Source: Patescibacteria group bacterium (lineage in GTDB: Bacteria; Patescibacteriota; Patescibacteriia; 2-12-FULL-57-11). From it: a stretch of 64,000 bases of DNA. The notes beneath the pieces are model-generated. The model saw only the letters and a list, made by a program, of their open reading frames with translations, did no database searches and was not told the origin of the DNA. The position numbers and the translations under genes are program-made. Each line of letters opens with the position of its first letter. Within the stretch, counting starts at the first letter, position 1. The stretch is taken from contig SCUL01000002.1 of NCBI GenBank assembly GCA_004297205.1, positions 786,893 through 850,892 of the forward strand, read 5' to 3'. This document shows, in pieces, positions 1 through 64,000 of this stretch.

Positions 1-1110
1 TCTGCTGGAAGCGACGGTCGAGCGCGGCGTCGTTCTCGATGTGTTTCTTGTATTCCTGGAACGTCGTGGCGCCGATGCAGCGGATGTCGCCGCGCGCCAG
101 CGAGGGCTTCAGAATGTTTGCCGCATCAAGCGAACCGGACGCGGAGCCCGCGCCGGTGATGGTGTGGACTTCATCGAGGAAGAGGATGATCTCGGGATGG
201 GTTTTGACCTCGTCGATGATCTGCTTGAGGCGTCCCTCGAATTCGCCGCGGTACATGGTGCCGGCGACGACGAGTGCCAGGTCGAGTGCGAGCACGCGCT
301 TCTTGCGCAAGGCGTCCGGCACGTCGCCGGCCACGATGCGGCGCGCCAACCCCTCGACGATGGCGGTTTTGCCGACGCCGGGTTCGCCCAAGAGCAGGGG
401 ATTGTTCTTGGTGCGGCGCGAAAGGATTTCCACGACGCGCTGGATTTCCGTTTCGCGGCCGACGACCGGATCGATGCGTTTCTGGACGTCGGGGCCGGTC
501 AGGTCGACGGTGAAGTAGTCGAGCGCCGGGGTTTTTGAGCCTTTCTTGCCGCGGCCGGGAACCGTTTCGGCCGGGCGCGGTTCGTCCTCACGGGGACGCG
601 GACGCTCCACGGCCTGCGTCAGCCCTTCTGCAAGCTCCGGAAATTTCGAGGTCGAGTTCAGGACGGTCGCGATCTGCGACTTCAGCGCCTCGACATCCAC
701 CTGTTGGCTGCCGAGCAGTTCGCCGAGACTGCCGTCGTCGGACGCCAGCATGCCGTGCAACAGGTGCTCGGTGCCGACGTACTTGTGTTCATGCTGGTTG
801 GCGGTATGGACCGCCTTCTCGATGGCGCGCTTTGTTTCCTCACCCAGCTGGGGCGGCGCCGGTTTCGCGTCGGGCGCCGTCGCGGCGGCGGTGCGCGCGG
901 CGATGCGCTCGCGCAGGACCTCGGGGGAGAGTTTCACGCGGCCCAGGATTTCCGCGCCGATCGAGCCGCGCTCCGTGAGCAGGCTCCAGAGCATGTGGTC
1001 GATGCCGATCGTTTCCGCGGAAAGCTCGTGCGCCAAGTTATAGGCGCGGACCAGGACGCTTTTGAGATGCGAGGTGAATTTTTCGAGCAGTTCCGGGTCC
1101 ATACGGCTTG
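1..1110 (-). CDS. Clp-family AAA+ chaperone ATPase (ClpC/ClpB-like), N-terminal portion; gene continues past the window start
   Basis: Reverse-strand translation from ATG at 1110 gives [42 protein letters not shown]..., two Clp_N repeats, then Walker [16 protein letters not shown] and ...[14 protein letters not shown]; not in the ORF track because it has no stop inside the window. Confidence 0.8.
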
Positions 1111-1242
1111 AGCGCGGGAAAGAGGCCGGTGAAAAACTTCAGATGCAAGGCGCGGGGAAGCGAGGCGCGAGCCGTACTTACTGCGTACGGTGAGCGCCGA
1201 GCGGGGCCCCGCAACGCAGCAGATGAAGAATTTTCAACGGCC

Positions 1243-1797
1243 TCAGAACTTCACTTGCGGCGCGGCGCGCTCTGCTTCATTGTTCAGTTCGAAGAACTCG
1301 CGTTTCGTGAAGCCGAACATGCCGGCGATGAGGTTCGTGGGAAACACCTGGAGCGCGGTGTTGTAGTCGCGGACGTTGCCGTTGTAGAAGCGGCGCGCGG
1401 CCTGGATCTTGTCCTCGGCGTCGCGCAGTTCGTTCTGGAGCTGCAGGAAGTTGGTCGAGGCTTTGAGCTCGGGATAGGCTTCGGCCACGGCGAAGAGCGA
1501 CTTGAGCGCGCCGGTCAGCATGTTTTCCGCTTTGGCGTGTTCCTCAAGCGTCTGCGCGCCCATGGCCATGTTGCGGGCCTTGGTGACGTTCTCGAAGACG
1601 GACGATTCGTGCTTGGCGTAGCCGCGCACCGTCTCCATCACGTTCGGGATGAGGTCGTAGCGGCGCTTCAGCTGCACGTCGATGTCCGACCACGCCTCGT
1701 CGACGCGGTTGCGCCGCGTGATGAGGTTGTTGTAGGTGAGGACGAACCAGGCGGCGAGCGCCACGGCGAGGCCCAGGAGAATCCAAACAAAATACAT
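1243..1797 (-). CDS. lemA: LemA family membrane protein
   Basis: 184 aa with an N-terminal TM helix and the characteristic LemA body (NNLITRRNRVDEAWSDIDVQLKRRYDLIPN...AEAYPELKAS...FYNGNVRDYNT). Confidence 0.85.
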   Translation of the reverse strand: MYFVWILLGLAVALAAWFVLTYNNLITRRNRVDEAWSDIDVQLKRRYDLIPNVMETVRGYAKHESSVFENVTKARNMAMGAQTLEEHAKAENMLTGALKSLFAVAEAYPELKASTNFLQLQNELRDAEDKIQAARRFYNGNVRDYNTALQVFPTNLIAGMFGFTKREFFELNNEAERAAPQVKF

Positions 1798-1861
1798 AGG
1801 GTTGCGAGCGGTGAATCTTCCTCTATACTATAGACGCCTTTAGAGCCACCTGACAAGCGTT

Positions 1862-3217
1862 ATGGGCATCCCCAAACACGTCTTCAAATCCTACGACATC
1901 CGCGGCCTCTCGCCGGGTGAAATCGACGCCGATGCGGCGCGTCTCCTGGGCCGCGCCGTCGTCGCGTACGGCGGTGCGAAGACCGTGCTCGTGGGCCGCG
2001 ACATGCGCGCCACGACGCCCGAGCTCGCCGCGGCGCTCATCGCCGGCATCATGGAACAAGGCGCGGACGTGGTCGACATGGGGCTGACCACGACGCCGAT
2101 GTTCTACTTTGCCACGGCCACGGCCGAAGCCGACGCCGGGGTCATGGTCACGGCTTCGCACAACCCGGCCCAATACAACGGCTTCAAGCTCTGCCGCGGC
2201 GACGCCGGCCCGATCGGCGCGGGCAGCGGCATGGAGGAGATCCGCGATGCCGTGCTGGCCGGAAATTTTTCGGACGCGGCGCGTCAGGGGAGCGTGCGCG
2301 AGATCGCGCTGCGCGATGCGTACATCGACAAAGTACTGTCGCTCGTGCCGGACGCCGCGCAGGCCGACATGACCGTCGCCGTTGATACGGGAAACGGCAT
2401 GGCCGGCCATGTTGTGCCCGCGCTGTTCGCCAAGCTGCCCGACGTCCGTCTCGAGGCCATGTACCTGGAGCTGGACGGCACGTTCCCGAACCATGAAGCG
2501 AATCCCATCAAGGAAGAAACGCTCGCGGATCTCAAAGCGGCGGTGAAAAAACACGGTGCGGCGCTCGGCATCGCCTACGACGGCGACGCCGACCGTGTCG
2601 GCTTCGTGGACGACCAGGGCGAGACGATTCCGGGCGATCTCGTTGCAGCGCTGGTCGCTCCTGAGCTGCTGCGCCAGAACCCGGGCGGCACGGTGCTGTC
2701 CGACGTGCGCTGCAGCCGGGTTGTGCCTGAGGAAGTGGAAAGGGCCGGCGGTGTCCACGTCATGAGCCGGGTGGGGCACGCCCACATCAAACGCCAGATG
2801 AAGGAGCTCGGCGCCGTCTTTGCCGGGGAGCTCTCCAGCCACTTCTACTTCCGCGACTTCTACGGCGTGGAATGCGCGGACGGCGTGGCGCTGATCCTGA
2901 TCGACCTGATCCGTCGCAGCGGCAAGCCGCTCTCGGAGCTGGTCCGGCCGTTGCGCCGCTACGCCCAGTCCGGCGAAATCAATTTCGAGATCGAAGACAA
3001 GGCCGGCGCCATCGCCCGTATCCGCGCCGCCTATGCTCCGGGCGCCGCGCAGATCATCGAACTCGACGGCATCCGCATCGAACACGACGACTGGTGGTGC
3101 TCGGTGCGCGCCTCGAATACCGAACCCGTGCTGCGCCTGAACGTCGAGGGCAAGAGTCGGGAAAAGATGGAGCAGATGCGCGATGCCATCGCGGCCTTGA
3201 TCCGCGGCGAGCAGTAA
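1862..3217 (+). CDS. phosphomannomutase/phosphoglucomutase (alpha-D-phosphohexomutase family)
   Basis: 451 aa; active-site serine loop TASHNPAQYNGFK; metal-binding DGDADR; typical length. Confidence 0.85.
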   Translation: MGIPKHVFKSYDIRGLSPGEIDADAARLLGRAVVAYGGAKTVLVGRDMRATTPELAAALIAGIMEQGADVVDMGLTTTPMFYFATATAEADAGVMVTASHNPAQYNGFKLCRGDAGPIGAGSGMEEIRDAVLAGNFSDAARQGSVREIALRDAYIDKVLSLVPDAAQADMTVAVDTGNGMAGHVVPALFAKLPDVRLEAMYLELDGTFPNHEANPIKEETLADLKAAVKKHGAALGIAYDGDADRVGFVDDQGETIPGDLVAALVAPELLRQNPGGTVLSDVRCSRVVPEEVERAGGVHVMSRVGHAHIKRQMKELGAVFAGELSSHFYFRDFYGVECADGVALILIDLIRRSGKPLSELVRPLRRYAQSGEINFEIEDKAGAIARIRAAYAPGAAQIIELDGIRIEHDDWWCSVRASNTEPVLRLNVEGKSREKMEQMRDAIAALIRGEQ

Positions 3218-3225
3218 CACGTCCT

Positions 3226-5670
3226 GTGCGACCCAAAGCCACCGCACTCCACTTTCTGGGATACACGTTTGATGCCGCCTCGGCGACGGCCACCTTTGCG
3301 TACCAGATCCGCTTCTCCAACCGCGCGCCGCTCGACTTTACGGAGACGATCACGCTGCCGTCCGCCCGTACGGAGCTGAACGCCGATCAGCTCGCGCGGT
3401 TCCTGGAGCCGCTGCATCTCATCCTCGGCATCAGCTATTACAAGATCTACTGCCCGCCGAAGATCGTGCTGCCGTTCCGGCTTTCCCGGGCGCAGGCTGA
3501 TTTTTGGAACACGGTCTACCGCAAGGGGCTCGGGGAATTCCTGTACGTGAACAAGCTGTCCTCGTCCGCGCTGGCGCGTTTTCCGCACGGGGTCGTCGCT
3601 CCCACCCCGGCGCGCGTGGCGACGACAGATGCGGCGCTCCTGGGTATCGGCGGCGGCAAGGATTCGATCGTGGCCGCCGAGCTGCTCAAGGAACTGCCGG
3701 AGCCTCTCCGGGTGTCGTCGTTTTTGGTGGAGACCCAGCGGCGCGATCCGATCGCCCGGCGCGTCATGGGCGCGATCGGGTTTCCCGCGTACGTCGTCCG
3801 CCGCACGCTTGACCCGAAACTGTTCCAGCTGCACGAAGGCGCGTACAACGGCCACATTCCCGTGTCGGCGGTGTTCGCGTTCATCGGGCTGTTCGCCGCC
3901 GCGTCCACCGGCCGCAGATACGTCATCGTCGGCAACGAGGTGAGCAGCAACGCCGGGAACCTCACCTGGCGGGGCGAGATGATCAACCACCAGTGGAGCA
4001 AGTCCGCGGAGTTCGAAGCGCTGCTTCAGGACTACACGCGGCGTTTCATCTCCCCGGACGTCACGTATTTCTCCCTGCTGCGCCAGTTCTACGAGATCCG
4101 CGTCGTCGAACAGTTCAGCAAACACCCGCGCTACTTTCGGCTGTTTACGAGCTGCAACCGCAGCTTCCGCGTGCACAAGGAGCGGCCCGGGACGCTTTGG
4201 TGCGGCGCCTGCCCGAAATGCGCCTACGTCTTCCTGATTCTTGCGCCGTTCCTGCCCAAGAAGACACTGATCGGCATCTTCGGCAAGGACCTGCTCGCCG
4301 ACGCCGCGCTGCTCCCGCTCTACGCGGACGTGCTCGGCTTTGGCACGGCCAAACCGTTCGACTGCGTCGGGACGTTTGAGGAAGCGCAGGCTGCGCTGTT
4401 CCTCGCCGCCAAGACGTTTCCGCGGGCCGCGGCGGTGAATGCGTACCTGCGCAAGGTGGCCAAGCCCGCGGAGAAGGTCCGCCAGGTGTTCCGCACGGTG
4501 CCGGCGCCGACCCTGCCCACGCCGTTCCGCTTTGCCGGGATGCGCAGCGTCGTCCTGCTTGGCTACGGCAAGGAGGGGAAGGTGAGCGAGCGGTACCTGA
4601 AAAAGTTCTATCCGCAGCTCACGATCGGGGTGCTGGATGAAGCGCGCGATCCGCGGTACCTGGAAAAGCAGCACGCCTTTGATCTGGCCGTGAAGACGCC
4701 GGGGATCCCGAAGCGCCTGGTAACGATCCCGTACGTCACGGCCACGAACCTCTTTTTCAGCCGCGTGAAGAACACCACGGTCGGCGTGACCGGCACCAAA
4801 GGCAAGAGCACCACCACGGCGCTCATCCACGACATGCTCGCGGCCGGCGGGCGGAAGGTGCGCCAGGTGGGCAACAACGGGCGGCCGATGCTCGAGGTGC
4901 TCCTCGGCCGGATCGACCCCGACGAGATCTTCGTCGTGGAACTCTCGAGCTACATGCTCGACGACATTCTGTATTCCCCGCGGGTGGCGCTGCTCCTCAA
5001 CCTGTTTCCGGAGCACATGAACTACCACGGCGGTGTGGCGCCGTATTACGCCGCCAAGCAGCACATCTTCACCTTCCAAAAGCCGGGCGACGTGGCGCTC
5101 CGCCCGCCGTTTCCCCGCGTCCCTGCGTTGCTCCGGACGCATACGCGGCTTGCCGGGGAGCACAACCGCAAGAACATCCTGGCTGCAGCCGCAGCGGCGC
5201 GTGTCTTCAAGGTTCCGGAAGCGGCGATGCGCCGGGCCGTGCGCGGCTTCACGCCGCTGCCGCACCGGCTGGAGAACGTCGGCACGTACCGCGGGATCAC
5301 GTTCTACGACGACGCCATTTCCACCACGCCGGAGTCGACCATCGCAGCGCTGCGGGCGATCCCCAACGTGCGCACCATCTTCCTGGGTGGCCTCGACCGC
5401 GGCTATGACTTCCGCGCGTTGGAAAAGGAGCTGCGCCGCCGCAAGGTGAAGAACGTGGTGCTGTTCCCGGACAGCGGGAAGCGTATCCTGCGTTCGCGCA
5501 AAGGCTTCACCGTGCTCGAGACGCGCAGCATGAAGGCGGCGGTTGCGTTCGCGTACGCGCATACGCCCGCCGGAGCGGTCTGCCTGCTGTCGACGGCCTC
5601 GCCCAGCTACTCCGTCTGGAAGAACTTCGAGGAGAAGGGTGATATGTTCAAGAGGTACGTGAGAGGGTAG
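3226..5670 (+). CDS. murD: Two-domain fusion: N-terminal PP-loop (QueC-like) ATP-pyrophosphatase-type domain plus C-terminal complete MurD-type UDP-N-acetylmuramoyl-L-alanine--glutamate ligase
   Basis: Continuous ORF; probable GTG start at 3226 just after the pgm stop, and no in-frame ATG for the first ~180 codons. N-terminal part has the PP-loop GIGGGKDS and a Cys cluster SC-x17-CGACPKC (QueC-like CxxCxxC). C-terminal part aligns along its length with E. coli MurD: VGVTGTKGKSTTTALI (P-loop), GNNGRPML, VVELSSYMLDDI, LLNLFPEHMNYHG, LAGEHNRKNILAAA, FTPLPHRLE, YDDAISTTPESTIAAL, LLSTASPSYSVWKNFEEKGDMF. Confidence 0.75.
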   Translation: MRPKATALHFLGYTFDAASATATFAYQIRFSNRAPLDFTETITLPSARTELNADQLARFLEPLHLILGISYYKIYCPPKIVLPFRLSRAQADFWNTVYRKGLGEFLYVNKLSSSALARFPHGVVAPTPARVATTDAALLGIGGGKDSIVAAELLKELPEPLRVSSFLVETQRRDPIARRVMGAIGFPAYVVRRTLDPKLFQLHEGAYNGHIPVSAVFAFIGLFAAASTGRRYVIVGNEVSSNAGNLTWRGEMINHQWSKSAEFEALLQDYTRRFISPDVTYFSLLRQFYEIRVVEQFSKHPRYFRLFTSCNRSFRVHKERPGTLWCGACPKCAYVFLILAPFLPKKTLIGIFGKDLLADAALLPLYADVLGFGTAKPFDCVGTFEEAQAALFLAAKTFPRAAAVNAYLRKVAKPAEKVRQVFRTVPAPTLPTPFRFAGMRSVVLLGYGKEGKVSERYLKKFYPQLTIGVLDEARDPRYLEKQHAFDLAVKTPGIPKRLVTIPYVTATNLFFSRVKNTTVGVTGTKGKSTTTALIHDMLAAGGRKVRQVGNNGRPMLEVLLGRIDPDEIFVVELSSYMLDDILYSPRVALLLNLFPEHMNYHGGVAPYYAAKQHIFTFQKPGDVALRPPFPRVPALLRTHTRLAGEHNRKNILAAAAAARVFKVPEAAMRRAVRGFTPLPHRLENVGTYRGITFYDDAISTTPESTIAALRAIPNVRTIFLGGLDRGYDFRALEKELRRRKVKNVVLFPDSGKRILRSRKGFTVLETRSMKAAVAFAYAHTPAGAVCLLSTASPSYSVWKNFEEKGDMFKRYVRG

Positions 5671-5679
5671 AGTAGCCCC

Positions 5680-6777
5680 ATGTTTTTCACTGCGATCATC
5701 TTCCTCGTCGTCCTCTCCGTGCTCGTCTTCGTGCACGAATTCGGGCACTTCATCACCGCCAAGAAGCTCGGCGTGCGCGTCGATGAATTCGGCTTCGGAT
5801 TCCCGCCGCGGGCTTTTTTCGTGAAGCGCGGCGGCACGGTGTATTCCCTCAACTGGATTCCGTTGGGCGGCTTCGTGAAGATCAAAGGCGAGATGGCGGA
5901 GGAGGCCACCGGCCGCGACAGCTTTGCCACGCAGAGCGCGCCGCGCCGGTTGGTCATTCTCGCCGCGGGCGTCGTCATGAACATGCTGCTCGCGTGGTTC
6001 CTCTTTTCCGTGGGCACCATGATCGGGCTGACCGAGACGGTCGACGCCGTGCATCCCTCGGCCACGGTCCGGAATCGCGCCGTGACCGTGACCGACGTTC
6101 TTCCGGATTCTCCCGCGGCGGCAACCGGCATCGGCTACGGCGACAACATCATCGCGGTGAACGGCGCGTCCATCACCGAAGTTGCCGCGCTCCAGGAAAT
6201 GCTGCGCGGCGCTTCCGGGGAAGTGGTGCTGACACTGAAGCGCGGCCAGGCCTCGCGCGAGGTGCGCGTCACGCCGGTCCTGCTGGAGCAAACCGGCAAA
6301 CCGGGCATCGGCGTCGGGCTCCTCGAAACCGGCAAGGTGTCCTACCCGTTCTGGTACGCGCCCGTCCGCGGCGCGCAGGTCACCGTGATGAACACGCTGG
6401 CCGTGTTCCAGGCCTTCGGCGGACTTATCGTCGGACTCGTTTCCGGCAAAGGGGTGAGCGCCGATGTGGCCGGCCCGGTCGGGATTGCCGTCGCCACCGG
6501 CGAAGTGGCGCGGCTCGGCTTCATTTATCTTCTGCAGTTCACGGCGCTGCTTTCGATCAACCTCGCCGTCATCAACATCCTGCCGCTGCCCGCGCTCGAC
6601 GGCGGTCGCGTGCTGTTTCTGATCATCGAAAAGATCCGCCGCAAGCCGGTTGACCGCCGGATCGAGGGGATTGTGCACCAGATTGGATTTGCCATGCTCC
6701 TCCTCCTGGCGCTTCTCGTCACCATCCAGGACGTCCGCCGTTTCGGGGGGCAGATCATTGATGGATTGATGCGGTGA
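5680..6777 (+). CDS. rseP: RIP zinc metalloprotease RseP (site-2 protease, M50 family with PDZ domain)
   Basis: HEFGHF zinc motif in the first TM helix, a central PDZ-like region, and a C-terminal LDGG motif (NILPLPALDGGRVLF). Confidence 0.85.
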   Translation: MFFTAIIFLVVLSVLVFVHEFGHFITAKKLGVRVDEFGFGFPPRAFFVKRGGTVYSLNWIPLGGFVKIKGEMAEEATGRDSFATQSAPRRLVILAAGVVMNMLLAWFLFSVGTMIGLTETVDAVHPSATVRNRAVTVTDVLPDSPAAATGIGYGDNIIAVNGASITEVAALQEMLRGASGEVVLTLKRGQASREVRVTPVLLEQTGKPGIGVGLLETGKVSYPFWYAPVRGAQVTVMNTLAVFQAFGGLIVGLVSGKGVSADVAGPVGIAVATGEVARLGFIYLLQFTALLSINLAVINILPLPALDGGRVLFLIIEKIRRKPVDRRIEGIVHQIGFAMLLLLALLVTIQDVRRFGGQIIDGLMR

Positions 6778-6872
6778 CGACCCTCCCGTCCCTCCCTTGA
6801 CAAGGGAGGGATTGCACGAGAATTCCCCTCCTTGTCAAGGAGGGGATGGGGTGGTCCACCAACGGGTCGCCG

Positions 6873-6899
6873 GTTGACACGACCGGCGTTTTCGTATAC
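6873..6899 (+). promoter_or_regulatory. sigma70-like promoter (TTGACA-N15-TATACC) for the hypothetical gene at 6968; the -35 sits inside the inverted repeat CGCCGGTTGACACGACCGGCG
   Basis: Hexamer match and spacing read directly; followed by the strong SD GAGAGGAGGA 5 nt before the ATG at 6968. Confidence 0.4.
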
Positions 6900-6967
6900 C
6901 AAGAGACCGTCATGTCGGCTCCGGGACGGTCCCTGGAATGGCGTGATGCAACGAGAGGAGGATTGTC

Positions 6968-7534
6968 ATGGCGAAGCATATCGTCACCGGCGATCAGTAT
7001 CGGACGATTGACAGGCGGATGCGCGAGATCAAGCGGATGCTCGACCAAAAGAACGGCAGCCCGCTCGATCCGGAGGAGGTGGCCGAGCACCTGCAGAGGA
7101 TCATCGATCAGCCGTCATCCATCATCGACTGCTCCCTGCAGCCGATGATCCCCGAGGGCTGGTCCATCCGCGAAGAGGACCAGATCAAGAGCCGCTTCCA
7201 GGGCGAGCTGATCTGGAGTCCGGAGAAGATCGGTCTCCACCTCGACGAGGCTCAGAAGACGGGCTCGATCGTCGGGAACGAGCTGCGGAAGAAGCTCGAG
7301 GGCCAGCCGGTGCTCCCGGCCAAGGTCCTCGACTACCTGCTCGCCCACCCGGCGCTCATCCCGCCGGACTGGAAGGGGAAGTACGTCTATTTCTGGGGCA
7401 GCGTCTACCGCCGCTCGGACGGCAACGCCTCGGTCCGTTGCCTCTACTGGGGCGACAGGGGCTGGTATTGGCTCAGCTACCGGCTTGGCCACTACTGGGG
7501 CCACCGGGACCCCGGTGCGGTCCTCGCGGGTTAG
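6968..7534 (+). CDS. hypothetical protein with a W/Y/G-rich C-terminus
   Basis: 188-aa ORF with strong SD GAGGAGGA and an upstream promoter-like element; C-terminal ...YWGDRGWYWLSYRLGHYWGHRDPG; no recognisable domain. Confidence 0.5.
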   Translation: MAKHIVTGDQYRTIDRRMREIKRMLDQKNGSPLDPEEVAEHLQRIIDQPSSIIDCSLQPMIPEGWSIREEDQIKSRFQGELIWSPEKIGLHLDEAQKTGSIVGNELRKKLEGQPVLPAKVLDYLLAHPALIPPDWKGKYVYFWGSVYRRSDGNASVRCLYWGDRGWYWLSYRLGHYWGHRDPGAVLAG

Positions 7535-7536
7535 GA

Positions 7537-7594
7537 CCTTGGTGCGTGGTCCCTTGGTCGATGAGACCTTGGAAGCATGGCCCTTGGATACGCG
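7537..7594 (+). repeat. four tandem degenerate 15-bp repeats with a conserved CCTTGG core (period exactly 15 bp) at the start of the pheS upstream region
   Basis: CCTTGG at 7537, 7552, 7567 and 7582; the units are gaCCTTGGtgcgtgg / tcCCTTGGtcgatga / gaCCTTGGaagcatg / gcCCTTGGatacgcg. Confidence 0.6.
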
Positions 7595-7656
7595 GCCTCA
7601 TCTCCACTTCGACTGTCCGCAGTCGGGGCGCGAGATGGGGCTCTTTTTATCTTGTC

Positions 7657-7734
7657 ATTCCCACGGAAGTGGGAATCCAGAACGACCGGTTGTCTGGATC
7701 CCCGCGTCCGCGGGGATGACAAAACCAAAGGTTT
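7657..7734 (+). promoter_or_regulatory. structured 5' leader upstream of pheS with three perfect hairpins: ATTCCCAC-ggaa-GTGGGAAT, ATCCCCGCG-tc-CGCGGGGAT and AAACC-aaa-GGTTT
   Basis: Inverted repeats read directly; none is followed by a U-run; no Phe-rich leader peptide and no T-box consensus found. Confidence 0.4.
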
Positions 7735-7752
7735 TCCCTAAACTACTCCCGT

Positions 7753-8817
7753 ATGTCCCTGCGCGACGCGCTCGACAAAGTCCGTACTGCGGCCATTAAA
7801 GACGTGCTTGCCGCCGGCTCCGCCGCGGAGCTCACGCGCGTCCGCGTCCATTACCTCGGCCGCAAAGGCGAGCTGACGCTGCGTCTCAAGGAACTGGCCG
7901 ACCTGCCGGAGAAGGAACGCAAGGCCGCCGGAGAAGCCGGCAACCAGGTCAAAGTCGCCATTGAAAAGGAGCTGTCCCGCCGGGAAGCGGATTTTGCCTC
8001 GACCGCGTCCGCGAAGATCGGCGAGACCGAGTGGATCGACGTGACCGCGCCGGGCACGCCGGTGCCGGAGGGACACCTCCACCTCACGACCCAGGCCATC
8101 CGCGAAATCACCGCCCTCTTCCGGCGGCTCGGCTTTACGCGCGTCCGCTACCCCGAAGCCGACTACGATTGGTACGCCTTTGAGGCGTTGAACATGCCGC
8201 CGGACCATCCGGCCCGTGACGAGTGGGAGACGTTCTTCGTCGACCTGCCGCCGGGGGAGAAGGGCAAGGTCGTGCTCACTCCGCATACCTCGAACGGCCA
8301 GATCCACGAGCTCGAACGCAAGGAGCTGCCGATCCGCATGATCAACATCTCCAAGTGCTACCGCCGCCAGTCGGATGTTTCGCACGTGCCGATGTTCCAC
8401 CAGTTCGAGGGGCTCGTGATCGACAAAGGGATCAGCGTGACGCACTTGAAAGGCGTGCTCGACCACTTCGCCAAGGCGTATTTCGGCGCGGATCGGCGCA
8501 CGCGCCTGCGGCCGTTCCACTTCCGGTTCACGGAACCGTCCTTTGAAGTCGACATCTCCTGCGACATCTGCGGCGGAACGGGCCTCCTCGCGGGCGGGGC
8601 CGTCTGCCGGTTGTGCAAGCAGGGCTGGGTCGAGCTCGGCGGCGCGGGCATGGTGCATCCGAACGTCCTCAAAGCGACCGGCGTCGACCCCGAGCAGTGG
8701 GGCGGCTTCGCCTTCGGCTGGGGCGTGGAGCGCACCTTCATGATGAAAGCCGGCGTGAAGATCGACGACCTCCGCGTCCTCTACAAGAACGACCTGCATT
8801 TCTTGCATCAGTTCTAG
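7753..8817 (+). CDS. pheS: phenylalanine--tRNA ligase alpha subunit
   Basis: 354 aa; class II aaRS core with FRxE/GLxxDK-type motifs (RPFHFRFTEPSFEVD, GAGMVHPNVL) and a Cys-rich insertion CDICGGTG...CRLCKQG. Confidence 0.9.
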   Translation: MSLRDALDKVRTAAIKDVLAAGSAAELTRVRVHYLGRKGELTLRLKELADLPEKERKAAGEAGNQVKVAIEKELSRREADFASTASAKIGETEWIDVTAPGTPVPEGHLHLTTQAIREITALFRRLGFTRVRYPEADYDWYAFEALNMPPDHPARDEWETFFVDLPPGEKGKVVLTPHTSNGQIHELERKELPIRMINISKCYRRQSDVSHVPMFHQFEGLVIDKGISVTHLKGVLDHFAKAYFGADRRTRLRPFHFRFTEPSFEVDISCDICGGTGLLAGGAVCRLCKQGWVELGGAGMVHPNVLKATGVDPEQWGGFAFGWGVERTFMMKAGVKIDDLRVLYKNDLHFLHQF

Positions 8818-8818
8818 T

Positions 8819-9151
8819 ATGTATCCCGTATTGATTCTGCTCGCCCAGGCCTTCTACAGCGTCTCCGACCTGCTGAAGAAGATGGCCTTCCGCGACCTGG
8901 AGTTCTCCCCGGCGCTGCTCACCAACCCGCGCTTCGTCGGCGTGACCTTGATCGCCGTGCTCGGTTTCCTGGTCCAGCTGTACGTGCTCTCCCGCTACGA
9001 CCTGTCGCGCACCGCCATCTTCATGGGCATCTTCGCGCTGATCCTGTCGCCGCTTCTGGCCGTGCTCGTCCTGCATGAGAAACTCTCGCCCTTGAACTGG
9101 CTCGGGGTCGGACTCGCGATCGTGGCGGTCGCGCTGGTCAACGCCAAATAG
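8819..9151 (+). CDS. small 4-TM membrane protein, EamA/DMT-like half-transporter fold
   Basis: 110 aa, four hydrophobic helices, inserted between pheS and pheT; start 1 nt after the pheS stop. Confidence 0.55.
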   Translation: MYPVLILLAQAFYSVSDLLKKMAFRDLEFSPALLTNPRFVGVTLIAVLGFLVQLYVLSRYDLSRTAIFMGIFALILSPLLAVLVLHEKLSPLNWLGVGLAIVAVALVNAK

Positions 9152-9152
9152 C

Positions 9153-11582
9153 ATGAACATCCAGCTGTCCTACCAGTGGCTCCAGGAGTACGCCAAAACG
9201 GATCTCGCACCCGAGGAGTTCGCGCGCCGCCTGTCGTTGTCCGGCCCGGCCGTGGAGCGCATCCACCGGCCGGCCGACCACTTGAACCACGTCGTCGTCG
9301 GCCGCATCGCCGAGATCCGCCCGCATCCCAACGCCAACCGCCTGGCCGTGACCATCGTCGACGTCGGCAAGGAGCTTTTGGAAATCGTCTGCGGCGGCAC
9401 CAACTTGTCCATCGGCCAGAAAGTCGCCGTTGCCAAAGTCGGGAGCGTGGTGCGCTGGCACGGAGAAGGCGAGCCGATCGTGCTGGGTGAAGCCGAGATC
9501 CGCGGCGTGAAAAGTTTCGGCATGATTGCCGCCTCCGACGAAATCAGTCTGGCCGACTTTTTCCCGGCAAAGGGCGAAAAAGAGATTCTTGACCTGTCAT
9601 TCTTGGAGAAAGTCCCGGCAGGTACGCCACTGGCCGAGGCGCTGGGACTCGCCGACGTCGTGTTCGACGTGGAAGTCACCACCAACCGTCCGGACGCGAT
9701 GTCCGCGATCGGCATGGCGCGCGAAGCGGCGGCCATCTGCGGCGCCAAGTTCCAGCAGAAACGCGTCGCCGAGCGTTCCAAGATGCCGTCGCTGCCGTCC
9801 AAGGACAAGCTCGGCCTGACCGTCGAGGTCAAAGAGAAGACGCTCTGTCCGCGTTATGAAGCCGTGGTCGTCGACGGCGTCCACGTCGGTCCGTCGCCGT
9901 GGTGGTTGCGCCGCCGTTTGGCGCAGGCCGGCATCCGTTCCGTCAACAACATCGTCGACATCACCAATTACGTGATGCTCGAGCTCGGCCAGCCGATGCA
10001 CGCCTTCGACTACCATGCGCTCCAGGAACGCACCATCGTCGTGCGCGCGGCCAAACCGAAGGAGACGATCACCACGCTCGACGGCAACACCTACACCTTC
10101 GCCGGCGGCGAGCTCGTGATCGCCGACAAGGCCCGGCCGGTGGCCATCGCCGGCGTCATGGGCGGGCAAGCCACCGGGGTGAGCAGCACCATGACCGCCG
10201 TCGTCTTCGAGGCGGCGACGTTCGACGCCGTCTCGGTACGCCGCACGGCGCGCGCCTTGAACGTGCACTCGGATGCTTCCCTCCGTTTTGAAAAAGGACT
10301 GTCCACGGAAGGCACGGCCGCCGCGCTGGCCCGGGCCGTGCAGCTCGCCCGGGAGATCGCCGGCGGCAGCCCGGCCTCCGGCGTCAAAGACGTCCGTGCC
10401 GCCGCTTACGCCCCCAAGACCTACAAGTTCCGTCCGGCCAAAGCCGCGGAGCTGATCGGCGCGCCGGTGCCCGCGGCCAAGCAGTTTTCCATGTTGTCGG
10501 CGCTCGGCTGCGCCATGAAAGGCCGCGGCGCCGTGGTCGACGTGACGATTCCCTGGTGGCGTGATTCTGACATCGAAGGGGAGCGCGATCTGGTGGAGGA
10601 AGTCGCCCGCATCTGGGGCTACCACAACCTGCCGTCGCTTCTGCCCGCCGGCGTGCCGCCGATCCGGCCGGAAGATCCGCTGCTGGCCTTTGAAGACTCC
10701 GTCCGCGACGTGCTTGCCGGCGCCGGATGGACCGAAGCCATCAGCAACTCCATGGTCGCCGACGACGCGCATGAGAAGGCCGGCATCGAAGGCGACGCGG
10801 TGCGCCTGGCCAATCCGCTGACCGCGGACCTGGCCGTGCTGCGCACGCATCTGCTGCCGTCGCTCCTCCATATCGTCGCCCAGAACCAGGAGGCGGTTCC
10901 GTCCTCGGCGGTCTTTGAGATCGGCAACGTTTACTTGCCGGAGCGCGGCGGTCTGCCGCGTGAAACGTCGCGCGTCATCGTCGCCTCGTGGGGCGCTTCG
11001 CCGGACGGCGAACAGTTCCTGCGCGTGAAAGGCGCCGTCACGCGCCTGGCGGAAGCGCTTGCCGCGGGCTGGTCCTGGGGCGTGCCGGGGAGCTGCAGCA
11101 TGCTGCCGGCGAAAAGCGCGCATTCGGGGCGGCGCATCGACCTGAAGATCGGGGAAGCCGCCGCGGGGACGCTGGCCGAAGTGCATCCGGCCACGCTGGC
11201 CCGCTTCGGGATCGAAACGCGCGTCGCCGTGGCCGTGCTCGACCCCCGGACGTTCGTGACGCATCCGGCGCGCCCGGCCTACCTGCCGCCGCCGCACTTC
11301 CCGGGCGTGAAACGCGACCTGGCCTTCTTCGCGGCGGAGCGCGCCACGCACGCCGCGCTCCTGGCCGCCATCCGCGGCGCGCATCCGCTCGTCGCCGAAG
11401 TCGAACTCTTCGATGTCTTCCGCGGCAAGGGCGTGCCGGACGATAAAAAGAGCATGGCCTACCACATCGTCTATCGCGCCGCGGACCGCACCTTGACCGC
11501 GGCCGAGGCGGAAGAAGCGCACGCCGCAGTGGTCGCCGCGCTTACCCACAACAAGGTTTTCGCCGCTTCCATCCGCGAGTGA
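9153..11582 (+). CDS. pheT: phenylalanine--tRNA ligase beta subunit
   Basis: 809 aa, canonical PheT N-terminus MNIQLSYQWLQEY..., tRNA-binding and B3/4 domains; start codon overlaps the stop of the preceding gene. Confidence 0.9.
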   Translation: MNIQLSYQWLQEYAKTDLAPEEFARRLSLSGPAVERIHRPADHLNHVVVGRIAEIRPHPNANRLAVTIVDVGKELLEIVCGGTNLSIGQKVAVAKVGSVVRWHGEGEPIVLGEAEIRGVKSFGMIAASDEISLADFFPAKGEKEILDLSFLEKVPAGTPLAEALGLADVVFDVEVTTNRPDAMSAIGMAREAAAICGAKFQQKRVAERSKMPSLPSKDKLGLTVEVKEKTLCPRYEAVVVDGVHVGPSPWWLRRRLAQAGIRSVNNIVDITNYVMLELGQPMHAFDYHALQERTIVVRAAKPKETITTLDGNTYTFAGGELVIADKARPVAIAGVMGGQATGVSSTMTAVVFEAATFDAVSVRRTARALNVHSDASLRFEKGLSTEGTAAALARAVQLAREIAGGSPASGVKDVRAAAYAPKTYKFRPAKAAELIGAPVPAAKQFSMLSALGCAMKGRGAVVDVTIPWWRDSDIEGERDLVEEVARIWGYHNLPSLLPAGVPPIRPEDPLLAFEDSVRDVLAGAGWTEAISNSMVADDAHEKAGIEGDAVRLANPLTADLAVLRTHLLPSLLHIVAQNQEAVPSSAVFEIGNVYLPERGGLPRETSRVIVASWGASPDGEQFLRVKGAVTRLAEALAAGWSWGVPGSCSMLPAKSAHSGRRIDLKIGEAAAGTLAEVHPATLARFGIETRVAVAVLDPRTFVTHPARPAYLPPPHFPGVKRDLAFFAAERATHAALLAAIRGAHPLVAEVELFDVFRGKGVPDDKKSMAYHIVYRAADRTLTAAEAEEAHAAVVAALTHNKVFAASIRE

Positions 11583-11622
11583 TATACTGGCGGAGGAGAA
11601 GGCACCCCCGCGTCCCGCACCT

Positions 11623-11910
11623 ATGATCATCGAAACCTCACAAGACGTGCTGTGGCTGTCCATCGCCTTCGCGGTGGTGCTTGTGGCGGTGTTCCTGGCC
11701 TGGATGATGTACTACATCATCATGATGCTCCGGGACATCCGGGAGATGGTGCATGACACGCGCGACCGCTTCGACCGCATCGAAAAATTCGTCATGGCGA
11801 TCGGGGAAAAGGCGGAAGCGCTGTTTGCCATCGGGCCGATGCTCGGGGAGGGGATCAAGACCGCGGTCGGCTACATCATGGAGCGGCGGGAAGAAAAGCG
11901 ACGCCGGTAA
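11623..11910 (+). CDS. hypothetical small membrane protein
   Basis: 95 aa with one N-terminal TM helix and a charged C-terminus; lies between the pheT stop and a hairpin terminator. Confidence 0.45.
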   Translation: MIIETSQDVLWLSIAFAVVLVAVFLAWMMYYIIMMLRDIREMVHDTRDRFDRIEKFVMAIGEKAEALFAIGPMLGEGIKTAVGYIMERREEKRRR

Positions 11911-11915
11911 ATTTC

Positions 11916-11969
11916 AAAAAAAGAGCCCCGCCACCCTTCAGAACGAAGGCGTTGGCGGGGTTTTCGTTT
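11916..11969. terminator. bidirectional intrinsic terminator between convergent genes (A7 - GCCCCGCCA...TGGCGGGG - TTTTCGTTT)
   Basis: 8-bp GC stem with an inner CCCTTC/GAAGG pairing, flanked by an A-run upstream and a T-run downstream. Confidence 0.6.
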
Positions 11970-12562
11970 CAGACGAGCGGCTGTCCGCAGCCGTGGCAAT
12001 GGTTGCCGACGTAGTCGTTGCGGACGAGTTTGGCGCCGCAGTGCCGGCAGAACCGGACGCCGGGAGCGCGCACCGTGCTGCGTTCCGCGTCCCCGGGGAT
12101 GGGCGCCGGAAGCGGCAGGCGGCCGCCCAGGGAGGCGATCCGCATCTCGTCGATCGCGTATTCGACCTCGTCCGCCCAGGTCCGGACGACCGGCTCGGGA
12201 GTCTCCGCGAGCAGCTCCAGCCGCGGACGCGGGTCCTCGCTCTCGGTGGAGACGAGCCAGGCCACGTGCCCGAAGCGTCCGGCCGCAACGGGTTCCACGC
12301 GGACCGTGCAGCCCGGGATCAAGACCTGCAGCGTTCTGTCCAGGGCCTGCTGAAGCTCTGACAGCAGGCGCAGCTCGGGACGGCTGAGCTCCAGCGGCGA
12401 GACCGCATGGCGCTTCGGTCCGAGGACGAGCACGTGCCGCAGGCAGGCGCGCGGCGGACTGTGGAACGCGAACCAGGCGTCGTTGTCGATGAGGATGCCG
12501 CCCGGAGTCGGCATCCCGTGCAGGATGTCGCACAACAGGCAGGGAGCGAAGTCGTGTCCCAT
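11969..12562 (-). CDS. HIT-family-like protein with a C-terminal zinc ribbon
   Basis: 197 aa; HIT-like segment ...LRHVLVLGPKRH...GHVAWLV... (histidine triad degenerate) and C-terminal CRHCG...CHGCG. Confidence 0.5.
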   Translation of the reverse strand: MGHDFAPCLLCDILHGMPTPGGILIDNDAWFAFHSPPRACLRHVLVLGPKRHAVSPLELSRPELRLLSELQQALDRTLQVLIPGCTVRVEPVAAGRFGHVAWLVSTESEDPRPRLELLAETPEPVVRTWADEVEYAIDEMRIASLGGRLPLPAPIPGDAERSTVRAPGVRFCRHCGAKLVRNDYVGNHCHGCGQPLV

Positions 12563-12645
12563 GGCACCTCGCCGCTACCCTGGGCGGAAACCGGCGGTTT
12601 GTCAATATTGCCGGAGCGGACGGCGGGCCGTAAGATGCCGGCACC

Positions 12646-15600
12646 ATGCGCTTCGTCCATCTCCACGTCCACTCCCATTACTCGCTCCTGGACGGTCTGG
12701 GACAGATTCCGGCATTGGTGGCCCGGGCCAAGGAGTTGGGCATGGACGCGCTCGCGATCACCGACCACGGAGCCATGTACGGGGCGATCGAGTTCTACGA
12801 GGAATGCGTCAAGCAGCAGATCAAGCCGATCATCGGCATGGAGGCCTACGTGGCGCCGCGCGGCATGCGGGACAAGACGGCGCGGGTCGACGACCGCGCC
12901 TACCACCTGACGCTGCTCGCCGAGAACCTGGCCGGCTACCGCAACCTCATCAAGATCACCACCGCCGCGCACCTCGACGGTTTCTATTACAAGCCGCGCG
13001 TCGACCTGGAGTTCCTGCGCACCCACGCCGAGGGCGTCATCGCACTGTCCGGCTGCCTGAACGGGCAGATTCCCCGCGCCCTCGAGGTCAAAGACGATGC
13101 CAAGGCCGAGGAACTGCTCAAGACCTACCAGGAGATCTTCGGCCGCGACAACTTTTTTCTGGAAGTGCAGGACCACGAGGAGATTCCCGAACAGGTGGAG
13201 CGGAACGCCCAGCTCATTCTGCTGGCCGACCGGCTCGGCGTGCCGCTCGTCGCCACCAAGGACTGCCACTATATCCACGCCGACGACCGCGAAGCGCAGG
13301 ACGTCCTGCTCGCCATCGGCACCGGAAAAACGCTCGAGGACCCGACGCGCTTTTCGATGCGCGACGCCGACTACTCGCTGACCTCGCCCGAGGACATGGC
13401 GCGGGCCTTCGCGCATCGGCCGGACGCCATCGAGAATACCGGAAAGATCGCCGACCGCTGCTCCGTCACCATCGAGCTGGGCAAATGGGTCTTCCCCGAG
13501 TTTCCGATTCCGGACGGACTGACCGCCGACGAATTCCTGCGCCGGGAAGCCGAGGCCGGTCTGCGCGGGAAGGGACAGATGATCCCGGAATACCAGAAGC
13601 GGCTCGACTACGAGCTCGACATCATCAAGACGAAAGGCTACGCCACGTACTTCCTCGTCGTCGCCGACTATACCAAGTGGGCGCGCGCCCAGGGCATCAT
13701 CTCCACGACCCGCGGCTCGGCCGCCGGCTCCGTCGTTTCCTACGGCATCGGCGTCACCACCGTCGATCCGCTCGCGTACAAATTGCCGTTCGAGCGCTTC
13801 TTGAATCCTTTCCGCCCCTCGCCGCCCGATATCGACATGGATTTTGCCGACAACAAGCGCGACCGGGTGCTCGACTACGTGAAAAACAAGTACGGCGCCG
13901 ACCGCGTCGCCCAGATTTGCACCTTCGGCACCATGGCAGCGCGCGGTTCGGTGCGCGACGTGGCCCGCGCGCTCGGATACCCGTACGGATTGGGTGACCG
14001 CGTCGCCAAAATGATCCCCATGGGCTCGCAGGGTTTCCACATGACCATCGCCCGCGCGCTCAAGGAGACGCCGGAGCTCCAGCAGGTCTACGACAGCGAG
14101 CCGGACGTGAAACGCGTCATCGACCTGGCCCAAAAAATCGAAGGCTGCGCCCGCCACACCTCGGTTCACGCCGCGGGAGTGGTCATTGCGCCGGGGCCGC
14201 TCACGGATTGGATGCCGCTTCAGAAGGAAGCCGGCGGCGAGAACGTCATCACGCAGTACGAAATGCACGCCTCGGAGCAGTCCGGCATCTTGAAGATGGA
14301 TTTCCTCGGCATCCGCAACCTGTCCATTCTCGACACGGCCGTGGAAATCGTGGAGAAGACCAAGGGCGTGAAGGTCGACCTCTTGAACCTGCCGCTCGAT
14401 GACAAGAAGACGTACGACCTGCTTGCCCGCGGGCAGACCACGGGCCTGTTCCAGCTCGGCGGCGACGGCATGACCAAATACATCATCGAACTGCAGCCGG
14501 CCACGATCTTCGACCTCATGGCCATGGTCGCGCTCTACCGCCCGGGTCCGATCGAGTCCATCCCCGAATACATCCGCCGCAAGCGCAATCCGCGGCTGGT
14601 GCGCGTGCTCGACCCGCGCATGAAGGAGATTTTGTCCATGAGCTACGGGATCATCACCTATCAGGACGACGTGCTCCTGATCGCCATCCATCTGGCGGGC
14701 TACGACTGGGCCGAGGCCGACAAGCTGCGCAAAGCCATGGGCAAGAAGATTCCTAAGGAAATGGCGGCACAGAAGGAGAAGTTCCTGGCCGGCTGCGTGA
14801 AGGGCGGCATGACGGAGGACAAGGCCATCGATCTCTGGAAGCTGATCGAACCGTTCGCCGCCTACGGTTTCAACAAGGCCCACGCCGCCTCTTACGCCAT
14901 CGTGGCCTACCAGACGGCCTACATGAAGGCCAACTACCCGGCCGAATACATGGCCGCGGTCATGACCAATGAATCCGGCGACATGCCGACCGTGGCTTCG
15001 GCCATCAACGAGTGCGCCAAGATGGGCATCAAGGTGCTGCCGCCGGACGTGAACTCTTCCCTCGCCACCTTCACCTACATCGACGACACGCAGGTCCGCT
15101 TCGGTCTGAACGCCATCAAGAACCTTGGAGGTGACACCGTGGCCGCGCTCATCGCCGAGCGCAAGGCGAACGGGCCGTTCACGGATTTGACCGATCTGGC
15201 CCGGCGTCTGCCGACCAAGGTCATGAACCGCAAAGCCGTGGAAGCGCTGGCCAAGTCCGGCGCGCTCGACGCGCTCGGCGAACGCAACGCCATTCTCGGC
15301 AACGTCGAGGAGCTGGTGCGCTTCAACAAGGAGGCCGCGGCGCATGCCGTGAGCCAGCAGGCCTCGCTGTTTACCGCGGGCGGCGGGCTGGGCGCGGAAA
15401 CCGTCCGCCTCAAAGCCGTAGAGCCGGCCACCAAGCGCGACATTCTTTCCTGGGAGAAGGAATTGCTCGGCATGTACGTCTCCGAGCACCCCTTCCGCGA
15501 TGTTGCCGCCGCGGCGGGGGACCTGTTGCCGATCGCGAAGCTCGGTGAGATGAAAAAGGGCGCGTTCGCCGTGATCGGCGGCATGCTTCAGGCGCCCAAG

Positions 15601-16167
15601 CACATCACCACCAAGAACGGCGAGTCGATGGTGTTCGTCCGCGTCGAGGACGAGACGTCCGGCGTCGAAATCGTGGTCTTCCCGCGCGTCTATGCCGCGC
15701 AGCCGGAGTTGTGGACGGAAGACGCGGCGATCGTGGTGTCGGGCAAGATTTCCGACAAGGACGATGAGTTGCGGTTTTTGGCGAACCAGGCGGTCGTGGT
15801 CAGCGCGCAGACGGTGCGCCAGGGTATCGCAGCGCTTCGGAGCGGCGCCATGATGGCCGCGCAGGCGCCGCGGCCGCCCGCGGCCGCCGCCCCGCCGCAG
15901 ACGGGCGCCGATGCCGCACCGCGCACCATGCCCAGCATGCCGAGCGTGACCATCAACCTGCCGGACGCGCCGACACCGGAGCTCGCGCAGGAATTGAAAT
16001 CGGTGTTCGAACAATGTCCGGGCGGACTGGTCGTCTTTTTGGAAATCGGAAAAGGGGAGCGACCCAAACGCATTGAAACGCAGTTTCGGATCGGTTGGAG
16101 TCCGCAGGTCGCAGGCCGCATTTGCGCGCTTCCCGGCATCGGCGGCGCGCGCGTCGTCGGCGCATAG
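12646..16167 (+). CDS. dnaE: DNA polymerase III alpha subunit (DnaE type)
   Basis: 1173 aa; N-terminal PHP domain HLHVHSHYSLLDG...ITDHG, polymerase core, OB-fold; typical length. Confidence 0.9.
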   Translation: MRFVHLHVHSHYSLLDGLGQIPALVARAKELGMDALAITDHGAMYGAIEFYEECVKQQIKPIIGMEAYVAPRGMRDKTARVDDRAYHLTLLAENLAGYRNLIKITTAAHLDGFYYKPRVDLEFLRTHAEGVIALSGCLNGQIPRALEVKDDAKAEELLKTYQEIFGRDNFFLEVQDHEEIPEQVERNAQLILLADRLGVPLVATKDCHYIHADDREAQDVLLAIGTGKTLEDPTRFSMRDADYSLTSPEDMARAFAHRPDAIENTGKIADRCSVTIELGKWVFPEFPIPDGLTADEFLRREAEAGLRGKGQMIPEYQKRLDYELDIIKTKGYATYFLVVADYTKWARAQGIISTTRGSAAGSVVSYGIGVTTVDPLAYKLPFERFLNPFRPSPPDIDMDFADNKRDRVLDYVKNKYGADRVAQICTFGTMAARGSVRDVARALGYPYGLGDRVAKMIPMGSQGFHMTIARALKETPELQQVYDSEPDVKRVIDLAQKIEGCARHTSVHAAGVVIAPGPLTDWMPLQKEAGGENVITQYEMHASEQSGILKMDFLGIRNLSILDTAVEIVEKTKGVKVDLLNLPLDDKKTYDLLARGQTTGLFQLGGDGMTKYIIELQPATIFDLMAMVALYRPGPIESIPEYIRRKRNPRLVRVLDPRMKEILSMSYGIITYQDDVLLIAIHLAGYDWAEADKLRKAMGKKIPKEMAAQKEKFLAGCVKGGMTEDKAIDLWKLIEPFAAYGFNKAHAASYAIVAYQTAYMKANYPAEYMAAVMTNESGDMPTVASAINECAKMGIKVLPPDVNSSLATFTYIDDTQVRFGLNAIKNLGGDTVAALIAERKANGPFTDLTDLARRLPTKVMNRKAVEALAKSGALDALGERNAILGNVEELVRFNKEAAAHAVSQQASLFTAGGGLGAETVRLKAVEPATKRDILSWEKELLGMYVSEHPFRDVAAAAGDLLPIAKLGEMKKGAFAVIGGMLQAPKHITTKNGESMVFVRVEDETSGVEIVVFPRVYAAQPELWTEDAAIVVSGKISDKDDELRFLANQAVVVSAQTVRQGIAALRSGAMMAAQAPRPPAAAAPPQTGADAAPRTMPSMPSVTINLPDAPTPELAQELKSVFEQCPGGLVVFLEIGKGERPKRIETQFRIGWSPQVAGRICALPGIGGARVVGA

Positions 16168-16217
16168 CGTGTTCCCGGCGGCGCGGTGTGGTATAGTGAT
16201 GGGGACTTGAGGAGGAT

Positions 16218-17687
16218 ATGCCCCCGAAAAAGAAACCCGCAGCCAAGAAACGCGTTGCGCCGCGTCGCAAGAAGGGCGACCTGGAGCCGTCCGCCGAACT
16301 CGCGGCAGCCGTGACGCCGCCCGCACCGCCGTGGGCCGTCCCGCCGCCGAGCGATTTTATTGCGCCGCCGTCCGTGGTCCCGGAAGAGCACATGGTATCG
16401 CTGGACGTCGACACCGTGCACGACGCGCCGACGACGCTCGCCATCAAAGGCCACGGCGAGGCGGCGGATCTCCCGATCGACCACAACGAGCCGGTCCGCC
16501 ACATCGCCGTCGGCCGCCCCACGCCGTCGCCTGCAGCACGCTCGACCGCCGTGCCGCGCGCCGCGCGTCCGGCCGTCCACCTTTCCGTCTACCGCAAGCT
16601 GGCCACCACCTTCATCGGGTTGGCCGTGCTCTTGCTCGGTTTCGTGTTGTACCTGTCCTTCACCCGCGCCGCGGTCACCGTGGTGCGCAGCGCCCTGCCG
16701 ATCTCCACCACCTTCACGGCCAAGGTCGCGCCGGAACCGCAGGACGCCTCGACCGTGCCCGGCGCGGTGCTCGAAACCGTGGCCGAAGGAACCAAGACCG
16801 TGGCCGCGAGTGGGGAGAAGACCATCGTCGAAGGCAAGGCCTGCGGCGCGGTCACCATCGTCAACACCCAGGCCAAAGCGCAGCCGTTGGTGGCGACGAC
16901 GCGCCTGCTCTCGCCGGAAGGCGTGCTGTTCCGACTGGAGAGAAACGTGACTGTCCCTGCCAACGGTCGCCTGGAAACGCGCGCCTGCGCCGATCAGCCG
17001 GGCAAGGCCGGCGACATCGACCCGACGCGCTTCACCATCCCGGGACTTGCCGCGGCGCTCCAGGAGAAGACCTACGCCGTATCCACGGCCAGCATGACCG
17101 GCGGGGCCGTCGAAGTGTCGGTGATCACGCAGCAGGAAGTCGACGCCGCAGTGGCCGCCTACGCCAGAGAAGTCGCCGGTCAGGCCGCGGAGACGCTCAA
17201 AAAGCTCCTGTCCCGACCGGAAGTCGGCAGCGGCGTGTTCTTCAAAGAACAGGTGGTACGCCGCGAGACGACCGCCAAGGTGGGGGAGTCGCAGCCGACC
17301 TTCGACGTGACCGTGGCGGTGCACGTGGAAGCCGTTTTCTATGACAAGCAGACGCTGCTCCGCGTCGCCGAAGCATCGCTCCGTGCCGCCGCGCCGGCCG
17401 ACAAGGAAGTGCGCGGCATCACCGCCGACGGGCTCACCGTGGAACTCGTCGCCAGCGACACCGCCGCCAAATCCGCGACGCTCTCCGTGACCGTGCCGGG
17501 CGAGGCGGTGCTCAAAGAGACCCACGAGGCCTTCGATCCGGAAAAGTTGACCGGCCTGTCCGTCGAAGACGTGCAACGGGACCTGGGGTCGCTCGACGGC
17601 GTGGAATCCGTCACCGTGAAGATCACCCCGGCCTTCCTGAAGCGCCTGCCGAATTTGGCGGATCATATCGATATCACGTTCGAGTAA
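16218..17687 (+). CDS. hypothetical membrane-anchored protein (basic N-terminus MPPKKKPAAKK, Pro-rich linker, one TM helix, large extracytoplasmic domain)
   Basis: 489 aa; TM LATTFIGLAVLLLGFVLYLSF; no recognisable catalytic motif. Confidence 0.55.
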   Translation: MPPKKKPAAKKRVAPRRKKGDLEPSAELAAAVTPPAPPWAVPPPSDFIAPPSVVPEEHMVSLDVDTVHDAPTTLAIKGHGEAADLPIDHNEPVRHIAVGRPTPSPAARSTAVPRAARPAVHLSVYRKLATTFIGLAVLLLGFVLYLSFTRAAVTVVRSALPISTTFTAKVAPEPQDASTVPGAVLETVAEGTKTVAASGEKTIVEGKACGAVTIVNTQAKAQPLVATTRLLSPEGVLFRLERNVTVPANGRLETRACADQPGKAGDIDPTRFTIPGLAAALQEKTYAVSTASMTGGAVEVSVITQQEVDAAVAAYAREVAGQAAETLKKLLSRPEVGSGVFFKEQVVRRETTAKVGESQPTFDVTVAVHVEAVFYDKQTLLRVAEASLRAAAPADKEVRGITADGLTVELVASDTAAKSATLSVTVPGEAVLKETHEAFDPEKLTGLSVEDVQRDLGSLDGVESVTVKITPAFLKRLPNLADHIDITFE

Positions 17688-17700
17688 AGAACCGGCGTAG

Positions 17701-17731
17701 GGGCGGGCCGATGTGCCCGCCCTTTGCGTTT
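17701..17731 (+). terminator. intrinsic terminator GGGCGGGC-cgatgt-GCCCGCCC followed by TTTGCGTTT
   Basis: Perfect 8-bp GC stem plus T-rich tract directly after the stop of the 16218..17687 gene; overlaps the upstream ATG at 17724, which supports thrS starting at 17763. Confidence 0.6.
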
Positions 17732-17762
17732 CGCAAGGAAATGCGGCACGATAGATGCCGTT

Positions 17763-19565
17763 ATGCCCGCCCAGAAACAACAGTTCCCCATCGACACCGT
17801 CCGCCATTCGACCGCCCACCTTCTGGCCGCCGCGGTCAGCGATCTCTACCCCGGCACCAAGCTCGGCGTCGGCCCGGTCATCGAAAACGGCTTTTTTTAC
17901 GATCTCCAGACGCCCCAGCCGATCACGGTCAATGACCTGCCGAAGATCGAAAAGCGCATGCGCAAAATCGCCGAGCGCAGCGAAGCCTACGCGCGCGAGA
18001 ATATGCCGCTTGACCAGGCCATCTCCTTCTTCAAGGACATGGGCCAGAATTTCAAGGTGGAACTGCTGACCGACCTCAAGGAGAAGGGGACGACCAAGAT
18101 CAACGCGGAAGAGCAGCAGGACGTCGACGCGGCACGTCCTGACGTGGCCTCGGTCTACCGCACCGGGAAGTTCGTGGACCTGTGCCGCGGGCCGCACGTG
18201 GCCACCACGCGCGACCTCGGCGCCTTCAAGCTGACCAAGGTCTCCGGCGCCTATTGGCGCGGCAACGACAAAAATCCGCAGCTGACCCGCATCTACGGGT
18301 TGGCCTTTGCCACGCAGGAAGAATTGGACGCGCACCTGAAGATGATGGAAGAGGCGGAGAAGCGCGACCACCGAAAACTCGGCAAGGAGCTTGAGCTCTT
18401 CACCGTCATCAACGAAATCGGCCTGGGGCTGCCGCTCTTCTACCCCAAGGGCGCGCTGCTGCGCCGGCTGGTGGAGAACTACATCATCTCCGAGCAGGAG
18501 AAGCGCGGCTACGTGCCGATTTGGATTCCGCACATCACGAAGGGCGAGCTCTACAAGATTTCGGGCCACCTCGACAAGTACGACGCCATGTACTCGCCCA
18601 TGAAAGTGGACGAGGACGACTACTACTTGAAGCCGATGAACTGCCCGCACTTCATGATGCTCTACCGGCAGACCCCGCATTCCTATCGGGAGCTGCCGAT
18701 GCGCTGGACGTGCACCACCACCAACTACCGCTACGAAAAGCACGGGGAACTCTCCGGGCTGACCCGCGTCCGCTCGCTGACCCAGGACGACTGCCACGTC
18801 TTCTGCATGCCGGACCAGATCGAGAAGGAGATCTCGGTCATGCTCGAGATGATCGGGAAAACCTACAAGGTATTCGGTTTCAAGGAGTTCTGGGTGCGTA
18901 TCTCCTTGCGCGATCCGGCCAACCCCAAGAACTACCTGGGCAGCGACGAGGTCTGGAACATGGCCGAAGGCGCGTTGCGCAAAGTCGTAAAAAAGACCGG
19001 CTGGAACCATAAGGAAGCCACGGGCGAGGCCGCCTTCTATGGTCCCAAGCTCGACTTCATGATGAGGGACGCCATCGGCCGCGAATGGCAGCTCTCCACG
19101 GTCCAGCTCGACTTCAACCTGCCGGAGCGTTTCGGGCTTGAATACGCCGGTGAGGACGGGGAGAAGCACCGCCCGGTCGTCATCCACCGCGCCATCCTCG
19201 GCTCGACGGAGCGTTTCCTCGGCATCATGATCGAGCACTACGCCGGCGCATTCCCGACGTGGCTGGCACCCGTCCAGGTGCAGATCGTGCCGGTCGGCAA
19301 AGCACACATCCGCCCGGGCAAGAAACTGGAGAAGCTGCTCACGGACGCCGGAATGCGCGCCCACTGCGACGACGCCAACGAATCCGTCGGCTACAAGATC
19401 CGCAAAGCGGAAAAAGCCAAGGTGCCGTATATGCTTGTGGTCGGCGACAAGGAGAAATCCCTCAAGAAACTCACTGTTCGCCGCCGCGGTGAAGAAAAGC
19501 AGAAGAGCATGGCGCTCAGTGCCTTCGTGAAGAAGGTCCAGAAAGAGATCGCCGGCTACAAGTAA
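17763..19565 (+). CDS. thrS: threonine--tRNA ligase, short form lacking the N-terminal TGS domain
   Basis: ~600 aa starting MPAQKQQFPIDTVRHSTAHLLAAAV (second-domain HxxxH motif); class II catalytic core and C-terminal anticodon-binding domain present. Confidence 0.85.
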   Translation: MPAQKQQFPIDTVRHSTAHLLAAAVSDLYPGTKLGVGPVIENGFFYDLQTPQPITVNDLPKIEKRMRKIAERSEAYARENMPLDQAISFFKDMGQNFKVELLTDLKEKGTTKINAEEQQDVDAARPDVASVYRTGKFVDLCRGPHVATTRDLGAFKLTKVSGAYWRGNDKNPQLTRIYGLAFATQEELDAHLKMMEEAEKRDHRKLGKELELFTVINEIGLGLPLFYPKGALLRRLVENYIISEQEKRGYVPIWIPHITKGELYKISGHLDKYDAMYSPMKVDEDDYYLKPMNCPHFMMLYRQTPHSYRELPMRWTCTTTNYRYEKHGELSGLTRVRSLTQDDCHVFCMPDQIEKEISVMLEMIGKTYKVFGFKEFWVRISLRDPANPKNYLGSDEVWNMAEGALRKVVKKTGWNHKEATGEAAFYGPKLDFMMRDAIGREWQLSTVQLDFNLPERFGLEYAGEDGEKHRPVVIHRAILGSTERFLGIMIEHYAGAFPTWLAPVQVQIVPVGKAHIRPGKKLEKLLTDAGMRAHCDDANESVGYKIRKAEKAKVPYMLVVGDKEKSLKKLTVRRRGEEKQKSMALSAFVKKVQKEIAGYK

Positions 19566-19586
19566 GAGACCCCCTCGGCCACGCAG

Positions 19587-19645
19587 CTCCCCCTTCGCAA
19601 GGGGGAGCATTACAAAACCCCCGCCATGGCGGGGGTTTTGTTTCG
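19587..19645. terminator. two adjacent hairpins between convergent thrS and the 640-aa gene: CTCCCCCTT-cgc-AAGGGGGAG, then AAAACCCCCGCC-atg-GCGGGGGTTTT followed by GTTTCG
   Basis: Perfect palindromes flanked by A/T runs on both sides, so usable on either strand. Confidence 0.65.
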
Positions 19646-19647
19646 CA

Positions 19648-21570
19648 TTATCGAGGTGGCTTGCTGCGCCCGATGCCGATGTAGCTGCTGGAGCTGCTCT
19701 TGCCTGCGCCGGCGCGGAAGATGCTGGCGCGATCACCCGTCGCCGGGGTCTCCATGATGTCGCGTACCATCTTGTCCATCTTCTGGAATTGGATGACTTC
19801 CTGGGAGGTCATGGTTTCTTTCGGCCTCGGCCCGCCGCCGAACAGCCGGCGGAAGAAACCGACCTTGGGCTGCGGCTTCATGGCCTCGGCCAGCCGCGCG
19901 TTGTCTTTCATCAACAGTTCCCAGTACATGGCGGAGAACTTGTCCATGTCCGCGCGCTCTTCGAAGGAGCGCTTGGGATCGCGTACGGCGGCGAGGCTGA
20001 ACGCCTCCATGAAATCGGTCTTGTTGGAGAAGTCGCGGGCGCTTTTGGCTTCGATGTTGCCGATCTCGGCCGCGGCCCGGTTCACGTCCATGTCAGGATA
20101 CAGCTCTTGGGCGCGTTCGCGGCGGGCGAGTTCCTCCGGTTTTTCTCCCTGTGCGAACCAAGCTTCCTCTTCACCCGGCTTCAGCTCGTTGCGCTCGCGG
20201 CGCAGCCGATCCTGTTCGGCGCGGACCTTGGCTTGGAGTTCGTCGATGCGCGCATTGACTCGTTCAACGGAACCCCGGCCAATTTCAGCGGCTTTGGCGG
20301 TTGCTTCGGCTCGGAAACGCGCTCTGAACTCTTCGTCGGTTTCCGCGACGGGTTCCACGGGCAGGTTCTCCGGCACGTTGGTGTCCGGCCCGGCTTCCAT
20401 GGCGCCGACCAACTCGTTGGCCTGGCGACGGGCGGTTTCCTCCGCGGTCGGCGGGGGAGGCAGGTTGCGCAACTCCTCGAGCGCGGCGGCTGTTTCGGTC
20501 GGCGCCTTACCGAGTTTGACTTTCTGTTCGTCCAGCCATGTGCGGAACTCCGCGGCGCTTTTTGCTTTCTCGCCCGCCTTGCTGCGGGCTTCGCTCTCGG
20601 CCAGGCCGGCGGCGATGATGGCGGCCATCTCCTGCTTCGCGCGGCGGCGCTCTTCGAGGCGGGCGCGGAATTCGGCCGCTGCCGTTTCTGCCGCCTCGAT
20701 GTTTGCTTTCTCTTTGACGGCCTTCCTGGTGCGCTCGATCAACTCGCGCTGCTTGGCCGCGGCGCGTTCAGCGCCCGCCGTTTCGTCTGAGACGTAGCGG
20801 TCCCACATCTTGCGGGCCTTGGAAATGTCTTTGACGCGGCTCTGGAAAGCATCCGCGCTCATGTCGCCCCGGCCGTAGCGGTCGAGTGCGTCCTCCACGG
20901 TTTGTACGGCACCGCGGATCAGCGACTCGCCGGCCTTGGGCAGCGCACCCGATTCGAGCGCCTGGCTGTAGGTATTTCGGAGGTCAACCAGCACCGCACG
21001 ATCCGTTTCCGCGGCCTCAAAACTTTCCCGTGCAGCCTCCCGGCCCTTGATGCGTGCCGCGCTGCTGCGCTTGAGGGTGCCCTTGGCAAGCAAACGGTCT
21101 TCTTTCTCCCACGGGACGTCTCCCTTGAGCGCGTGGACGCGCTGGCGCAGGCTGTCGATGCCGTTCGCCAGCGCGGCGCGGGCCTCTGGGTCGGTTTCCG
21201 TCTCCAACTGCTCGGCCGTCAGGTCGTACTGTTTCTGGAGGTCCTTGAGTTGCGTCTTCAGGTCGGACGGTTGTTCGCGCAGCCTTTCTGGAACGCGGAC
21301 GGTCTGGGTGGTCTCGCGCGGCATTTCCATGCGCGCGTAGTCCTCGGCGTGTTCGTCGATGAAGGCTTGGAGCGGGGCGATCTCCTCATCAATTTTTTTG
21401 AGTTCGGCAGCGGAAGCGCCTTCGCCTTCGAGCCGGGCGCGTTCGGCCTGCAACTCGAACATCCGGGCCGAGACGTCGCCAAGATAGGCCTCGTTGATTT
21501 CGGTGCTTTCCACTTTCTTCGGCTCCTGCTCCGCGGCGTTGCGCCGCATGTCCCGTGCCCCTTCAGCCAT
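19648..21570 (-). CDS. large hypothetical protein, highly charged (E/R/A/K-rich), predicted all-alpha/coiled-coil, no TM segment
   Basis: 640 aa; high GC3 codon bias; upstream on the minus strand a TATACT hexamer and SD-less leader; no domain recognised. Confidence 0.55.
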   Translation of the reverse strand: MAEGARDMRRNAAEQEPKKVESTEINEAYLGDVSARMFELQAERARLEGEGASAAELKKIDEEIAPLQAFIDEHAEDYARMEMPRETTQTVRVPERLREQPSDLKTQLKDLQKQYDLTAEQLETETDPEARAALANGIDSLRQRVHALKGDVPWEKEDRLLAKGTLKRSSAARIKGREAARESFEAAETDRAVLVDLRNTYSQALESGALPKAGESLIRGAVQTVEDALDRYGRGDMSADAFQSRVKDISKARKMWDRYVSDETAGAERAAAKQRELIERTRKAVKEKANIEAAETAAAEFRARLEERRRAKQEMAAIIAAGLAESEARSKAGEKAKSAAEFRTWLDEQKVKLGKAPTETAAALEELRNLPPPPTAEETARRQANELVGAMEAGPDTNVPENLPVEPVAETDEEFRARFRAEATAKAAEIGRGSVERVNARIDELQAKVRAEQDRLRRERNELKPGEEEAWFAQGEKPEELARRERAQELYPDMDVNRAAAEIGNIEAKSARDFSNKTDFMEAFSLAAVRDPKRSFEERADMDKFSAMYWELLMKDNARLAEAMKPQPKVGFFRRLFGGGPRPKETMTSQEVIQFQKMDKMVRDIMETPATGDRASIFRAGAGKSSSSSYIGIGRSKPPR

Positions 21571-21630
21571 AAAAAGCGTGGTAAAAGTCAGCGAAAGTAT
21601 ACCATATGATAAAAAAAAGAGCGTCCCCAG

Positions 21631-22089
21631 TCAGGAGGACGTCACCAGCGAGAATATCCGCTTGTGCCCGGCGCGCCGCGCGTAGGTCTCCTCCCGGCCG
21701 TCCGGCCAGCGGAGATGGACGCAATCCACGCAGTCGCTGCCGCCGCTGCGGCGTCGGATGCGTTCCTCGCCGGCCAGCGCGAGCGGGCTGACCGGTTCGA
21801 GCTTCAGGATACGGATGGTCTGCTGTCCGACCCTGCGCGCCGGGACGCCGCCGATGCGGCCCTCGACGCGGTAGGGGATGCCGACCTGCCGCCCCGCGGT
21901 CCGCCTCGTCCCAGGGGTGGTGCCCTGGAGACGGACGACGAGCTTCTGCAGCATCTCGTCCGGCGGCGGCGGCCGCAGGTCCCACGGGTCGCGGGCCTTG
22001 AGAAACAGGCAACGCGTCCATTCCAAGAACTTCACTTCGATGTCGAGCGATGCGTAGCCGCTGACCGGCGACGCCTGTGGTTCGGCCAT
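21631..22089 (-). CDS. hypothetical protein
   Basis: 152 aa; strong GC3 bias; preceded on the minus strand by TTGACA-N17-TATGCT and SD GGAGGGAGGAG; the overlapping same-strand ORF 21563..22021 is R/P/G-rich and judged spurious. Confidence 0.45.
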   Translation of the reverse strand: MAEPQASPVSGYASLDIEVKFLEWTRCLFLKARDPWDLRPPPPDEMLQKLVVRLQGTTPGTRRTAGRQVGIPYRVEGRIGGVPARRVGQQTIRILKLEPVSPLALAGEERIRRRSGGSDCVDCVHLRWPDGREETYARRAGHKRIFSLVTSS

Positions 22090-22118
22090 GGCTTTTCTTC
22101 TCCTCCCTCCGAACGCAG

Positions 22119-22148
22119 CAGCATACGCGCGACGTTCCGGCGTGTCAA
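22119..22148 (-). promoter_or_regulatory. sigma70-like promoter TTGACA-N17-TATGCT driving the minus-strand gene 21631..22089
   Basis: Reverse complement of 22119..22148 reads CTTGACAcgccggaacgtcgcgcgTATGCT, then the SD and ATG. Confidence 0.5.
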
Positions 22149-22162
22149 GCGCAGCGGTTTGA

Positions 22163-22191
22163 TTGACGAAAGGCCGATTTTTTGCTATGAT
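22163..22191 (+). promoter_or_regulatory. sigma70-like promoter TTGACG-N17-TATGAT driving the plus-strand gene at 22240 (divergent with the promoter above)
   Basis: TTGACG at 22163-22168, 17-bp spacer, TATGAT at 22186-22191; SD GGAGAAGGA lies before the ATG at 22240. Confidence 0.5.
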
Positions 22192-22239
22192 ACACCCTGT
22201 TCATAACAGATTGCGCCTATGCCCCCGCGTGGAGAAGGA

Positions 22240-22920
22240 ATGGGCTCGCCCATGAGCGAAGTGGAAAGCGAATTGGCCGATGTGCACAAGATGGAGAAGG
22301 AACGCGCCGAGGCGGTCCGTTCTCCGGAAGAGCGCGTCGCGGATGTTGTGGCGTTGTGGGGTCGGTCGGACCGCGAGCGCATGAATCCGGACGATCTGGC
22401 CAAGTCCCTTGTCCAGATGGATCGACTGGTCCGTGATATTGAATTGCTTTCCGAGTCGTCTCCCGAACAAGGCGCGACTTTGGCGCTTGCGGACAAGATC
22501 GCGAAAGACGTCGAGGGACGCGCGCAGAAGCGCGAAGTGAGCGAGCAGCGGGAGTGGATGCTGCGGCTGCAGACCGCCAAGGACATCCATGACCTCGCCG
22601 AGGGCATCAACGACGCCGAGCAGCTCACCTTCGAGGCCGTCCTCGAATCACAGAAGGCGCCGGAGCAGATCGGTCTTCAGATGCGCCTGGACATCGCCCG
22701 CTCCGCACAGCGCAGCTACGAGGCGCTGGCCGGACAGGTCTATGAGATGATCAAAGAGGGCAAGAACCTGCCTCAGGGCCATCGCACCCAGCTCATCGAG
22801 CAGGGCAAGCGCTTGGTCGGGCTCATCAAGCATGAGCAGCAGATCTCCGAGCTGGCGGAACGCAATTTCCTCGACAACCTCGAAGCGCAGGTCGCCAAAG
22901 CCGAACGTGAAGCCGCCTAA
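22240..22920 (+). CDS. hypothetical coiled-coil protein
   Basis: 226 aa acidic/helical; start chosen at the ATG with SD GGAGAAGGA (the track ORF begins at 22219). Confidence 0.5.
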   Translation: MGSPMSEVESELADVHKMEKERAEAVRSPEERVADVVALWGRSDRERMNPDDLAKSLVQMDRLVRDIELLSESSPEQGATLALADKIAKDVEGRAQKREVSEQREWMLRLQTAKDIHDLAEGINDAEQLTFEAVLESQKAPEQIGLQMRLDIARSAQRSYEALAGQVYEMIKEGKNLPQGHRTQLIEQGKRLVGLIKHEQQISELAERNFLDNLEAQVAKAEREAA

Positions 22921-22931
22921 TCAGGCAACGT

Positions 22932-22959
22932 AAAACCCCCCGCCATGGCGGGGGGTTTT
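22932..22959. terminator. palindromic terminator element AAAACCCCCCGCC-atg-GCGGGGGGTTTT, a second copy of the element at 19614
   Basis: Lies between convergent genes 22240..22920(+) and 22985..23344(-); near-identical to 19614..19639 apart from one extra C:G pair. Confidence 0.6.
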
Positions 22960-22984
22960 CTGATAAAAAACGAGCTGCCGGGGG

Positions 22985-23344
22985 TCAGGCAGCGACGCGG
23001 TAGATGGCGCGCGGTCCGCGCTCGAGCGTGGCCTCGGCGTTCGGCAGGCGGAGGATCACCTTGGTGATCGTGACGTCCCGCTTGGGGCCGAACCAACGCT
23101 CCTCCATGCGGGCCTGCATGCGGTCCGCGAGGACCAGGGTGCAGGTAACCTGGCCGGGGCCGACCATCCGGACCCGGTCGGTGCGGTAGCGGATGCCGTT
23201 CGGGAAGCCCTCGGTGACGATCAGGACTTCGGCAGTGGCGAGCCACTGCAGGTCGGGGGACTCTCCCCGCGGCGCGGCGAGGTAGAAGCACCTCTGTCCG
23301 AGCTGCAGGAAGACGTGTCCCACGTATTGCGGATTGATCAGCAC
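22985..23344 (-). CDS. hypothetical protein
   Basis: 119 aa; strong GC3 bias; no motif recognised. Confidence 0.45.
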   Translation of the reverse strand: MLINPQYVGHVFLQLGQRCFYLAAPRGESPDLQWLATAEVLIVTEGFPNGIRYRTDRVRMVGPGQVTCTLVLADRMQARMEERWFGPKRDVTITKVILRLPNAEATLERGPRAIYRVAA

Positions 23345-23367
23345 GATCCCTCCTTCTGGAGGGGAAC

Positions 23368-25146
23368 CTAGCTGGCTTTGTCGGCCCTGTCAAGGGCCGG
23401 GGACACGGCGGATTCTGCCGGCGGAAGGACGGTGACGCGGACCATCGGGTAGCGTTCCTGGTCGGCCATCTGGCGCAGCGCGCCTTCGGGATCTTTGGCG
23501 GCGGCCAGCGTGGCGTCGGCGCGCAGCTGGGCGTGCTCGGCCGGCAAGATTACGAATGCGTCGCCGAACTCGGCGGCGAAGGATTCACGTGCCGTCTGGT
23601 TGGCGCGCACCGGGCGCTCCAGGCCGCGCAGTTTCAGCGTCTCCTGGCCACGGCGGTTCATGGCGTCGTGCAGCGGCTCCAGATGCCCGTTACGCAGGCG
23701 ATAGACGAGGATGCCGTTGCCCAAGCGCCCGGAGATGCTGGCGGCGCGGGTTTCCAGGAGGCGCAGCCGTTCCTCCTCTGGGAGACGTTCTTTCAGGCGT
23801 TCGGCCAAGGTGTAGCGGGCGGGCCGGGACAGGCCGCGGAAGGCATCCGATGCCATGACGGCAGCCACGGACTCCTGCCGCTCGCGCAGCGCATCCTCGA
23901 GCGCCCCGATCGTGGCGCGTTCCTCGTCTCGAAGATCCGGTTCGCGCAGCCGGGCCAACAGGCCGGGGTCGCGGATGATCTGCTCTTTGGCCGCGGCTTC
24001 TGCCAGCAGCGCGCGTTCATCGGAAGCCAGCGGCGGCTCGCCCGTCTGGAGGATCTTCTCGACCCGGGCTTCGGCATTCTGCATGTTGCTGCGCAGCTCC
24101 TGGAGCAGACCGCGGACGGCAGCGAGTTCTTCCCGCTGCTGCGTGAGTTCTTCGACCACGGACCGGGCGTTTCCCCAGTCATGCTGGGAGGCTTTATGTT
24201 TGTAGAAATCGGTTTTCTCCGCCGCAGAATAAATCGGGAGACGAGCAATGCGTTGATAGACGTACCCTTCCGTTTTTTTGCCTTGGCGATGTTCCTTCTT
24301 GGACAGCCGGCGCATCTCCGTCACCGCATCCGGCGCCTGTTCTTTCTCGAACCGGGCCAGAAAGTCGGCCGCGCCGCGTTTGAGCGACATCAACAGGTCG
24401 TCTTGGCCGCCTTCCAGGAATTTCGCTGCTTCACCGCCTTTGAGGTAGCGGCCGGCGCGGTCCAAGAGCGGTTTCAAGCGTTCTTTGGACGTTTCGTAGT
24501 CCTTGCGCAGGCGCCGCTCTTCGTCGACGTACTTCCCCAGATAGCTTTTCCACTCCATTTCATCCGCGTTGAGGGTTTTTCTTCCGACCAGGGCTTCCGC
24601 CGTGTCCTTGTCCGCGCCGACGATTTCTTCCTCGGAGATCCGTTCCGGGATGACGGCCAGGGCCACGGAAGCGGGGAGTTCGAGCGCGGTTTCCCGGTCT
24701 CCGCGGGCGCGCAGATCGACGTCCCGCAGGAGGAGGTCCCTCTCGGCCAGGGCGTTTTCGCTGGCCGAGGCCAGCAGGTCTTCCGCGCGAGTTCGCCGCG
24801 GCCGGAAGATTTCGGCGCCGGCGTCCCCCGTGGAAACCGCTTCCCGGTCCATGGCCAGCGTTTTCAAGTCGTACTCGGCCACGGCAAAGATGTCGTTGGC
24901 AACATGCGCCGCCGCTTCTTCCGGGGCGTCCCGTCCGTCAACAAAGACAACGAGTCCGGTTTCCGGGTCGGTCCTGACCGCGAATTCCGGCGTGCCGGAG
25001 GCGCGATCCTCGATCTCGAAATAGCGCAGGGGATGACGCTTCGTTTCCACGCCGGACTCGCGGCGCTTGCCGACCGGCGTGCGCCTGTCGCTGCCTTCAG
25101 CTCGGGTTTCAGGAAAGATGTCTGCAAGCGGTCGGGCGCGTTCCAT
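23368..25146 (-). CDS. large hypothetical protein, charged/low-complexity; paralog of 25684..27807
   Basis: 593 aa from the internal ATG (MERARPLADIF...); the N-terminal block PETGLVVFVDGRDAPEEAAAHVANDIF resembles DSGTFIFVAGENAEPTAVEGIVDSAL of the downstream paralog. Confidence 0.55.
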   Translation of the reverse strand: MERARPLADIFPETRAEGSDRRTPVGKRRESGVETKRHPLRYFEIEDRASGTPEFAVRTDPETGLVVFVDGRDAPEEAAAHVANDIFAVAEYDLKTLAMDREAVSTGDAGAEIFRPRRTRAEDLLASASENALAERDLLLRDVDLRARGDRETALELPASVALAVIPERISEEEIVGADKDTAEALVGRKTLNADEMEWKSYLGKYVDEERRLRKDYETSKERLKPLLDRAGRYLKGGEAAKFLEGGQDDLLMSLKRGAADFLARFEKEQAPDAVTEMRRLSKKEHRQGKKTEGYVYQRIARLPIYSAAEKTDFYKHKASQHDWGNARSVVEELTQQREELAAVRGLLQELRSNMQNAEARVEKILQTGEPPLASDERALLAEAAAKEQIIRDPGLLARLREPDLRDEERATIGALEDALRERQESVAAVMASDAFRGLSRPARYTLAERLKERLPEEERLRLLETRAASISGRLGNGILVYRLRNGHLEPLHDAMNRRGQETLKLRGLERPVRANQTARESFAAEFGDAFVILPAEHAQLRADATLAAAKDPEGALRQMADQERYPMVRVTVLPPAESAVSPALDRADKAS

Positions 25147-25275
25147 ACCGCACAATTCTAGCAGGAACAGGCCATCTTGACAGGCGGGCGCAGAACGGCT
25201 AGGGTTGCCGGTCGGCAAGGAAGTGTGGAAATGGCCCGACTGCGCTACCATGTGCGCATGGAAAGGGGACGTCTC

Positions 25276-25659
25276 ATGTCGTTTTTCGCGCGACTTGTCG
25301 GCGCCGACAGCGGCATCGACGAGCACCCTTCGTGGCTTCTGCAGTGCCTGCACTACGCGCGCATCCGCAAGAACCCCGACGGATCGCTCCTCCTCATCGT
25401 CGAGGCCGACGACAAGATCGGCATGCACGGCACCTTCGCGCGGCTCCAGCCGCGCCTCGTCACCGCCGCCGGGGTCGAGATTCCGCTCACGGTCGTCGAG
25501 TACCTGCGCGACTGCGGCTTCCCGGTGCGCTGTACCGCGCGTCCGGCCGACGCCGTCACGTTCGACGCCGACGGCAAGGTCTCCGTCCAGAAGCTCCGCC
25601 TGAGCTTCAATGGCGTGACCAAGGACCTCGAGGTCACCAACGCGAAAGAGGGCTCCTGA
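25276..25659 (+). CDS. hypothetical protein
   Basis: 128 aa starting MSFFARLV... 7 nt after SD AAAGGGGA; divergent from the 593-aa gene; TTGACA at ~25166 upstream. Confidence 0.45.
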   Translation: MSFFARLVGADSGIDEHPSWLLQCLHYARIRKNPDGSLLLIVEADDKIGMHGTFARLQPRLVTAAGVEIPLTVVEYLRDCGFPVRCTARPADAVTFDADGKVSVQKLRLSFNGVTKDLEVTNAKEGS

Positions 25660-25683
25660 CGTGCAGGTCGCCCTCGTTTTTTA

Positions 25684-27807
25684 TTACGTGGGAATCCGCA
25701 GTACCAGGTGGGGACGCTCCGAGGTATTTTTGAGCCGCTCGGAGTTGGTTTTTGCGCTGCGGTTGGGGTCGCCTTTGAGTTCGGCCAGGATTTTTTCGAT
25801 GCCCTCGGTGCCGACGCGCTCCTGCTGGCCCAGCACGAATTCTTCGGCTGAGGAGGGAACGATGACAATCTGGTCGCCGGCCTGGACGCCGATATCGACG
25901 GCGGCATTGGCCTGCTGACTGACTGTCCGCTTGGTGGTGGAGAGGATGCGCTGCGCTTCCTTGTCTTCCTGATTGACCTCCAGATCCTCCGAAGTTTTTC
26001 CGGCTTTCGCGCCGGTATCCACCTTCGTGACTTTGCCGTCGCGGCCGACCTTGAGGACGGTCAGGGCTTCACCGGGCTTGCCGCGGAGCATCAGACGGCG
26101 GGCCTGGAGCAGTTCGGTGGCCTGCTTCGACTCAATGACGCCCAGGTTCTTCAACCGTTGCACGACCACGAACCGGCCCTCGCGCGACAAGCCCGTGAAG
26201 CGCGGGTCCTTCAGGAGCGCCATAGGATTCTCCTCAGCCCGCTTCATTTCGTAGGTCAGGTCGTCGGCCGTCTTGCTTTCCCCCTCGGAGAGCGACGGTT
26301 CGATCAGACGGTCGGCTTTTTCCGGGTCCTTGGGGGCGGCCGATTCGAAGCTGCGCAGCAGCAATTCCAGATTCGTCTCCGGCGGGTACGACAGCGCCTG
26401 GTAGAGCGCCAGTCGCTCCGCGGGGGATTCCAACAGTCGCTGGACCGACGGGGAGTTCAGGAACGTCATAGCTGCCTGGGTGGCGGCGTTTCGTTCCGTA
26501 GCGGTCTTGGGGTCCCGGATTTTTTTGAAGAAGGAGTTGAGTTTTTCCGCGCTGCCCTTGACCGCGGCCGCCGCCTCGGGGGAGAGTTCGGGCGCGGAAA
26601 AATTCTTGGCCGTTTCCGGCGTCAGCATGATTTCCACTTTCAGCCGTTCGAGGAGGATAGGCAGTGTTTCCGTGGCGAGCTTGGCGAGTTCTGGATCGTT
26701 TTTCAGTTCGCGGTAGGTTTCCTCGAACTGTTCGTCCGTTTGCGTCAACCGGGCCTGCCGTGTTTCTTCCAGCTTGCGGGCCAAGATCTTGGCGACTTCC
26801 ATGTTGTTCATCAGCTGCTGATGTTCCGGACCGACCGCAGTCAGCGCCTCTTGCGCCTCGTACACCTTGCTGATGTAGGCGCGTTGCTCCGGATTGAGCG
26901 ATTCATCGCCGTCGAGATCGGATTTCGTCGGCCACTTGATGAGCGGATCGCCGCCCAACCAATTTTTGACTTCGGCGCGGATGGCGTCGTATTTGGTTTT
27001 GGCGTCCTCAACGTTCTGTGTGGAGGCGCGTTCCTGCTCTTCCAATCCGCGCGTGCCTTTGTTCACGAGTTCCCCGATCACGGCTTTCAGTTCGGCCTTG
27101 GATTTGTCATCGCCGTAGAATTCCTGCGGCGTGATCTCCTCGTTAAACACCTGGCCGACGACGAAAGGGGGGACTTCGATGGCCGAGGCCTTGTCGCCGC
27201 GCGCCAGCTTGTGGGCGTTCTCGCGGACCACGGCGTCGAGCGCGCCGCGTGAAGCCGCGGACATGAGCCGCGTGTCGATCGACGAGGCGCGGGCGCGGGA
27301 CGTTTCCCCGTGGGCCAGGCTGACCGCCTTCTGCTCCGGCCCCGAAGATTCCTTCAAGCGTTCCAATGCGGAGTCAACGATGCCTTCGACGGCCGTCGGT
27401 TCGGCGTTTTCCCCGGCGACGAAAATGAAGGTCCCACTGTCCGGGTTGACGTCCAGGCCGGCCTTCCCGCGTTTGCCGGCCACATTGCTGGCGGCTTCGA
27501 ACACCGGACCTTTCGGTTCCTGCTCACGTACGGTTTCGGGAGCCGTGGGGGCGATCTCGGGCTTGGCGCCGGGGCGGGAGGTCCGTTTCCGTTCCACGTC
27601 GGATTCCGCCGGCTGTTCGGCAACGTCGATCTCCTTCAAGCTGCTGTCCGCCAGATAGGTCTGCCCGGTCACGTCGATGCGCGGCGGCGGGGGCGGTACG
27701 TAGTCCTTCGGAACCGCCCTTTCCGGGGGCACGGGCGGTACGGGAGATTCGCGGCGCAGCGGCCGCTTCGTCGAACCGCCTTTTTCCGTCATGGTTCCGC
27801 GTTCCAT
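25684..27807 (-). CDS. large hypothetical protein with a Pro-rich N-terminus and a long charged helical body; paralog of 23368..25146
   Basis: ~708 aa; start uncertain (ATGs at 27807 and 27792; the track ORF extends to 27894 and would overlap miaA). Confidence 0.55.
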   Translation of the reverse strand: MERGTMTEKGGSTKRPLRRESPVPPVPPERAVPKDYVPPPPPRIDVTGQTYLADSSLKEIDVAEQPAESDVERKRTSRPGAKPEIAPTAPETVREQEPKGPVFEAASNVAGKRGKAGLDVNPDSGTFIFVAGENAEPTAVEGIVDSALERLKESSGPEQKAVSLAHGETSRARASSIDTRLMSAASRGALDAVVRENAHKLARGDKASAIEVPPFVVGQVFNEEITPQEFYGDDKSKAELKAVIGELVNKGTRGLEEQERASTQNVEDAKTKYDAIRAEVKNWLGGDPLIKWPTKSDLDGDESLNPEQRAYISKVYEAQEALTAVGPEHQQLMNNMEVAKILARKLEETRQARLTQTDEQFEETYRELKNDPELAKLATETLPILLERLKVEIMLTPETAKNFSAPELSPEAAAAVKGSAEKLNSFFKKIRDPKTATERNAATQAAMTFLNSPSVQRLLESPAERLALYQALSYPPETNLELLLRSFESAAPKDPEKADRLIEPSLSEGESKTADDLTYEMKRAEENPMALLKDPRFTGLSREGRFVVVQRLKNLGVIESKQATELLQARRLMLRGKPGEALTVLKVGRDGKVTKVDTGAKAGKTSEDLEVNQEDKEAQRILSTTKRTVSQQANAAVDIGVQAGDQIVIVPSSAEEFVLGQQERVGTEGIEKILAELKGDPNRSAKTNSERLKNTSERPHLVLRIPT

Positions 27808-27856
27808 AGGATCGCAGCCATTGTAGCCAATGGGGCTCATCAGGTATAGAGGAGGC

Positions 27857-28753
27857 ATGGCCGCGGAACAACTGATCGCCGTCGTCGGCCCCACCGCCTC
27901 CGGAAAGACCGCGCTTGCGGTCCGCTTGGCGCTGGCATTCGACGGCGAACTCGTGTCCGCGGATTCCCGCCAGGTCTACCACGGCATGGACATCGGCACC
28001 GGCAAGGAGCGCGATCCGCTGCCCGGGCCGGACGGCGTTCCAACGCTTCTCGGCGTGCCGCAGCACTTGATCGACCTCGTGGAGTCGGATGAAGCGTTCT
28101 CGCTGGCCGACTGGCAGAAGCGCGCCTTCGCCGTCATCGCAGACGTCCTCGGGCGCGGCAAGCTGCCGATCCTCGTCGGCGGGACCGGGCTTTATGTGAA
28201 AGCCGTGGTCGATGCCCTCGATTTGCCGGACGCGCCGCCGGATCTGGGGCTGCGACGCCGCCTCGAAGGGAAAACGTCGTCCGAGTTGCTCTGGGAGCTG
28301 CGCGACCTTGATCCGGACAAAGCCAAGACCATCGACCGTTTCAACAAGCGGCGGCTGATTCGCGCCATCGAGATCGCCCGGGCCGCCGTGGCGGGGGAGG
28401 AGCATGCCGTCGGCAAGGAGTGGCCGCACTACGACGTGTTGCAGATCGGCATCGACCTGCCGCGGGAGGAGTTGTACCGCCGGATCGATGCCCGCGTTGA
28501 CGAACAGATGGCGCGCGGCCTGGCCGGCGAGGTGGCCGGTCTCGTGAAGCGTTACGGGAAAGAATTGCCGGCGCTCTCCGGCATCGGCTATCAGGAGCTG
28601 GTGGACTCGGCGCCGGACGCGGTGCAGCGCATCAAATTCGACACCCATGCCTACGCCCGCCGCCAGATGACCTGGTTCCGCAAGGACAAGCGCATCCATT
28701 GGGTCGCCGACCAGGAAGAGGCCGTGGCATTGGCCCAAGTATTTTTGGCGTAG
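27857..28753 (+). CDS. miaA: tRNA dimethylallyltransferase
   Basis: P-loop VVGPTASGKTALAVRLA, DSRQVYHGMDIGTGK motif; start at the ATG after SD AGAGGAGG. Confidence 0.85.
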   Translation: MAAEQLIAVVGPTASGKTALAVRLALAFDGELVSADSRQVYHGMDIGTGKERDPLPGPDGVPTLLGVPQHLIDLVESDEAFSLADWQKRAFAVIADVLGRGKLPILVGGTGLYVKAVVDALDLPDAPPDLGLRRRLEGKTSSELLWELRDLDPDKAKTIDRFNKRRLIRAIEIARAAVAGEEHAVGKEWPHYDVLQIGIDLPREELYRRIDARVDEQMARGLAGEVAGLVKRYGKELPALSGIGYQELVDSAPDAVQRIKFDTHAYARRQMTWFRKDKRIHWVADQEEAVALAQVFLA

Positions 28754-28774
28754 TGGCGCAGCATGCTGCGCCAC
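28753..28774 (+). terminator. perfect 22-bp palindrome GTGGCGCAGCATGCTGCGCCAC immediately after the miaA stop
   Basis: 10-bp stem with a 2-nt loop; no strong U-run (common in high-GC genomes). Confidence 0.45.
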
Positions 28775-28781
28775 TACAAGC

Positions 28782-28810
28782 TTGACACGCAGGCGCGGCG
28801 CAGGTATCTT
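28782..28810 (+). promoter_or_regulatory. sigma70-like promoter TTGACA-N17-TATCTT upstream of the gene at 28838
   Basis: Hexamers and spacing read directly; followed by SD GGAGGA and the ATG. Confidence 0.5.
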
Positions 28811-28837
28811 GGCACGGCTGTCCACGGAGGAAACGAG

Positions 28838-29239
28838 ATGGCAGAGTCGATCGAGATCGAGAAGGGCCGCACCCCGCGCAACCGCGATCGGACGTCGGTC
28901 CTGCAGCGGAAGGTGGAGCGCAAGGCCGCCCGGGACAAGGTCCTGAGCGACGCGCTGCACAGCCGGATCACCGGCGTGCTCGAGCGGCTCGTCGGCCGCG
29001 GGGACATCAAGTGGTTCGTCGAGCTGGGCAAGCGCCCCGCCGATCCGCGGGTCACGGTCACGTTCCGCATCGGGCGGAAGGGCACGGTGAAGCCGATCGA
29101 GCGCGACTTCGTGGTCGCGACCGACATGCACATGGCGCGCATCGTGCTGATGGAGATCCGCTGCGCGGTGATCTCCGTCCCGCCCGAGATGCGCGACGAG
29201 CGCATCGCCGAGCGCATCCTCGCGCTCTTCAAGAACTGA
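28838..29239 (+). CDS. hypothetical protein
   Basis: 133 aa from the ATG with SD GGAGGAAACGAG; basic N-terminus; no motif recognised. Confidence 0.45.
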   Translation: MAESIEIEKGRTPRNRDRTSVLQRKVERKAARDKVLSDALHSRITGVLERLVGRGDIKWFVELGKRPADPRVTVTFRIGRKGTVKPIERDFVVATDMHMARIVLMEIRCAVISVPPEMRDERIAERILALFKN

Positions 29240-29282
29240 CCCCGCCGGGGCGGGGTCATCCTGAGCGATCCCGCTGAGCGGG

Positions 29283-29315
29283 AAAGTCGAAGGATCCAAA
29301 AAGGACCCACGCGGG
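29283..29315. terminator. hairpin AGGACCC-acgcg-GGGTCCT followed by CTCTTTTTTAT, between convergent genes
   Basis: Preceded by CCAAAAAGG, so functional in both directions (for gatB on the other strand). Confidence 0.55.
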
Positions 29316-29327
29316 GTCCTCTCTTTT

Positions 29328-30875
29328 TTATCCGGCCAATTCTTCGGCGAACAGTTTCTCCGTGGTCGTGGGATGGGCGCGGCCCTCGGTGGCTTTCATG
29401 GCCATGCCCACCAGCATTTTCAGCACCTGGGTTTTGCCGGCGCGGTATTGCGCGGCCGCGTCGGGGTTCTTGGCGATGATGTCGCGCACCACGGGGCGCA
29501 GCTCCTCCGGTTCGACGATTTGTCCGAGTCCGCGGTCCTCCATGATGTGGCTGGGATCTTTTCCGGTCTCCAGCATCTCGGCCAGGATGGCCTGTGCGGC
29601 GGTCGAGTTCACCTTCTGCGCCCAGATGAGCGAGAGGAATTCGGCGAAGTCCTCGGGGGAAATCTTCAGTTCGCCCCAGGCCAGGTTGCGTTCGGCCATC
29701 AGTCCGCCGAGCTTCGAGAGCAGCCAGCCGGACAGGAGCTTGGCGAGTTTTTCCTTGTGCTTTTCCCAAACTTCGGCGGCGCTGCCTTCGATTTCCGGCA
29801 GGGAAGAGAGCCAATCACCGAGTTCGGAGGCGACCTGTTCGACGTACGTCGCCAAGTCCGGCTCGGCCGCCATCTGGCGGGCGTCCGCGGGGGCGAATCC
29901 GTATTCGTCCATGAAACGGCGGCGCTTGGCGGCCGGAAGTTCCGGCAGCCCGCCTTCCCGTTTCACGATGTCAGCAAGCAAGAGCGGCGGCAGGTCCGGC
30001 TCCGGGAAGTACCGGTAATCGGCTTCGCCCTCTTTGGTACGCTGCGGCTCGGTCACGCCTTTGGCGTCGTTCCAGCCGCGCGTCTCGCGCAACGCAGGCG
30101 GCGTTCCTTCTTCAAAGAGCTTCGTCTGGCGCTGGATCTCGTACTCGAGCGCGCGCTCCACGGCGCGGAACGAGTTCAGGTTCTTGATTTCGGTCTTCGG
30201 GTTGAGCGTCAGGTCGATGATCGAGCCGTCGTCGTTGCTGCGGCGCAGGGAAATGTTGGCGTCGCAGCGCATGTGGCCGCGCTCCATGTCGGCGTCGGAC
30301 ACCTCGAGCGTGCGCAGGATGGCGCGGAATTCCTGGAGGAAGGCTTTTGCTTCGGCCGGGGAACGCAGGTCCGGCTTGGTAACGGTTTCAAGCAGTGGTG
30401 TGCCGGCGCGGTTGTAGTCCACGAGCGTCGCGCCTGCGGCATCGAGACCCGCGCGGTCGCCGGCGTGTACGTTTTTGGCGGCGTCCTCCTCGAGGTGGGC
30501 TCGTTCAATGCCGATCTCGGCCGAAGCGCGTCCAGCGCCGGCGGGAAAATCAATCGCGAGTTTTCCGTCGCGGCAGATCGGTTCGTCGTATTGCGAAATC
30601 TGATAGCCCTTCGGCAGGTCCGGGTAGAAGTAATGTTTGCGGTCGAACTTGGCCTGGTCGGGAATCGCGCAGCCGAGCGCGAGGCCGGCTTTGACGCCGA
30701 GGCGGACGGCCTGCGCGTTGGCAACAGGCAAGGTGCCCGGATGGCCCATGCAGATCGGACAGATGGCGGTGTTCGGCGCGGCGTCCTCGCCCGGGATCGG
30801 GCAGGCGCAGAACATTTTGCTCTTCGTGGCGAGCTGGACGTGGATTTCCAGTCCGATCACCGGCTCGTAGCGCAT
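29328..30875 (-). CDS. gatB: aspartyl/glutamyl-tRNA(Asn/Gln) amidotransferase subunit B
   Basis: 515 aa; canonical GatB N-terminus MRYEPVIGLEIHVQLATKSKMFCAC. Confidence 0.9.
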   Translation of the reverse strand: MRYEPVIGLEIHVQLATKSKMFCACPIPGEDAAPNTAICPICMGHPGTLPVANAQAVRLGVKAGLALGCAIPDQAKFDRKHYFYPDLPKGYQISQYDEPICRDGKLAIDFPAGAGRASAEIGIERAHLEEDAAKNVHAGDRAGLDAAGATLVDYNRAGTPLLETVTKPDLRSPAEAKAFLQEFRAILRTLEVSDADMERGHMRCDANISLRRSNDDGSIIDLTLNPKTEIKNLNSFRAVERALEYEIQRQTKLFEEGTPPALRETRGWNDAKGVTEPQRTKEGEADYRYFPEPDLPPLLLADIVKREGGLPELPAAKRRRFMDEYGFAPADARQMAAEPDLATYVEQVASELGDWLSSLPEIEGSAAEVWEKHKEKLAKLLSGWLLSKLGGLMAERNLAWGELKISPEDFAEFLSLIWAQKVNSTAAQAILAEMLETGKDPSHIMEDRGLGQIVEPEELRPVVRDIIAKNPDAAAQYRAGKTQVLKMLVGMAMKATEGRAHPTTTEKLFAEELAG

Positions 30876-30876
30876 A

Positions 30877-31638
30877 TTAGGCGCGCGGACCGGACTCGGC
30901 CTTGAGGTTCAGGTAGAGGAGTGTGGTCACGGCCAGGAAGAACGGCGCCATCAGCGCGCCCACGGCGTCGGTGGCGATGCCGGCCGCGATCGTCAGCCAG
31001 AGCGGGGCATCCGCGGCGAGGCGCACGGTAAAGCTGCCGGCCGCGCCGTTCAGGAGGAAGACCACGAGCGCGGTCAGCACCCAGGTCACGAGCAGCCAGA
31101 AGACGTAGGGCGCGACCAGCCGCCAGAAGACCGGACCGAAGCGGCCGGTGACGAGCGATTTGCTCATCCCGAAGGCGCTGATCCAGCTGGCGCGGTCCAG
31201 GACGATGGCCTGCAGGATGAAGGCGAACCACACGGCCATGATGATCATGGGGACGACCAGCACTACGAGCCCGGCCAGCAACAGGATGCCGAGCGCGAGC
31301 GAGGCCAGGAAGACCGGGATTGCCAGCGGCAGTGCCGCGGCGAGCAGCGCGCCCAGCGGCGGCACCGGTTCTCCGGTGATCCCCGCAGCCACGGCGCGCG
31401 TCAGCGCGATCGTCTGGAGGATGGAAAGCACGACGAGCGGCAGGTAGACGGCAGCCGCGAGGACCATTTCATGCCACTGACCGAGACCGAGGTTTTGCCC
31501 GCGCAACATCTCAAAGGCCACGGTTCCGGCGATCGAGGGCACCAGGAAAATGCCGACGATCGGCAAAAAACGTCCGAGGTTGCGGCGGACGACTTCCCAG
31601 GAGCGGTCGATGATGTCTGCAGCGCCGAGCAAGGCCAT
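30877..31638 (-). CDS. hypothetical polytopic membrane protein
   Basis: 253 aa with ~6 TM helices; its stop abuts the gatB start. Confidence 0.55.
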   Translation of the reverse strand: MALLGAADIIDRSWEVVRRNLGRFLPIVGIFLVPSIAGTVAFEMLRGQNLGLGQWHEMVLAAAVYLPLVVLSILQTIALTRAVAAGITGEPVPPLGALLAAALPLAIPVFLASLALGILLLAGLVVLVVPMIIMAVWFAFILQAIVLDRASWISAFGMSKSLVTGRFGPVFWRLVAPYVFWLLVTWVLTALVVFLLNGAAGSFTVRLAADAPLWLTIAAGIATDAVGALMAPFFLAVTTLLYLNLKAESGPRA

Positions 31639-31641
31639 AGG

Positions 31642-32358
31642 TTATGTCAGAAACGATGTCACGAGTGCCACGGAAGCGGCGCGCACCGCCGCCATGTCCG
31701 GTTCGGTGGAAAGCTCCGCAATGCGCGTGCCCCCGGCCGTAAAGACTTCCCGGAACCAGGCGGCGGCATAGCGTTCGGCCAGGGCCTCCAAATCGGCCCG
31801 CCGTTCAAAGCGCGAATCGTCATGTTTGCCGGCGCGCGCGGCCAGCCGGGAGAGCGCCGTATCCACGGACAGTGTAGCAAGGACGAGCAGGTCCGGGGAG
31901 TGCTCGAGCGCAAGCGCATTTCCGGGGATCGCCAGCACCTCTTCCAGGGAAACGTCCTCGCGGCCCGCTTGGTAGGCGATGGAGGAAGAGACGCCGCGGT
32001 CTTGGATCACGATCTTGCCGGCAGCGCGGGACGGGAGGACCACTTTCCGGTAATGGATTTCCCGGTCGAGCCCGAAGGCCTGGGCCGTGCTGCGGTTGCT
32101 GAAGGCGCTGTCGGTGCGGATGATCTCGGCGCGGATCGCTTTGCCGACCCAGACCGTGGACGGCTCGGCGGTGCAGACCACGTCGGCCGCGGCGATCTCC
32201 TCGGATGTCGGGTAGTCGCCGCGTTCCCGCCAGATGGACGGCACGTCGAGGACGCGCTTGCCGCCCGCGCTGAAAAAATCGCGCAGGGCGTCGCGGATCG
32301 TGCTTTTGCCCGAGCCGTCGATGCCGTCGATGATGACGTGGAATCCTTTAGCCGGCAT
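31642..32358 (-). CDS. tmk: thymidylate kinase
   Basis: HVIIDGIDGSGKST P-loop, Tmk DRY/lid-like regions; start placed at ATG MPAKGFH (the track ORF extends upstream into dut). Confidence 0.75.
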   Translation of the reverse strand: MPAKGFHVIIDGIDGSGKSTIRDALRDFFSAGGKRVLDVPSIWRERGDYPTSEEIAAADVVCTAEPSTVWVGKAIRAEIIRTDSAFSNRSTAQAFGLDREIHYRKVVLPSRAAGKIVIQDRGVSSSIAYQAGREDVSLEEVLAIPGNALALEHSPDLLVLATLSVDTALSRLAARAGKHDDSRFERRADLEALAERYAAAWFREVFTAGGTRIAELSTEPDMAAVRAASVALVTSFLT

Positions 32359-32782
32359 AGCCTCCGGTGGTGCCGAATCCGCCGCGACTCGCGCCGTCCA
32401 TGCGGTCGACTTCATCCCATTCGGCGCGGCCGATGGCCACGAAGATGGCTTGGCCGACGCGCTCCCCGCGTTCGACCGTGGTCGGTGCGGGCGTGAAATT
32501 CACGACTTGCAGTTTCAGTTCGTCCTCCGGGCCACAGTAATCCTGGTCGATGATGCCGAGCGGCAGGATCAATCCTTTCTTGCGCGCCGCGGAGGAACGT
32601 GAGGAGAGCAGCAGCGCGTAGCCTTCCGGGATTTTGACGACGACGTTCACGGGCAGGAGCGCAAAGGAGTGCGGCGCGATCGTGGTCGTCTCCCGCGTCA
32701 CCAAATCAAACGCCACGGCGCCCGCGGTTTCGTAGCGGGGGAGCGGCAGCGTCTTATCGATCCTTGAGACTCGGACCTGCAT
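32348..32782 (-). CDS. dut: dUTP diphosphatase
   Basis: All five dUTPase motifs: GAVAFDL, SRSSAARKKGL, GIIDQDYCG, GERVGQAIF, SRGGFGTTGGY. Confidence 0.8.
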   Translation of the reverse strand: MQVRVSRIDKTLPLPRYETAGAVAFDLVTRETTTIAPHSFALLPVNVVVKIPEGYALLLSSRSSAARKKGLILPLGIIDQDYCGPEDELKLQVVNFTPAPTTVERGERVGQAIFVAIGRAEWDEVDRMDGASRGGFGTTGGYAG

Positions 32783-33332
32783 ACCCGAACGCGGCCACCG
32801 CTTTCTCCACCTGGGCGTGCAGTTCCTCGAACGTGCCGTTGTTATCGACGGTGATCTCGGCTTCGCGGGCCACCTCGGCGATGGAGGTCTCGGTCGGCGC
32901 CTGTTCTTCCGTCATGAACTGCTCGAACGTCATGTCGGCCTCGCCGACTTTTTCGGCGCGCTTCACGGAGCGTTCCCAGCGCAGCTTGGCGTCGGCGGTC
33001 ACGTAGAGCAGGTGGAAACCGGAGATTTTGCGGAGCTCTTCGATGTCGGCGACGCGCCGGATGCCGTCGACGACGACGAGCGGCGACGTGTCCTTGGCCA
33101 CGTCCTCCGCCATGACGCGCGCGAACAGCGGTTCGCCGAAGGCGGCGCGCAGGTTCACGGAAATCTTGATGTAGTTCTCGCGCGTCAGCGGGATGTGGAG
33201 ACGCGTCAGCACGTCTTTGAGGATGCCGCCGAAGGAGTAGCAGCGCGCGCCGTGTTTCTCGATGAGGTGCTTGGCGATGGTGCCTTTGCCGCCGGCTTTT
33301 TCGCCGACGAGTCCGAGGATGAGGGTGGGCAT
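32754..33332 (-). CDS. phage-T4-gp1-like deoxynucleoside monophosphate kinase (P-loop)
   Basis: GLVGEKAGGKGTIAKHLI...FGGILKDVL, DGIRRV, ...PTETSIAEVAREAEITVDNNGTFEELHAQV; pattern resembles T4 dNMP kinase (SGVKRSGKDT...GPIKDAL...DTRQ...THITE...ITNDGSLEELF) by eye. Confidence 0.6.
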   Translation of the reverse strand: MPTLILGLVGEKAGGKGTIAKHLIEKHGARCYSFGGILKDVLTRLHIPLTRENYIKISVNLRAAFGEPLFARVMAEDVAKDTSPLVVVDGIRRVADIEELRKISGFHLLYVTADAKLRWERSVKRAEKVGEADMTFEQFMTEEQAPTETSIAEVAREAEITVDNNGTFEELHAQVEKAVAAFGYAGPSLKDR

Positions 33333-33333
33333 G

Positions 33334-33804
33334 TCAGGGTGTTTGGGGATGTTGGCGGAGAAGGACGCCCGCTTCGCGCATCAGTCCGCTGGCCGTCGCG
33401 GCCAGCGGGTATTCAGCCGTGTAGATGACTTCTTTGATGCCGGCGTTGATGATCATCTTCGCGCACAGCAGGCAGGGGGAGAAGGTGGAGTAGAGCACCG
33501 CGTCTTTGAGCGAGATGCCGTGGTAGGCGGCCTGGACGATGGCGTTCTCCTCGCCGTGCGAGCAGGTGCACTCCTCGAGTTTCGTCCCCGCCGACGCGTC
33601 GGTCCGCACCGCGCAGCGCGGGCAGCCGCCCTCGAAGCAGTTCTTGGTGTTGCGCGGCGTGCCGTTGTAGCCGGTCGAGATGATCCGCCGGTCGCGGACG
33701 ACAATGGCGGCCACCTGCCGCGTCAGGCAGTTGCTGCGGCGCGCCACTTCGCCCGCGATGTTCATGAAATAGTCGTCCCAGCCGGGACGCGCCGCATGGT
33801 CCAT
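33334..33804 (-). CDS. dCMP deaminase (cytidine/deoxycytidylate deaminase family)
   Basis: WDDYFM N-terminus, zinc ligands SHGEENAI and PCLLCAKMI. Confidence 0.75.
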   Translation of the reverse strand: MDHAARPGWDDYFMNIAGEVARRSNCLTRQVAAIVVRDRRIISTGYNGTPRNTKNCFEGGCPRCAVRTDASAGTKLEECTCSHGEENAIVQAAYHGISLKDAVLYSTFSPCLLCAKMIINAGIKEVIYTAEYPLAATASGLMREAGVLLRQHPQTP

Positions 33805-33870
33805 AGGTCCGAAATATCGTCCGCACCGTACCAAAAACCCGCCGGATGCGTCCAGCGGGTTTTTGCTTGA

Positions 33871-34554
33871 TTATGCGTAGGAGACTTTGATGCCCGGGCC
33901 CATCGTCGCGGCCGCCACCACCAGGAGGAGGTAGACGCCTTTGCTCGAGGGGGGCTTGAGGCGCTTCAGCGCTTCGATCGCGGCGCCGGCGTTCTCCAGG
34001 AGCTGCGCTTCGGAGAACGAGGCCTTGCCGATCGCGAAGTGGACGTTGCCGCCGTCGTCCGTCTTGAAGGCGAGTTTCCCCTTCTTGAGTTCGCCGACCA
34101 TTTTCTTGACGTCGGTGCCGACCGTTTCGGTTTTGGGGTTCGGCATGAGTCCCTTCGGACCGAGAATCTTCGCCACCTTGGCGAGCTTCGGCATCATGTC
34201 GGGCGTGGCCACGGCGATGTCGAAGTCGATTTTTCCGGTCTTGGCGATCTCGTCGATCAGCTCTTCGCCGCCGACGACGTCCGCGCCCGCTTCCTTGGCT
34301 TCCTTTTCTTTGGCGGACGAGACGATGGCCATGACCTTTTTGGACTTGCCGCCCGTGCCGTGCGGCAGGGACAGCGTGCCGCGGACCTGCTGCTCGCCCT
34401 TCTTGGGGTCGATGCCGAGGCGCACGTGCAGCTCGATCGTGGCGTCGAACTTGGTGTTGGCCGTCTTTTTGACGAGCGCGAAGGCCTCTTCTGGGGAGTA
34501 GGTTTTCTTTGGATCGATGAGCTTCTTGGCCTCCTGATAGCGCTTGCTGCGCAT
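33871..34554 (-). CDS. rplA: 50S ribosomal protein L1
   Basis: MRSKRYQEAKKLIDPKKTY...VRGTLSLPHGTGG...GPKGLMPNPK..., collinear with bacterial L1. Confidence 0.9.
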   Translation of the reverse strand: MRSKRYQEAKKLIDPKKTYSPEEAFALVKKTANTKFDATIELHVRLGIDPKKGEQQVRGTLSLPHGTGGKSKKVMAIVSSAKEKEAKEAGADVVGGEELIDEIAKTGKIDFDIAVATPDMMPKLAKVAKILGPKGLMPNPKTETVGTDVKKMVGELKKGKLAFKTDDGGNVHFAIGKASFSEAQLLENAGAAIEALKRLKPPSSKGVYLLLVVAAATMGPGIKVSYA

Positions 34555-34638
34555 AGTCTTGCTGTTACGTGGTTCAAGTGGCCCTGAGGCCTCCCACATG
34601 TGAATACGGCGGGACTCTACCGGGGGGAACCGGAAAAG

Positions 34639-34667
34639 GCAAGACCCCCGCACTGGCGGGGGTCTTG
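34639..34667 (-). promoter_or_regulatory. GC-rich hairpin CAAGACCCCCGC-actg-GCGGGGGTCTTG between the inserted gene and rplA; terminator and/or possible L1 autoregulatory structure
   Basis: 12-bp perfect stem; on the minus-strand transcript it is followed by CCTTTTCC and lies ~85 nt upstream of the rplA start. Confidence 0.4.
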
Positions 34668-34675
34668 GCGGTTCG

Positions 34676-35563
34676 TCACTGCGGCACCGAGACGGTGCGG
34701 GTGGCGATTTCGGTGCGCGGCCGCTCGCAGAATGGCACCGTGCCGCTGCCGCGATAGACCTTGTATTCGAGCATCGTCGGATCCGTCCAGCGGATTCTGA
34801 CGGATTCGGGCGGTCCGATTTCCGGTACGCATTCGGTCAGGCTTTCCCCGGCCGGCAGCCGGACGGCGACCGTCTGCTTGTCGTTCACGAAGTCGTAGAC
34901 CCACAGCTCGCGTTGCTCCTCGCCGGACGGACCGGTGTACCACATGCGACGTTGGTTCGGGGACAACAGGCTGCCCGCGATGTAGTGGTCGGGCGGGTTG
35001 ATGAGCGGGATGAAGGCGCGCAGCGCGGGGTCGAAGGCGATCGGCTGCGTCGCACCGGGCGCATCACAGCCGCCGGCGCAGCCGAAGGCGAAGATGGTGC
35101 GGGTGCTGCCGCTCGGCCGCGCCACGATGACGAGGGCGGAGTCCCCCGCCTTGAGCGCTGGGAGCAGGTCCGAGGCGTGTTCCACGAGCGTGAGATCGCC
35201 GGACTCCGACCGCCAGATCACTTTCTGGTCGACGATGACGACGTTGTCGGCGTCCATGGCGTTCACGAGTTCCACCTGGCCGCCCACAGGCAGGCCCGGT
35301 TCTTCGGCCGGTTCTTCCGCAGGCGTATTGGTATTCGCATTGGCGTTGCCGCCCGCGGCCGGAGCGTTCGCGTTGCTGTTTGCAGACGGGGCGCGTCCCA
35401 GGAGCTTCTTGCCCTGCGGGGAAGCGAGCAGGATGACGACCGTGCCGGCGAACAACACGAGCATCACGCCGAGCGCGATGAGGTAGCCGGTGCTGCCGTC
35501 CTGCTTTTTGGACGGGGCGGGGACGGACAGGTCTTCGGGCGCGGATTTTTTCTTCGGGGGCAT
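34676..35563 (-). CDS. hypothetical membrane-anchored protein (MPPKKK N-terminus, one TM helix, Ala/Asn/Glu-rich linker, extracytoplasmic domain) inserted between rplK and rplA
   Basis: ~295 aa from ATG MPPKKKSAPE; TM YLIALGVMLVLFAGTVVILL; high GC3. Confidence 0.55.
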   Translation of the reverse strand: MPPKKKSAPEDLSVPAPSKKQDGSTGYLIALGVMLVLFAGTVVILLASPQGKKLLGRAPSANSNANAPAAGGNANANTNTPAEEPAEEPGLPVGGQVELVNAMDADNVVIVDQKVIWRSESGDLTLVEHASDLLPALKAGDSALVIVARPSGSTRTIFAFGCAGGCDAPGATQPIAFDPALRAFIPLINPPDHYIAGSLLSPNQRRMWYTGPSGEEQRELWVYDFVNDKQTVAVRLPAGESLTECVPEIGPPESVRIRWTDPTMLEYKVYRGSGTVPFCERPRTEIATRTVSVPQ

Positions 35564-35573
35564 AGGTGCGGCG

Positions 35574-35615
35574 ATGGTAAAAGAAAAGACGAGTGGAGTA
35601 TACCACACGTCTTTT
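35574..35615 (-). terminator. intrinsic terminator after rplK (AAAAGACG...CGTCTTTT + CTTTTCTTTT) with a TATACT hexamer in the loop
   Basis: 8-bp stem, inner GTGG/CCAC pairing and a U-run, read on the minus-strand transcript. Confidence 0.55.
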
Positions 35616-35622
35616 CCCTCGT

Positions 35623-36048
35623 TTACTCCTTGACCTCGAGACCCATCTGGCGGGCCGTGCCGGCGACGGTGCGGGCGGCGGCGGCCAGATCGTCGGTGTT
35701 CAGGTCCGGGAGCTTCTTCTGCGCGATCTCGCGCACCTGGGCCATCGTGACCTTGCCGACCTTGTCGGTGTGGGGTTTGCCCGAGCCCTTCTGGATGCCG
35801 GCGGCCTTTTTGAGGAGTTCGGCGGCGGGCGGGGTTTTGGTGACGAAGGTGTAGGTGCGGTCCTCGTAGACCGTGATCACGACCGGCGTCACTTCGCCCA
35901 TGCGGTCCTTCGTCGCGGCGTTGAACTTCTGGCAGAATTCCGAGATGTTTAAGCCGTGCTGCCCCAAGGCAGGACCGACCGGCGGCGCGGGGTTTGCCTG
36001 CCCGCCCGGAATCTGGAGTTTGATGAGTGTTTTGACCTTCTTAGCCAT
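35623..36048 (-). CDS. rplK: 50S ribosomal protein L11
   Basis: [32 protein letters not shown]... canonical L11. Confidence 0.9.
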
Positions 36049-36065
36049 AGCAACCGGTTCTTACC

Positions 36066-36611
36066 TTAAATCTTCTTGACCTGCAAGAAGTCCAGCTCCA
36101 CGGGGGTTTCGCGGCCGAACATCGACACCAGCACTTTGACCTTGCCGCGGGCCTCGTCGATGTCGTTGACCTTGCCTTCGAAGTTCTTGAAGGGGCCGTC
36201 GTTGATGCGGACCGGGTCGCCCACGGAGATGTCGATCTTGTACTGCGGCTCGTCCACGCCCATGCGTTTCTGGAGCGACTTGATTTCGGCCTCGTCGATC
36301 GGCGTCGGGGTGGTGCCGGTGCCGATGAAGCCGGTCACGTTCGGCGTGTTGCGCACCACGTACCAGGAGTCGTCCTCGACGACCATCTCCACGAGCACGT
36401 AGCCCGGGAAGATTTTCTCTTCGATCACCTTGCGTTTCCCGTTCTTGATCTTGATTTTCTTTTCCTTGGGCACCAGCACGTTGAAGATCTTGTGCTGCAT
36501 GTCCATCGACTCGATGCGGGTGCGCAGGTTCTGCGACACGTTCTCCTCGTAGCCGGAGTAGGTATGGATGGCGTACCAGCGCCGGCCGTGCTTGATGACT
36601 TGTTTGGGCAT
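36066..36611 (-). CDS. nusG: transcription termination/antitermination factor NusG
   Basis: NGN domain WYAIHTYSGYE, KOW domain GDPVRINDGPFKNFEGKV. Confidence 0.9.
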   Translation of the reverse strand: MPKQVIKHGRRWYAIHTYSGYEENVSQNLRTRIESMDMQHKIFNVLVPKEKKIKIKNGKRKVIEEKIFPGYVLVEMVVEDDSWYVVRNTPNVTGFIGTGTTPTPIDEAEIKSLQKRMGVDEPQYKIDISVGDPVRINDGPFKNFEGKVNDIDEARGKVKVLVSMFGRETPVELDFLQVKKI

Positions 36612-36615
36612 AGCG

Positions 36616-36822
36616 CTACGCGGCGACGAGCGAGAGCAGCGCGCCGAGTCCGAGGTTGAGGAGGCTGTCGACGCCCGCGAAAATCGCGGCCACGCCGGCC
36701 GTCACGCCCACCACGATGAGGGTGTGGGTCATGACGTCCTTGCGGCTCGGCCAGGTTACCTTGCGCAGCTCGGCGATCGAGCTCGTGACGTACGCGCCCA
36801 CCGGATTCTGGGCCAGATTCAT
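36616..36822 (-). CDS. secE: preprotein translocase subunit SecE
   Basis: 68 aa from the internal ATG (MNLAQNPVGAYVTSSIAELRKVTWPSR...), single C-terminal TM helix; conserved position upstream of nusG. Confidence 0.7.
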   Translation of the reverse strand: MNLAQNPVGAYVTSSIAELRKVTWPSRKDVMTHTLIVVGVTAGVAAIFAGVDSLLNLGLGALLSLVAA

Positions 36823-36866
36823 ACCGTCTTTTCTAAAATAAACCCCCGGGCGGGGGATCGACAGGG

Positions 36867-36917
36867 AGCATACCACGGCATTTGCGGGTTGACAAGACCG
36901 CCTCGCCGGGCTATTTT
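36867..36917. promoter_or_regulatory. back-to-back divergent promoters sharing a palindromic TTGACAA core: plus strand TTGACA(36889)-N17-TATTTT for the gene at 36945; minus strand TTGTCA-N17-TATGCT for secE-nusG-rplK
   Basis: Both hexamer pairs with 17-bp spacers read directly; the plus-strand one is followed by SD GAAGGAGGG and a GTG start. Confidence 0.5.
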
Positions 36918-36944
36918 CGTTGCGCCCTGCGAAGGAGGGAACAC

Positions 36945-37616
36945 GTGAGATGTCCTGACGGTGAGAGAGACGGATCAGGGGATGCCGACGTGCTGCCGGC
37001 GGTGCCGCAGACGCCGTTCATCCGGGTCATGCCATACGCCCGCATCCGGGAAGAGGCCATGACTGCGCAGAGTGCCGGCTATTTCGATCCCGCGGTGCTC
37101 GGGTTCGTGCCGAGCGGGCTCTCGAAGGACGGGGCGAGCAGCGCCCGCTGGGCGGTCGTCGAGGGGCCGATGTTGCCGATCGTCGACGCCGACGACGCCG
37201 CGGGATTGGCCCGCGGCCTGGCCGGGGCTGCGGCGCCGCTGTTCCGGAGCACGTACTGCCGCGTCGTCGTCACCGCGACGCGCGCCTCCCGGCTCGAGCG
37301 GCACCTTGCGGACGTGCTGGAGCGCTGCGGCGTCGAACGCCGCACGTACCTGGAGCGTCCGGGGGACCGCAGGGAGCTCGTGGTGGTCCCCAAGTACTAC
37401 CAAGGGGAGTATCCGCCCGAGCCGTTCCTGCTCGCGGCACGCCTGATCACGGCGCTGCGCGACCGGCTCGAGAACGCCACCCTCACCGGCGAAGAAACGG
37501 TGGATGGCGCGCTCTACGGCTGCGAAGCGATGATTGCGGTACAGTCCGATCCGCCGGGCCTCTGCGGCCGCCGGCATCCGGACGTGATCGCGGTCGGCGT
37601 CGCCTACAGCTTCTAG
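36945..37616 (+). CDS. hypothetical protein
   Basis: 223 aa from GTG with SD AAGGAGGG 6 nt upstream; no motif recognised. Confidence 0.45.
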   Translation: MRCPDGERDGSGDADVLPAVPQTPFIRVMPYARIREEAMTAQSAGYFDPAVLGFVPSGLSKDGASSARWAVVEGPMLPIVDADDAAGLARGLAGAAAPLFRSTYCRVVVTATRASRLERHLADVLERCGVERRTYLERPGDRRELVVVPKYYQGEYPPEPFLLAARLITALRDRLENATLTGEETVDGALYGCEAMIAVQSDPPGLCGRRHPDVIAVGVAYSF

Positions 37617-37630
37617 AAAGCAAACGGCAC

Positions 37631-37667
37631 CCGTCGCGGGTGCCGCAGCGTTCGCAGGACTCGTCCT
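37631..37667. terminator. two hairpins (GGCACCCG-tcg-CGGGTGCC and GCAGGAC-tc-GTCCTGC) between convergent genes
   Basis: Perfect inverted repeats directly after the stop at 37616. Confidence 0.5.
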
Positions 37668-37700
37668 GCACGGGATCCATCGGGGGTCCTTCTTTTTTAT

Positions 37701-37799
37701 CTACGCGGGGAGCAGCTTCCACCAGACCGCCGCCCCGGCGGCGACGATGCCGGTGAGCGCGATCAGTGCTGCAATCGCGATTCTGATCTCCTTGCTCAT
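37701..37799 (-). CDS. possible small hydrophobic peptide (32 aa, MSKEIRIAIAALIALTGIVAAGAAVWWKLLPA)
   Basis: Below the track size cut-off; high GC3; its start overlaps (ATGA) the stop of an upstream 24-codon ORF that begins just after the duplicated gyrB tail. Confidence 0.25.
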   Translation of the reverse strand: MSKEIRIAIAALIALTGIVAAGAAVWWKLLPA

Positions 37800-37833
37800 A
37801 GCGCGGTGAGTATGGCGAGTCGCGCGCCGACGT

Positions 37834-37864
37834 TCAGATATCGAGGTTCTTCACGGCCTTCGGC
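37834..37864 (-). repeat. duplicated copy of the gyrB 3' end (encodes PKAVKNLDI-stop) ~35 bp downstream of the real gyrB stop
   Basis: 27/31 nt identical to 37898..37928; in the gyrB reading frame the differences are all synonymous third-position changes plus TAA->TGA. Confidence 0.6.
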
Positions 37865-37897
37865 CGCCATGTGGCGGCACTCCGGCCTCTATGACTC

Positions 37898-40282
<2,385 letters not shown>

Positions 40283-40858
40283 TTAGGCGGAAACCGGCGC
40301 GATTTCGAGCTGGCGCATCGCTGCGCGCAGCGACTGGTGGAATCCTTCGAGCGGGACGCCGTCGTTCTGCACGTTGTAGGCGGCCATCCCCATGAGCAGC
40401 AAGATGCCCCGCTCCGTCGGGCTCTCCTCCCAGGCGCGGAACTGCGCGAAGGTCATCTGCCGCTCGTCCGGCTTCTCCGCCCGGCCGAGGCAGCGCATCC
40501 AACGCAGCTCGGCGTTGGCGCAGATCGCGACCAGCCGGAAGCCGGGGAGATCGACGAGCGCGTTGACTTGCCGGATGAAGCGGAAGCCCTCCGTCACGAC
40601 GAGCCGGGCGGGATCCGCCTCCACCCGCTCGCGCATGGCGCGGGCCAGCGGATCCTCGTTGGACCCGGAACCGCTCAGCTCGGCCCCGAGCGCGACCAGG
40701 GCCTCCCGCGTGTGCGGGATGTTCCGCTTCGTCGCCTCCTCGCGGACGAGGTCGCCGAAGGCATGGCGGCCGGCGCCGAACTCCCGCTCCAGGAATGTCG
40801 CCGCCGTGGTTTTGCCGGCGCCGGGCAATCCGACCAGTCCGATGATGACTTTGGGCAT
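40283..40858 (-). CDS. T4-gp1-like dNMP kinase, paralog of 32754..33332
   Basis: GLVGLPGAGKTTAATFL...FGDLVREEA, ...VTEGFRFIRQVNAL..., ...AICANAELRWMRCLGRAEKPDERQMTFAQFRAWEESPTE, collinear with the other copy. Confidence 0.6.
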   Translation of the reverse strand: MPKVIIGLVGLPGAGKTTAATFLEREFGAGRHAFGDLVREEATKRNIPHTREALVALGAELSGSGSNEDPLARAMRERVEADPARLVVTEGFRFIRQVNALVDLPGFRLVAICANAELRWMRCLGRAEKPDERQMTFAQFRAWEESPTERGILLLMGMAAYNVQNDGVPLEGFHQSLRAAMRQLEIAPVSA

Positions 40859-40926
40859 ATCTCCTCCCGCGTCAGATGTAGCGTACGGGGACGCGCCGGT
40901 CAATGCCGCATGATATACTGCGTGCG

Positions 40927-41793
40927 ATGGCCTTCATCCCCAACAACACGACGCCCGACAACCTCAGCGAGCAACAGTTTCAGGCGGCCAGCTGGTACGT
41001 CGAGCACAAGCTGCAGCTCAAGGCGGCACTGACCGTCTTTTTGGTGGTCTGGTGCGCGGCTTTCGGCGGCTACGCCATCTGGGGAATGGTGAAGCTGTTC
41101 CTGATCGAATATCCGGGCTATCGCCAGATGCAGCGCGATGCCGGCGTGAACTACGTGAATTTTGCGGCACTCGAGAACGCCCGCCCGATCGACGTGCGCA
41201 CGGTGCAGGTGTTCGCCGCCGGTGCCGGCAAGGCCGACGCCGTGGCCACCGTCCGCAACCCCAACGCCCGCTTCGCCGCGACCTTCCGCTACCAGTTCGT
41301 GGGCGAAGGCGCGACGCCGTCGGAACTCGAGGGTTTCCTCCTGCCCGGCGAAGAAAAACCGCTGCTCTCCCTCGGCATCCCGACGCAAACGTCTTTCCGC
41401 AGCGCGCGGCTCGAAATCCGCGACGTGCAATGGGCACGGCTCGACGCCCACGAGATTCCCGATTGGGCGGCCTACCGCACGGCGCGCATGGCGCTCTCCG
41501 GCGAGGAGGTCGTCTTCACGCCCGCGCAAACCCAGGGCCAGGTGTCGCGCGTCACCTTCACTGTCAAGAACGCTTCGGCCTACTCGTATTGGAACGTCCG
41601 TTTCATCGTCCTCTTGTACCGGGGCCAGTCCATCGCGGCCGTGAACGCCATCGACCTCTCCAGCCTGCGGACGGGGGAGAGCCGTCCGGCATCCGTCACC
41701 TGGTTTGAAAACGTTCCCTCCGTCACGAAAACCGAGATCCGTCCGGAAGTGAACATTTTGGACCAGTCTGCATTCATTGCGCCGGCGGGTTGA
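40927..41793 (+). CDS. hypothetical membrane-anchored protein (one TM helix, extracytoplasmic domain)
   Basis: ~288 aa; alternative ATG at 40903; TATACT at 40914-40919 lies 7 nt before the 40927 ATG, suggesting a leaderless transcript. Confidence 0.45.
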   Translation: MAFIPNNTTPDNLSEQQFQAASWYVEHKLQLKAALTVFLVVWCAAFGGYAIWGMVKLFLIEYPGYRQMQRDAGVNYVNFAALENARPIDVRTVQVFAAGAGKADAVATVRNPNARFAATFRYQFVGEGATPSELEGFLLPGEEKPLLSLGIPTQTSFRSARLEIRDVQWARLDAHEIPDWAAYRTARMALSGEEVVFTPAQTQGQVSRVTFTVKNASAYSYWNVRFIVLLYRGQSIAAVNAIDLSSLRTGESRPASVTWFENVPSVTKTEIRPEVNILDQSAFIAPAG

Positions 41794-41883
41794 GCGCGCG
41801 CGACCCATTGACGCCGCGGGCTTTTTTTGATACATCGCAGATACGACATTCGCTGATAAGCAGAACAGCGGTGGAGGTAGAAG

Positions 41884-42843
41884 GTGAAACTGTCGGAACC
41901 CTATCAGGAGATCGTGGATTCCTGCCGTATCGGCAGCACGGACCTGGTGGAGTTTCCCGCACCAGGTTCACGCAACCGCATCTTTGCAAAGCTCGAGTAT
42001 CAGAACCACACGGGTAGTCATTACGATCGGGTCTACCCCTGGCTGCTCGACCAGCTCGAGCGGGAGGGGAAGATCCACCCCGCCCACTCGATACTCGTAG
42101 AGACGACCTCGGGTAACGCGGGGATATCATGCGGCTTCGTCGCTCAGCGTCGCGGCTATCGCACCATCATCTTCACGCCAGCCGGAGCCCGTCCGCGTTG
42201 CAACCAGTTGATGCGCGGATACGGGGTCGACGTCCGAGAGGTCTCCGGCGCCGACTACGTCGCCGATGCTCGGGACGCGATGGTCACACTCCTGCGTGAA
42301 CACGTCGATGCGCGCAGCGGAGGGTTCCGGATGTACTATTCGCCGAACCACTCCCAGCTGGAGATATCATGCAAGGCGCTTGTGCCGATCGTCACCGAGG
42401 CGCTGGCGCAGGCCGGAGGGTCGTTCGATTGCTTTATCGGCGCCGCCGGGAATGGGTCGACGCTCCGGGGAATGGGGGATGCGTTGCGTCGCGACAACCC
42501 GAAGATCCGAATGTTCGGCTTCGATCCGGCCGCGGCCCCGAACGCCTACCAGATCAAGTACGGGAGGATTCCAGGGCACACGCCGCGCGTTCACCAGCTG
42601 TTTGGGGTCGGTGTCTGGGATGTCGAGTTCCCGCACCTGACCTACGCCGTGCGACAGCTGCTCGAAGACGTGATGATCGTCGAGGACGAACAGTGGCGTC
42701 AGACACAGCTGGAGCTGAGGGCGATCGGGTACGACGTGGGCAACACGTCCGCGGCCGCGTACCACCTCGCTCGCGACTTTTGCCGCCGTCACGACAACCA
42801 GCGTATCCTCATCGTCTTCTACGATGCCGCCGACCACTACTGA
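41884..42843 (+). CDS. tryptophan-synthase-beta/cysteine-synthase-fold (PLP fold type II) protein in which the canonical PLP lysine is replaced by Tyr
   Basis: AKLEYQNHTGSHYDR aligns by eye with CysK AKVESRNPSFSVKCR (K->Y); Gly-rich loop GAAGNGSTLRG; 319 aa. Confidence 0.6.
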   Translation: MKLSEPYQEIVDSCRIGSTDLVEFPAPGSRNRIFAKLEYQNHTGSHYDRVYPWLLDQLEREGKIHPAHSILVETTSGNAGISCGFVAQRRGYRTIIFTPAGARPRCNQLMRGYGVDVREVSGADYVADARDAMVTLLREHVDARSGGFRMYYSPNHSQLEISCKALVPIVTEALAQAGGSFDCFIGAAGNGSTLRGMGDALRRDNPKIRMFGFDPAAAPNAYQIKYGRIPGHTPRVHQLFGVGVWDVEFPHLTYAVRQLLEDVMIVEDEQWRQTQLELRAIGYDVGNTSAAAYHLARDFCRRHDNQRILIVFYDAADHY

Positions 42844-42851
42844 GGTCGGCA

Positions 42852-42880
42852 CCCCACGTCCGCACGTGGGTCGTTTTTTA
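42852..42880 (+). terminator. intrinsic terminator CCCACGT-ccgc-ACGTGGG + TCGTTTTTTAT
   Basis: Perfect 7-bp stem plus T-run right after the stop at 42843. Confidence 0.65.
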
Positions 42881-42935
42881 TCTTGCTTTTTTGACCCTTT
42901 GCCCAGGGATCATTTCTGGTCTACCGTGCCGGCGT

Positions 42936-44072
42936 ATGATCCGCCGGACCATCCGCGCCGTCCGCGATTTTGACTGGGTGCTGTTTGCAGCCATGGTTTC
43001 GCTCGTGGCCGTGGGCATGGCGGCGATCGCCAGCGTCACCTTGTCGCAAGCCACGCCCGACTTCGGCGGCCTCCTCAAACAGGGTGCCGCCTTCGTGCTG
43101 GGGTTGGTTCTCGTGTTCGTGGTGGGGGCCATGAACTACCGGGCCTTCGAACCGGCCGCGCGCATCTTTTATCTGCTCGGCGCGGCGTTGCTGGTCGCCG
43201 TGCTGTTCGTGGGGCAGACGGTGCGCGGCACCACCGGTTGGTTCGCCATCGCCGGCTGGAGCTTCCAACCGGTCGAAGCGGCCAAGATCGTGCTCGTCCT
43301 TTTTCTGGCGCGCTACTTTTCTCACCATGCCTACCAACGCGATCTGCGGTCGCTGGTCGGCAGCGGCATCGGCGCGCTGCTGCTCGTGGGGTTGACCCTG
43401 CTGCAGCCGGACTTCGGCTCAGCCATGGTGCTGCTTGCGGTGTGGGTCGCCCTGCTGCTTTTGTCCGGCACGCGCCGCAGTTACGTGGTGACGCTGCTGG
43501 GACTCGCGGTCGTGAGCGCGGTGGTCGCTTGGATGTTCGTCCTGAAACCCTACCAGCACGAGCGCATCCTGACCTTCCTCGATCCCAGCCGCGATCCGCT
43601 CGGCAGGGGATACAACCTGACGCAATCCGTGATCGCGGTCGGCTCCGGCGGCCTGTTCGGCCGCGGACTCGGCTTCGGCTCGCAGAGCCAGCTGCGGTTC
43701 CTGCCCGAAGCGCAGACCGATTTCATCTTCGCGGTGGTGGCGGAGGAGATGGGCTTCATCGCCGTCACGGCGGTGCTCGCGCTCTACGCGCTTCTCGTTT
43801 GGCGGGCCGTCCGTCTGGCGCGCCTCGCGACCGACACCTTCACCGCCCATGTCGCCGCCGGCATCGCCATCCTGTTCACCATCCAGATCGCCATCAACGT
43901 CGGGATGAACATGGGGCTCATGCCGGTCACCGGCATCGCCCTGCCCTTCATCTCTTATGGCGGGTCCTCCCTGCTGTTTTCCATGATCATGGTGGGGATT
44001 CTCCAGAGCATCGCGGTGCGCCAGCGTTCGGCGGCGCTGACCACCATTGACGTGCTGGAGCGCGGATGGTAA
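42936..44072 (+). CDS. SEDS-family peptidoglycan glycosyltransferase (RodA/FtsW)
   Basis: 378 aa from ATG MIRRTIRAVRDFDWVLF; ~10 TM helices; conserved SEDS motifs (QPSEFAK-like FQPVEAAKI; ...PEAQTDFIFAV...; GLMPVTGIALPFISYGGSS). Confidence 0.8.
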   Translation: MIRRTIRAVRDFDWVLFAAMVSLVAVGMAAIASVTLSQATPDFGGLLKQGAAFVLGLVLVFVVGAMNYRAFEPAARIFYLLGAALLVAVLFVGQTVRGTTGWFAIAGWSFQPVEAAKIVLVLFLARYFSHHAYQRDLRSLVGSGIGALLLVGLTLLQPDFGSAMVLLAVWVALLLLSGTRRSYVVTLLGLAVVSAVVAWMFVLKPYQHERILTFLDPSRDPLGRGYNLTQSVIAVGSGGLFGRGLGFGSQSQLRFLPEAQTDFIFAVVAEEMGFIAVTAVLALYALLVWRAVRLARLATDTFTAHVAAGIAILFTIQIAINVGMNMGLMPVTGIALPFISYGGSSLLFSMIMVGILQSIAVRQRSAALTTIDVLERGW

Positions 44073-44115
44073 GGTCGGGCGCGATGGGCTACGCTTGAAG
44101 GGCTTATTTGCGCCC

Positions 44116-44451
44116 ATGCCCAAGCGCCGCAACCATCCGCAGCACGCCTCTCCGGACGGGGTGACCCACCTCGCCGAGTGTCCGTTGTGCGCCGCGAGCT
44201 ACGATCCGCACCGGGCCCGCGTGCTCGGCAAAAACGGCGAGGAGCGCCTGCTCCACGTCGCCTGCGGCGGCTGCGGCAACGCCATGCTGGCGCTCGTCGT
44301 GGTGACGTCCGCCGGCGTCTCGTCGGTGGGACTCATCACGGATCTGTCCTTCGAAGACGCACAGCGCTTCCGCGAAGCGTCGCCGGTCTCCGCGGACCAC
44401 GTGCTGGCGGCCCACGTGCTTCCGGCCGACATCATTTCCAGACTCCTGTAA
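44116..44451 (+). CDS. hypothetical zinc-ribbon protein
   Basis: 111 aa from the internal ATG; CPLC ... CGGCG Cys pairs. Confidence 0.4.
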   Translation: MPKRRNHPQHASPDGVTHLAECPLCAASYDPHRARVLGKNGEERLLHVACGGCGNAMLALVVVTSAGVSSVGLITDLSFEDAQRFREASPVSADHVLAAHVLPADIISRLL

Positions 44452-44458
44452 TACCGTT

Positions 44459-45181
44459 ATGCAGCAGACGATCACGCTTTCCGCAAAAACCCGCACCGTC
44501 ACCGGCAAACCGGTGAAACTTCTGCGCGCCAAGGGCGTGCTGCCGGCCGTGATCTACGGCTTCGGCACCGATCCGCGCAATTTGGAAATCGACGCCCGCG
44601 CCTTCGCCAAGGCGTTCGAGGCCGCCGGGGAATCCACGCTCGTCGACGTCGTCGTCGACGGCGGCGCCCCGGTCAAGGCGCTCATCCAGGACATCCAGCA
44701 GGACCCGATGACCAGCCGCATCAGCCACGCGGACCTGCGCGCCGTGAACATGAAGGAGAAGACCACCGCCGACATCCCGCTCGAACTCGTCGGCGAAGCG
44801 CCGGTCGCCAAGGGCCAGGCCGTGGTCATCACCAAGGTCCACGAATCGCTCGAAGTGGAGGGTCTGCCGGGCGACCTGGTCTCCCAGATCATCGTCGACC
44901 TCTCCGGTCTCACCGAGATCGGCCAGACCATCCGCGTCCGCGACCTGAAACTCCCGGCCGGCCTCACGGCCGTGGCCGACGCCGACGACGTCGTCGTGAC
45001 GGTCGCCGCCGCACTGACCGAGGAACAGATCAAAGCCATGGAAACCGCGCAGGTCGGCGACGTCTCGCAGATCGAGGTCGTCGAAGGCAAGAAGAAGGAA
45101 GGCGAGGAGGGCGTCGAGGAAGGCGCGGCGGCTCCAGCGGCGGAAGCCAAAGAGGCCAAGAAGGAAGCCAAGAAAGAATAA
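44459..45181 (+). CDS. rplY: 50S ribosomal protein L25 / general stress protein Ctc (long form with acidic Lys-rich tail)
   Basis: MQQTITLSAKTRTVTGKPVKLLRAKGVLPAVIYG... canonical L25 N-domain plus Ctc C-domain. Confidence 0.85.
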   Translation: MQQTITLSAKTRTVTGKPVKLLRAKGVLPAVIYGFGTDPRNLEIDARAFAKAFEAAGESTLVDVVVDGGAPVKALIQDIQQDPMTSRISHADLRAVNMKEKTTADIPLELVGEAPVAKGQAVVITKVHESLEVEGLPGDLVSQIIVDLSGLTEIGQTIRVRDLKLPAGLTAVADADDVVVTVAAALTEEQIKAMETAQVGDVSQIEVVEGKKKEGEEGVEEGAAAPAAEAKEAKKEAKKE

Positions 45182-45185
45182 GAGC

Positions 45186-46274
45186 GTGCGGATCCCCACG
45201 AAACAACAGATCATTGCCTGGGCGCGGACCAACCCCCGCCTGGCCATCGGCGCCGGCGCAGTCTGCGCCGGCGTTCTTGTAGCGGCGCTCGCCAGCATCG
45301 GCATCCTCTTGTTCGCGCCCAAGCCGGATTTGACGCCCTTTGACGCATCACCCGCGCCCGTCGCGGAAGAACCGACCGGCCGCAACTGGCTCGACGGCAC
45401 GCCGGACGACGGCGAGCCGCTGCGCCCCTTCGCGGTGATGATCGAAAACCACGGCGACAGCCGGCCGCAGTCGGGACTCTCCGCCGCCAAGCTCGTGTTC
45501 GAGGCGCCGGTCGAAGGCGGCATCACCCGCTTCCTCGCCGTCTACGCCGCGAGCGGCACGGTCCGCGAAATCGGCCCGGTCAGGAGCGCGCGTCCCTATT
45601 ATTTGGATTGGGTGCTCGAGCTGGGCGCGGACTACGTGCACGTCGGCGGCTCCCCCGAGGCCTTCACCAAGCTCGCCCGGCTGCGCCTGCACGACATCGA
45701 CGAGTTCGCCTACGGCACCGCGGCGTTCTGGCGTTCGTCCCGTCGGTACGCGCCGCACAACACCTACACGTCGGTGGAGCTTTTGAACGGCGTGCGCGAG
45801 GAGCGCGCCTGGGCGGCGACGTCCACGGCCGCTCCCTGGCGCTACGTCGATCCGCAGGCGCCGGAAGAGCGGCCGACCTCGACGCCGAACCTCGTGATCG
45901 ACTTTTCTTCGCCGACCTATCGCGTCGAGTGGCGCTACCAACACGACGACAATGCCTGGCGCCGTTTCCAGGCCGGCGCGCCGCACGCCGACGTCGACGG
46001 CACGCCGATCCTGGCGGCGAACGTCGCCGTCATCCGCACCGAGACGCAGGTGCTCGACGCAGTCGGCCGCCTCAAGTTGCGCACCGTCGGCTCCGGCAAG
46101 GCTTGGGTCTTCCGTGACGGCCGCATGATCACCGGCCGCTGGAAAAAACTGGCCGCGGAGGAGCGCATCCGCTTCGAGACGGTCGACGGCAAGGAAATTC
46201 CCTTCGTTCCCGGACCAACATGGATTGAAGTCACGACCGCGGACATGCCGACCCGCTTTGGCGCGCCGCTCTGA
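45186..46274 (+). CDS. DUF3048 (YerB-like) domain membrane-anchored protein
   Basis: N-terminal TM helix; signature VMIENHGDSRPQSGLSAA..., ...GGITRFLAVY... Confidence 0.7.
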   Translation: MRIPTKQQIIAWARTNPRLAIGAGAVCAGVLVAALASIGILLFAPKPDLTPFDASPAPVAEEPTGRNWLDGTPDDGEPLRPFAVMIENHGDSRPQSGLSAAKLVFEAPVEGGITRFLAVYAASGTVREIGPVRSARPYYLDWVLELGADYVHVGGSPEAFTKLARLRLHDIDEFAYGTAAFWRSSRRYAPHNTYTSVELLNGVREERAWAATSTAAPWRYVDPQAPEERPTSTPNLVIDFSSPTYRVEWRYQHDDNAWRRFQAGAPHADVDGTPILAANVAVIRTETQVLDAVGRLKLRTVGSGKAWVFRDGRMITGRWKKLAAEERIRFETVDGKEIPFVPGPTWIEVTTADMPTRFGAPL

Positions 46275-46304
46275 GCATTGACGGGCCGGCCGCCGCTCTC
46301 TTTT

Positions 46305-47195
46305 TTATGGACGGATCAGCGCGACGCGCCAGCGTCCCGAGAGATCTTTTTTGAAATCAATGCGGCCCTTCGGGAAGAAGCGCTTCACCACGGCCGGCAA
46401 CTTTTTCTTTTGGGAAGGATCGATCTCGATGATGATCGGACAGCGCCACACCCGTGCGACGATTTGGACAAACAGGGCGCGGTAGGCATCGAGGCCGTCG
46501 CGGCCGCCGTCGAGGGCGGAGCGCGGTTCGTAGCGTTTCACGTCCGGCGGCGCACTGCGCCAGATGGCAGTAGGAAGATAGGGAAGATTCGCGACGATCA
46601 GATCCGGCGCGAGTCGCGGCGGAAGCAGGTTCGCTTTCACGAACCGTACGCGGCGCGTCAGGTCGAGGAGTCGGGCGTTTTTTCGAGCGAGCCGCAGCGC
46701 AGCGGGGGAGATGTCGGTGGCGATGACGCGCGCCGTCGGCAGGTGCTTCGCGAGCGTGAGCGCGATGGCACCCGAGCCGGTGCCGATGTCGATGATCGTT
46801 GCGCCATGTCCATCCACGCCGCGGGTCCTGCCGCTCGGCCATTCCGCCGTGCTCCTTCGTGCGCGCGGCGGGAGCCCTGGCCCCGCGTCACCCGCGGCTG
46901 TCATTGCACGTACTGTTTCCACCAGCAGCTCCGTCTCGGGGCGCGGAATCAGCACGCCCGGCGCGACCGCGAGCGTCAGATCGTAAAAATGTTTGTGGCC
47001 GAGGAGGAGCGCGACCGGTTCATGTTTCCGGCGGCGCGCCGCGAGCGCGCGAAACCGGCGGAGTGCCGCCGGTCGGATGCGTCCCTCGGGATGCGCGAGG
47101 AGATGTTCGCGGGTTGTCCGCAGTGCGTGCGCCAGCAACAGTTCCGCGTCGAGCGGATCGATCCCACGTGTCCGTAATGCCTCGCCGACGGTCAT
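46305..47195 (-). CDS. prmC: release factor glutamine N5-methyltransferase PrmC/HemK
   Basis: SAM motif IIDIGTGSGAIAL, substrate motif NLPY (NPPY variant), directly downstream of prfA. Confidence 0.8.
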   Translation of the reverse strand: MTVGEALRTRGIDPLDAELLLAHALRTTREHLLAHPEGRIRPAALRRFRALAARRRKHEPVALLLGHKHFYDLTLAVAPGVLIPRPETELLVETVRAMTAAGDAGPGLPPRARRSTAEWPSGRTRGVDGHGATIIDIGTGSGAIALTLAKHLPTARVIATDISPAALRLARKNARLLDLTRRVRFVKANLLPPRLAPDLIVANLPYLPTAIWRSAPPDVKRYEPRSALDGGRDGLDAYRALFVQIVARVWRCPIIIEIDPSQKKKLPAVVKRFFPKGRIDFKKDLSGRWRVALIRP

Positions 47196-47599
47196 GCCTG
47201 TCCGCCGGGCGTCGTCACTTCTCGGGAAAACGCCTTCATCGCCTCCACGAGTTCTTCGTGGCGGTCGGCTGCGGCTTCGGCCGCCTCCGTCATGCGGTCA
47301 AACTCCTGTCGGACCGCAGCTTTGGTTTTGATCAGCGCGTCATGGCGTGCCTGCAGGAGGTCGTCCTTCTCGCCGCGTGCGGCCAGCGCCGCGATCGCAT
47401 CGCCGATCTGTTCCAGCCGATCGTCCATGCCTTCATACGCCGTTTGCATGTCTTCGATGGCGTTGTTCGCCTTGTCGTACGCCAGCTCAACGGCCAGGAG
47501 TTCCGATCGCAGGCCTTCGCTGAGCTTCTTCAAGTCACCGCGCTCCGACGGCTTCTCTTTGTTGAAATACGATTCCGGCGGATGGAGGAGTTCGGACAT
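47192..47599 (-). CDS. hypothetical acidic coiled-coil protein inserted between prfA and prmC
   Basis: 135 aa; 4-nt overlap with the prmC start; high GC3. Confidence 0.5.
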   Translation of the reverse strand: MSELLHPPESYFNKEKPSERGDLKKLSEGLRSELLAVELAYDKANNAIEDMQTAYEGMDDRLEQIGDAIAALAARGEKDDLLQARHDALIKTKAAVRQEFDRMTEAAEAAADRHEELVEAMKAFSREVTTPGGQA

Positions 47600-47604
47600 A
47601 ACGT

Positions 47605-48693
47605 TTAGGTGTCGTCCTCATCGGACGCTGTATCCATCGTGCCAGCACGCTCCGCCGTACGCAACGCGGCCACGATCTCCGCGATATCGCCGTCGAGGAT
47701 TCCGGGCAGGTTGTGCCAGTTCTGTTTGATGCGGTGGTCGGTCAGGCGGTCCTGCGGGAAGTTGTAGGTGCGGATTTTTTCGGAGCGCTCGCCGGTGCCG
47801 ATCTGGCCGCGGCGCGCCTCGGTCCGTTCCTTGCGGCGCTTCTCTTCCGCAAGCGCGAACAGCCGGGCGCGGAGAATGCCCATGGCGCGCTCCCGGTTCT
47901 GCTGCTGGCTGCGCTCGTCCTGGCAGGTGACGATGAGGCCGGTCGGCAGGTGCGTGATGCGCACCGCCGAGTAGGTGGTGTTGACGCTCTGGCCGCCGTG
48001 GCCGCCGGCGGTCATGGTGTCGAGGCGGATCTCTTTGGGATCAATGACCAGTTCCACTTCTTCGACCTTCGGAAGTACCGCGACCGTCACGGTCGAGGTA
48101 TGGACGCGGCCGGCCTTTTCCGTTTCCGGAACGCGCTGCACGCGGTGCACGCCGCTCTCGTACTTCAGGTGGCGGTAGGCGTTCTGTCCGGAGATTTCGA
48201 AAATGACTTCTTTAAAGCCGCCGAGTTCGGTTTTGCTCGAGGAGACGAGCGTCGTTTTCCAGCCCTGGCGTTCGGCGTAGCGCGCGTAGACGCGGAAGAG
48301 TTCGGCCGCGAACAGCGCCGCTTCGTCCCCGCCGGTGCCGGCGCGGATTTCCATGATGATGTCCTTTTCGTCGAGCGGGTCCGGGGGGACGAGCGCGTCT
48401 TCGAGTTCCTGCCCGAGCGCCGCGACGCGCGTCTCCAGTTTCGGGATCTCGGCGGCGGCCATGCCGGCGAATTCCGCGTCGGCGTCGCTTGCGGCCGCGC
48501 GCGTCTCAGCCAGCTCTTTTTCGACCGCGGCAAACTCATCGGCCAGGTCGAGGGTCCGCTTCAGCCGGGCATATTCCGTACTCGCCGCCTTCAGCCGTTG
48601 GGCATCGCCAAGCACGGCCGGATCGGCGAGATCGGCTTCGAGCGCCGCGAAGCGGGCGCGGAGTTTGGCGATGTCGGCGGCGTGGTCGTTCAT
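47605..48693 (-). CDS. prfA: peptide chain release factor 1
   Basis: GGQ motif [12 protein letters not shown], PxT-type region; start at [14 protein letters not shown] (the track ORF starts at an upstream TTG). Confidence 0.9.
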
Positions 48694-48726
48694 GAGAGGA
48701 TTATGACAGCGTGTTCGAGAAATCAA

Positions 48727-48762
48727 AAACGGCCCAGGTGCGACCCGGGGCCGTTTTTGAAT
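48727..48762. terminator. hairpin AAAAACGGCCC-...-GGGCCGTTTTT between rpmE and prfA (A-run/T-run symmetric)
   Basis: Stem ACGGCCC/GGGCCGT with flanking A5 and T5. Confidence 0.55.
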
Positions 48763-49059
48763 CTACGCTTCGGTTTTTTCGGATTCGGCGCGGGCGGCCG
48801 CCTTTTTGGCGACGCGCTTCGCAACCTTGGCCTTTTTGCCGCCGCGGATCGTGGTGGCCTGCTTGGCCACGCGCTCAGCGAGCTTCTCTACGCGGCGGGC
48901 CGTGTCCACCAGTTTCTGTTTGCCTGTGTAGAACGGATGGCACTGGGAACACAATTCGACCCGGATTTCCGAAACGGTGGAACCGGTCTCAAAGGTGTTG
49001 CCGCAGGCGCAGATCACCTTGGCTTTGGGGTGGTATTCCGGGTGGAGTTCTTTCTTCAT
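48763..49059 (-). CDS. rpmE: 50S ribosomal protein L31 with a Lys/Ala-rich C-terminal extension
   Basis: [27 protein letters not shown]...[10 protein letters not shown], then [23 protein letters not shown]. Confidence 0.8.
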
Positions 49060-49127
49060 ACGTTGGCGGGATAGTAGCAAAGCCCCGTGGAATAGGCAAG
49101 TCTCGGGGTCTTTGGCATGATGCTGCC

Positions 49128-50150
49128 ATGAAAACCGCGCTTTTCGACTATCTTCTGCCGCCGGAGCGCATCGCCCAGAAGCCAGTCCGGCCTCGCGACC
49201 ATTCGCGTTTGCTGGTCCTCGACCCGGTCGTTGGGACCATGAAGCACCGCCGATTCTTCGAGATCGGCGACTTTCTGAATCCGGGCGATCTGCTCGTGGT
49301 CAACGACACCAAAGTCTTCAAGGCACGGCTGACGGCCCGGCGGGCCACCGGCGGAAAAGTTGAAGTGTTTCTGTTGCGCGCGCTCACGGACGGCAAAGCG
49401 GCGAGCGAATGGGAATGTTTGCTGAAACCTGGGAAGAAAGTGCGCGCGGGCGGTGCGCTCGTCGTGGGTCGCGTGCCGTTCACGGTGCTGCGAAAAAACG
49501 AGGACGGCGTCGTTGTCATCCACGCCCCGCTTTCGGCGGACAACGTCATCGACTTCGCCAACCACCATGGCGCCATCCCGGTGCCGCCCTACGTCTGCCG
49601 TGCGCCGAAGACGCTTGCTGATTACCAGACGGTGTACGCCAAGAAAGAGGGGAGCGTGGCCGCACCGACGGCCGGCTTCCACTTCACGCCGCAGCTCATT
49701 GCACGTTTGAAGAAGCGGGGGATCCGTTTCGCCTCGGTCACGCTGCACGTCGGCATCGGCACGTTCCGGCCGGTCAGCGCGACGACACTCGAGGAGCACG
49801 AGATGCATGCCGAATGGGGCGAGATTCCGGCGGCGACCCGCCGCGCAATCATCCAAACAAGGAAAAAGAGCGGGCGGGTCATCGCCGTAGGGACGACGAC
49901 GGTGCGTGCCCTCGAAGGGTTGGGCCGGGAACCCTCGGGTTGGGTGGACATCTTCATCCGTCCCGGTTACCGCTTCCGCGTCGTCGACGCGCTCATCACC
50001 AACTTCCATTTGCCGCGCTCCACCTTGCTCGCGCTCGTCTCGGCTCTGGCGGGCCGCGCCTTCGTTTTGGCCGCCTATGCCGAAGCCGTCAAAAAGAAAT
50101 ACCGCTTTTACTCTTTCGGCGACGCCATGTTCGTGACGCGGCGCGTTTGA
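49128..50150 (+). CDS. queA: S-adenosylmethionine:tRNA ribosyltransferase-isomerase
   Basis: [17 protein letters not shown]...LLVLD..., ...IPVPPY..., GTTTVRALE; 340 aa from the internal ATG. Confidence 0.85.
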
Positions 50151-50210
50151 CGCCGGCCGCTGCCGCGGATAAGGTTTGCCGGGTCAATCGTGGCCCGAGA
50201 GGAGAGAAGC

Positions 50211-51218
50211 ATGGATTTCGATCGGTTGCCGGAGCTCGGGCACGTCCTGAGCGTCGATCAGTTCGACCGGCCGTTCCTGGATAAGATCTGCGACGTCACG
50301 CAGGAGATCCGCGAGTTGCGCGACAAGCCGGACGGCAAGCGGCTGCTCAAGGAGCAGTTCGCGGACCGCACGGCCATGCTCTACTTCACGCAGCCGAGCT
50401 CGCGGACGTACACGTCGTTCGCGGTGGCCTGCCAGGAGCTCGGCGTCAGCATCGTGGACGTCCGTGATCCCCACACCTCCTCCGAGGTGAAGGAGGAGAG
50501 CCTGCTCGACTCGATCCGGACGTTCTCGTCGTACGTCGACGTGCTCATCATGCGGTCGCCCGTGGAGGGATTGGCGCGTGACGCCGCCGCGTACTTGGAC
50601 GCGACGCCACGCCCCCGGCCGATCGTGAACGCGGGCAACGCCAAGGACGAGCACCCCACCCAGGCGCTGCTCGACATTTACACGATGCGCCGGTCGTTCA
50701 AGGACCGGGGCGGCGTGGACGGGAAGACTGTCGCCTTCGTCGGGGACCTGGCGCGCAGCCGGGTGGTGCGCTCGCTGGCCAAGCTCATGTACCACTACTA
50801 CGACATGCAGCTCTTGCTGGTGTCGCCGCCGGAGTTCCGCATGAAGCCGGACATCCTCGCGCACCTCGACCAGCACCGGGTGCGATACGAGGAGACCGCC
50901 GACTTCAACGGCGCGGTGCGCCAGGCGGACGTGGTGTACATGACGCGCGTCCAGGACGAGCACGACGCGGCGGACGGCACGCGCTCCCCGCGGTCGTTCC
51001 CGGAGTTCCACTTCACGCAGGAGCATCTGGGGATTCTGCGGCCGGAGGCCATTGTCATGCATCCTGGTCCGCGGCGGGACGAGCTCGACCCGGCGACCGA
51101 CGACGACCCGCGCAGCAAGTACTGGCGCCAGATGCGCAACGGCAAGCATCTGCGTGAGGCGGTCATCGCCTGCATCCTTGCCACGCTGCAGCGCAAGCGC
51201 AACGAACGGCGGCGCTAG
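50211..51218 (+). CDS. pyrB: aspartate carbamoyltransferase-family protein (pyrB-like)
   Basis: SD GAGAGGAGAGAAGC before the ATG; carbamoyl-phosphate motif appears as SSRTYTSF (variant of STRTR); HPTQAL and HPGP motifs present. Confidence 0.65.
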   Translation: MDFDRLPELGHVLSVDQFDRPFLDKICDVTQEIRELRDKPDGKRLLKEQFADRTAMLYFTQPSSRTYTSFAVACQELGVSIVDVRDPHTSSEVKEESLLDSIRTFSSYVDVLIMRSPVEGLARDAAAYLDATPRPRPIVNAGNAKDEHPTQALLDIYTMRRSFKDRGGVDGKTVAFVGDLARSRVVRSLAKLMYHYYDMQLLLVSPPEFRMKPDILAHLDQHRVRYEETADFNGAVRQADVVYMTRVQDEHDAADGTRSPRSFPEFHFTQEHLGILRPEAIVMHPGPRRDELDPATDDDPRSKYWRQMRNGKHLREAVIACILATLQRKRNERRR

Positions 51219-51223
51219 CGCCG

Positions 51224-51285
51224 CGAGACTGGTCTCCCGGTCTTCTTTTTTTTGCAAAAAAATATGCGCACCGGTTCAGGGTGCG
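51224..51285. terminator. bidirectional terminator region: GAGAC-tg-GTCTC + T9, then A7 + GCGCACC-ggttcag-GGTGCGC
   Basis: Hairpins and homopolymer runs read directly between convergent pyrB and the Cys-rich minus-strand gene. Confidence 0.5.
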
Positions 51286-51599
51286 CTCGCGGCTGTCTCC
51301 TTGGCCGCGCAGCTCGGACAACGCTCGCGGCGCAGGCGGCACAGTTCGCGCCGCGTCTTCCGGCGATGCTGCCAGACGTAGTCCGCTCCGGTGCACTGGC
51401 CGATCTTGTCGCAGGTCGGACAGATCAGATCCGGCCGCGGCATGCAGACGTTGCAGATGATCCCGGCCAGCGTCCGGCGCTCCTCCGCGTCGACCCGGCG
51501 CTCGATCCAGTGGTGCGGGCCGCGCACCGATTGGTTGTGGACGGCCACGCACCCGCACGCCACGCAGTAGGCGTAGGCGTTGCCGTTCGATCCGCTCAT
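51276..51599 (-). CDS. hypothetical Cys-rich small protein (four CxxC pairs; probable double zinc ribbon)
   Basis: 107 aa, very high GC3, strong SD GAAGGAGGATGC-ATG; CVAC, CNVC, CPTC, CPSC. Confidence 0.5.
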   Translation of the reverse strand: MSGSNGNAYAYCVACGCVAVHNQSVRGPHHWIERRVDAEERRTLAGIICNVCMPRPDLICPTCDKIGQCTGADYVWQHRRKTRRELCRLRRERCPSCAAKETAASAP

Positions 51600-51715
51600 G
51601 CATCCTCCTTCGGGCTGGGCGGCAGGTTACGCCGCTTGCCCGCAGTCGTCCAGGCGGATAGGATGCCGCCCGGCCATCAGGCCGTGTTCACGAACAACAT
51701 ACAGAAAGGAACACC

Positions 51716-52699
51716 GTGCGTCTCTTCGTCGAACGCCTCGATCGCTGGGTCGAATTCGGGCACGTTGGCAACGCTTCCGGCGCGCGCAACTTCTTTGGCC
51801 AGGGCTACCCGTTCCACCACCTGGCCCGGCCGGTCGGGCTCAACTTCAGGGGGAGCTACCTCGTGGCGAAGACGGCCCCGCTCGAGCCGCGCAAGGGGAA
51901 CATGGCGACGAAGAAGGACGGCATGACGCCGCGGGACCTCTTCCCGGATTGCGTCATTGCCCTGCCCCGCACCGCCGCGGGACTCAACGCCGTCGGACTG
52001 ACCTGTCCGGGGCTGCGCGTCCTGCTCTCCCTCGACCGCTGGCAGCGCTGGCCCGAGCCGTTCTTCCTCTCGCTCATGGCGGTCGGCGCCACGCGCGAGG
52101 AGCGGCTGAACGAGTACCGCGCCATCGTCTCGCTGCTGACCCCGCAGCTGCCGAAGTTCCAGGCGCCGCTCGGGCTCGAGGTCAACATCACCTGTCCGAA
52201 CGTCGGCCTGCACCTCGACGCGCTGCTCGGCGAGGTCGAGGACATCCTGCGCATCCTGTCCGTGCTCGGCCTGCCGATCCTCATCAAGATCAACGTCCTC
52301 CTCCCGGTGGAGGCGGCGCTCGAGATGGAGCGGCTGGAGCACCTCGCGGGCATCGTGCAAGGCAACTCCTTGCCCTGGGACGCGGTGCCGGCGGAGCTGC
52401 GTCTGCAGCTCTTCGGCACCACCGTCTCGCCGCTCGCCAAGTACGGCGGCGGCGGGCTGAGCGGCCGGCCGCTGCTCCCGCTGGTCAACGTTTGGATCGG
52501 CCAGGCCCGGAAAGCGGGTTTCGCCAAGCCCATCGTCGGTTGCGGCGGGATCATGTCCGCCGCGGACGCCGAGTGGATGCTCGCGCGGGGCGCGACGGCG
52601 GTCCAGCTCGGCACGGTCTGCATGGTGCGGCCGTGGCGGGTGCGCGGCATCATCAACCACGTCAATTGGTGGTTCGAGGAGAAGGAGAGACTGGCATGA
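51716..52699 (+). CDS. pyrD: dihydroorotate dehydrogenase-family TIM-barrel oxidoreductase (pyrD-like)
   Basis: GTG start after SD AAAGGA; motifs NASGARNFFGQG, LEPRKGN, LEVNITCPN, GGGLSGRPL, IVGCGGI. Confidence 0.7.
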   Translation: MRLFVERLDRWVEFGHVGNASGARNFFGQGYPFHHLARPVGLNFRGSYLVAKTAPLEPRKGNMATKKDGMTPRDLFPDCVIALPRTAAGLNAVGLTCPGLRVLLSLDRWQRWPEPFFLSLMAVGATREERLNEYRAIVSLLTPQLPKFQAPLGLEVNITCPNVGLHLDALLGEVEDILRILSVLGLPILIKINVLLPVEAALEMERLEHLAGIVQGNSLPWDAVPAELRLQLFGTTVSPLAKYGGGGLSGRPLLPLVNVWIGQARKAGFAKPIVGCGGIMSAADAEWMLARGATAVQLGTVCMVRPWRVRGIINHVNWWFEEKERLA

Positions 52700-53724
52700 A
52701 GACGATCACGATCCGCAGGCCGGACGACGGGCATGTGCACTTCCGACAGGATGGCGTGCTGCCCGGGCTGCTGCTCGAGCATGCCGACATCTGCGGCATC
52801 GCCGTGGACATGCCGAACCCGAAGCCGCCGATCCGCACCGGACGGGACATTCTGGCCCGCCGCGCCGTGTTCGCCGAGGTGGTCGCGGACCGGCGGCCGT
52901 GGTTCCGTCCGCGCTTCTGCGCCTACCAGACGCCGGAGACGACCGCCGAGACCGTCGACGACGTTATGGACGCCGGCGCTGACGGGTTCAAGACCTACCC
53001 CACGGACCAGGAGCGTAAGCCGGGCACGACGAACGCCGAGTGGGGGATGTATCCGCCGGAGCATCTCGATCCGAAGCGTGCGCCGTTCTTCGAGCGGCTC
53101 GTCGAACGTCGAGGGATCTGGCGTGTCCACGCCGAGCATCCTGACTACAAGCAGGAGGACCGCGAGAAGGCCTTCCTGCCGATCCTCGACACGCTCCTGC
53201 AGCGCCACCCGGAGCTGCGCGTGGTGTTCGAGCACATCTCGAGCGCCGAGGGCGTGGCCTTCGTGAAGGCGCATCCGCAGATGATGGCCACGGTCACGCC
53301 GCACCACATGCTGCTGACCTGGTCGGACGGCTACGGCAACCACGACCACTGCTGCATGCCGGCCATCAAGACCGAGACCGACCGCATCGCGGTGTTCGAG
53401 TTCGCGCGTGACTCTGCCCAGGCCGCCTACGGCTCGGACAGCGCCCCGCACCCGCGCGCCGCCAAGGCGCAGGTCAAGGGCGCGAACGGCATCTTCGTGC
53501 CGCCGCGCGTCGGCATCCCGGCGGTCGTCGCGCTGTTCGAGCGCGAGGGCTGTCCGGAGAAGCTCGAGCCGTTCTTCTCCGAACGCTACGCCGACTGGCT
53601 CGGCGTGCCGCGCAACGAGGACGCGATCACCTTGGTGCGCGAGCCCTGGACGGTGCCTGAGGAGATGGCCGGTTTCCGGCCGCTCTTCGCCGGCCAGACG
53701 CTCGACTGGCGCATCCGCGAGTGA
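52696..53724 (+). CDS. pyrC: dihydroorotase, E. coli PyrC type (class II)
   Basis: ITIRRPDDGHVHFRQ, IAVDMPN, VVFEHIS, GSDSAPH collinear with E. coli PyrC; ATGA overlap with the pyrD stop. Confidence 0.8.
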   Translation: MKTITIRRPDDGHVHFRQDGVLPGLLLEHADICGIAVDMPNPKPPIRTGRDILARRAVFAEVVADRRPWFRPRFCAYQTPETTAETVDDVMDAGADGFKTYPTDQERKPGTTNAEWGMYPPEHLDPKRAPFFERLVERRGIWRVHAEHPDYKQEDREKAFLPILDTLLQRHPELRVVFEHISSAEGVAFVKAHPQMMATVTPHHMLLTWSDGYGNHDHCCMPAIKTETDRIAVFEFARDSAQAAYGSDSAPHPRAAKAQVKGANGIFVPPRVGIPAVVALFEREGCPEKLEPFFSERYADWLGVPRNEDAITLVREPWTVPEEMAGFRPLFAGQTLDWRIRE

Positions 53725-53729
53725 GCGAC

Positions 53730-53767
53730 GGGCGGGAACCCCTCGGGGAACCCGCCCCTTTTTTTAT
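53730..53767 (+). terminator. strong intrinsic terminator GGGCGGGAACCCC-tcg-GGGGAACCCGCCC + CTTTTTTTAT after pyrC
   Basis: Long GC stem plus T7 run. Confidence 0.75.
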
Positions 53768-53769
53768 CA

Positions 53770-53798
53770 TTGACACGCCGGGGTTCCTCCTTTATACT
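53770..53798 (+). promoter_or_regulatory. near-consensus sigma70 promoter TTGACA-N17-TATACT for rpsB-tsf
   Basis: TTGACA 53770-53775, 17-bp spacer, TATACT 53793-53798; ~85-nt leader before the rpsB ATG. Confidence 0.6.
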
Positions 53799-53888
53799 CG
53801 CGCCATAAGTTATATCTCACACCCCGTCCGTTCACGCCCGGCGGGGGAGGGCTCAGCCACTTTTGGCGGGCACCCAGGCGTTTTTTGT

Positions 53889-54683
53889 ATGGCAAATATT
53901 CCGAGCCTCATGGAGCTGCTGAAGACCGGCATGCACTTCGGCCACCAGGAATCCCGCTGGCACCCGAAGATGAAGCCGTTCATTTTCGGCGCGCGCGGCG
54001 GCATCCACATCATCAACCTGGAAATCACCCAGGAGAAGCTCAAGGCCGCGCTCGAGTACGTGAAGGGCGTCGCGGCCCGCGGCGGCACGGTCATGTTCGT
54101 CGGCACCAAGCGCCAGGCGCAGGAGATCGTGAAGCGCGAGGCGCTCCGGGCCGGCGTGCCCTACGTCAGCGAACGCTGGCTGGGCGGAACGCTCACCAAC
54201 TTCCCGATGATCCACGCCACCATCAAGCGCTACCGTGACTTGATGAAGCGGCGCGCCTCCGGCGACATCGCCGAGAAGTACACCAAGAAGGAGCAGCTCA
54301 TGATCGACCGCGAGATCGTGGAAATGGAAGAGCGCGTCGGCGGCATCAGCGAGCTCGACAAGCTCCCGGATGCGGTGTTCATCCTGGACCTGAAGTACGA
54401 GAAGACGGCCTACACGGAAGCCATCACCAAGCGGGTTCCGGTCATCGCGCTTGTCGACTCCAACGTCAATCCGGAAGACGTGGCCTGGCCCATCCCGGGC
54501 AACGACGACGCGGTCCGCGCCATCGACATGGTGTTCCGCCTCCTGGCCGACGCCGTGCTCGAAGGCAAGGCCAACCCGGTCGCGCCGCCGGCCCCGCCGG
54601 TGCGCGTCGCGGTCGCCGCGCCTGCGCCGATTGCGGCTCCGGCTCCGGTCGCCGCTCCGGCAACGGACAAGGCCGTCTCCTAA
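53889..54683 (+). CDS. rpsB: 30S ribosomal protein S2
   Basis: MANIPSLMELLKTGMHFGHQESRWHPKM... canonical S2; Pro/Ala-rich C-terminal tail. Confidence 0.9.
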   Translation: MANIPSLMELLKTGMHFGHQESRWHPKMKPFIFGARGGIHIINLEITQEKLKAALEYVKGVAARGGTVMFVGTKRQAQEIVKREALRAGVPYVSERWLGGTLTNFPMIHATIKRYRDLMKRRASGDIAEKYTKKEQLMIDREIVEMEERVGGISELDKLPDAVFILDLKYEKTAYTEAITKRVPVIALVDSNVNPEDVAWPIPGNDDAVRAIDMVFRLLADAVLEGKANPVAPPAPPVRVAVAAPAPIAAPAPVAAPATDKAVS

Positions 54684-54720
54684 TCCGCATCAGACCATCA
54701 ACCATCGAACCGTTCCTTCT

Positions 54721-55332
54721 ATGGCAGACGCAAAACAGGTCATGGAGCTGCGGGCGCTGACCAACGCCGGCGTCATGGACGCCAAGACCGCGCTCGACGA
54801 AGCGGGCGGCGACGTCCAGAAAGCCGCCGAGCTGCTCCGCAAGAAAGGCATCGCCAAGGCCGACAAGAAGAGCGACCGCGCCACGGCCGAGGGCGTCATC
54901 CACGCGTACGTGCACGCCAACGGCAAAGTCGGCGCCATGGTCGAAGTGCTGTGCGAAACGGACTTCGTGGCGCGCAACGAACAGTTCCAACAGTTCGTGC
55001 ATGACCTGGCCATGCACGTCGTGGCGGCCAACCCGCTCTACGTCCGCGCCGAGGACGTCCCGGCGGAAGTCCTCGAAAAGGAGAAACAGGTTTTCATCGA
55101 GGAAGTCGCGGCCGCCGGCAAGCCGCCCGAGATCGTCGAGAAGATCGTCTCCGGCAAGATCGAGAAGTACCTGACCGACGTCTGCCTCATGAAGCAGCCG
55201 TTCGTGAAGGACGAAGACGTCACCGTCGAAGAGCTGACCAAGTCGGTGACGGCCAAGGTGGGGGAGAACATCAAAGTGAAGCGCTTCGTGCGCATGTCGC
55301 TCGAAGCGGAACAGAAGCCGGTCGAGGAATAA
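54721..55332 (+). CDS. tsf: elongation factor Ts (short form)
   Basis: MADAKQVMELRALTNAGVMDAKTALDEAGGDVQKAAELLRKKG (UBA-like N-terminus), ~203 aa. Confidence 0.9.
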   Translation: MADAKQVMELRALTNAGVMDAKTALDEAGGDVQKAAELLRKKGIAKADKKSDRATAEGVIHAYVHANGKVGAMVEVLCETDFVARNEQFQQFVHDLAMHVVAANPLYVRAEDVPAEVLEKEKQVFIEEVAAAGKPPEIVEKIVSGKIEKYLTDVCLMKQPFVKDEDVTVEELTKSVTAKVGENIKVKRFVRMSLEAEQKPVEE

Positions 55333-55339
55333 AGGAAAT

Positions 55340-55369
55340 GCCGCCTGCGGGCGGCGTTTTCTTTTGTTT
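55340..55369 (+). terminator. intrinsic terminator GCCGCC-tgcg-GGCGGC + GTTTTCTTTTGTTT after tsf
   Basis: 6-bp GC stem plus long T-rich tract. Confidence 0.65.
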
Positions 55370-55385
55370 GGTATACTTGCGGCGT

Positions 55386-55559
55386 ATGCCTCACTGGCTG
55401 ACACGGACGTTCGTCGCAGCGACGGCCGCGCTGTACCTGGCGATCTGGGTCGGCATCGCCGTGCAGAACGCCATGATCACCGGGATGCTGCGCGACGTCG
55501 ACCGCGTGGAAGAGCGGCTGATGCGCACGCACTTCCTCCTTTATCCCCTCGTGCCGTAA
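55386..55559 (+). CDS. hypothetical small single-TM protein
   Basis: 57 aa from ATG MPHWLTRTF...; high GC3; TATACT 8 nt upstream of the ATG. Confidence 0.35.
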   Translation: MPHWLTRTFVAATAALYLAIWVGIAVQNAMITGMLRDVDRVEERLMRTHFLLYPLVP

Positions 55560-55563
55560 CCGT

Positions 55564-55749
55564 ATGTCGAACCGCGCGTTGTCCTTGGCCGTCGTCGTGC
55601 TGATGATCCTCGGCATCCTGACCTCCGCCGTCGTCGTCATGCAGAACCAGCAGCTCCTCATCCTCGCCGACCGCGTCCAGGCGCTGTCCGACCAGGCCGA
55701 GCGGACCTTTGACATCGTCCAGAAGCGCGCTTTGGAGGAAAGATCCTGA
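55564..55749 (+). CDS. hypothetical small single-TM protein
   Basis: 61 aa MSNRALSLAVVVLMILGILTSAVVVMQ...; strong GC3 bias. Confidence 0.4.
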   Translation: MSNRALSLAVVVLMILGILTSAVVVMQNQQLLILADRVQALSDQAERTFDIVQKRALEERS

Positions 55750-55754
55750 CCCAT

Positions 55755-56786
55755 ATGCCCAAAAAGATCCGCATCGCCATCAACGGTTTCGGCCGCATCG
55801 GACGGACCGCCTTCAAAGCGGCGCTCAGCCGCCCGGACATCATGCGGAAGATCGAGGTCGTCGCCGTGAACGACCTGATGGAGCCGGCCACCCTGGCGCA
55901 CCTGCTGGCCTATGACTCCGTCTTCCGCCGCACCGCCGCCAAGATCCGGGCGACGAAGACGCACCTGATCGTGAACGGACAGAAGATCCTCGTGACCGCG
56001 GAGAAGGATCCGGCGACGCTGCCCTGGAAAAAGCTCGACGTCGACGTGGTGCTGGAATGCACCGGCCGTTTCACGTCGCGCGAACTCGCCTCCGGGCACG
56101 TCCGGGCGGGCGCGCGGCACGTCATCGTTTCGGCGCCTGCCAAGGAAACGCCCACCTATCTCATGGGCGTGAACGTCGACGCGCGTACTGCCAGGCAGAA
56201 GGTGCTCAACAACGCCTCCTGCACCACCAACTGCGTGGGACCCGTGACCGCAGTCATCGAGTCGCGCTTCGGCATCCGCAAAGCCGCCATGACGACGATC
56301 CACGCCGTGACCGCGGAACAGAATCTCGTGGACGGCCCGCCGCCCGGCGGCAAGAAAGGCGACCTGCGGCGCGCCCGCTCGGCCCTCGTCAACATGATTC
56401 CGACCACCACCGGGGCCGCCGTGGCGGCCACCGAAGCGCTGCCACGGCTCAAGGGGAAGTTCGACGGCATGGCCATCCGCGTGCCGGTCCTGGACGTTTC
56501 TTTGTCCGACTTCACCTTCCTCCTCAAAAAGAAGACGACCGTCGAGCAGGTCAACGCGGCCTTCGTGAAAGCCTCGCAACATTATCTGATGAAGGGCATC
56601 CTCGGCGTCTCGGACGTCCCGCTCGTCTCTTCCGACTACATCGGCTCCACCTATTCGGCGGTCGTGGACCTGCCGTACACCAAAGTGATCGACGGCGATC
56701 TGCTCAAGGTGCTGGCCTGGTACGACAATGAATGGGGCTACTCGCACCGCCTGATCGAAATGGCGGTACGGGTGGGGAAAAAATAA
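55755..56786 (+). CDS. gap: glyceraldehyde-3-phosphate dehydrogenase
   Basis: INGFGRIGR NAD motif and catalytic ASCTTNC. Confidence 0.9.
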   Translation: MPKKIRIAINGFGRIGRTAFKAALSRPDIMRKIEVVAVNDLMEPATLAHLLAYDSVFRRTAAKIRATKTHLIVNGQKILVTAEKDPATLPWKKLDVDVVLECTGRFTSRELASGHVRAGARHVIVSAPAKETPTYLMGVNVDARTARQKVLNNASCTTNCVGPVTAVIESRFGIRKAAMTTIHAVTAEQNLVDGPPPGGKKGDLRRARSALVNMIPTTTGAAVAATEALPRLKGKFDGMAIRVPVLDVSLSDFTFLLKKKTTVEQVNAAFVKASQHYLMKGILGVSDVPLVSSDYIGSTYSAVVDLPYTKVIDGDLLKVLAWYDNEWGYSHRLIEMAVRVGKK

Positions 56787-56847
56787 CACGCGTAGGGGCG
56801 GCATCCATGACGCCCCGTCAGGGCGCGATGAATCACGCCCCCACAGC

Positions 56848-58152
56848 ATGTCCATGCATAAACGTTTTCGTGTTCTGATTTTGGGCGCCGGATTCGGAGG
56901 CCTTGCCGCGGCGCGACGGCTCCGCGGAAGTCCGGATGTCGAGGTGACGCTCATCGACCGCAACGCGACGCACTCTTATTATCCGATGCTCTACGAGGTG
57001 GCGACCGGCTTCAGGCACGGCCGCGACATGGTCGGGGAGGCGGCGTTGTCCCGCGGTGCCTCGATTTCTTATGAGCGCATCCTGGCGCGCTGGGGCTGCG
57101 GGTTCGTGCAGGCTGCGGTGGCCGCGGTCGATCCGGGCAAGAAGGTCGTCCGCACCGACGACGGCGACGAGCATCCCTACGACCATCTCGTGGTTTCCTT
57201 CGGTTTCACATCGGATTTTTTCGGCATCGCCGGCCTCGAGGAGCGGGCCTTTACGCTGTCCTCACTCGAAGACGCGCTGGCCATCCGGCGGCGCGTCATG
57301 GACTACCTGGACCGCAAGAAGCGCGGTCAGGAAGTCTCCCTGCGCATATTGGTCGGCGGCGGCGGCGCCACGGGCGTCGAAACCGCGGCCGAGCTGGCCA
57401 ACTTTTTCCACGGGCGGCAGAAGGCCGGGGATCTGCATTCCGGCGACTGGAACATCCGGCTGGTGGAAGCGTCGCCGCGGTTGTTGTCCATGTTGCCGAC
57501 GGAGGCATCGGCGGCGGTGTTGAAACGGTTGGAGAAGCTCGGCGTCAAAGTCATGCTCGACACCTGCATCAAACGCGTCGAAGACCGCCACGTCGTCCTG
57601 GCGCCGCGGCCGCTCCGGCCCGGCGAATCGCTCGACGCCCTGGTCTGCGAATTCCGGGCCGAGGCGGAACGTTCCTTTGAAGCGGAGGTCATCTTGTGGT
57701 GCGGCGGCATTCGGGGGAGCGCTTCCACCGCCATGCTCGGTCTCGCCGTCGACCGCAAGGGACGCATCCCCGTCGATCCGACGATGGCCGCCCAGGCTCC
57801 GGACGTCTTTGCGGTCGGCGACTGCGCGGCGCTGACCGATCCGGAGAGCGGCAAACCCGTGCCGAACCTGGCGCAGTCGGCGATCGAGATGGGGGAGCTT
57901 GCCGGGGAGAACATCATTCGGCGCATCCACGGCCTGCCGTTGCGTTCCTTCCGCTTCCACGCCTATCCCACGGTCATCCCGCTCGGCGGAAAGAACGCGC
58001 TGGCGCATATCGGCACATGGACTGCGGCCGGCCTCGTCGGCTTCGCGGTGCGTCAGGCGGCATCGTTCGGGTATTGGCTGAAGATCCTGCCGTTCCACGT
58101 CGCCCTGCGCGACTTCGTCCGCAGCACCTTCTCCTACATGAGCAATGATTAG
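56848..58152 (+). CDS. ndh: type II NADH dehydrogenase (NDH-2; FAD-dependent pyridine nucleotide-disulfide oxidoreductase)
   Basis: Two Rossmann GxGxxG motifs (ILGAGFGGLAAA; LVGGGGATGVETAAEL), ~434 aa. Confidence 0.8.
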   Translation: MSMHKRFRVLILGAGFGGLAAARRLRGSPDVEVTLIDRNATHSYYPMLYEVATGFRHGRDMVGEAALSRGASISYERILARWGCGFVQAAVAAVDPGKKVVRTDDGDEHPYDHLVVSFGFTSDFFGIAGLEERAFTLSSLEDALAIRRRVMDYLDRKKRGQEVSLRILVGGGGATGVETAAELANFFHGRQKAGDLHSGDWNIRLVEASPRLLSMLPTEASAAVLKRLEKLGVKVMLDTCIKRVEDRHVVLAPRPLRPGESLDALVCEFRAEAERSFEAEVILWCGGIRGSASTAMLGLAVDRKGRIPVDPTMAAQAPDVFAVGDCAALTDPESGKPVPNLAQSAIEMGELAGENIIRRIHGLPLRSFRFHAYPTVIPLGGKNALAHIGTWTAAGLVGFAVRQAASFGYWLKILPFHVALRDFVRSTFSYMSND

Positions 58153-58170
58153 CGGGTGTATACTGCTGCC

Positions 58171-59343
58171 ATGAAGCTGAAGTCCTTGCGTACCGTGAAG
58201 ATCCGCAAAGGCATGCGCGTCCTGCTGCGCGCCGACTTCAACGTGGCGGTCGAGGGCGGCCGCATCCGCGACGACTGGCGGATGACGCGGACCATCCCGA
58301 CGATTGCGCGCCTGCTGCGCCAGGGCGCGCGGCTCGTGGTGCTCTCGCATCTTGGTCGGCCGGAGGGGAAGCGGGTGGCGTCCGCCTCGCTCGCGCCCGT
58401 GGCCCGGCATCTGAGCGAGTTGCTGCGCACGCCGGTGGCCTTCTCCCGCGATTGCGTCGGTCCCGCCGCCGCCCGCATCGTGGCCGCGCTCGGTCCGGGG
58501 CAGGTCGCGCTCCTGGAGAACCTGCGGTTCCATACGGAAGAGGAGAAGAACGGCGCAGCTTTCTCCAAGGCGCTCGCCGCGCACGGCGACCTCTTCGTGA
58601 ATGATGCCTTCTCCGCGTCGCATCGCGCCCACGCCTCGATCATCGGCATCCCGCGGCATCTGCCGTCCGTGGCCGGTCTGCTTTTGGAAGAGGAAGTCGA
58701 GCAACTTTCCGTCCTGCTCGGAAAACCGAAGCGCCCCTTCGTGGTGCTCATGGGCGGCGCCAAGATCGACACCAAAATCGGCGTCATGAAGGCGCTTCTC
58801 GCGCACTGCGACCGGATGTTCGTCGGCGGCGCGTTGTCCGTGACGTTGCTGGCCGCCACGGGGAAGCCGAGCGGAAAAACCAAACCGTCGCGCGCCGAGC
58901 TTGCCGTGGCCAAGCGCCTGGTGCGCAACCGCAAACTGCGTCTGCCGCTCGACGTCGTCGTGGCTTCCGGACCGAACGGGCAGCCGCACGTGCGCGCGGT
59001 GGATGAGATCGGCGCCCGGGAAACGGTCTACGACATCGGGCCGCAGACCATCCGCGCCTTCGCCGCAGGGATCCGCGCCGCAAAAACGGTCGTCTGGAAC
59101 GGACCGATGGGCTTGTTCGAGAAAAAACCGTTTTCGCACGGGACGCTGGCGCTCGGCCGCTTCGTCGCCGTCCGTTCCGGCGGCCGAGCCTACGGCGTGG
59201 TCGGCGGCGGCGAAACCATCGAGGCGCTCCACCGCACCAAGATGGCCGAGCACGTCGACTGGGTGTCGACCGGCGGGGGAGCGATGCTCGAGTTCCTGGA
59301 AAAGAAAACGCTCCCCGGCCTGAAGCCGCTCAGGAAAGCGTAA
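58171..59343 (+). CDS. pgk: phosphoglycerate kinase
   Basis: RADFNV, SHLGRP and GGGA motifs; start at ATG MKLKSL (the track GTG start is upstream); TATACT 6 nt before the ATG. Confidence 0.9.
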   Translation: MKLKSLRTVKIRKGMRVLLRADFNVAVEGGRIRDDWRMTRTIPTIARLLRQGARLVVLSHLGRPEGKRVASASLAPVARHLSELLRTPVAFSRDCVGPAAARIVAALGPGQVALLENLRFHTEEEKNGAAFSKALAAHGDLFVNDAFSASHRAHASIIGIPRHLPSVAGLLLEEEVEQLSVLLGKPKRPFVVLMGGAKIDTKIGVMKALLAHCDRMFVGGALSVTLLAATGKPSGKTKPSRAELAVAKRLVRNRKLRLPLDVVVASGPNGQPHVRAVDEIGARETVYDIGPQTIRAFAAGIRAAKTVVWNGPMGLFEKKPFSHGTLALGRFVAVRSGGRAYGVVGGGETIEALHRTKMAEHVDWVSTGGGAMLEFLEKKTLPGLKPLRKA

Positions 59344-59364
59344 TTCCCTCAACGAACACCGCGT

Positions 59365-59607
59365 ATGGAACAGCAACAGACGGCAGCCGAGAAACGGTCG
59401 CTCCGGCGCGAGATGGTCGAGCGCATGTCGGAGCTTTCCGCGACCGGGTTCGGGCTCGTTGCGGCGCTCGCCTGGAACGACGCCATCCAGCAACTGTTCA
59501 AAGAGCTTTTCGGCACCGCGTCAACGGTGGCTGCGAAATTCTTCTACGCCGTCGGCATCACCATCGTGGTCGTTCTTATTACGCGTTATCTCGTCATAAA
59601 AAAGTAA
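59365..59607 (+). CDS. hypothetical small protein with a C-terminal TM helix
   Basis: 80 aa; no recognisable motif. Confidence 0.4.
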   Translation: MEQQQTAAEKRSLRREMVERMSELSATGFGLVAALAWNDAIQQLFKELFGTASTVAAKFFYAVGITIVVVLITRYLVIKK

Positions 59608-59620
59608 CCCCAGGAGGATT

Positions 59621-60412
59621 ATGTTCTTCAAGAAAGGCGGCATGAAAAACGGTTCGTCGGAGTTCCACAGCTGGTGCGCCCCGCTCTATGTGCTGGCAGG
59701 TTTCCTCCTGCTGGCCTTGGTTTTCTTCGTGAGCGTGAAGACCAACCAGGCGTATGAAGAAACTAAGCGCATCGGCCGTGCGGACGTGCCGCAGCCGACC
59801 ATCGCCATCAACGGCGAGGGGAGGGTGACCGCGGTGCCGGACGTGGCCCGCATCTCGGTCGGTTTGATCACGGAAGGCCGCGACATCGCGACCATCCAGC
59901 GCCAGAACACGGAGAAGATGAACAACCTGATCGCCGCGGTGAAAACGCTCGGCGTCGCCGACAAGGACATCCAGACCACGAACTACAGCATCTATCCGAA
60001 GTACGACTACACGGACGGCCGCAGCATCCTCTCCGGCTACACCGTGAACCAGAACGCCACGGTCAAAGTGCGCGATCTGAGCAAGGTCGGCGCGATCTTC
60101 GCCAAGGTCGGTGAAATCGGCGCCAACCAGGTCAGCGGTCCGGACTTCACCATCGACGACCCCACGGCGCTGCGCGACCAGGCCCGGCTCGACGCCATCG
60201 CCGACGCGCAGATGAAGGCCGAAGCGCTGGCCCGTTCGCTCGGGGTGCGGCTCGGCCGCGTGGTCGGCTTCAGCGAATCCGGCAGCGGCGCGCCGGTTCC
60301 GTTCTACGATCTCGCCCGCGGCCTGGGCGGCGCCGAATCCGCTCCGCCGAAGATCGAAGCCGGCGAATTGGACATCACCTCGGACGTCTCGCTGGTCTTC
60401 GAAATTCTCTAA
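59621..60412 (+). CDS. SIMPL-domain (DUF541, BP26/OMP28-like) protein
   Basis: SD AGGAGGA before the ATG; N-terminal TM/signal anchor; SIMPL-like body (...ITEGRDIATIQRQNTEKMNNLIAAVKTLGVADKDIQTTNYSIYPKYDY...). Confidence 0.7.
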   Translation: MFFKKGGMKNGSSEFHSWCAPLYVLAGFLLLALVFFVSVKTNQAYEETKRIGRADVPQPTIAINGEGRVTAVPDVARISVGLITEGRDIATIQRQNTEKMNNLIAAVKTLGVADKDIQTTNYSIYPKYDYTDGRSILSGYTVNQNATVKVRDLSKVGAIFAKVGEIGANQVSGPDFTIDDPTALRDQARLDAIADAQMKAEALARSLGVRLGRVVGFSESGSGAPVPFYDLARGLGGAESAPPKIEAGELDITSDVSLVFEIL

Positions 60413-61675
<1,263 letters not shown>

Positions 61676-61684
61676 ACAACACAG

Positions 61685-61713
61685 CAAAAACCGCGGCTCC
61701 GGTCGCGGTTTTG
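61685..61713 (+). terminator. intrinsic terminator ACCGCG-gctccggt-CGCGGT + TTTTGG after eno
   Basis: Stem plus T-run, preceded by an A-run. Confidence 0.6.
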
Positions 61714-61756
61714 GCTTGTCCTGCCCCGCGCCGCTGTGCCACAATGCGCAGCGACT

Positions 61757-63340
61757 ATGGCTGAAGGAAACAGACCCCGTCCGGTTGTTCTGATGGTCCT
61801 CGATGGCTGGGGCGTTGCGCCGCCGTCTCCCGGCAACGCCCTCAAAGTGGCGTCGACGCCGGTCATGGACCATCTCATCAAGACGTACCCGGCCATGACG
61901 CTGCAGGCCTCCTCCAGCGAGGTCGGTCTTTCCTGGGGCGAGATGGGCAACTCCGAAGTCGGCCATCTGAACATCGGCGCCGGCCGCGTGTATTATCAGA
62001 CCCTGCCGCGCATCAACAAGGACATCGACGACGGTTCGTTTCAGAAGAACCCGGTGTTTCTGGCTGCCGCGGAACACGTCAAAAAAACCGGCGGCACGCT
62101 CCACCTCGTGGGCCTCACCTCCGCCGGCGGCGTGCACAGTTCGCTCGGTCATCTGCACGCTCTCCTCGAGTTCTGCGCCAAGCGGAAAGTGAATCCCGTG
62201 CTCCATGCCATCCTCGACGGCCGCGATACGACGTTCAACGCCGGCATCGACTTCGTGCGCCAGACGCTCGACAAGATGAAGCAACTCAAGATCGGCAAGA
62301 TCGCCTCGCTCAGCGGCCGTTTCTACGCCATGGACCGCGACAACCGCTGGGACCGCACCGAGAAGGCGTATCGCGCCATGGCCGAGGGCACGGCCGACGC
62401 CACGACCGACGATCCCATCAAAGCGATCGAGGCGTCGTACGCCGGCAAGGTCTACGACGAAGAATTCATTCCGACGGTCGTGACCTCGCGCGGCAAGCCG
62501 GTGACCACGTTCAAGGAGGGCGACGCCGTGCTGTTCTTCAACTTCCGTCCGGACCGCGCCCGCCAGCTGACGCAGGCCTACGTGCTGCCGTCGTTCGCCA
62601 AATTCGAACGTGTCTTTCCGAAGGACGCCTTCTTTGCAACCATGACGGAATACGAAAAAGACCTGCCGGTGCAGGTGGCCTACCCGCCCGACATCATCCG
62701 CAACCCGCTCGCCAAAGTCGTGTCCGATGCGGGACTCAAACAGTTGCACATCGCCGAGACGGAAAAGTACGCCCACGTCACGTTCTTCCTGAACGGAACG
62801 ATCGAAGAACCGTTTTCGGGCGAAGACCGCGTCATCATCCCGTCGCCGCGCGTTTCCTCCTACGACCAGAAGCCGGAGATGTCCGCGGCCGAGATCGCCG
62901 CGCGCGTCGTCAAGGAGATCGGTTCGGACACGTACGACATCATCATGTTGAATTTCGCCAATGCCGACATGGTCGGCCACACCGGCAACCTGGACGCGAC
63001 GAAAAAGGGCGCGGAGGCGGTCGACGCCGCGGTCGGCAAGATCGTCGAGGCGGCGCTCGCCAAGGACGGCGCCGTCTTCATCACCGCCGACCACGGCAAC
63101 GCGGAAGAAGTCGCGAATCTCCAGACCGGCGCGATCGACAAGGAGCATTCCACGAACCCGGTGCCGTTTCTCGTCGTCGGCCGCCAGTGGGAAGGGCAGA
63201 CCGGCGGCGTGGCCGAGGCGGTGGGCGGCGATCTGTCGCTGGTGCCGCCGGTGGGCATGCTGGCCGACGTGACGCCCACGATTTTGGCGGTGATGGGCAT
63301 TTCGCAGCCGGCTGACATGACGGGGAGGCCTTTGATCTGA
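61757..63340 (+). CDS. gpmI: 2,3-bisphosphoglycerate-independent phosphoglycerate mutase
   Basis: VVLMVLDGWG N-terminus, metal-binding and phosphoserine regions, ~527 aa. Confidence 0.9.
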   Translation: MAEGNRPRPVVLMVLDGWGVAPPSPGNALKVASTPVMDHLIKTYPAMTLQASSSEVGLSWGEMGNSEVGHLNIGAGRVYYQTLPRINKDIDDGSFQKNPVFLAAAEHVKKTGGTLHLVGLTSAGGVHSSLGHLHALLEFCAKRKVNPVLHAILDGRDTTFNAGIDFVRQTLDKMKQLKIGKIASLSGRFYAMDRDNRWDRTEKAYRAMAEGTADATTDDPIKAIEASYAGKVYDEEFIPTVVTSRGKPVTTFKEGDAVLFFNFRPDRARQLTQAYVLPSFAKFERVFPKDAFFATMTEYEKDLPVQVAYPPDIIRNPLAKVVSDAGLKQLHIAETEKYAHVTFFLNGTIEEPFSGEDRVIIPSPRVSSYDQKPEMSAAEIAARVVKEIGSDTYDIIMLNFANADMVGHTGNLDATKKGAEAVDAAVGKIVEAALAKDGAVFITADHGNAEEVANLQTGAIDKEHSTNPVPFLVVGRQWEGQTGGVAEAVGGDLSLVPPVGMLADVTPTILAVMGISQPADMTGRPLI

Positions 63341-63343
63341 GCT

Positions 63344-64000
63344 GTGCCCGAACTTCCTGAAGTCGAAACCGTGGCCCGCCAACTTGCGCGGGCCATTGTC
63401 GGAAAAACGGTGGCGCGCGTCGTCGTGTTCGCGCCGAAAAGCGTGCGCGGCCGCCCTCTTACGCCGCTCGTCGGCCGCGCCGTCACCGGCGTCGACCGTC
63501 GCGCCAAGCTCATCCGCATCGCCTGCGGGGAGTGGACGCTCCTGGTGCATCTCAAAATGACCGGTCGCCTGCTGCGCCTGCCCGCCGGCCATCCGACCGG
63601 TCCCTACACGCGCGCCGTCTTCACCTTCACGGACGGCACGCAGCTCTTTTTCGACGACATCCGCCGTTTCGGCTACCTGATGCTTTTACCGTCCGCGGAT
63701 GCCGAGGCGCATTTCGTCCGCGAAGGATACGGTCCGGAGCCGCTGGCTCCCGACTTCGATGCGAACGCGCTCGCGGCCTGTCTGGCGCGGCGGCCGCGGG
63801 CCCGCATCAAAGCCGCGCTGCTGGACCAGACCTGCATTGCCGGCATCGGCAACATTTATGCGGATGAAACGCTGTTCGCGGCCGGCATCCGACCGACGCG
63901 CCCGGCCGGACGCATCACCCGCGCCGAGCGTGCCGCCCTGTGGACAGCCATCCGCGACATCCTGACCCGATCCATCGCCGCGCGCGGTTCCTCGTCCGTG
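63344..64000 (+). CDS. mutM: formamidopyrimidine-DNA glycosylase (Fpg/MutM), 3' end cut by the window
   Basis: GTG start then PELPEVETVARQL (catalytic Pro2, Glu3), HLKMTGR; gene runs off the window end. Confidence 0.8.
   Translation, partial: MPELPEVETVARQLARAIVGKTVARVVVFAPKSVRGRPLTPLVGRAVTGVDRRAKLIRIACGEWTLLVHLKMTGRLLRLPAGHPTGPYTRAVFTFTDGTQLFFDDIRRFGYLMLLPSADAEAHFVREGYGPEPLAPDFDANALAACLARRPRARIKAALLDQTCIAGIGNIYADETLFAAGIRPTRPAGRITRAERAALWTAIRDILTRSIAARGSSSV

Follow-up and report, generated by a model that had tools for sequence, protein, structure and literature searches.

Gene Structure, Integrity, and Distribution of the Fusion

The locus is occupied by a single gene on the forward strand (3226..5670) whose 814-aa product is predicted to be a bifunctional fusion of the epimerase MurL (residues 1-438) and a MurD2-type ligase (residues 439-814). 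The uninterrupted frame extends from stop to stop over positions 2731-5670 and ends with a TAG/TGA stop codon at 5668-5670. The start codon is the GTG at 3226, 9 nt downstream of the stop codon of the upstream gene. The product agrees in length and sequence with NCBI protein P0001 (EPO33_05295), and the same unbroken gene is present in the independent Logan assembly of run SRR8426588, which bears out the single reading frame given in the preliminary description of this DNA. That description had considered a break at the domain junction near nt 4540, where inspection of the reading frame reveals neither a stop codon nor a frameshift. The full-length AF2 model is confident (pLDDT 93.1, pTM 0.89). 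Its two halves are joined by an ordered linker (residues 423-438, 4492..4539, PAPTLPTPFRFxG) with a pLDDT of ~93-96 at the junction, and P431 and G438 of this linker are invariant in 120 fusions.

The gene is flanked by a phosphomannomutase/GlmM-like gene upstream and by RseP downstream, and the gene involves neither a tRNA nor an Rfam feature. Neither neighbor is conserved next to the fusion (pmm in 2/80 and RseP in 0/80 of the best loci from the candidate phyla radiation (CPR)), so that the gene context is uninformative. The coupling of the two enzymes, on the other hand, recurs. At least 120 full-length homologs of the fusion share 57-86% identity, and when the genomes of GTDB species are scanned by motif, at least 596 MurL relatives emerge, of which the 80 best-scoring loci, ranked with a diverse MurL alignment as query, were inspected. 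All 80 appear to belong to CPR, judged by their records or by similarity to CPR proteins. murL and murD2 are fused in 64 of these 80 and are separate genes, adjacent or overlapping, in a further 13; the two are thus fused or adjacent in 77/80, and the other three loci are truncated contigs. One fusion (P0262) has the reverse order and is independent. Closed CPR chromosomes exist for both main arrangements, OZ246396.1 with the fusion and CP066689.1 with separate genes. The preliminary description had called a fusion of both steps unusual, whereas among the best 80 CPR loci it is more frequent than any other arrangement. Separate, overlapping murL and murD2 genes are found in Microgenomates-type CPR lineages, and the fusion most likely originated through loss of the stop codon between two such genes.

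The existence of separate, overlapping genes in related lineages, together with the origin of the sequence from a metagenome-assembled genome, could also suggest that a stop codon between adjacent genes was lost, or a frameshift introduced, only in assembly or sequencing. This explanation is effectively refuted by the identical frame in an independent assembly, by the 120 full-length homologs from many samples and sources, by the 64 fused frames among the best 80 of at least 596 GTDB loci, and by the conserved and confidently modeled linker. The fusion is genuine.

The MurL Half

The N-terminal half matches NF041275, the NCBIfam model of MurL, with E=8.3e-100 and 334 bits, aligning residues 5-401 with profile positions 7-401 of 447. 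It contains the Pfam families PF26299 (MurL_N) and PF26298 (MurL_epimerase_C), and the relationship to MurL that had been proposed for it is thereby supported; its length, given as ~480 aa, is ~438 aa. The score of 334 bits lies below the equivalog cutoff of 700, which is expected for a distant phylum as the model was built on Xanthomonadales only, and functional identity with MurL is consequently an extrapolation across ~40% identity. Homology to MurL of Xanthomonas covers nearly the whole catalytic region and includes the same GGKDS and cysteine motifs, and the Xanthomonas enzyme is likewise tied to a MurD-like ligase. The differences are the covalent fusion to the ligase, the host (an ultra-small bacterium of CPR/Patescibacteria), and the absence of the last ~45 positions of the Xanthomonadales model, which are replaced by the ordered linker. 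A PDB sequence search with the N-terminal half gives no match, and there is no solved MurL. The AF2 model of the MurL half reaches a pLDDT of 94.6 and a pTM of 0.93.

In this model, the N-terminal subdomain (residues ~1-125, 3226..3600, MurL_N) consists of a three-stranded β-meander (strands 5-16, 21-30, and 36-43) and helices (53-108), and probably serves in substrate binding or as a cap. The C-terminal helical region (residues 333-422, 4222..4491, MurL_epimerase_C) carries the invariant motif K376-P377-F-D-C380-V381-G382, in which C380 and V381 are invariant family-wide. C380 is a candidate for the acid/base of MurL.

Between these two regions lies a nucleotide-binding core (residues ~131-309, 3616..4152) whose predicted structure resembles solved PP-loop enzymes. 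The motif GIGGGKDS (residues 140-147, 3643..3666) is positioned between a strand (134-140) and a helix (145-155); its GGGKDS portion (142-147) forms a loop of the SGGxDS type that connects the first strand of the core to its first helix, and none of G143, G144, K145, D146, and S147 varies among 53 diverse members of the MurL family. The core is followed by a putative zinc site, C310-x15-C326-x2-C329-x2-C332 (4153..4221), for which metal binding is suggested by the cysteine pattern. The four cysteines are invariant in the 120 fusions and at least 90% conserved in the 53 diverse members, and their spacing parallels C188-x8-C197-x2-C200-x2-C203 of E. coli QueC. Profile comparisons detect little of this likeness: no Pfam PP-loop family (QueC PF06508, ATP_bind_3, etc.) matches the N-terminal half at E<=1, and hhalign of the MurL family against one E. 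coli QueC sequence aligns only 60 columns at a probability of 6.6%, with the PP-loop in register with SGGQDS, an alignment that carries no weight by itself. Given these weak profile results, the PP-loop assignment rests on the predicted structure and the motifs. The preliminary proposal of a PP-loop domain thus holds for the motifs GIGGGKDS (nt 3643) and CGACPKC (residues 326-332, nt 4201), both located correctly, and for the predicted fold, but finds no echo in the Pfam PP-loop profiles. MurL is a likely QueC-like PP-loop enzyme with a putative Cys4 zinc site.

The resemblance has clear limits. The MurL half is only ~15% identical to QueC (7-cyano-7-deazaguanine synthase) and to the QueC-like Cap9 and QatC, the first residue of its PP-loop is Gly where QueC and the PP-loop superfamily have Ser, and it extends beyond the QueC-like core by an N-terminal region of ~125 aa and a C-terminal helical region of ~100 aa. 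The outcome would differ as well, with amide or nitrile formation in QueC-type enzymes and, by analogy with characterized MurL, inversion of configuration on a nucleotide-sugar dipeptide substrate in the MurL half.

The MurD Half

Residues 439-814 represent a shortened MurD with a complete set of catalytic residues. They score 239.8 bits against TIGR01087 (MurD, cutoff 211.95), the Pfam families Mur_ligase_M (E=4e-18, profile positions 1-119 of 200) and Mur_ligase_C are recognized, and the best PDB matches by sequence and by fold are all MurD (Foldseek E~1e-24, with a TM of 0.77 against the closed form of E. coli MurD). Sequence and fold hence agree with the earlier assignment of the C-terminal half to MurD; its extent is 376 aa and not the ~440 aa that had been estimated. 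The N-terminal, UDP-binding domain (4540..4740), delimited by alignment with E. coli MurD and by the Foldseek fold, is ~27 aa shorter than its counterpart. The central, ATP-binding domain (4741..5256, Mur_ligase_M) lacks ~37 aa that are present in its E. coli counterpart and contains the P-loop GTKGKST (residues 523-529, 4792-4812), E572, E596-H597 (E. coli D182-H183), and K611 (E. coli K198). The C-terminal, amino acid-binding domain (5257..5667, Mur_ligase_C) is supported by residue mapping and conservation and contributes I698 (E. coli K319), R725 (K348), P793 (A414), and Y795 (L416). Residues ~37-52, 81-88, 212-228, and 235-254 of the E. coli MurD crystal structure are absent, which means that the shortening noted earlier for the middle region of MurD affects the central domain as described and the N-terminal domain in addition. 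The remaining motifs are where they had been reported (GTKGKST, ELSSY at 572-576, PEHMNYHG at 595-602, PLPHRLE at 677-683, and SPSYSVWKNF at 792-801).

With 376 aa compared to 437 aa in E. coli MurD, ~70 residues deleted from the N-terminal and central domains, and a Mur_ligase_M match that is limited to the first 119 of 200 profile positions, the MurD half could be imagined as a degenerate, noncatalytic substrate-binding module in a protein that acts only as MurL, with the real ligase encoded elsewhere. This is very unlikely. The P-loop, the equivalents of E157, H183, and K198, the HR and DD(A/S) motifs, and the C-terminal SxxSxxxxxNF show little or no variation among 120 homologs, and the equivalents of E. 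coli K115, E157, H183, and K198 are kept in 78/78 MurL-linked MurDs. The TIGR01087 score exceeds the trusted cutoff, the confident model superimposes on closed MurD, and stand-alone murD2-like CPR genes beside murL are equally short (400-437 aa from stop to stop). In addition, no other Mur ligase is encoded in the window, that is, the whole 64-kb stretch of DNA analyzed, which makes up 7.5% of a contig of ~856 kb. A trimmed, active ligase remains the preferred reading of the MurD half.

Residues at Glutamate-Specificity Positions

Canonical MurD from E. coli (PDB 1uag, 2uag, 1e0d) shares the fold, the ATP-site residues, and the carbamoyl-lysine position with the MurD half, which differs by its four deleted segments and by five substitutions in the glutamate pocket (D182 to E, K319 to I, K348 to R, A414 to P, and L416 to Y in E. 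coli numbering). The Asp182/Lys319/Lys348 set of canonical, D-Glu-using MurD is therefore missing and is replaced by E596, I698, and R725. Comparison with MurD2 of Xanthomonas oryzae pv. oryzae (Xoo; XOO_1320), made through published residue positions (PMC8788868), places E596 and R725 at E197 and R358, and P793 and Y795 at P433 and F435, where Tyr is a conservative replacement for Phe. Among 120 fusions, R725 and P793 are conserved in all, Y795 in 119, and E596 in 103. The positions have experimental backing, as double mutation of E197 and R358 in Xoo MurD2 leads to D-Glu use and the K319T variant of E. coli MurD accepts L-Glu (PMC8788868). They are not fully diagnostic, since 14 of the 78 MurL-linked MurDs have Asp at the D182 position and the K348 position is likewise Arg in the D-Glu-using MurD of Streptococcus. 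Like the MurD half, the L-Glu-adding XOO_1320 is a three-domain Mur ligase with Glu/Arg and Pro/aromatic residues at the published positions; the MurD half is ~70-90 residues shorter, with trimmed UDP-binding and central domains, and is fused to MurL. Its residues at the positions shown to govern the choice between L-Glu and D-Glu thus favor the proposed MurD2 type, and the MurD half is likely to be an L-Glu-using ligase.

Proposed Reaction of the Fusion Protein

The MurL family match and the MurD2-type residues together support the MurL-MurD2-type route put forward in the preliminary description. By analogy with the characterized enzymes, the single protein is very probably bifunctional, first ligating L-Glu and then epimerizing it from L to D. 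In the first step, residues 439-814 would convert UDP-MurNAc-L-Ala into its activated acyl phosphate (ATP to ADP and Pi) and join it to L-glutamate, not D-glutamate. In the second step, the PP-loop domain in residues 1-438 would adenylate the α-carboxylate of the terminal L-Glu (ATP to AMP and PPi). Adenylation would acidify the α-proton and so allow a conserved base to invert the center, with C380, H210, H255, K259, and E238 as candidates. Hydrolysis of the adenylate would then irreversibly release the D-Glu product for use by MurE. Channeling between the two active sites is conceivable.

QueC adenylates a carboxylate, and the chemistry suggested for the MurL half draws on this parallel and on the reported formation of AMP by MurL. 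MurL consumes one ATP with formation of AMP and operates solely from L to D (PMC8788868; PMC5808125). The activities ascribed to both halves are modeled on the enzymes of Xanthomonas, Micromonospora, and Salinispora, the genera from which MurL-family epimerases have been characterized (PMC8788868; PMC5808125).

A different use of the QueC-like domain can be envisaged, in which the α-carboxylate of Glu is modified, for instance by amidation to iso-glutamine or with another nucleophile, no epimerization takes place, and the MurD half adds D-Glu supplied from elsewhere. In Gram-positives, amidation of Glu to iso-glutamine is carried out by MurT/GatD. For the fusion such a role is very unlikely. 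The residues that are invariant in the fusions are those invariant across the MurL family including its stand-alone forms, and the characterized members of this family are epimerases. At each of the four published positions, the MurD half carries a residue of the MurD2 type, and it is devoid of the K319 lysine. Moreover, the window and the best 80 CPR loci contain neither a glutaminase or other ammonia-donor partner nor murI in the vicinity of the gene. A search with E. coli MurI (phmmer) and Pfam scans detect no MurI homolog in the 64-kb window or in the flanks of the best 80 CPR loci, and the window holds no second murD. L-Glu ligation followed by epimerization is retained as the probable function of the fusion. 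The MurL-MurD2 route is not universal in CPR, as an active glutamate racemase has been reported for the CPR member Ca. Saccharimonas aalborgensis, according to a reference cited in PMC11974145.

Implications

The published distribution of MurD2/MurL comprises Gamma- and Alphaproteobacteria and rare actinobacteria, and CPR is not listed (PMC8788868, PMC5808125). The pair has been advocated as a target for narrow-spectrum antibiotics, on the grounds that it seemed confined to a small set of genera that includes Xanthomonas, Xylella, and Stenotrophomonas (PMC8788868). Its occurrence in CPR, mostly as fusions among the best 80 of at least 596 loci, alters the known distribution of the route. Reviews describe MurL as a protein without recognizable domains. 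The open full-text literature, a scope outside which the subscription papers of Feng et al. (2017 JACS, 2019 ACS Chem Biol) fall, yielded on searching no account of the fusion, of a CPR MurL, or of any PP-loop or QueC-like character of MurL; one apparent match (PMC2922099) proved irrelevant. Within the searchable literature, the fusion thus appears to be an undescribed form of a known pathway.

Genes of this kind are currently labeled “hypothetical,” “Mur ligase family,” “MurD (D-glutamate ligase),” or “endonuclease domain-containing,” and metabolic reconstructions of CPR will misjudge the supply of D-Glu as a result. The natural fusion, with two predicted active sites in one well-ordered protein, is suited to structural and mechanistic work. 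To our knowledge, no peptide epimerase other than MurL consumes ATP. The link of MurL to QueC, which is based on structure, accounts for its production of AMP and offers candidates for its catalytic residues. We lean toward the view that MurL-MurD2 is the standard D-Glu route for much of CPR, operated by a fused and possibly channeling enzyme without a racemase or a free D-Glu pool, and that MurL may be a zinc-containing PP-loop adenylating enzyme derived from QueC. If true, MurL would thereby gain the mechanistic explanation that it has lacked.

Integrity of the MurL-MurD2 gene

The reading frame on the + strand is open without interruption from 2731 to 5670 in an ORF scan of the window. The upstream gene (1862-3217, +), a member of the phosphomannomutase/phosphoglucosamine-mutase family, stops at TAA 3215-3217, and the GTG start at 3226 follows after 9 nt. 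Translation from this GTG yields a protein of 814 aa with the N-terminus VRPKATALHFLGYTFD. The MurL/MurD junction lies at residue 438/439 (nt 4540), where neither a stop nor a frameshift is present. A database protein (P0001) encoded on an 855,898-bp contig is identical to the fusion protein over its full length, and the uninterrupted gene is also found on an independently assembled contig (run SRR8426588). The single ORF over both domains, as proposed in the preliminary description, is thereby borne out, and every motif named there is found at its place in the protein. The proposed two-domain layout stands as well; the lengths need correction, with ~438 aa for the N-terminal enzyme (not ~480) and 376 aa for the MurD part (not ~440).

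The N-terminal half is a MurL with a predicted PP-loop fold

By sequence, the N-terminal half is MurL. In the Pfam copy used for the domain search, the fusion's sole matches are the middle and C-terminal domains of Mur ligases. Residues 5-401 match NCBIfam NF041275 (E=8.3e-100, 334 bits, profile positions 7-401 of 447), and precomputed matches from a newer Pfam release place MurL_N (PF26299) and MurL_epimerase_C (PF26298) across this half. The 334 bits fall under NCBI's same-function cutoff of 700 bits, so the MurL function is inferred rather than certified; NF041275 is built from Xanthomonadales only, and a score below the cutoff is expected for a distant phylum. MurL, which "lacks known conserved domains" according to its discoverers' reviews, uses one ATP, releases AMP and works only in the L to D direction (PMC8788868; PMC5808125). 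A PDB sequence search with the N-terminal half matched no chain.

In an AlphaFold2 model of residues 1-438 (81 aligned sequences as input, pLDDT 94.6, pTM 0.93), the motif GGGKDS (142-147) joins the first core strand (134-140) to a helix (145-155). A 53-sequence alignment of the MurL family, reaching down to ~33% identity, shows no variation at G143, G144, K145, D146, or S147. In hhalign, the motif is in register with SGGQDS of QueC, at low overall probability. A cysteine cluster, SC310N...WC326GAC329PKC332, is invariant in 120 fusions and mirrors the E. coli QueC pattern TC188YN...GC197GHC200AAC203. The earlier assignment of a QueC-like PP-loop domain with a zinc motif is supported chiefly by predicted structure and motifs, not by profile statistics, and MurL is likely a QueC-like PP-loop enzyme with a putative zinc site. 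QueC adenylates the carboxylate of 7-carboxy-7-deazaguanine, and the Glu α-carboxylate adenylation proposed for MurL thereby has a concrete basis.

The C-terminal half is a probable L-Glu-type MurD

The C-terminal half scores above the cutoff of the murD model TIGR01087 (239.8 versus 211.95 bits), and its best PDB sequence matches are all MurD. The full-length fusion model (pLDDT 93.1, pTM 0.89) matches MurD structures in Foldseek with E~1e-24 to 1e-27 and reaches a TM of 0.77 to closed E. coli MurD. Compared to the E. coli crystal structure, residues ~37-52, 81-88, 212-228, and 235-254 are missing. The P-loop lysine and the equivalents of E157, H183, and K198 are nevertheless kept in all 78 MurL-linked MurDs examined.

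E. coli D182, K348, A414, and L416 correspond to E197, R358, P433, and F435 in Xanthomonas MurD2, whose E197D/R358K double mutant is a D-Glu ligase; E. coli MurD K319T gains acceptance of L-Glu (PMC8788868, summarising Feng et al. 2019). These positions were mapped by HMMER alignment to 1e0d and by MAFFT alignment with E. coli MurD. They correspond to E596 (E in 103/120 fusions), R725 (120/120 fusions, and 78/78 MurDs including separate and reverse-order forms), P793 (120/120), and Y795 (119/120), while K319 is replaced by I698 (I, L or F in 76/78 MurL-linked MurDs). As caveats, some MurL-linked MurDs retain Asp at the 182 position, and streptococcal MurD, a D-Glu enzyme, likewise has Arg at the 348 position. 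Judged from residues and model, this half is probably a working MurD ligase of the L-Glu type.

Proposed mechanism

The domain identities, the conserved catalytic and specificity residues, and the genetic coupling of murL and murD2 are established. The predicted architecture is that of a compact two-enzyme protein with an ordered, conserved linker, in which P431 and G438 are invariant. By analogy to characterised homologues, the C-terminal half would join L-Glu to UDP-MurNAc-L-Ala (ATP to ADP + Pi), and the N-terminal half would then adenylate the α-carboxylate of the added L-Glu (ATP to AMP + PPi). Subsequently, the α-proton would be taken by a conserved base, for which the invariant C380, H210, H255, K259, and E238 are candidates. 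Reprotonation from the opposite face and hydrolysis of the adenylate would irreversibly release the D-Glu product. Channelling between the MurL and MurD2 sites is speculative.

Genomic context

The fusion gene neighbours genes for a ClpB-like ATPase and a LemA/MamQ-like protein, with the phosphomannomutase/GlmM-family gene directly upstream and RseP directly downstream, followed by PheS and PheT; other genomes of the Candidate Phyla Radiation (CPR) do not share this set of neighbours. The upstream gene scores 474 bits with PRK09542 and 375 bits with archaeal-type GlmM, each under its cutoff. Should it be GlmM, its product would likewise act in peptidoglycan precursor synthesis. A gene of this kind accompanies the fusion at no more than 2 of 80 related loci.

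Neither a glutamate racemase nor a second Mur ligase is found within the 64-kb window (~7.5% of the contig) by Pfam scans of 30 further ORFs or by phmmer on all ORFs ≥60 aa with E. coli MurI and the two halves of the fusion protein as queries. Absence of murI from the entire genome is the main prediction. Glutamate racemase activity is reported for Ca. Saccharimonas aalborgensis in a reference cited in PMC11974145, so CPR bacteria differ in their D-Glu supply.

The G+C content is ~65% over the 64 kb, which is high for a Patescibacteria genome, and the window holds no tRNA genes or Rfam matches. Four large ORFs of 495-770 aa (16200-17687, +; 19648-21630, 23368-25680, and 25684-27975, all -) have coding-like GC3 and no Pfam match at E≤1e-5; they may encode lineage-specific surface proteins. 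AT skew is strongly negative at 20-28 kb. A glycolytic cluster of GAPDH, PGK, enolase, and cofactor-independent PGM (55713-63340, +) is broken at 56755-58152 by a pyridine-nucleotide-disulfide oxidoreductase and at 59600-60412 by a SIMPL/DUF541 gene; Fpg comes next, at 63341.

Occurrence and probable origin of the fusion

In the database, the 120 best relatives all measure 793-861 aa, with 57-86% identity and an unchanged four-domain composition. Their named sources are Uhrbacteria, Parcubacteria, Moranbacteria, Paceibacterota, and "Patescibacteria group"; they are annotated as hypothetical, Mur ligase family or MurD, and once as MurL epimerase. Searched exhaustively with HMMER, the MurL half retrieves 2,591 cluster representatives, of which 1,200 reach E≤1e-30; stand-alone proteins of ~440-460 aa and fusions of ~800-890 aa are mixed among the best 150.

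A GTDB scan with the motif [IV]NHQWSKS (one genome per species) yields at least 596 confirmed relatives. The record titles of the best 80 loci mostly name CPR lineages (Parcubacteria, Uhr-, Morani-, Peregrini-, Peri-, Kaiser-, Staskawicz-, Harrison-, Buchanan-, Roizman-, and Levybacteria). The set includes several TPA bins with the title "uncultured Gammaproteobacteria" (among loci L009, L012, L044, L064, L070-L075, L079, and L081) or "Saccharibacteria". The former carry CPR-type MurL-MurD2 genes with 42-60% identity to the window protein, and the labels of both look unreliable.

The ORF is fused in 64 of these 80 loci, and 3 are truncated contigs. The remaining 13, all CPR species (L059 and L070-L081), carry a separate murL followed by an overlapping murD2-like gene in fusion order, for instance in Levybacteria and on a Roizmanbacteria chromosome (L059, CP066689.1, 4998-7569). 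The overlap is between stop-to-stop frames; in these frames the separate murD2-like genes measure 400-437 aa and are as short as the MurD2 part of the fusion. This arrangement is likely the pre-fusion state, and the fusion likely arose by loss of the stop codon between overlapping genes. A further protein, P0262 (878 aa, on a 1.19-Mb contig outside the window), has the reverse order, with MurD2 at 1-445 and MurL at 461-839, a full-length central domain and the specificity residues D, R, P, and F. It represents an independent second fusion event.

The MurD2-MurL pathway and curated models for both enzymes are known already, with a published distribution in a few proteobacterial and actinobacterial genera. 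The searched literature, which leaves primary papers in subscription journals aside, holds no description of a single-polypeptide MurL-MurD2, of the fusion's dominance among retrieved CPR loci, of the minimal MurD2 variant or of MurL as a QueC-like PP-loop fold. From sequence and predicted structure, the fusion is solidly supported as a form of the known pathway. MurL and MurD2 were joined on two or more occasions, and this argues strongly, on comparative grounds, that both activities work together.

Follow-up and report, generated by a model that had tools for sequence, protein, structure and literature searches.

What do the genes lying between thrS and miaA do in a groundwater Patescibacteria group bacterium (GenBank GCA_004297205.1, contig SCUL01000002.1)? 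Within the window, the whole stretch of 64,000 nucleotides analysed here, the initial annotation saw an island of three large and three small hypothetical proteins and proposed a structural or scaffold system. Our analysis shows that the interval holds seven genuine but uncharacterised protein genes, restricted to a small set of ultra-small bacteria from groundwater: A (640 aa), s152, B (233 aa), s119, C (592 aa), D (about 127-142 aa) and E (707 aa). The three large minus-strand ORFs, A, C and E, lie where they had been placed (Table 1), while the small hypotheticals turned out to be four, of 152, 233, 119 and about 127-142 aa. The ATG of C lies one codon inside the 593-aa ORF first read there, and its product is identical to NCBI TAK05363.1 (EPO33_05370).

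Table 1. Positions of genes and sequence signals in the thrS-miaA interval, numbered along the window.
Feature	Position	Strand	Basis or remarks
26-nt perfect palindrome AAAACCCCCGCCATGGCGGGGGTTTT	19614..19639	.	between stops of thrS (+) and A (-)
Gene A, 640 aa	19648..21570	-	ORF, GC3 phase, orthologues, dN/dS 0.16, structure model
Promoter-like site of A, CTGACT-17-TATCAT	21634-21606	-	sequence match
Terminator-like hairpin and T-run after s152	21641-21622	-	overlaps promoter-like site of A
Gene s152, 152 aa	21631..22089	-	PYRV and WPDGREE motifs; GGAGG Shine-Dalgarno
Back-to-back divergent promoter-like sites	22120..22191	.	10/12 each
Gene B, 233 aa	22219..22920	+	ORF, GC3 phase
Second, near-copy palindrome AAACCCCCCGCCATGGCGGGGGGTTT, 26 nt, perfect	22933..22958	.	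between stops of B (+) and s119 (-)
T-rich hairpin	22993-22974		beside second palindrome
Gene s119, 119 aa	22985..23344	-	GTG start, GGAGGGA Shine-Dalgarno, GC3 0.93
Gene C, 592 aa	23368..25146	-	paralogy to E, dN/dS 0.14
Promoter-like site of C, CTGTCA-17-TAGAAT with TG	25155..25183	-	stops 8 nt short of ATG
Gene D, 127 aa from MSFFARL	25276..25659	+	alternative in-frame starts 25258, 25231 (142 aa)
Gene E, 707 aa	25684..27807	-	ORF, GC3 phase, structure model, dN/dS 0.10

High-GC DNA yields spurious long ORFs, such as the 1348-aa antisense ORF at 15690-19736, and the block could in principle be a set of mis-framed or spurious frames of this kind. That reading is refuted. Every ORF of the block lies in the frame where GC3 is high and GC2 low, the codon-position pattern expected of real genes, which supports the coding status of all seven; full-length orthologues exist at 39-87% identity, and AF2 models E with confidence, as a protein of several domains (pLDDT 73.8, pTM 0.61). 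Against the orthologues of locus L004, dN/dS is well below 1, with the values of Table 1 for E, C and A (thrS, for comparison, 0.06) and 0.37-0.71 for B, s119 and s152; the block genes are under purifying selection. Other features attributed to them need correction. Codon bias is not especially good, since A, B, C and E, with GC3 values of 0.75-0.78, sit at the low end and most window genes reach 0.81-0.94; s152, at about 0.9, falls within that range. Nor are the proteins of low complexity: their sequence entropy is 3.85-3.94 bits with 1-3% low-entropy windows, and the E/R/A/K content of E (37%) is close to that of gatB (35%). The absence of TM segments was confirmed in all seven products (maximum Kyte-Doolittle 19-residue mean at most 1.0), and none has a hydrophobic N-terminal signal, so that the products are taken to be cytoplasmic and a cell-surface location, as formerly suggested, is unlikely. 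A, B, C and E are acidic, with net charges of -10 to -13.

The block comprises five or six transcription units, some of them convergent and each with its own promoter-like site, which rules out a single operon; s119 is co-transcribed with C. Separate, partly convergent units count against a scaffold function. The claim that the best promoters of the window lie here holds for their density, with six sites between 19 and 29 kb against 1.0+/-0.9 expected (0.60/kb in the block, 0.18/kb elsewhere), but the top single match (11/12) is at 53770. In the divergent pair, TTGACA-17-TATGCT faces s152 and TTGACG-17-TATGAT, with a TG, faces B. The distance between the promoter-like site of C and its ATG implies a leaderless or near-leaderless mRNA, and the site is conserved at the DNA level in L004, L006 and L007; a plus-strand TTGACA overlapping its -35 could, from its position, serve D. 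Palindromic terminators had also been proposed, and indeed both palindromes stand at convergent gene junctions, where their sequence suggests that they are probably bidirectional intrinsic terminators; their 18-nt core occurs three times in the window, where 0.13 copies would be expected.

Searches of Pfam, NCBIfam, PHROGs, PADLOC and PDB sequences gave no match for any of the seven products, and Foldseek gave no significant match in PDB or BFVD. In agreement with the initial annotation, then, Pfam and NCBIfam recognise no domain, and none of these searches shows homology to a known housekeeping protein. An exhaustive search of 1.84 billion representatives with the E/C profile retrieved only eight relatives, two loci were found among 185,579 species genomes, and the A profile found one locus in a metagenome scan; lineage specificity is thus strongly supported.

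Among these relatives, the order gatB/miaA/E/D/../A/thrS/p489/dnaE is kept in L001, L002, L004 and L006, and in L007 and L009 up to the contig ends; miaA/E/D/.../A/thrS persists to about 22% E identity, at which E-like and D-like genes still adjoin miaA or miaB. The conserved core consists of E, D, s152 (a conserved small protein) and A, whereas C, restricted to the closest relatives, and the s119 and B slots are variable. The s119 slot holds at least three sequence types; at the position of B there is either the helical, acidic B type (L004, L010, L001) or, in L002, L006, L007 and L009, an unrelated type of 142-157 aa. A, B and s152 stand at 51-54% identity where thrS stands at 92%. Such fast evolution of A, B and s152, together with the replacement of B and s119 by unrelated genes, is a pattern that runs against a scaffold and fits conflict or interaction genes too.

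GC content equal to that of the rest of the window, together with the conserved gene order, shows that the block is a vertically inherited neighbourhood of a small clade of high-GC groundwater Patescibacteria and not a transferred island. The word "island" and the many hypothetical genes could suggest a remnant of a prophage, an integrative element or a defence island, as could the best BFVD matches, weak ones to tail or tape-measure proteins (E>=0.13). This origin is largely refuted: no integrase, tRNA or flanking repeat was found at the block, PHROGs and PADLOC returned nothing credible, IMG/VR, INPHARED and PLSDB (tblastn for plasmids and phages) contain no relatives on viral or plasmid DNA, and the chromosomal position is constant across deep divergence. 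In this sense, given the empty PHROGs and PADLOC searches and the lack of viral or plasmid relatives, the block is neither a mobile element nor a defence system.

On sequence comparison, C and E are diverged tandem paralogues, as had been claimed. BLASTP aligns a 133-aa block (31% identity, E=4e-8) that includes the peptides quoted originally and a second, colinear C-terminal block of 160 aa (25% identity, E=3e-8). The gene between them had been described as divergent; D is transcribed away from C but towards E, with the stops of D and E 24 nt apart, and a D-like gene stands tail-to-tail with E in all lineages examined. In the model, E begins with a disordered Pro-rich arm (residues 1-101), absent from C, that carries a conserved PPPP-R-IDVTG-T-(F/Y)LA motif. 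Residues 104-231 form a small alpha/beta domain, 234-566 a helical bundle and 568-665 a beta-rich domain, after which come two helices and a terminal strand, RPHLVLRIPT. The supposed all-helical nature of the proteins therefore applies to the model of A and fails for E, which has beta structure in its N- and C-terminal domains. The two families can be aligned end to end with 35 invariant columns, but across the whole superfamily the invariant residues besides the initiator Met are just G125, P213 and R551. With so few invariant residues, none catalytic-looking, E and C plausibly are non-enzymatic, to judge from their appearance. With a long helical bundle in front of a beta-rich domain of some 100 residues, E recalls the layout of STAT proteins, and the cores of STAT1, 2, 3 and 5, with Ig-like domains, are among the best Foldseek PDB matches of E; all are non-significant (E>=0.03, probability <=0.47, TM<=0.3), the likeness is generic, and E has neither an SH2 nor a DNA-binding signature.

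Protein A, unrelated to E/C by sequence comparison, is all-helical and modular, with a 114-residue helix in its model. Its N-terminal domain (residues about 1-255) is conserved and leads into a variable, hydrophobic-poor A/E/K/R-rich helix (about 255-395). The PPENLPV motif at 400-405 is invariant; the C-terminal domain beyond it, also conserved, includes KPQPKVGFFRRLFGGGP at 565-581, before a basic Ser/Gly tail. The nine orthologues compared share a near-invariant KVGF[FW][RK][RK][LI][FL]GG; orthologues range from 534 to 764 aa, with conserved ends and a middle of differing length. In A itself the segment reads KVGFFRRLFGG, and the membrane-targeting sequence of E. coli MinD is KGFLKRLFGG (PMC5471200). 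Seven of the nine residues of GFxxRLFGG are identical and the other two conservative (F for L, R for K), with equal spacing of aromatic/Leu and basic residues. As in the MinD and FtsA helices, the helical hydrophobic moment is high, the second-highest in the protein, and the segment has low pLDDT within flexible linkers, with Pro and Gly on either side, as expected of a helix that folds on a membrane. The region is kept in the distant A orthologue of L009 (hhalign 95.4%, E=1.8e-8). The amphipathic membrane-targeting helix of FtsA is GSWIKRLNSWLRKEF, and an FtsA-like GSWLRRIGL stands at the analogous position in an L013 protein that has no detectable homology to A. KVGFFRRLFGG is, from this analysis, a probable, predicted membrane anchor; it may just as well be a linear motif that binds a protein. 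Unlike MinD and FtsA, A lacks a ParA/MinD ATPase or actin-like domain, and its motif is internal, about 60 residues before the C-terminus, where theirs is terminal; membrane binding by A is a prediction.

Bacterial coiled-coil-rich or intermediate-filament-like scaffolds include crescentin, FilP, Scy and DivIVA. A resembles them in being large, acidic, all-helical, cytoplasmic and free of enzymatic domains, with conserved ends, a variable rod and a lineage-specific distribution. However, no sequence similarity to them was found, and its heptad periodicity is no stronger than in the thrS and gatB controls, so a cytoskeletal protein of the classical coiled-coil type, one of the roles first suggested, is unsupported. 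The long helix is closer to a single-helix spacer than to a coiled-coil rod. Compared with ER/K single alpha-helix spacers, residues about 255-345 form one continuous predicted helix, of differing length among orthologues, with 43-50% E, R, K, D and Q, only 10-20% hydrophobic residues and 4-5 oppositely charged i/i+4 pairs per 30 residues; Ala is high (23-37%) and the charge pattern less regular than in canonical ER/K helices. Residues 104-144, with the same region of four other orthologues, cover most of the 62-residue model of Effector-associated domain 9 (EAD9, PF19962), but all five scores among the nine family members are below the Pfam gathering threshold of 25 bits (best 22.7; A of the window 18.8), the other four members are unmatched, and the matched region is a compositionally biased helical hairpin in a neighbourhood free of NTPase or effector partners.

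Do these proteins work together? The flanking gatB, miaA, thrS, p489 and dnaE are as syntenic as the block, so conserved order alone is no proof of functional coupling. A possible though doubtful explanation is that the genes have no common function and are independent, fast-evolving, lineage-specific orphans, adjacent through the collinearity of small genomes. The separate units with their own promoters and terminators, the lack of relationship between A and E/C and among the small proteins, and the replaceable B and s119 slots fit it well. It accounts less easily for the E-D tail-to-tail pair, which at least five divergent contig lineages keep even where E identity is down to about 22%, for the tandem duplication of an E-like gene around D, which arose twice independently (in L013, too, a D-like gene lies between the copies), or for L009, where the order E, D, s119, B, s152-like, A-like outlasts the insertion of an unrelated 698-aa gene.

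The rapid divergence of A, B and s152, the higher dN/dS of B, s119 and s152, the variable cassettes, the repeated duplication of E-like genes, the sub-threshold EAD9 matches and the disordered arm of E with its linear motif would suit a module for host or partner interaction or conflict, that is, episymbiont effectors, adaptors or immunity-like proteins under diversifying pressure, possibly with non-classical export. We consider this unlikely: signal peptides and TM segments are lacking, genes for an NTPase, toxin, nuclease or secretion are missing from the neighbourhood, PADLOC found nothing credible, the EAD9 scores have the limits described above, purifying selection on E and C is strong (dN/dS 0.10-0.14), and the locus, which lies amid housekeeping genes, is not mobile and lacks a viral or plasmid counterpart. 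The neighbours thrS, miaA, miaB and gatB might instead suggest a nucleic-acid or translation-linked role, for instance as tRNA- or ribosome-associated factors. Highly charged proteins, E-like genes that adjoin miaA or miaB in all lineages seen and the divergent start codons of E and miaA, 22-49 bp apart, agree with it; yet it is quite improbable, as A, B, C and E carry a net negative charge, RNA-/DNA-binding or enzyme domains were not detected in the products, all other bacteria, which share these tRNA pathways, lack the families, and general collinearity accounts for the adjacency.

Our preferred reading, to which we give a tentative probability of about 0.38, is that the products form a lineage-specific, cytoplasmic, membrane-associated, non-enzymatic scaffold. 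It is drawn from the anatomy of proteins that have no structural neighbour, and the scaffold idea of the initial annotation remains plausible in view of the lack of catalytic-looking invariants, the modular helical A with its variable spacer and the MinD-like motif, its function being inferred. A would be the tether: its helical head and its tail are conserved, the spacer helix between them differs in length from genome to genome, and the hydrophobic/basic pattern of KVGFFRRLFGG, like that of the MinD amphipathic helix, would dock it at the inner membrane face. E may be a three-domain adaptor subunit, with C as its diverged duplicate where present, and its 100-residue proline-rich arm may offer the conserved linear motif to a partner; D, always tail-to-tail with E, is a candidate partner or regulator. 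In these bacteria, such a scaffold might serve in cell shape, in division, or in the organisation of the envelope or of attachment sites.

The window contains housekeeping genes of a Patescibacteria (CPR) genome, at 60-69% GC throughout, and seven uncharacterised genes (A, s152, B, s119, C, D and E) lie in it between thrS and miaA. In all seven ORFs, GC is highest at codon position 3 and lowest at position 2. Nei-Gojobori dN/dS values between the window genes and their orthologues in L004, the nearest sequenced relative among the related loci and contigs compared here (L001-L013), were 0.10 for E, 0.14 for C, 0.16 for A, 0.34 for D, 0.37 for B, 0.51 for s119 and 0.71 for s152, and 0.06 for the housekeeping genes thrS and gatB. 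The codon-position pattern and the dN/dS values indicate that these ORFs are real genes under selection, which speaks against the mis-framing that the initial annotation had named as its own refutation; that the block is an artefact is hardly conceivable. Protein C is identical to NCBI entry TAK05363.1 (EPO33_05370). A 1348-aa ORF at 15690-19736 (-), antisense to dnaE, p489 and thrS, has the wrong GC phase and is a spurious long ORF typical of high-GC DNA.

Genes of the block with their flanks, and parts of protein E
Feature	Position	Strand	Remarks
thrS	17724-19565	+	block flank
A	19648-21570	-	640 aa
s152	21631-22089	-	152 aa
B	22219-22920	+	233 aa
s119	22985-23344	-	119 aa
C	23368-25146	-	592 aa
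D	25276-25659	+	127 aa; possible upstream starts 25258 or 25231
E	25684-27807	-	707 aa
miaA	27830-28753	+	block flank
E, disordered Pro-rich arm	residues 1-101		conserved PPPP-R-IDVTG-T-(F/Y)LA motif
E, small alpha/beta unit	strands 104-131 and 215-224, helices 137-202		AF2 model
E, helical bundle	~330 residues		AF2 model
E, nine-strand beta domain	residues 568-665		AF2 model
E, C-terminal end			two helices, then terminal strand RPHLVLRIPT; AF2 model

The earlier description of the block needs several corrections. Four additional genes, not three, accompany the three large ones, and D, said to be transcribed divergently between the paralogues, is divergent only with respect to C and converges on E. 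Codon bias is not particularly good, as GC3 of A, B, C and E (0.75-0.78) falls at the low end and most window genes have 0.81-0.94. Neither are the proteins of low complexity: their entropy is 3.85-3.94 bits with only 1-3% of low-entropy 12-residue windows, and E/R/A/K residues make up 47% of A, 43% of C and 37% of E, compared with 35% of gatB. The statement that TM segments are missing does stand. By 19-residue hydropathy, no signal peptide, lipobox or TM anchor was found in any of the seven proteins (maximum ≤1.0, versus 2.38 in p489, a neighbouring membrane protein); a secreted or cell-surface location is thus unlikely, and the products are cytoplasmic.

The seven proteins have no detectable known relatives. 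As first noticed for its three large proteins, the block lacks recognisable domains: the proteins and their distant orthologues gave nothing above threshold against Pfam, NCBIfam, PHROGs and PADLOC, and profile searches of the PDB with E/C, A, D, s152, s119 and the E superfamily gave nothing significant. A literature search on Patescibacteria, coiled coils and the cytoskeleton returned nothing relevant. D, s152 and s119 do not form one small-protein family, the best pair (s152 versus s119) reaching 4% probability. The LxWPDGREE motif of s152 (residues ~123-147) gave a summed profile match of E=5.6e-5 to blades of the Photorhabdus PHL/PLL lectin beta-propeller; no single stretch was significant, only the repeats summed, and the match probably reflects a shared beta-hairpin motif only.

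The distribution of the block is clade-restricted. In word-indexed searches of 5.8 billion clusters, E retrieved just 10 proteins, C 7 and A 9, each of which either has no name or is entered as 'hypothetical protein [Patescibacteria group bacterium]'. An exhaustive HMMER search of 1.84 billion representatives (50% identity) with the E+C alignment brought up 8 proteins with E<=1e-3. Scanning 185,579 species-representative genomes yielded 2 loci; in the metagenome scan, the A profile located a single locus, in groundwater of Hainich H41. The known spread amounts to between about twelve and twenty metagenomic contigs, most of them of groundwater origin. Related contigs share the order gatB/miaA/E/D/(C)/s119-slot/B-slot/s152/A/thrS/p489/dnaE, in which the two slots are positions of varying gene content, and in every relative the block lies between miaA and thrS. 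Even distant E-like proteins (~20-24% identity) adjoin miaA or miaB and are followed by a D-like gene tail-to-tail. L009 keeps the whole block order despite an inserted 698-aa secreted-looking gene, and the last of its large genes is homologous to A (hhalign 95.4%, E=1.8e-8). Since the order is kept in distant relatives, the block is ancestral to the clade and vertically inherited, and with a GC content matching that of the window it is not the island initially proposed. In this sense, an origin from a prophage, plasmid or defence system was rejected: PHROGs gave no match and PADLOC a single non-credible one, tblastn of plasmids and phages with E gave no match, and viral contigs held no relatives of the block proteins. 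That the block is the remnant of a mobile element is accordingly very improbable. One 184-kb contig (CAZYLV010000001.1, L001/L005) is titled 'uncultured Gammaproteobacteria bacterium' and carries a Patescibacteria-type order (secE-nusG-L11-..-gatB-miaA-E-D-..-A-thrS-p489-dnaE; thrS and gatB 70-77% identity); its label is probably wrong.

Within the block, a core can be told from variable genes. E, D, s152 and A are found throughout, whereas C is limited to the closest relatives (the window, L004/L010, L006, L007 and a few short contigs), being absent from L002 and L001. In the B slot, L004, L010 and L001 carry the window type, which in L001 is extended to 435 aa (hhalign 95.8%), and L002, L006, L007 and L009 an unrelated type of ~150 aa (hhalign 0.3%); the s119 slot has at least three sequence types, two of them side by side in L007. 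Identity to L004 falls from 92% (thrS) and 90% (gatB) through 85% (E), 81% (D), 72.5% (C) and 66% (s119) to 54% (A), 52% (B) and 51% (s152).

E and C are true paralogues, and their similarity extends past the N-terminal block on which the tandem pair had first been recognised. BLASTP gives two colinear HSPs (N block E=4e-8, C block E=3e-8), the 17 sequences of both families can be aligned over their full length, 35 columns being invariant, and the joint profile retrieves both. In a distance tree C lies on a long branch and both E-like genes of L013 cluster together, a grouping which implies two or more tandem duplications around D. The AlphaFold2 (AF2) model of E from the 17-sequence alignment is usable (pLDDT 73.8, pTM 0.61), and it contradicts the all-helical description for E, which includes a beta domain and an alpha/beta unit; the model of A is indeed helical. 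The arm motif contains family invariants P40-42, D45, V46, T50, L52 and A53. Foldseek found no neighbour of the E model (best PDB E=0.029, best BFVD E=0.13). A was rejected by comparison as a distant paralogue of E/C. One E-like protein, P0027, shows a weak match to EAD9, the Pfam Effector-associated domain 9 (14.4 bits).

The A model (pLDDT 69, pTM 0.30) contains a single 114-residue helix at 239-352 and has no Foldseek neighbour in the PDB at E<1e-3. Among orthologues of 534 to 764 aa, the head (~1-255) and the tail (~405-610) are conserved and the middle is highly variable in length and sequence. Residues 255-345 of the window protein comprise 10-20% hydrophobic and 43-50% charged or polar residues, with an Ala content of 23-37%. 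Hydrophobic periodicity of 3.5, assessed against shuffles as a simple test and not a calibrated coiled-coil predictor, exceeded the 99th percentile in 3/86 windows of A, much as in thrS (2/82) and gatB (4/68), and a classical coiled coil or heptad-repeat rod is unsupported. The low hydrophobic content and the weak periodicity lead us to read the long helix as a single-helix spacer.

The tail of A contains the near-invariant KPQPKVGFFRRLFGGGP. Its 11-mer FFRRLFGGGPR has a helical hydrophobic moment of 0.75, the second-highest in A, and from its residues would form a short amphipathic helix of the MinD/FtsA type, with aromatic/Leu and Lys/Arg faces; AF2 confidence is low in this segment, which Pro and Gly flank. 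The core KVGFFRRLFGG is almost the membrane-targeting sequence KGFLKRLFGG of E. coli MinD (PMC5471200). However, it lies at 569-579 of 640, ~60 residues from the C-terminus, followed by a conserved helix (589-607) and a basic tail, whereas the MinD/FtsA motif sits at the extreme C-terminus. The distant L009 orthologue has FFGKVGNLFGRKG aligned at the motif. L013 encodes a 570-aa protein without detectable homology to A, in which the positional analogue GSWLRRIGL is reminiscent of the FtsA amphipathic helix GSWIKRLNSWLRKEF (PMC9098913). A itself is not a MinD/ParA ATPase, having no Pfam or NCBIfam match and an all-helical model. Those ATPases have a deviant Walker A P-loop ATPase domain. Five of nine A-family members match EAD9 (PF19962) at E<1, with 22.7 bits in the best orthologue and 18.8 bits for residues 104-144 of the window protein, all below the curated gathering threshold of 25 bits, and A was not assigned to EAD9.

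Promoter-like sites are concentrated in the block. Between 19 and 29 kb we found 6 sigma-70-like sites against 1.0±0.9 expected, and under the same rules the whole window has 0.60 sites/kb in the block and 0.18/kb elsewhere. The claim that the best promoters of the window lie here thus holds for the enrichment, but the single best site is at 53770. Four sites are intergenic and rightly oriented for A, s152, B and C, those of s152 and B lying back to back at 22120-22191. The C site (CTGTCA-17-TAGAAT) ends 8 nt before the ATG, implying a leaderless mRNA. The divergent C-D spacer (25147-25275) is strongly conserved at the DNA level in four genomes (window, L004, L006, L007), and at 25178-25183 the C promoter -35 overlaps a TTGACA on the other strand that could serve D. 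An in-frame upstream ATG of D at 25231 (MARLRYHVRMERGRL-MSFF) is kept in L004, which makes the true start of D uncertain. The palindrome TTGCCGACCGGCAA in this spacer is not kept in L004 or L006 and was discarded as a conserved element. Many orthologues of A, B and E (window 21570, 22219, 27807; L001-L009) begin with M-[A/P]-E-G or a similar sequence (MAEGAR, MPEGAR, MPEGRE, MPEGFS, MAREGFS). This start might serve N-terminal recognition or, in mRNAs with a short leader or none, set the context of translation initiation; it was judged too weak to be meaningful and may just reflect GC-rich codon usage or start context.

The palindromic terminators initially reported were recovered: AAAACCCCCGCCATGGCGGGGGTTTT at 19614-19639 and a 92%-identical copy at 22933-22958, at both convergent junctions (thrS with A, B with s119). 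The 18-nt core CCCCCGCCATGGCGGGGG is exact at 19618-19635 and 22937-22954 and has 2 mismatches at 34645-34662, i.e. 3 matches in the window against 0.13 expected. The block copies lie at convergent gene ends with A- and T-runs on their flanks, and the palindrome appears to be a stock bidirectional terminator of this genome. Beyond these terminators, the block promoters share no operator or repeat, and no Rfam family or tRNA was found anywhere in the window. Promoter-like sites and terminators thus divide the block into five or six transcription units, and it is not one operon. The stop codons of E and D are convergent and 24 nt apart (25657-25686), a tight layout (19-nt overlap to 35-nt gap) that all lineages share (L001, L002, L006, L007, L008, L009 and L013) except L011 (gap ~114 nt). 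The 3' ends of the E and D transcripts probably overlap, so that antisense or interference regulation would be possible.

Several neighbouring genes also deserve mention. p489 (16218-17687, +), a membrane protein of 489 aa without a Pfam match, crosses the membrane once and has a cytoplasmic N-tail rich in Lys and Pro; it is conserved between dnaE and thrS in L001, L002 and L004 (67-85% identity). Its tail segment LDVDTVHDAPTTLAI loosely resembles IDVTGQTYLA, the linear motif of the E arm, and by this likeness p489 may be a candidate membrane partner. An unrelated-looking 310-aa membrane protein encoded between the genes of ribosomal proteins L11 and L1 (34676-35608, -; a 290-301-aa gene there in L001, L002 and L006) starts like p489 with MPPKKK, a Pro-rich stretch and a TM helix. 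Between miaA and gatB lies a conserved 158-aa ORF (28763-29239, +; probable start MAESIEIEKG), 47-54% identical in L004 and L006; L001 has a 129-aa gene there and L002 none. Two small, highly charged, helical-looking ORFs, 40030-40266 (+) and 47192-47599 (-), have coding-like GC3 of 0.76 and 0.74, the latter flanked by ORFs 46305-47195 and 47605-48726.

Taken together, we propose that A would be a peripheral membrane tether, with a head, a variable spacer and a tail bearing an amphipathic anchor, that E and C would act as non-enzymatic adaptor or scaffold subunits and D as a partner or regulator of E, the four forming a membrane-associated structural assembly. We give this functional reading a probability of about 0.3-0.4. 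It is rather unlikely that the block goes further and specifies a cytoskeletal or scaffold apparatus of a kind not described before, anchored to the membrane and built from proteins with new folds (E/C, the A tether), organising the envelope or an attachment or division site; such an apparatus would be unique to one clade of episymbiotic Patescibacteria, whose cells lack many canonical shape and division factors.

The assembly has to be weighed against other explanations. The genes may share no function and be held together by collinearity alone, a possibility with a one-in-four sort of weight: synteny by itself does not prove functional linkage because the housekeeping flanks are equally collinear. 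Somewhat less probable is a fast-evolving interaction or conflict module, to which the replaceable cassettes, the repeated duplication, the speed at which A, B and s152 diverge and the sub-threshold EAD9 matches of A would point. A role in translation or with nucleic acids seems improbable.

Patescibacteria account for a substantial part of bacterial diversity, but many of their proteins lack a functional assignment and little is understood of how their cells work. In this context the block provides a concrete and well-delimited set of targets, although orphan families are common in CPR genomes and its importance is limited by its very narrow distribution: the E/C family offers a confident multi-domain model without sequence or structural neighbour, and protein A carries a testable candidate membrane-anchor motif. 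If there is no scaffold, the locus still documents orphan-gene birth, tandem duplication and cassette replacement within a collinear housekeeping region. If the scaffold reading is true, it would show an ultra-small episymbiont organising its envelope with parts invented in its own lineage.

Follow-up and report, generated by a model that had tools for sequence, protein, structure and literature searches.

A Patescibacteria-conserved dTTP-synthesis operon and its unnamed kinase K1, a candidate housekeeping deoxypyrimidine (d)NMP kinase

Within the 64-kb stretch of DNA that we analyzed (the window), which comes from a Patescibacteria bacterium with a small genome, the genes for dCMP deaminase, dUTPase, thymidylate kinase (Tmk), and an unnamed kinase, here designated K1, form a tightly packed operon. 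We consider it probable that this block is the local form of a dTTP-synthesis operon conserved in Patescibacteria and that the housekeeping role of K1 in it is that of a kinase for deoxypyrimidine (d)NMPs. Patescibacteria account for much of bacterial diversity, and the majority of them rely on nucleotide salvage. In databases the homologs of K1 are called "hypothetical protein," "AAA family ATPase," or "dephospho-CoA kinase"; their placement in a superfamily with T4 gp1 and UPF0200, taken together with the operon context, offers a concrete function to test for thousands of proteins, the archaeal UPF0200 proteins included.

Layout of the operon and identity of its genes

Proteins TAK05370 to TAK05382 (locus-tag prefix EPO33) map to this part of the contig. 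The block, its conserved neighbors, and a second kinase gene, K2, are arranged in the window as follows.

33871-34554, minus strand: rplA (Ribosomal_L1 in orthologs), conserved upstream neighbor
33832-33865, minus strand: hairpin with a U-run, resembling an intrinsic terminator, in the rplA/deaminase spacer
33334-33804, minus strand: dCMP deaminase, 156 aa from ATG; alternative start TTG at 33834
32754-33332, minus strand: K1 kinase, 192 aa; DNMK/UPF0200 superfamily, predicted P-loop NMP-kinase fold
32348-32782, minus strand: dUTPase, 144 aa (Pfam dUTPase, NF001862)
31642-32358, minus strand: Tmk (thymidylate kinase), 238 aa from an internal ATG (TIGR00041)
30877-31638, minus strand: DUF7847-type membrane protein (PF25231 among precomputed hits), often last but one in the operon
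29328-30875, minus strand: gatB (ORF translation; GatB_N/GatB_Yqey domains in orthologs), conserved downstream neighbor
40283-40858, minus strand: K2 kinase, 191 aa, paralog of K1 upstream of gyrB
40272-40298, minus strand: hairpin resembling a terminator, located at the stop codon of K2 (11-bp stem, then CTTTTTTATT), between K2 and gyrB

The first-pass annotation had described four overlapping or abutting genes for dCMP deaminase, a kinase, dUTPase, and Tmk, and both their identities and their places on the minus strand were borne out by the family profiles and the junctions. As read from the sequence, the deaminase and K1 genes are separated by a single nucleotide, the end of K1 overlaps the start of the dUTPase gene by 29 nt (an overlap also found in the relatives L007 and L008), and the dUTPase and Tmk genes overlap by 11 nt; according to the ORF coordinates, spacers of 3 nt and 1 nt lead from Tmk to DUF7847 and from DUF7847 to gatB, respectively. 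The hairpin in the rplA/deaminase spacer gave an RNA fold of -34.2 kcal/mol (z = -5.3), with none of 200 shuffled sequences being equally stable, and this predicted terminator bounds the operon on its upstream side. All five genes of interest (deaminase, K1, dUTPase, Tmk, and K2) showed a coding-type composition, with a GC3 between 0.79 and 0.88. Rfam and tRNA scans of the 64-kb window were empty. The annotation had also stated that the window holds neither a thymidylate synthase nor a hydroxymethylase gene; in keeping with this, tblastn found no ThyA or ThyX, and no DHFR either, encoded across the 64 kb (best E, 0.06 to 0.1).

The three named enzymes were assigned with the aid of family profiles and motifs. 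The deaminase, which NCBI names "dCMP deaminase family protein," scored 87 bits against Pfam dCMP_cyt_deam_1 (PF00383; cut-off, 25) and matched the dCMP deaminase family phrog_174 with an E of 1.7e-46, and the zinc motifs of the H-x-E and P-C-x-x-C types were visible as HGEENA and PCLLC. The dUTPase scored 73.7 bits against Pfam dUTPase (PF00692; cut-off, 22) and 95.8 bits against NF001862, slightly below the cut-off of 103, and carried the conserved motifs 3 (GIIDQDYCG) and 5 (RGGFGTTG) expected of a trimeric dUTPase. Tmk is labeled a hypothetical protein by NCBI despite a TIGR00041 score of 88.6 bits, above the equivalog cut-off of 83.25, and its score against Pfam Thymidylate_kin was 81.4 bits; its ORF extends over 257 aa up to 32415, while the 238-aa form, which begins at an internal ATG, is the one used in the relatives and in the Logan gene call.

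Family and fold of K1 and K2

K1 is annotated by NCBI as "hypothetical protein EPO33_05415," and the only Pfam family to which it matched above threshold was the generic AAA_17. Its scores fell below the curated cut-offs of all named families, e.g., Pfam DNMK (PF21448; 24.1 bits against a gathering threshold of 27.1, over the N-terminal 41 residues, 6 to 46, only) and PRK08356 (NF006226; 68.9 bits against a cut-off of 189), which was its best NCBIfam match and covered the full length. K1 also matched phrog_139 over its full length (residues 1 to 180; E 1.9e-15), and T4 gp1 itself belongs to this family (E 1.8e-65). Since single-sequence hhalign against T4 gp1, Adk, and CoaE aligned short local stretches only and did not tell the three apart, the comparison with the T4 family was made profile to profile; the Patescibacteria-kinase and T4-gp1-family profiles then aligned end to end over 160 columns (hhalign 98.1%, E 1.2e-13). 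The direct match of K1 to the T4 gp1 structure 1dek was marginal (E 0.41, P-loop only). Among solved structures, the best sequence match of K1 was Sulfolobus SSO1041 (PDB 3lw7/3h0k; E 4.9e-12), and 3lw7 also ranked first in Foldseek for its AF2 model (pLDDT 90.8). At an E of 1e-10 or less, the homologs of K1 formed 5,980 representative clusters.

The second kinase, reported earlier as a collinear paralog next to gyrB, was found where it had been placed and turned out to share 37% identity with K1 across 181 aa (E 2e-35). K2, annotated as "hypothetical protein EPO33_05465," matched phrog_139 over its full length (E 2.3e-11) but not Pfam DNMK, and its best NCBIfam match was likewise PRK08356, at full length and below the cut-off (33.6 bits versus 189). 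It matched 3lw7/3h0k with an E of 1.5e-5, and 3lw7 was the best fold match of its AF2 model (pLDDT 92.7), the TM values of the K1 and K2 models to 3lw7/3h0k lying between 0.70 and 0.84. The syntenic ortholog of K2 in L007 is only 37% identical to it, and the gene is absent from the sister genome L008. K2 would be a paralog confined to this lineage that diverges rapidly, is not essential, and has a predicted terminator of its own; its specificity is probably different or relaxed.

The residues invariant among the kinases are G7, G15, K16, T18, R51, R92, R118, and R121. In the alignment with adenylate kinase 1, VVVDGIRR of K1 falls opposite LIDGYPR, and in adenylate kinases the corresponding arginine contacts the acceptor phosphate. 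As judged from the models, K1 and K2 fold like NMP kinases, and in both the P-loop is intact and the DG-x-R motif and the LID arginines are present. The profile comparisons show them as members of a superfamily that, at the level of sequence, unites T4 gp1-type dNMP kinases, the Bacillus-phage kinases flanked by thyA and dhfr, archaeal UPF0200, and the kinase domain of the anti-phage dCTP deaminase. Within it, both proteins are nearer to the uncharacterized archaeal UPF0200/PRK08356 proteins (SSO1041, PDB 3lw7) in sequence and fold; a neighbor-joining tree of the kinases is indicative only at such divergence. The likeness to T4 gp1 noted at first pass holds for the superfamily (phrog_139 and the profile alignment), with SSO1041 being the closer relative, and the search for a T4-type dNMP kinase domain suggested there succeeded with phrog_139 for both proteins, while Pfam DNMK was missed by K1 and unmatched by K2. 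The Moraniibacteria paralog K2L and the phage homologs did pass the DNMK threshold, with 30.6 to 44.1 bits.

Conservation of the operon in Patescibacteria

We then examined the neighborhood of K1 in 51 species-representative Patescibacteria loci with enough flank, all of them selected for carrying K1; the representatives do not include the genome of the window, their best match being 81%. The usual layout was rplA, followed by deaminase-K1-dUTPase-ThyA-DHFR-Tmk-DUF7847-gatB. A thymidylate synthase was found in the K1 cluster of 49 of the 51 loci (ThyA in 25, a long tandem ThyX in 21, and ThyX in 3), and the long ThyX genes were verified as Pfam Thy1. The neighborhood further contained dCMP deaminase (44/51), Tmk (41/51), dUTPase (34/51), and MazG (9/51), as well as gatB (45/51) and rplA (34/51), with DUF7847 occupying the position that it has in the window in 14 loci. 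The deaminase immediately adjoined K1 in 37 of 70 loci. Gene-called contexts agreed with the synteny obtained by the locus scan. Because it recurs in dozens of species, the arrangement lies far beyond chance. These data show that the operon is conserved phylum-wide between rplA and gatB, usually with ThyA and DHFR or with ThyX, and that the block is not special to the genome of the window, being neither an oddity of a reduced genome nor a phage-like import.

In two close relatives, K1 was 85% and 81% identical, the deaminase 90% and 82%, and GyrB 88% and 84%, which shows K1 to be a core member of the operon, conserved as strongly as gyrB. The lineage of the window (the window, L007, and L008/L012) appears to have lost the genes for thymidylate synthase and DHFR from the operon. 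Its synthase gene presumably lies at another place in the genome, or dTMP is salvaged; the lineage may also have no thymidylate synthase at all, and its operon bears on a possible thymidine auxotrophy. Among the 120 listed of 6,628 matches to a ThyX profile, none lay on a contig of 855,898, 197,290, or 184,000 bp. Both dUMP-producing enzymes are kept under strong constraint in these genomes.

A lone fusion of the kinase with dUTPase (P0143) was found on a 1.3-kb contig. It was downgraded as Rosetta-stone evidence, as it comes from a single contig of this size and the usual overlap of the two genes is out of frame; the fusion could be a frameshift artefact.

Role of K1 and competing explanations

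The most likely role of K1 is that of a housekeeping kinase for pyrimidine (d)NMPs, perhaps dCMP/dCDP, a substrate that we infer. In the proposed pathway, dUTPase and the deaminase would supply dUMP, Tmk would phosphorylate dTMP, and dCMP/dCDP interconversion would be the role of K1 that best completes the sequence of steps. As a dCMP/dCDP kinase, K1 would connect the products of the reductase to the deaminase and set the split between dCTP and dTTP. A wider dNMP range is possible, similar to that of T4 gp1, which phosphorylates dGMP, dTMP, and hm-dCMP. A canonical Cmk elsewhere in the genome, if present, would make a dCMP-kinase role of K1 redundant. The nearest solved structure (3lw7) was crystallized with AMP and is labeled adenylate-kinase-related, which counts against a deoxypyrimidine kinase.

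A possible, clearly less probable explanation, along the lines suggested at first pass, is that K1, K2, or both are broad-specificity (d)NMP kinases and take the place of a canonical Cmk, Gmk, or PyrH that the reduced genome lacks. The substrate range of T4 gp1, a relative within the family, fits this idea, as does the full-length match of the Moraniibacteria K2L to the phage "guanylate kinase" family phrog_1815 (E 7e-9), and another Patescibacterium has a K2-type kinase next to cmk, in the slot of adk. The 64 kb examined of the 856-kb genome encode no P-loop protein resembling Cmk, Gmk, Adk, or Ndk, and rpsB-tsf is followed there by the gap gene instead of the usual pyrH-frr. Canonical NMP kinases are patchy in Patescibacteria; a preprint on a cultivated member reports that Gmk is absent and that PNPase plus Cmk occur in only 51% of genomes (doi 10.64898/2026.06.21.733656). 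Against replacement, the lack of K2 in the sister genome and its low identity to the syntenic ortholog are unexpected for an essential sole kinase, and a stand-in role is unlikely for K2 because it evolves fast and is dispensable there. As for K1, its fixed place in the dTTP operon beside a canonical Tmk points to a role in pyrimidine deoxynucleotides rather than a general one.

We regard as improbable the idea that K1 (or K2L in relatives) is a putative partner subunit of the deaminase rather than a free kinase and corresponds, as a separate protein, to the kinase-like domain of AvcD; its task would be to bind dCTP/dCDP, to dephosphorylate it, or to control the deaminase. The PADLOC dCTPase model matched both K1 (model positions 153 to 332, E 3.9e-8) and the deaminase (model positions 340 to 490, E 2.5e-33), and its kinase segment was matched by K2L, SSO1041, and P0036 (E 1e-9, 1.7e-20, and 7.8e-25, respectively) but not by T4 gp1 or Escherichia coli Adk. 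In Moraniibacteria, K2L and the deaminase follow each other in the order that their counterparts have in the fused protein, and the 1-nt spacer in the window and the frequent adjacency of the two genes (37/70) are also consistent with a partnership. However, the order in the window, deaminase then K1, is opposite to that in the fusion, 7 of the 51 loci with enough flank have K1 but no deaminase detected in its vicinity, and all the catalytic kinase residues are kept, which suggests real phosphotransfer. With the same low probability, the deaminase and the DNMK/UPF0200-type kinase would form a putative two-subunit enzyme, the unfused housekeeping equivalent and evolutionary source of AvcD-type dCTP deaminases, in which the kinase would pass dCMP derived from dCDP/dCTP to the deaminase or gate it. 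Such an enzyme, if real, would explain the source of dUMP in those Patescibacteria that reduce nucleoside triphosphates and have no dCTP deaminase, and the housekeeping deaminase/kinase pair would be linked to the origin of the anti-phage dCTP deaminases.

Some database names would make K1 and K2 dephospho-CoA or adenylate kinases, a reading that is very unlikely. JGI calls a few homologs "dephospho-CoA kinase," some homologs have precomputed CoaE hits (faint where their strength is given), the fold matches include AK1, UMP-CMP kinase, and CoaE, and the nearest structure, with AMP bound, is labeled AdkA-like. Nevertheless, neither protein matched Pfam CoaE (PF01121) at an E of 0.1 or less, the TIGR00152 score was 14.1 bits against a cut-off of 65.55, and for Adk (PF00406) only K2 gave a match, of 22.7 bits against 26.8 over the N-terminal 37 residues, with K1 giving none. 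Compared with the 160 columns aligned to the T4 family, hhalign covered only the C-terminal 62 columns of E. coli CoaE (68%) and only 37 columns of E. coli Adk. A grouping of the kinases with either enzyme, named at first pass as the outcome that would speak against a dNMP kinase, was thus not seen, the matches being partial and below threshold, and the dTTP-synthesis gene context in both the phylum and the phages also argues against it. Least credible of all is that the pair feeds a modified-base pathway, a possibility that the annotation had raised for the two kinases, or is a split anti-phage dCTP-depletion system: the gene set does resemble the T4 dNTP-synthesizing enzymes and both proteins weakly match anti-phage deaminase models, but the window contains no hydroxymethylase, glycosyltransferase, or other modification gene, the relatives have ordinary ThyA and DHFR or ThyX, the NF041025 scores are 94.9 (deaminase) and 22.2 bits (K1) against a cut-off of 400, and the genes lie in a core operon beside ribosomal genes, conserved like gyrB, and not in a variable island.

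Comparison with known systems

A literature search on UPF0200/SSO1041/PRK08356, on descriptions of the AvcD domains, and on the operon in the phylum yielded nothing directly relevant, and the comparison below is drawn from sequences, structures, and records. T4 gp1 (PF21448, phrog_139, 1dek) belongs to the same superfamily as K1 and K2. Its family shares with them the P-loop G-x4-GK-[GD]-T followed by [FL]-[GA]-G-[IP]-[LI]-K-D, the D-x-R motif, and the C-terminal NDG/NNG-[ST]-x-EEL, and its gene, like that of K1, is associated with genes for dCMP deaminase, dUTPase, thymidylate synthase, and DHFR. Unlike T4 gp1 (241 aa), K1 and K2 (191 to 192 aa) lack an insertion of about 70 residues, opposite which the hhalign alignment has a gap; short members of the T4 gp1 family likewise lack it. 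The LID R-x-x-R-x3-R is present in K1 and K2 and missing from the T4 gp1 family, and the two kinases, in contrast to the phage protein, are cellular, chromosomal, and core.

The nearest phage homologs are the dephospho-kinase-like "dNMP kinases" of the Bacillus/Paenibacillus phages Mater (CPT_Mater213), vB_BceH_LY2 (gp166), and Tripp (gp80). They are of equal length (186 to 194 aa) and 22 to 31% identical over the full length, and in Mater and LY2 the kinase gene lies between thyA and dhfr, paralleling the Patescibacteria operon. They differ from K1 and K2 in being phage encoded and in scoring above the Pfam DNMK cut-off (36 to 44 bits), and they are biochemically uncharacterized as far as records show. 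SSO1041 (UPF0200/PRK08356; 3lw7, 3h0k) is similar in length to K1 and collinear with it over the whole protein; it is an archaeal protein (Sulfolobus solfataricus), 22 to 23% identical, uncharacterized, and crystallized with AMP.

In AvcD/"dCTPase" (NF041025, PADLOC PDLC02373), the kinase-like domain is homologous to K1 and K2L and the deaminase domain to the adjacent deaminase. AvcD is a single fused polypeptide found in a defense context, whereas the window has two genes, in the reverse order, in a housekeeping operon; these genes, part of the core rplA-gatB operon, are 81 to 90% identical in relatives. With the canonical dTTP route (the ComEB-type deaminase of Bacillus subtilis, Dut, ThyA, and Tmk), the operon shares both the enzymes and the logic of the pathway, namely, the steps from dCMP to dUMP, from dUTP to dUMP, and from dTMP to dTDP. 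It differs from that route in having no thymidylate synthase gene in the lineage of the window, in uniting the genes in one operon beside rplA, and in including an additional, DNMK-like kinase.

Deoxypyrimidine operon and the kinases K1 and K2 in the window

The first-pass annotation had described genes for a dCMP deaminase, a P-loop kinase (K1), a dUTPase, and a thymidylate kinase (Tmk) on the minus strand, with a paralogous kinase (K2) beside gyrB, and the domain matches, coordinates, and gene junctions bore this out.

33334-33804, minus strand: dCMP deaminase (Pfam dCMP_cyt_deam_1, 87 bits; HGEENA and PCLLC motifs)
32754-33332, minus strand: K1, P-loop protein of 192 aa
32348-32782, minus strand: dUTPase (Pfam, 73.7 bits)
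31642-32358, minus strand: Tmk (TIGR00041, 88.6 bits versus a cut-off of 83.25)
40283-40858, minus strand: K2, paralog of K1 upstream of gyrB (37% identity to K1, E 2e-35)

The deaminase and K1 genes are separated by 1 nt, whereas K1 and dUTPase overlap by 29 nt and dUTPase and Tmk by 11 nt. Since Tmk is followed after 3 nt by a gene for a DUF7847 membrane protein and the latter after 1 nt by gatB, the six genes form one packed unit. The gap between rplA and the deaminase gene contains a hairpin of very high stability (-34.2 kcal/mol, z = -5.3) followed by a U-run, and K2 has a terminator-like hairpin of its own. The window stems from a Patescibacteria MAG. Its G+C content is 63-68%, and the third-position G+C of the ORFs discussed (0.79-0.88) is of the coding type. 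The NCBI entry TAK05372.1, named "hypothetical protein EPO33_05415" and encoded on an 855,898-bp contig, has the same sequence as K1. Tmk is also deposited as a hypothetical protein (EPO33_05405; 31642-32415, minus strand, with a longer 257-aa start), yet it scores above the TIGR00041 equivalog cut-off.

Several other ORFs of the window had no Pfam match. A 310-aa ORF (34676-35608, minus strand) is inserted between rplK and rplA and is kept in place in the close relatives (46% and 67% identity); in another lineage, a lactate/malate dehydrogenase gene fills this slot. Four large ORFs of good coding composition (16218-17687, 19648-21570, 25684-27894, and 22219-22920) encode 489, 640, 736, and 233 aa, respectively, the 736-aa product showing 40-58% identity in relatives. 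No tRNA genes or Rfam families at gathering score, including a ribosomal-protein leader near rplK/rplA, were found in 1-64000.

K1 is conserved, while K2 is accessory

The gene products were compared with those of the window's two close relatives, L007 and L008 (the latter also designated L012).

Amino acid identity to the products of the close relatives
K1: 85% to L007, 81% to L008
dCMP deaminase: 90% to L007, 82% to L008
GyrB: 88% to L007, 84% to L008
RplA: 82% to L007, 83% to L008
Tmk: 69% to L007, 68% to L008
K2: 37% to the syntenic L007 ortholog, gene absent from L008

In a rough neighbor-joining tree, K2 paired with its L007 copy, each on a long branch, and the pair fell outside the K1 clade as well as that of K2L, the second kinase of this family in Moraniibacteria loci. 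The K2 neighborhood upstream of gyrB (40903-42843, plus strand) also varies among the three loci: a gene for a PLP-dependent enzyme (41884-42843; PALP, 144 bits) is present in the window only, and a sigma-70 gene, lying between the K2 copy and gyrB, only in L007. These differences mark K2 as a fast-evolving paralog of accessory nature.

The operon across Patescibacteria

A scan of species-representative genomes yielded 80 loci, all from Patescibacteria, whose ORFs were classed by phmmer; the counts below are limited to the 51 loci with enough flanking sequence.

Genes in the K1 cluster (loci out of 51)
Any thymidylate synthase: 49
ThyA: 25
Long tandem-domain ThyX: 21
ThyX: 3
dCMP deaminase: 44
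Tmk: 41
dUTPase: 34
MazG: 9
gatB: 45
At least two kinases of the K1 family: 9

On gene-called contigs, the order is rplA, second kinase, deaminase, K1, ThyX, MazG, gatB in Moraniibacteria and rplA, deaminase, K1, dUTPase, ThyA, DHFR, Tmk, DUF7847, gatB in another lineage. The unusually long ThyX (429-583 aa, in some cases with two Thy1 stretches), whose identity is confirmed by Pfam Thy1, was found in the operon of many Patescibacteria (L013, L020, L031, L041, L048, L058-L061, L067, L071, L072, L074, L082, and L090), and a ThyX profile search retrieved 6,628 relatives. In a further locus (L093, 620-1900), a K2-type kinase, P0036, occupies the position where adk usually stands in the ribosomal super-operon, immediately preceding cmk, map, and infA. 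The title "uncultured Gammaproteobacteria bacterium" is borne by many MAG records among the related loci (L012-L091); by gene content and best matches these are Patescibacteria, and the titles seem to be placeholders or mistaken assignments.

As the first-pass annotation had pointed out, the 64-kb window encodes no ThyA or ThyX, nor does it encode DHFR, and no ThyX on the contig of the source genome was among the best 120 of the 6,628 matches; the genome may still encode a synthase outside the window. Only two of the 51 loci lack a synthase, namely L012 and one in which the cluster breaks after K1. Both close relatives keep the layout of the window, with dUTPase directly overlapping Tmk. We conclude that thymidylate synthase and DHFR were lost from the operon in the window's lineage, the rest of it having stayed intact.

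Family and fold of K1 and K2

The likeness of the two kinases to the T4 dNMP kinase (gp1) held at the superfamily level. Above threshold, curated libraries yielded for them nothing but generic AAA_17/AAA_18 matches. Both missed the threshold of Pfam DNMK (K1 with an N-terminal match only, 24.1 versus 27.1 bits; K2 with no match), which was passed by K2L and by the closest phage homologs of K1 (Bacillus and Paenibacillus phages). NCBIfam PRK08356 matched K1 over the full length, yet below threshold (68.9 bits). The phage family phrog_139 ("dNMP kinase"), of which T4 gp1 is a member (E 1.8e-65), was matched full length by K1 (E 1.9e-15) and K2 (E 2.3e-11), and a profile of 28 Patescibacteria kinases aligned end to end with one of six T4-gp1-family proteins (98.1% probability, E 1.2e-13, 160 columns). 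In single-sequence comparison, Escherichia coli Adk covered only 37 columns and CoaE only 62. Judged by these alignments, the assignment to the T4 gp1 family is right at the superfamily level.

Of the solved structures, Sulfolobus SSO1041 (UPF0200, "AdkA-like") was closest in sequence (K1, E 4.9e-12; K2, E 1.5e-5), the match to T4 gp1 (1dek) being marginal (E 0.41). The AlphaFold models were confident (pLDDT 90.8 for K1 and 92.7 for K2), and the top fold match of both was the SSO1041 structure, 3lw7 (TM 0.70-0.84), with short adenylate and UMP-CMP kinases next in rank. At E <= 1e-3 the family counts 17,346 representative clusters, and at the stricter E <= 1e-10 still 5,980. Its members include kinases fused in tandem (P0052, P0061, and P0065; 379-395 aa) and one kinase joined to a dUTPase (P0143; 376 aa); the latter, seen on one contig of 1.3 kb, could be a frameshift artifact.

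Invariant in the family alignment are G7, G15, K16, and T18 of the P-loop, R51, R92 (in VVVDGIRR), and R118 and R121 of the LID. In adenylate kinase 1, the aligned counterpart of the DG-x-R segment of K1 is LIDGYPR, and since in adenylate kinases the arginine at this position contacts the phosphate of the acceptor, the aligned residues make an acceptor of the NMP type the likeliest for the K1 family.

Proposed role of K1

dUMP is the product of both dCMP deaminase and dUTPase; thymidylate synthase then yields dTMP and Tmk dTDP. We infer that K1 is a putative deoxypyrimidine (d)NMP kinase. The pathway would be complete if K1 interconverted dCMP and dCDP; this step would link the products of the reductase with the deaminase and divide the flux between dCTP and dTTP. 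By analogy with T4 gp1, a wider dNMP range is possible.

A less likely idea, raised in the first reading, is that K1 and K2 would replace canonical NMP kinases. The 64-kb window lacks P-loop proteins resembling Cmk, Gmk, Adk, or Ndk, and its rpsB-tsf pair precedes gap instead of pyrH; Gmk is reported to be missing from one cultivated member of the phylum, and PNPase plus Cmk to be present in only 51% of the phylum's genomes (preprint, doi 10.64898/2026.06.21.733656). Being accessory and fast-evolving, K2 is unlikely to be an essential stand-in. The supply of a modified-nucleotide pathway, also suggested initially, was not borne out: the synteny across loci identifies the block as an ordinary housekeeping operon of Patescibacteria rather than a phage-like or modified-base system.

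The region from 53721 to 56786 (plus strand) carries rpsB, tsf, two small ORFs, gap (GAPDH), an FAD oxidoreductase gene, pgk, eno, and iPGM, the usual pyrH-frr being absent there. Genes for an aspartate/ornithine carbamoyltransferase (50190-51218, plus strand; OTCace_N and OTCace domains) and an adjoining dihydroorotate-dehydrogenase-like protein (51716-52699, plus strand; DHO_dh, 54 bits) hint at de novo pyrimidine synthesis, which, according to a recent preprint, is missing in 93% of the phylum.

Comparison with phage and anti-phage systems

Three features of the block stand out. A kinase of the DNMK/UPF0200 type, K1, belongs to the core of the phylum's dTTP operon and is highly conserved, yet unannotated; K1 shares homology with the kinase domain found in dCTP deaminases of anti-phage defense; and the operon has lost its synthase in this lineage. 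Bacillus phages Mater and LY2 carry a K1 homolog between thyA and dhfr, independently of the Patescibacteria operon. In the PADLOC model for the fused form of these defense enzymes, K1 matched the kinase segment (positions 153-332, E 3.9e-8) and the adjacent deaminase matched positions 340-490 (E 2.5e-33). The kinase segment also matched P0036, the strongest match (E 7.8e-25), SSO1041 (E 1.7e-20), and K2L (E 1e-9), but neither T4 gp1 nor E. coli Adk. This pattern indicates that the kinase-like domain of the defense enzymes belongs to the UPF0200-like branch, in the same superfamily as K1. Since the window genes score far under the cut-offs of the anti-phage family and lie in a core operon, the relationship is one of homology, not membership. 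The fused enzyme is collinear with the kinase-then-deaminase gene order of Moraniibacteria.
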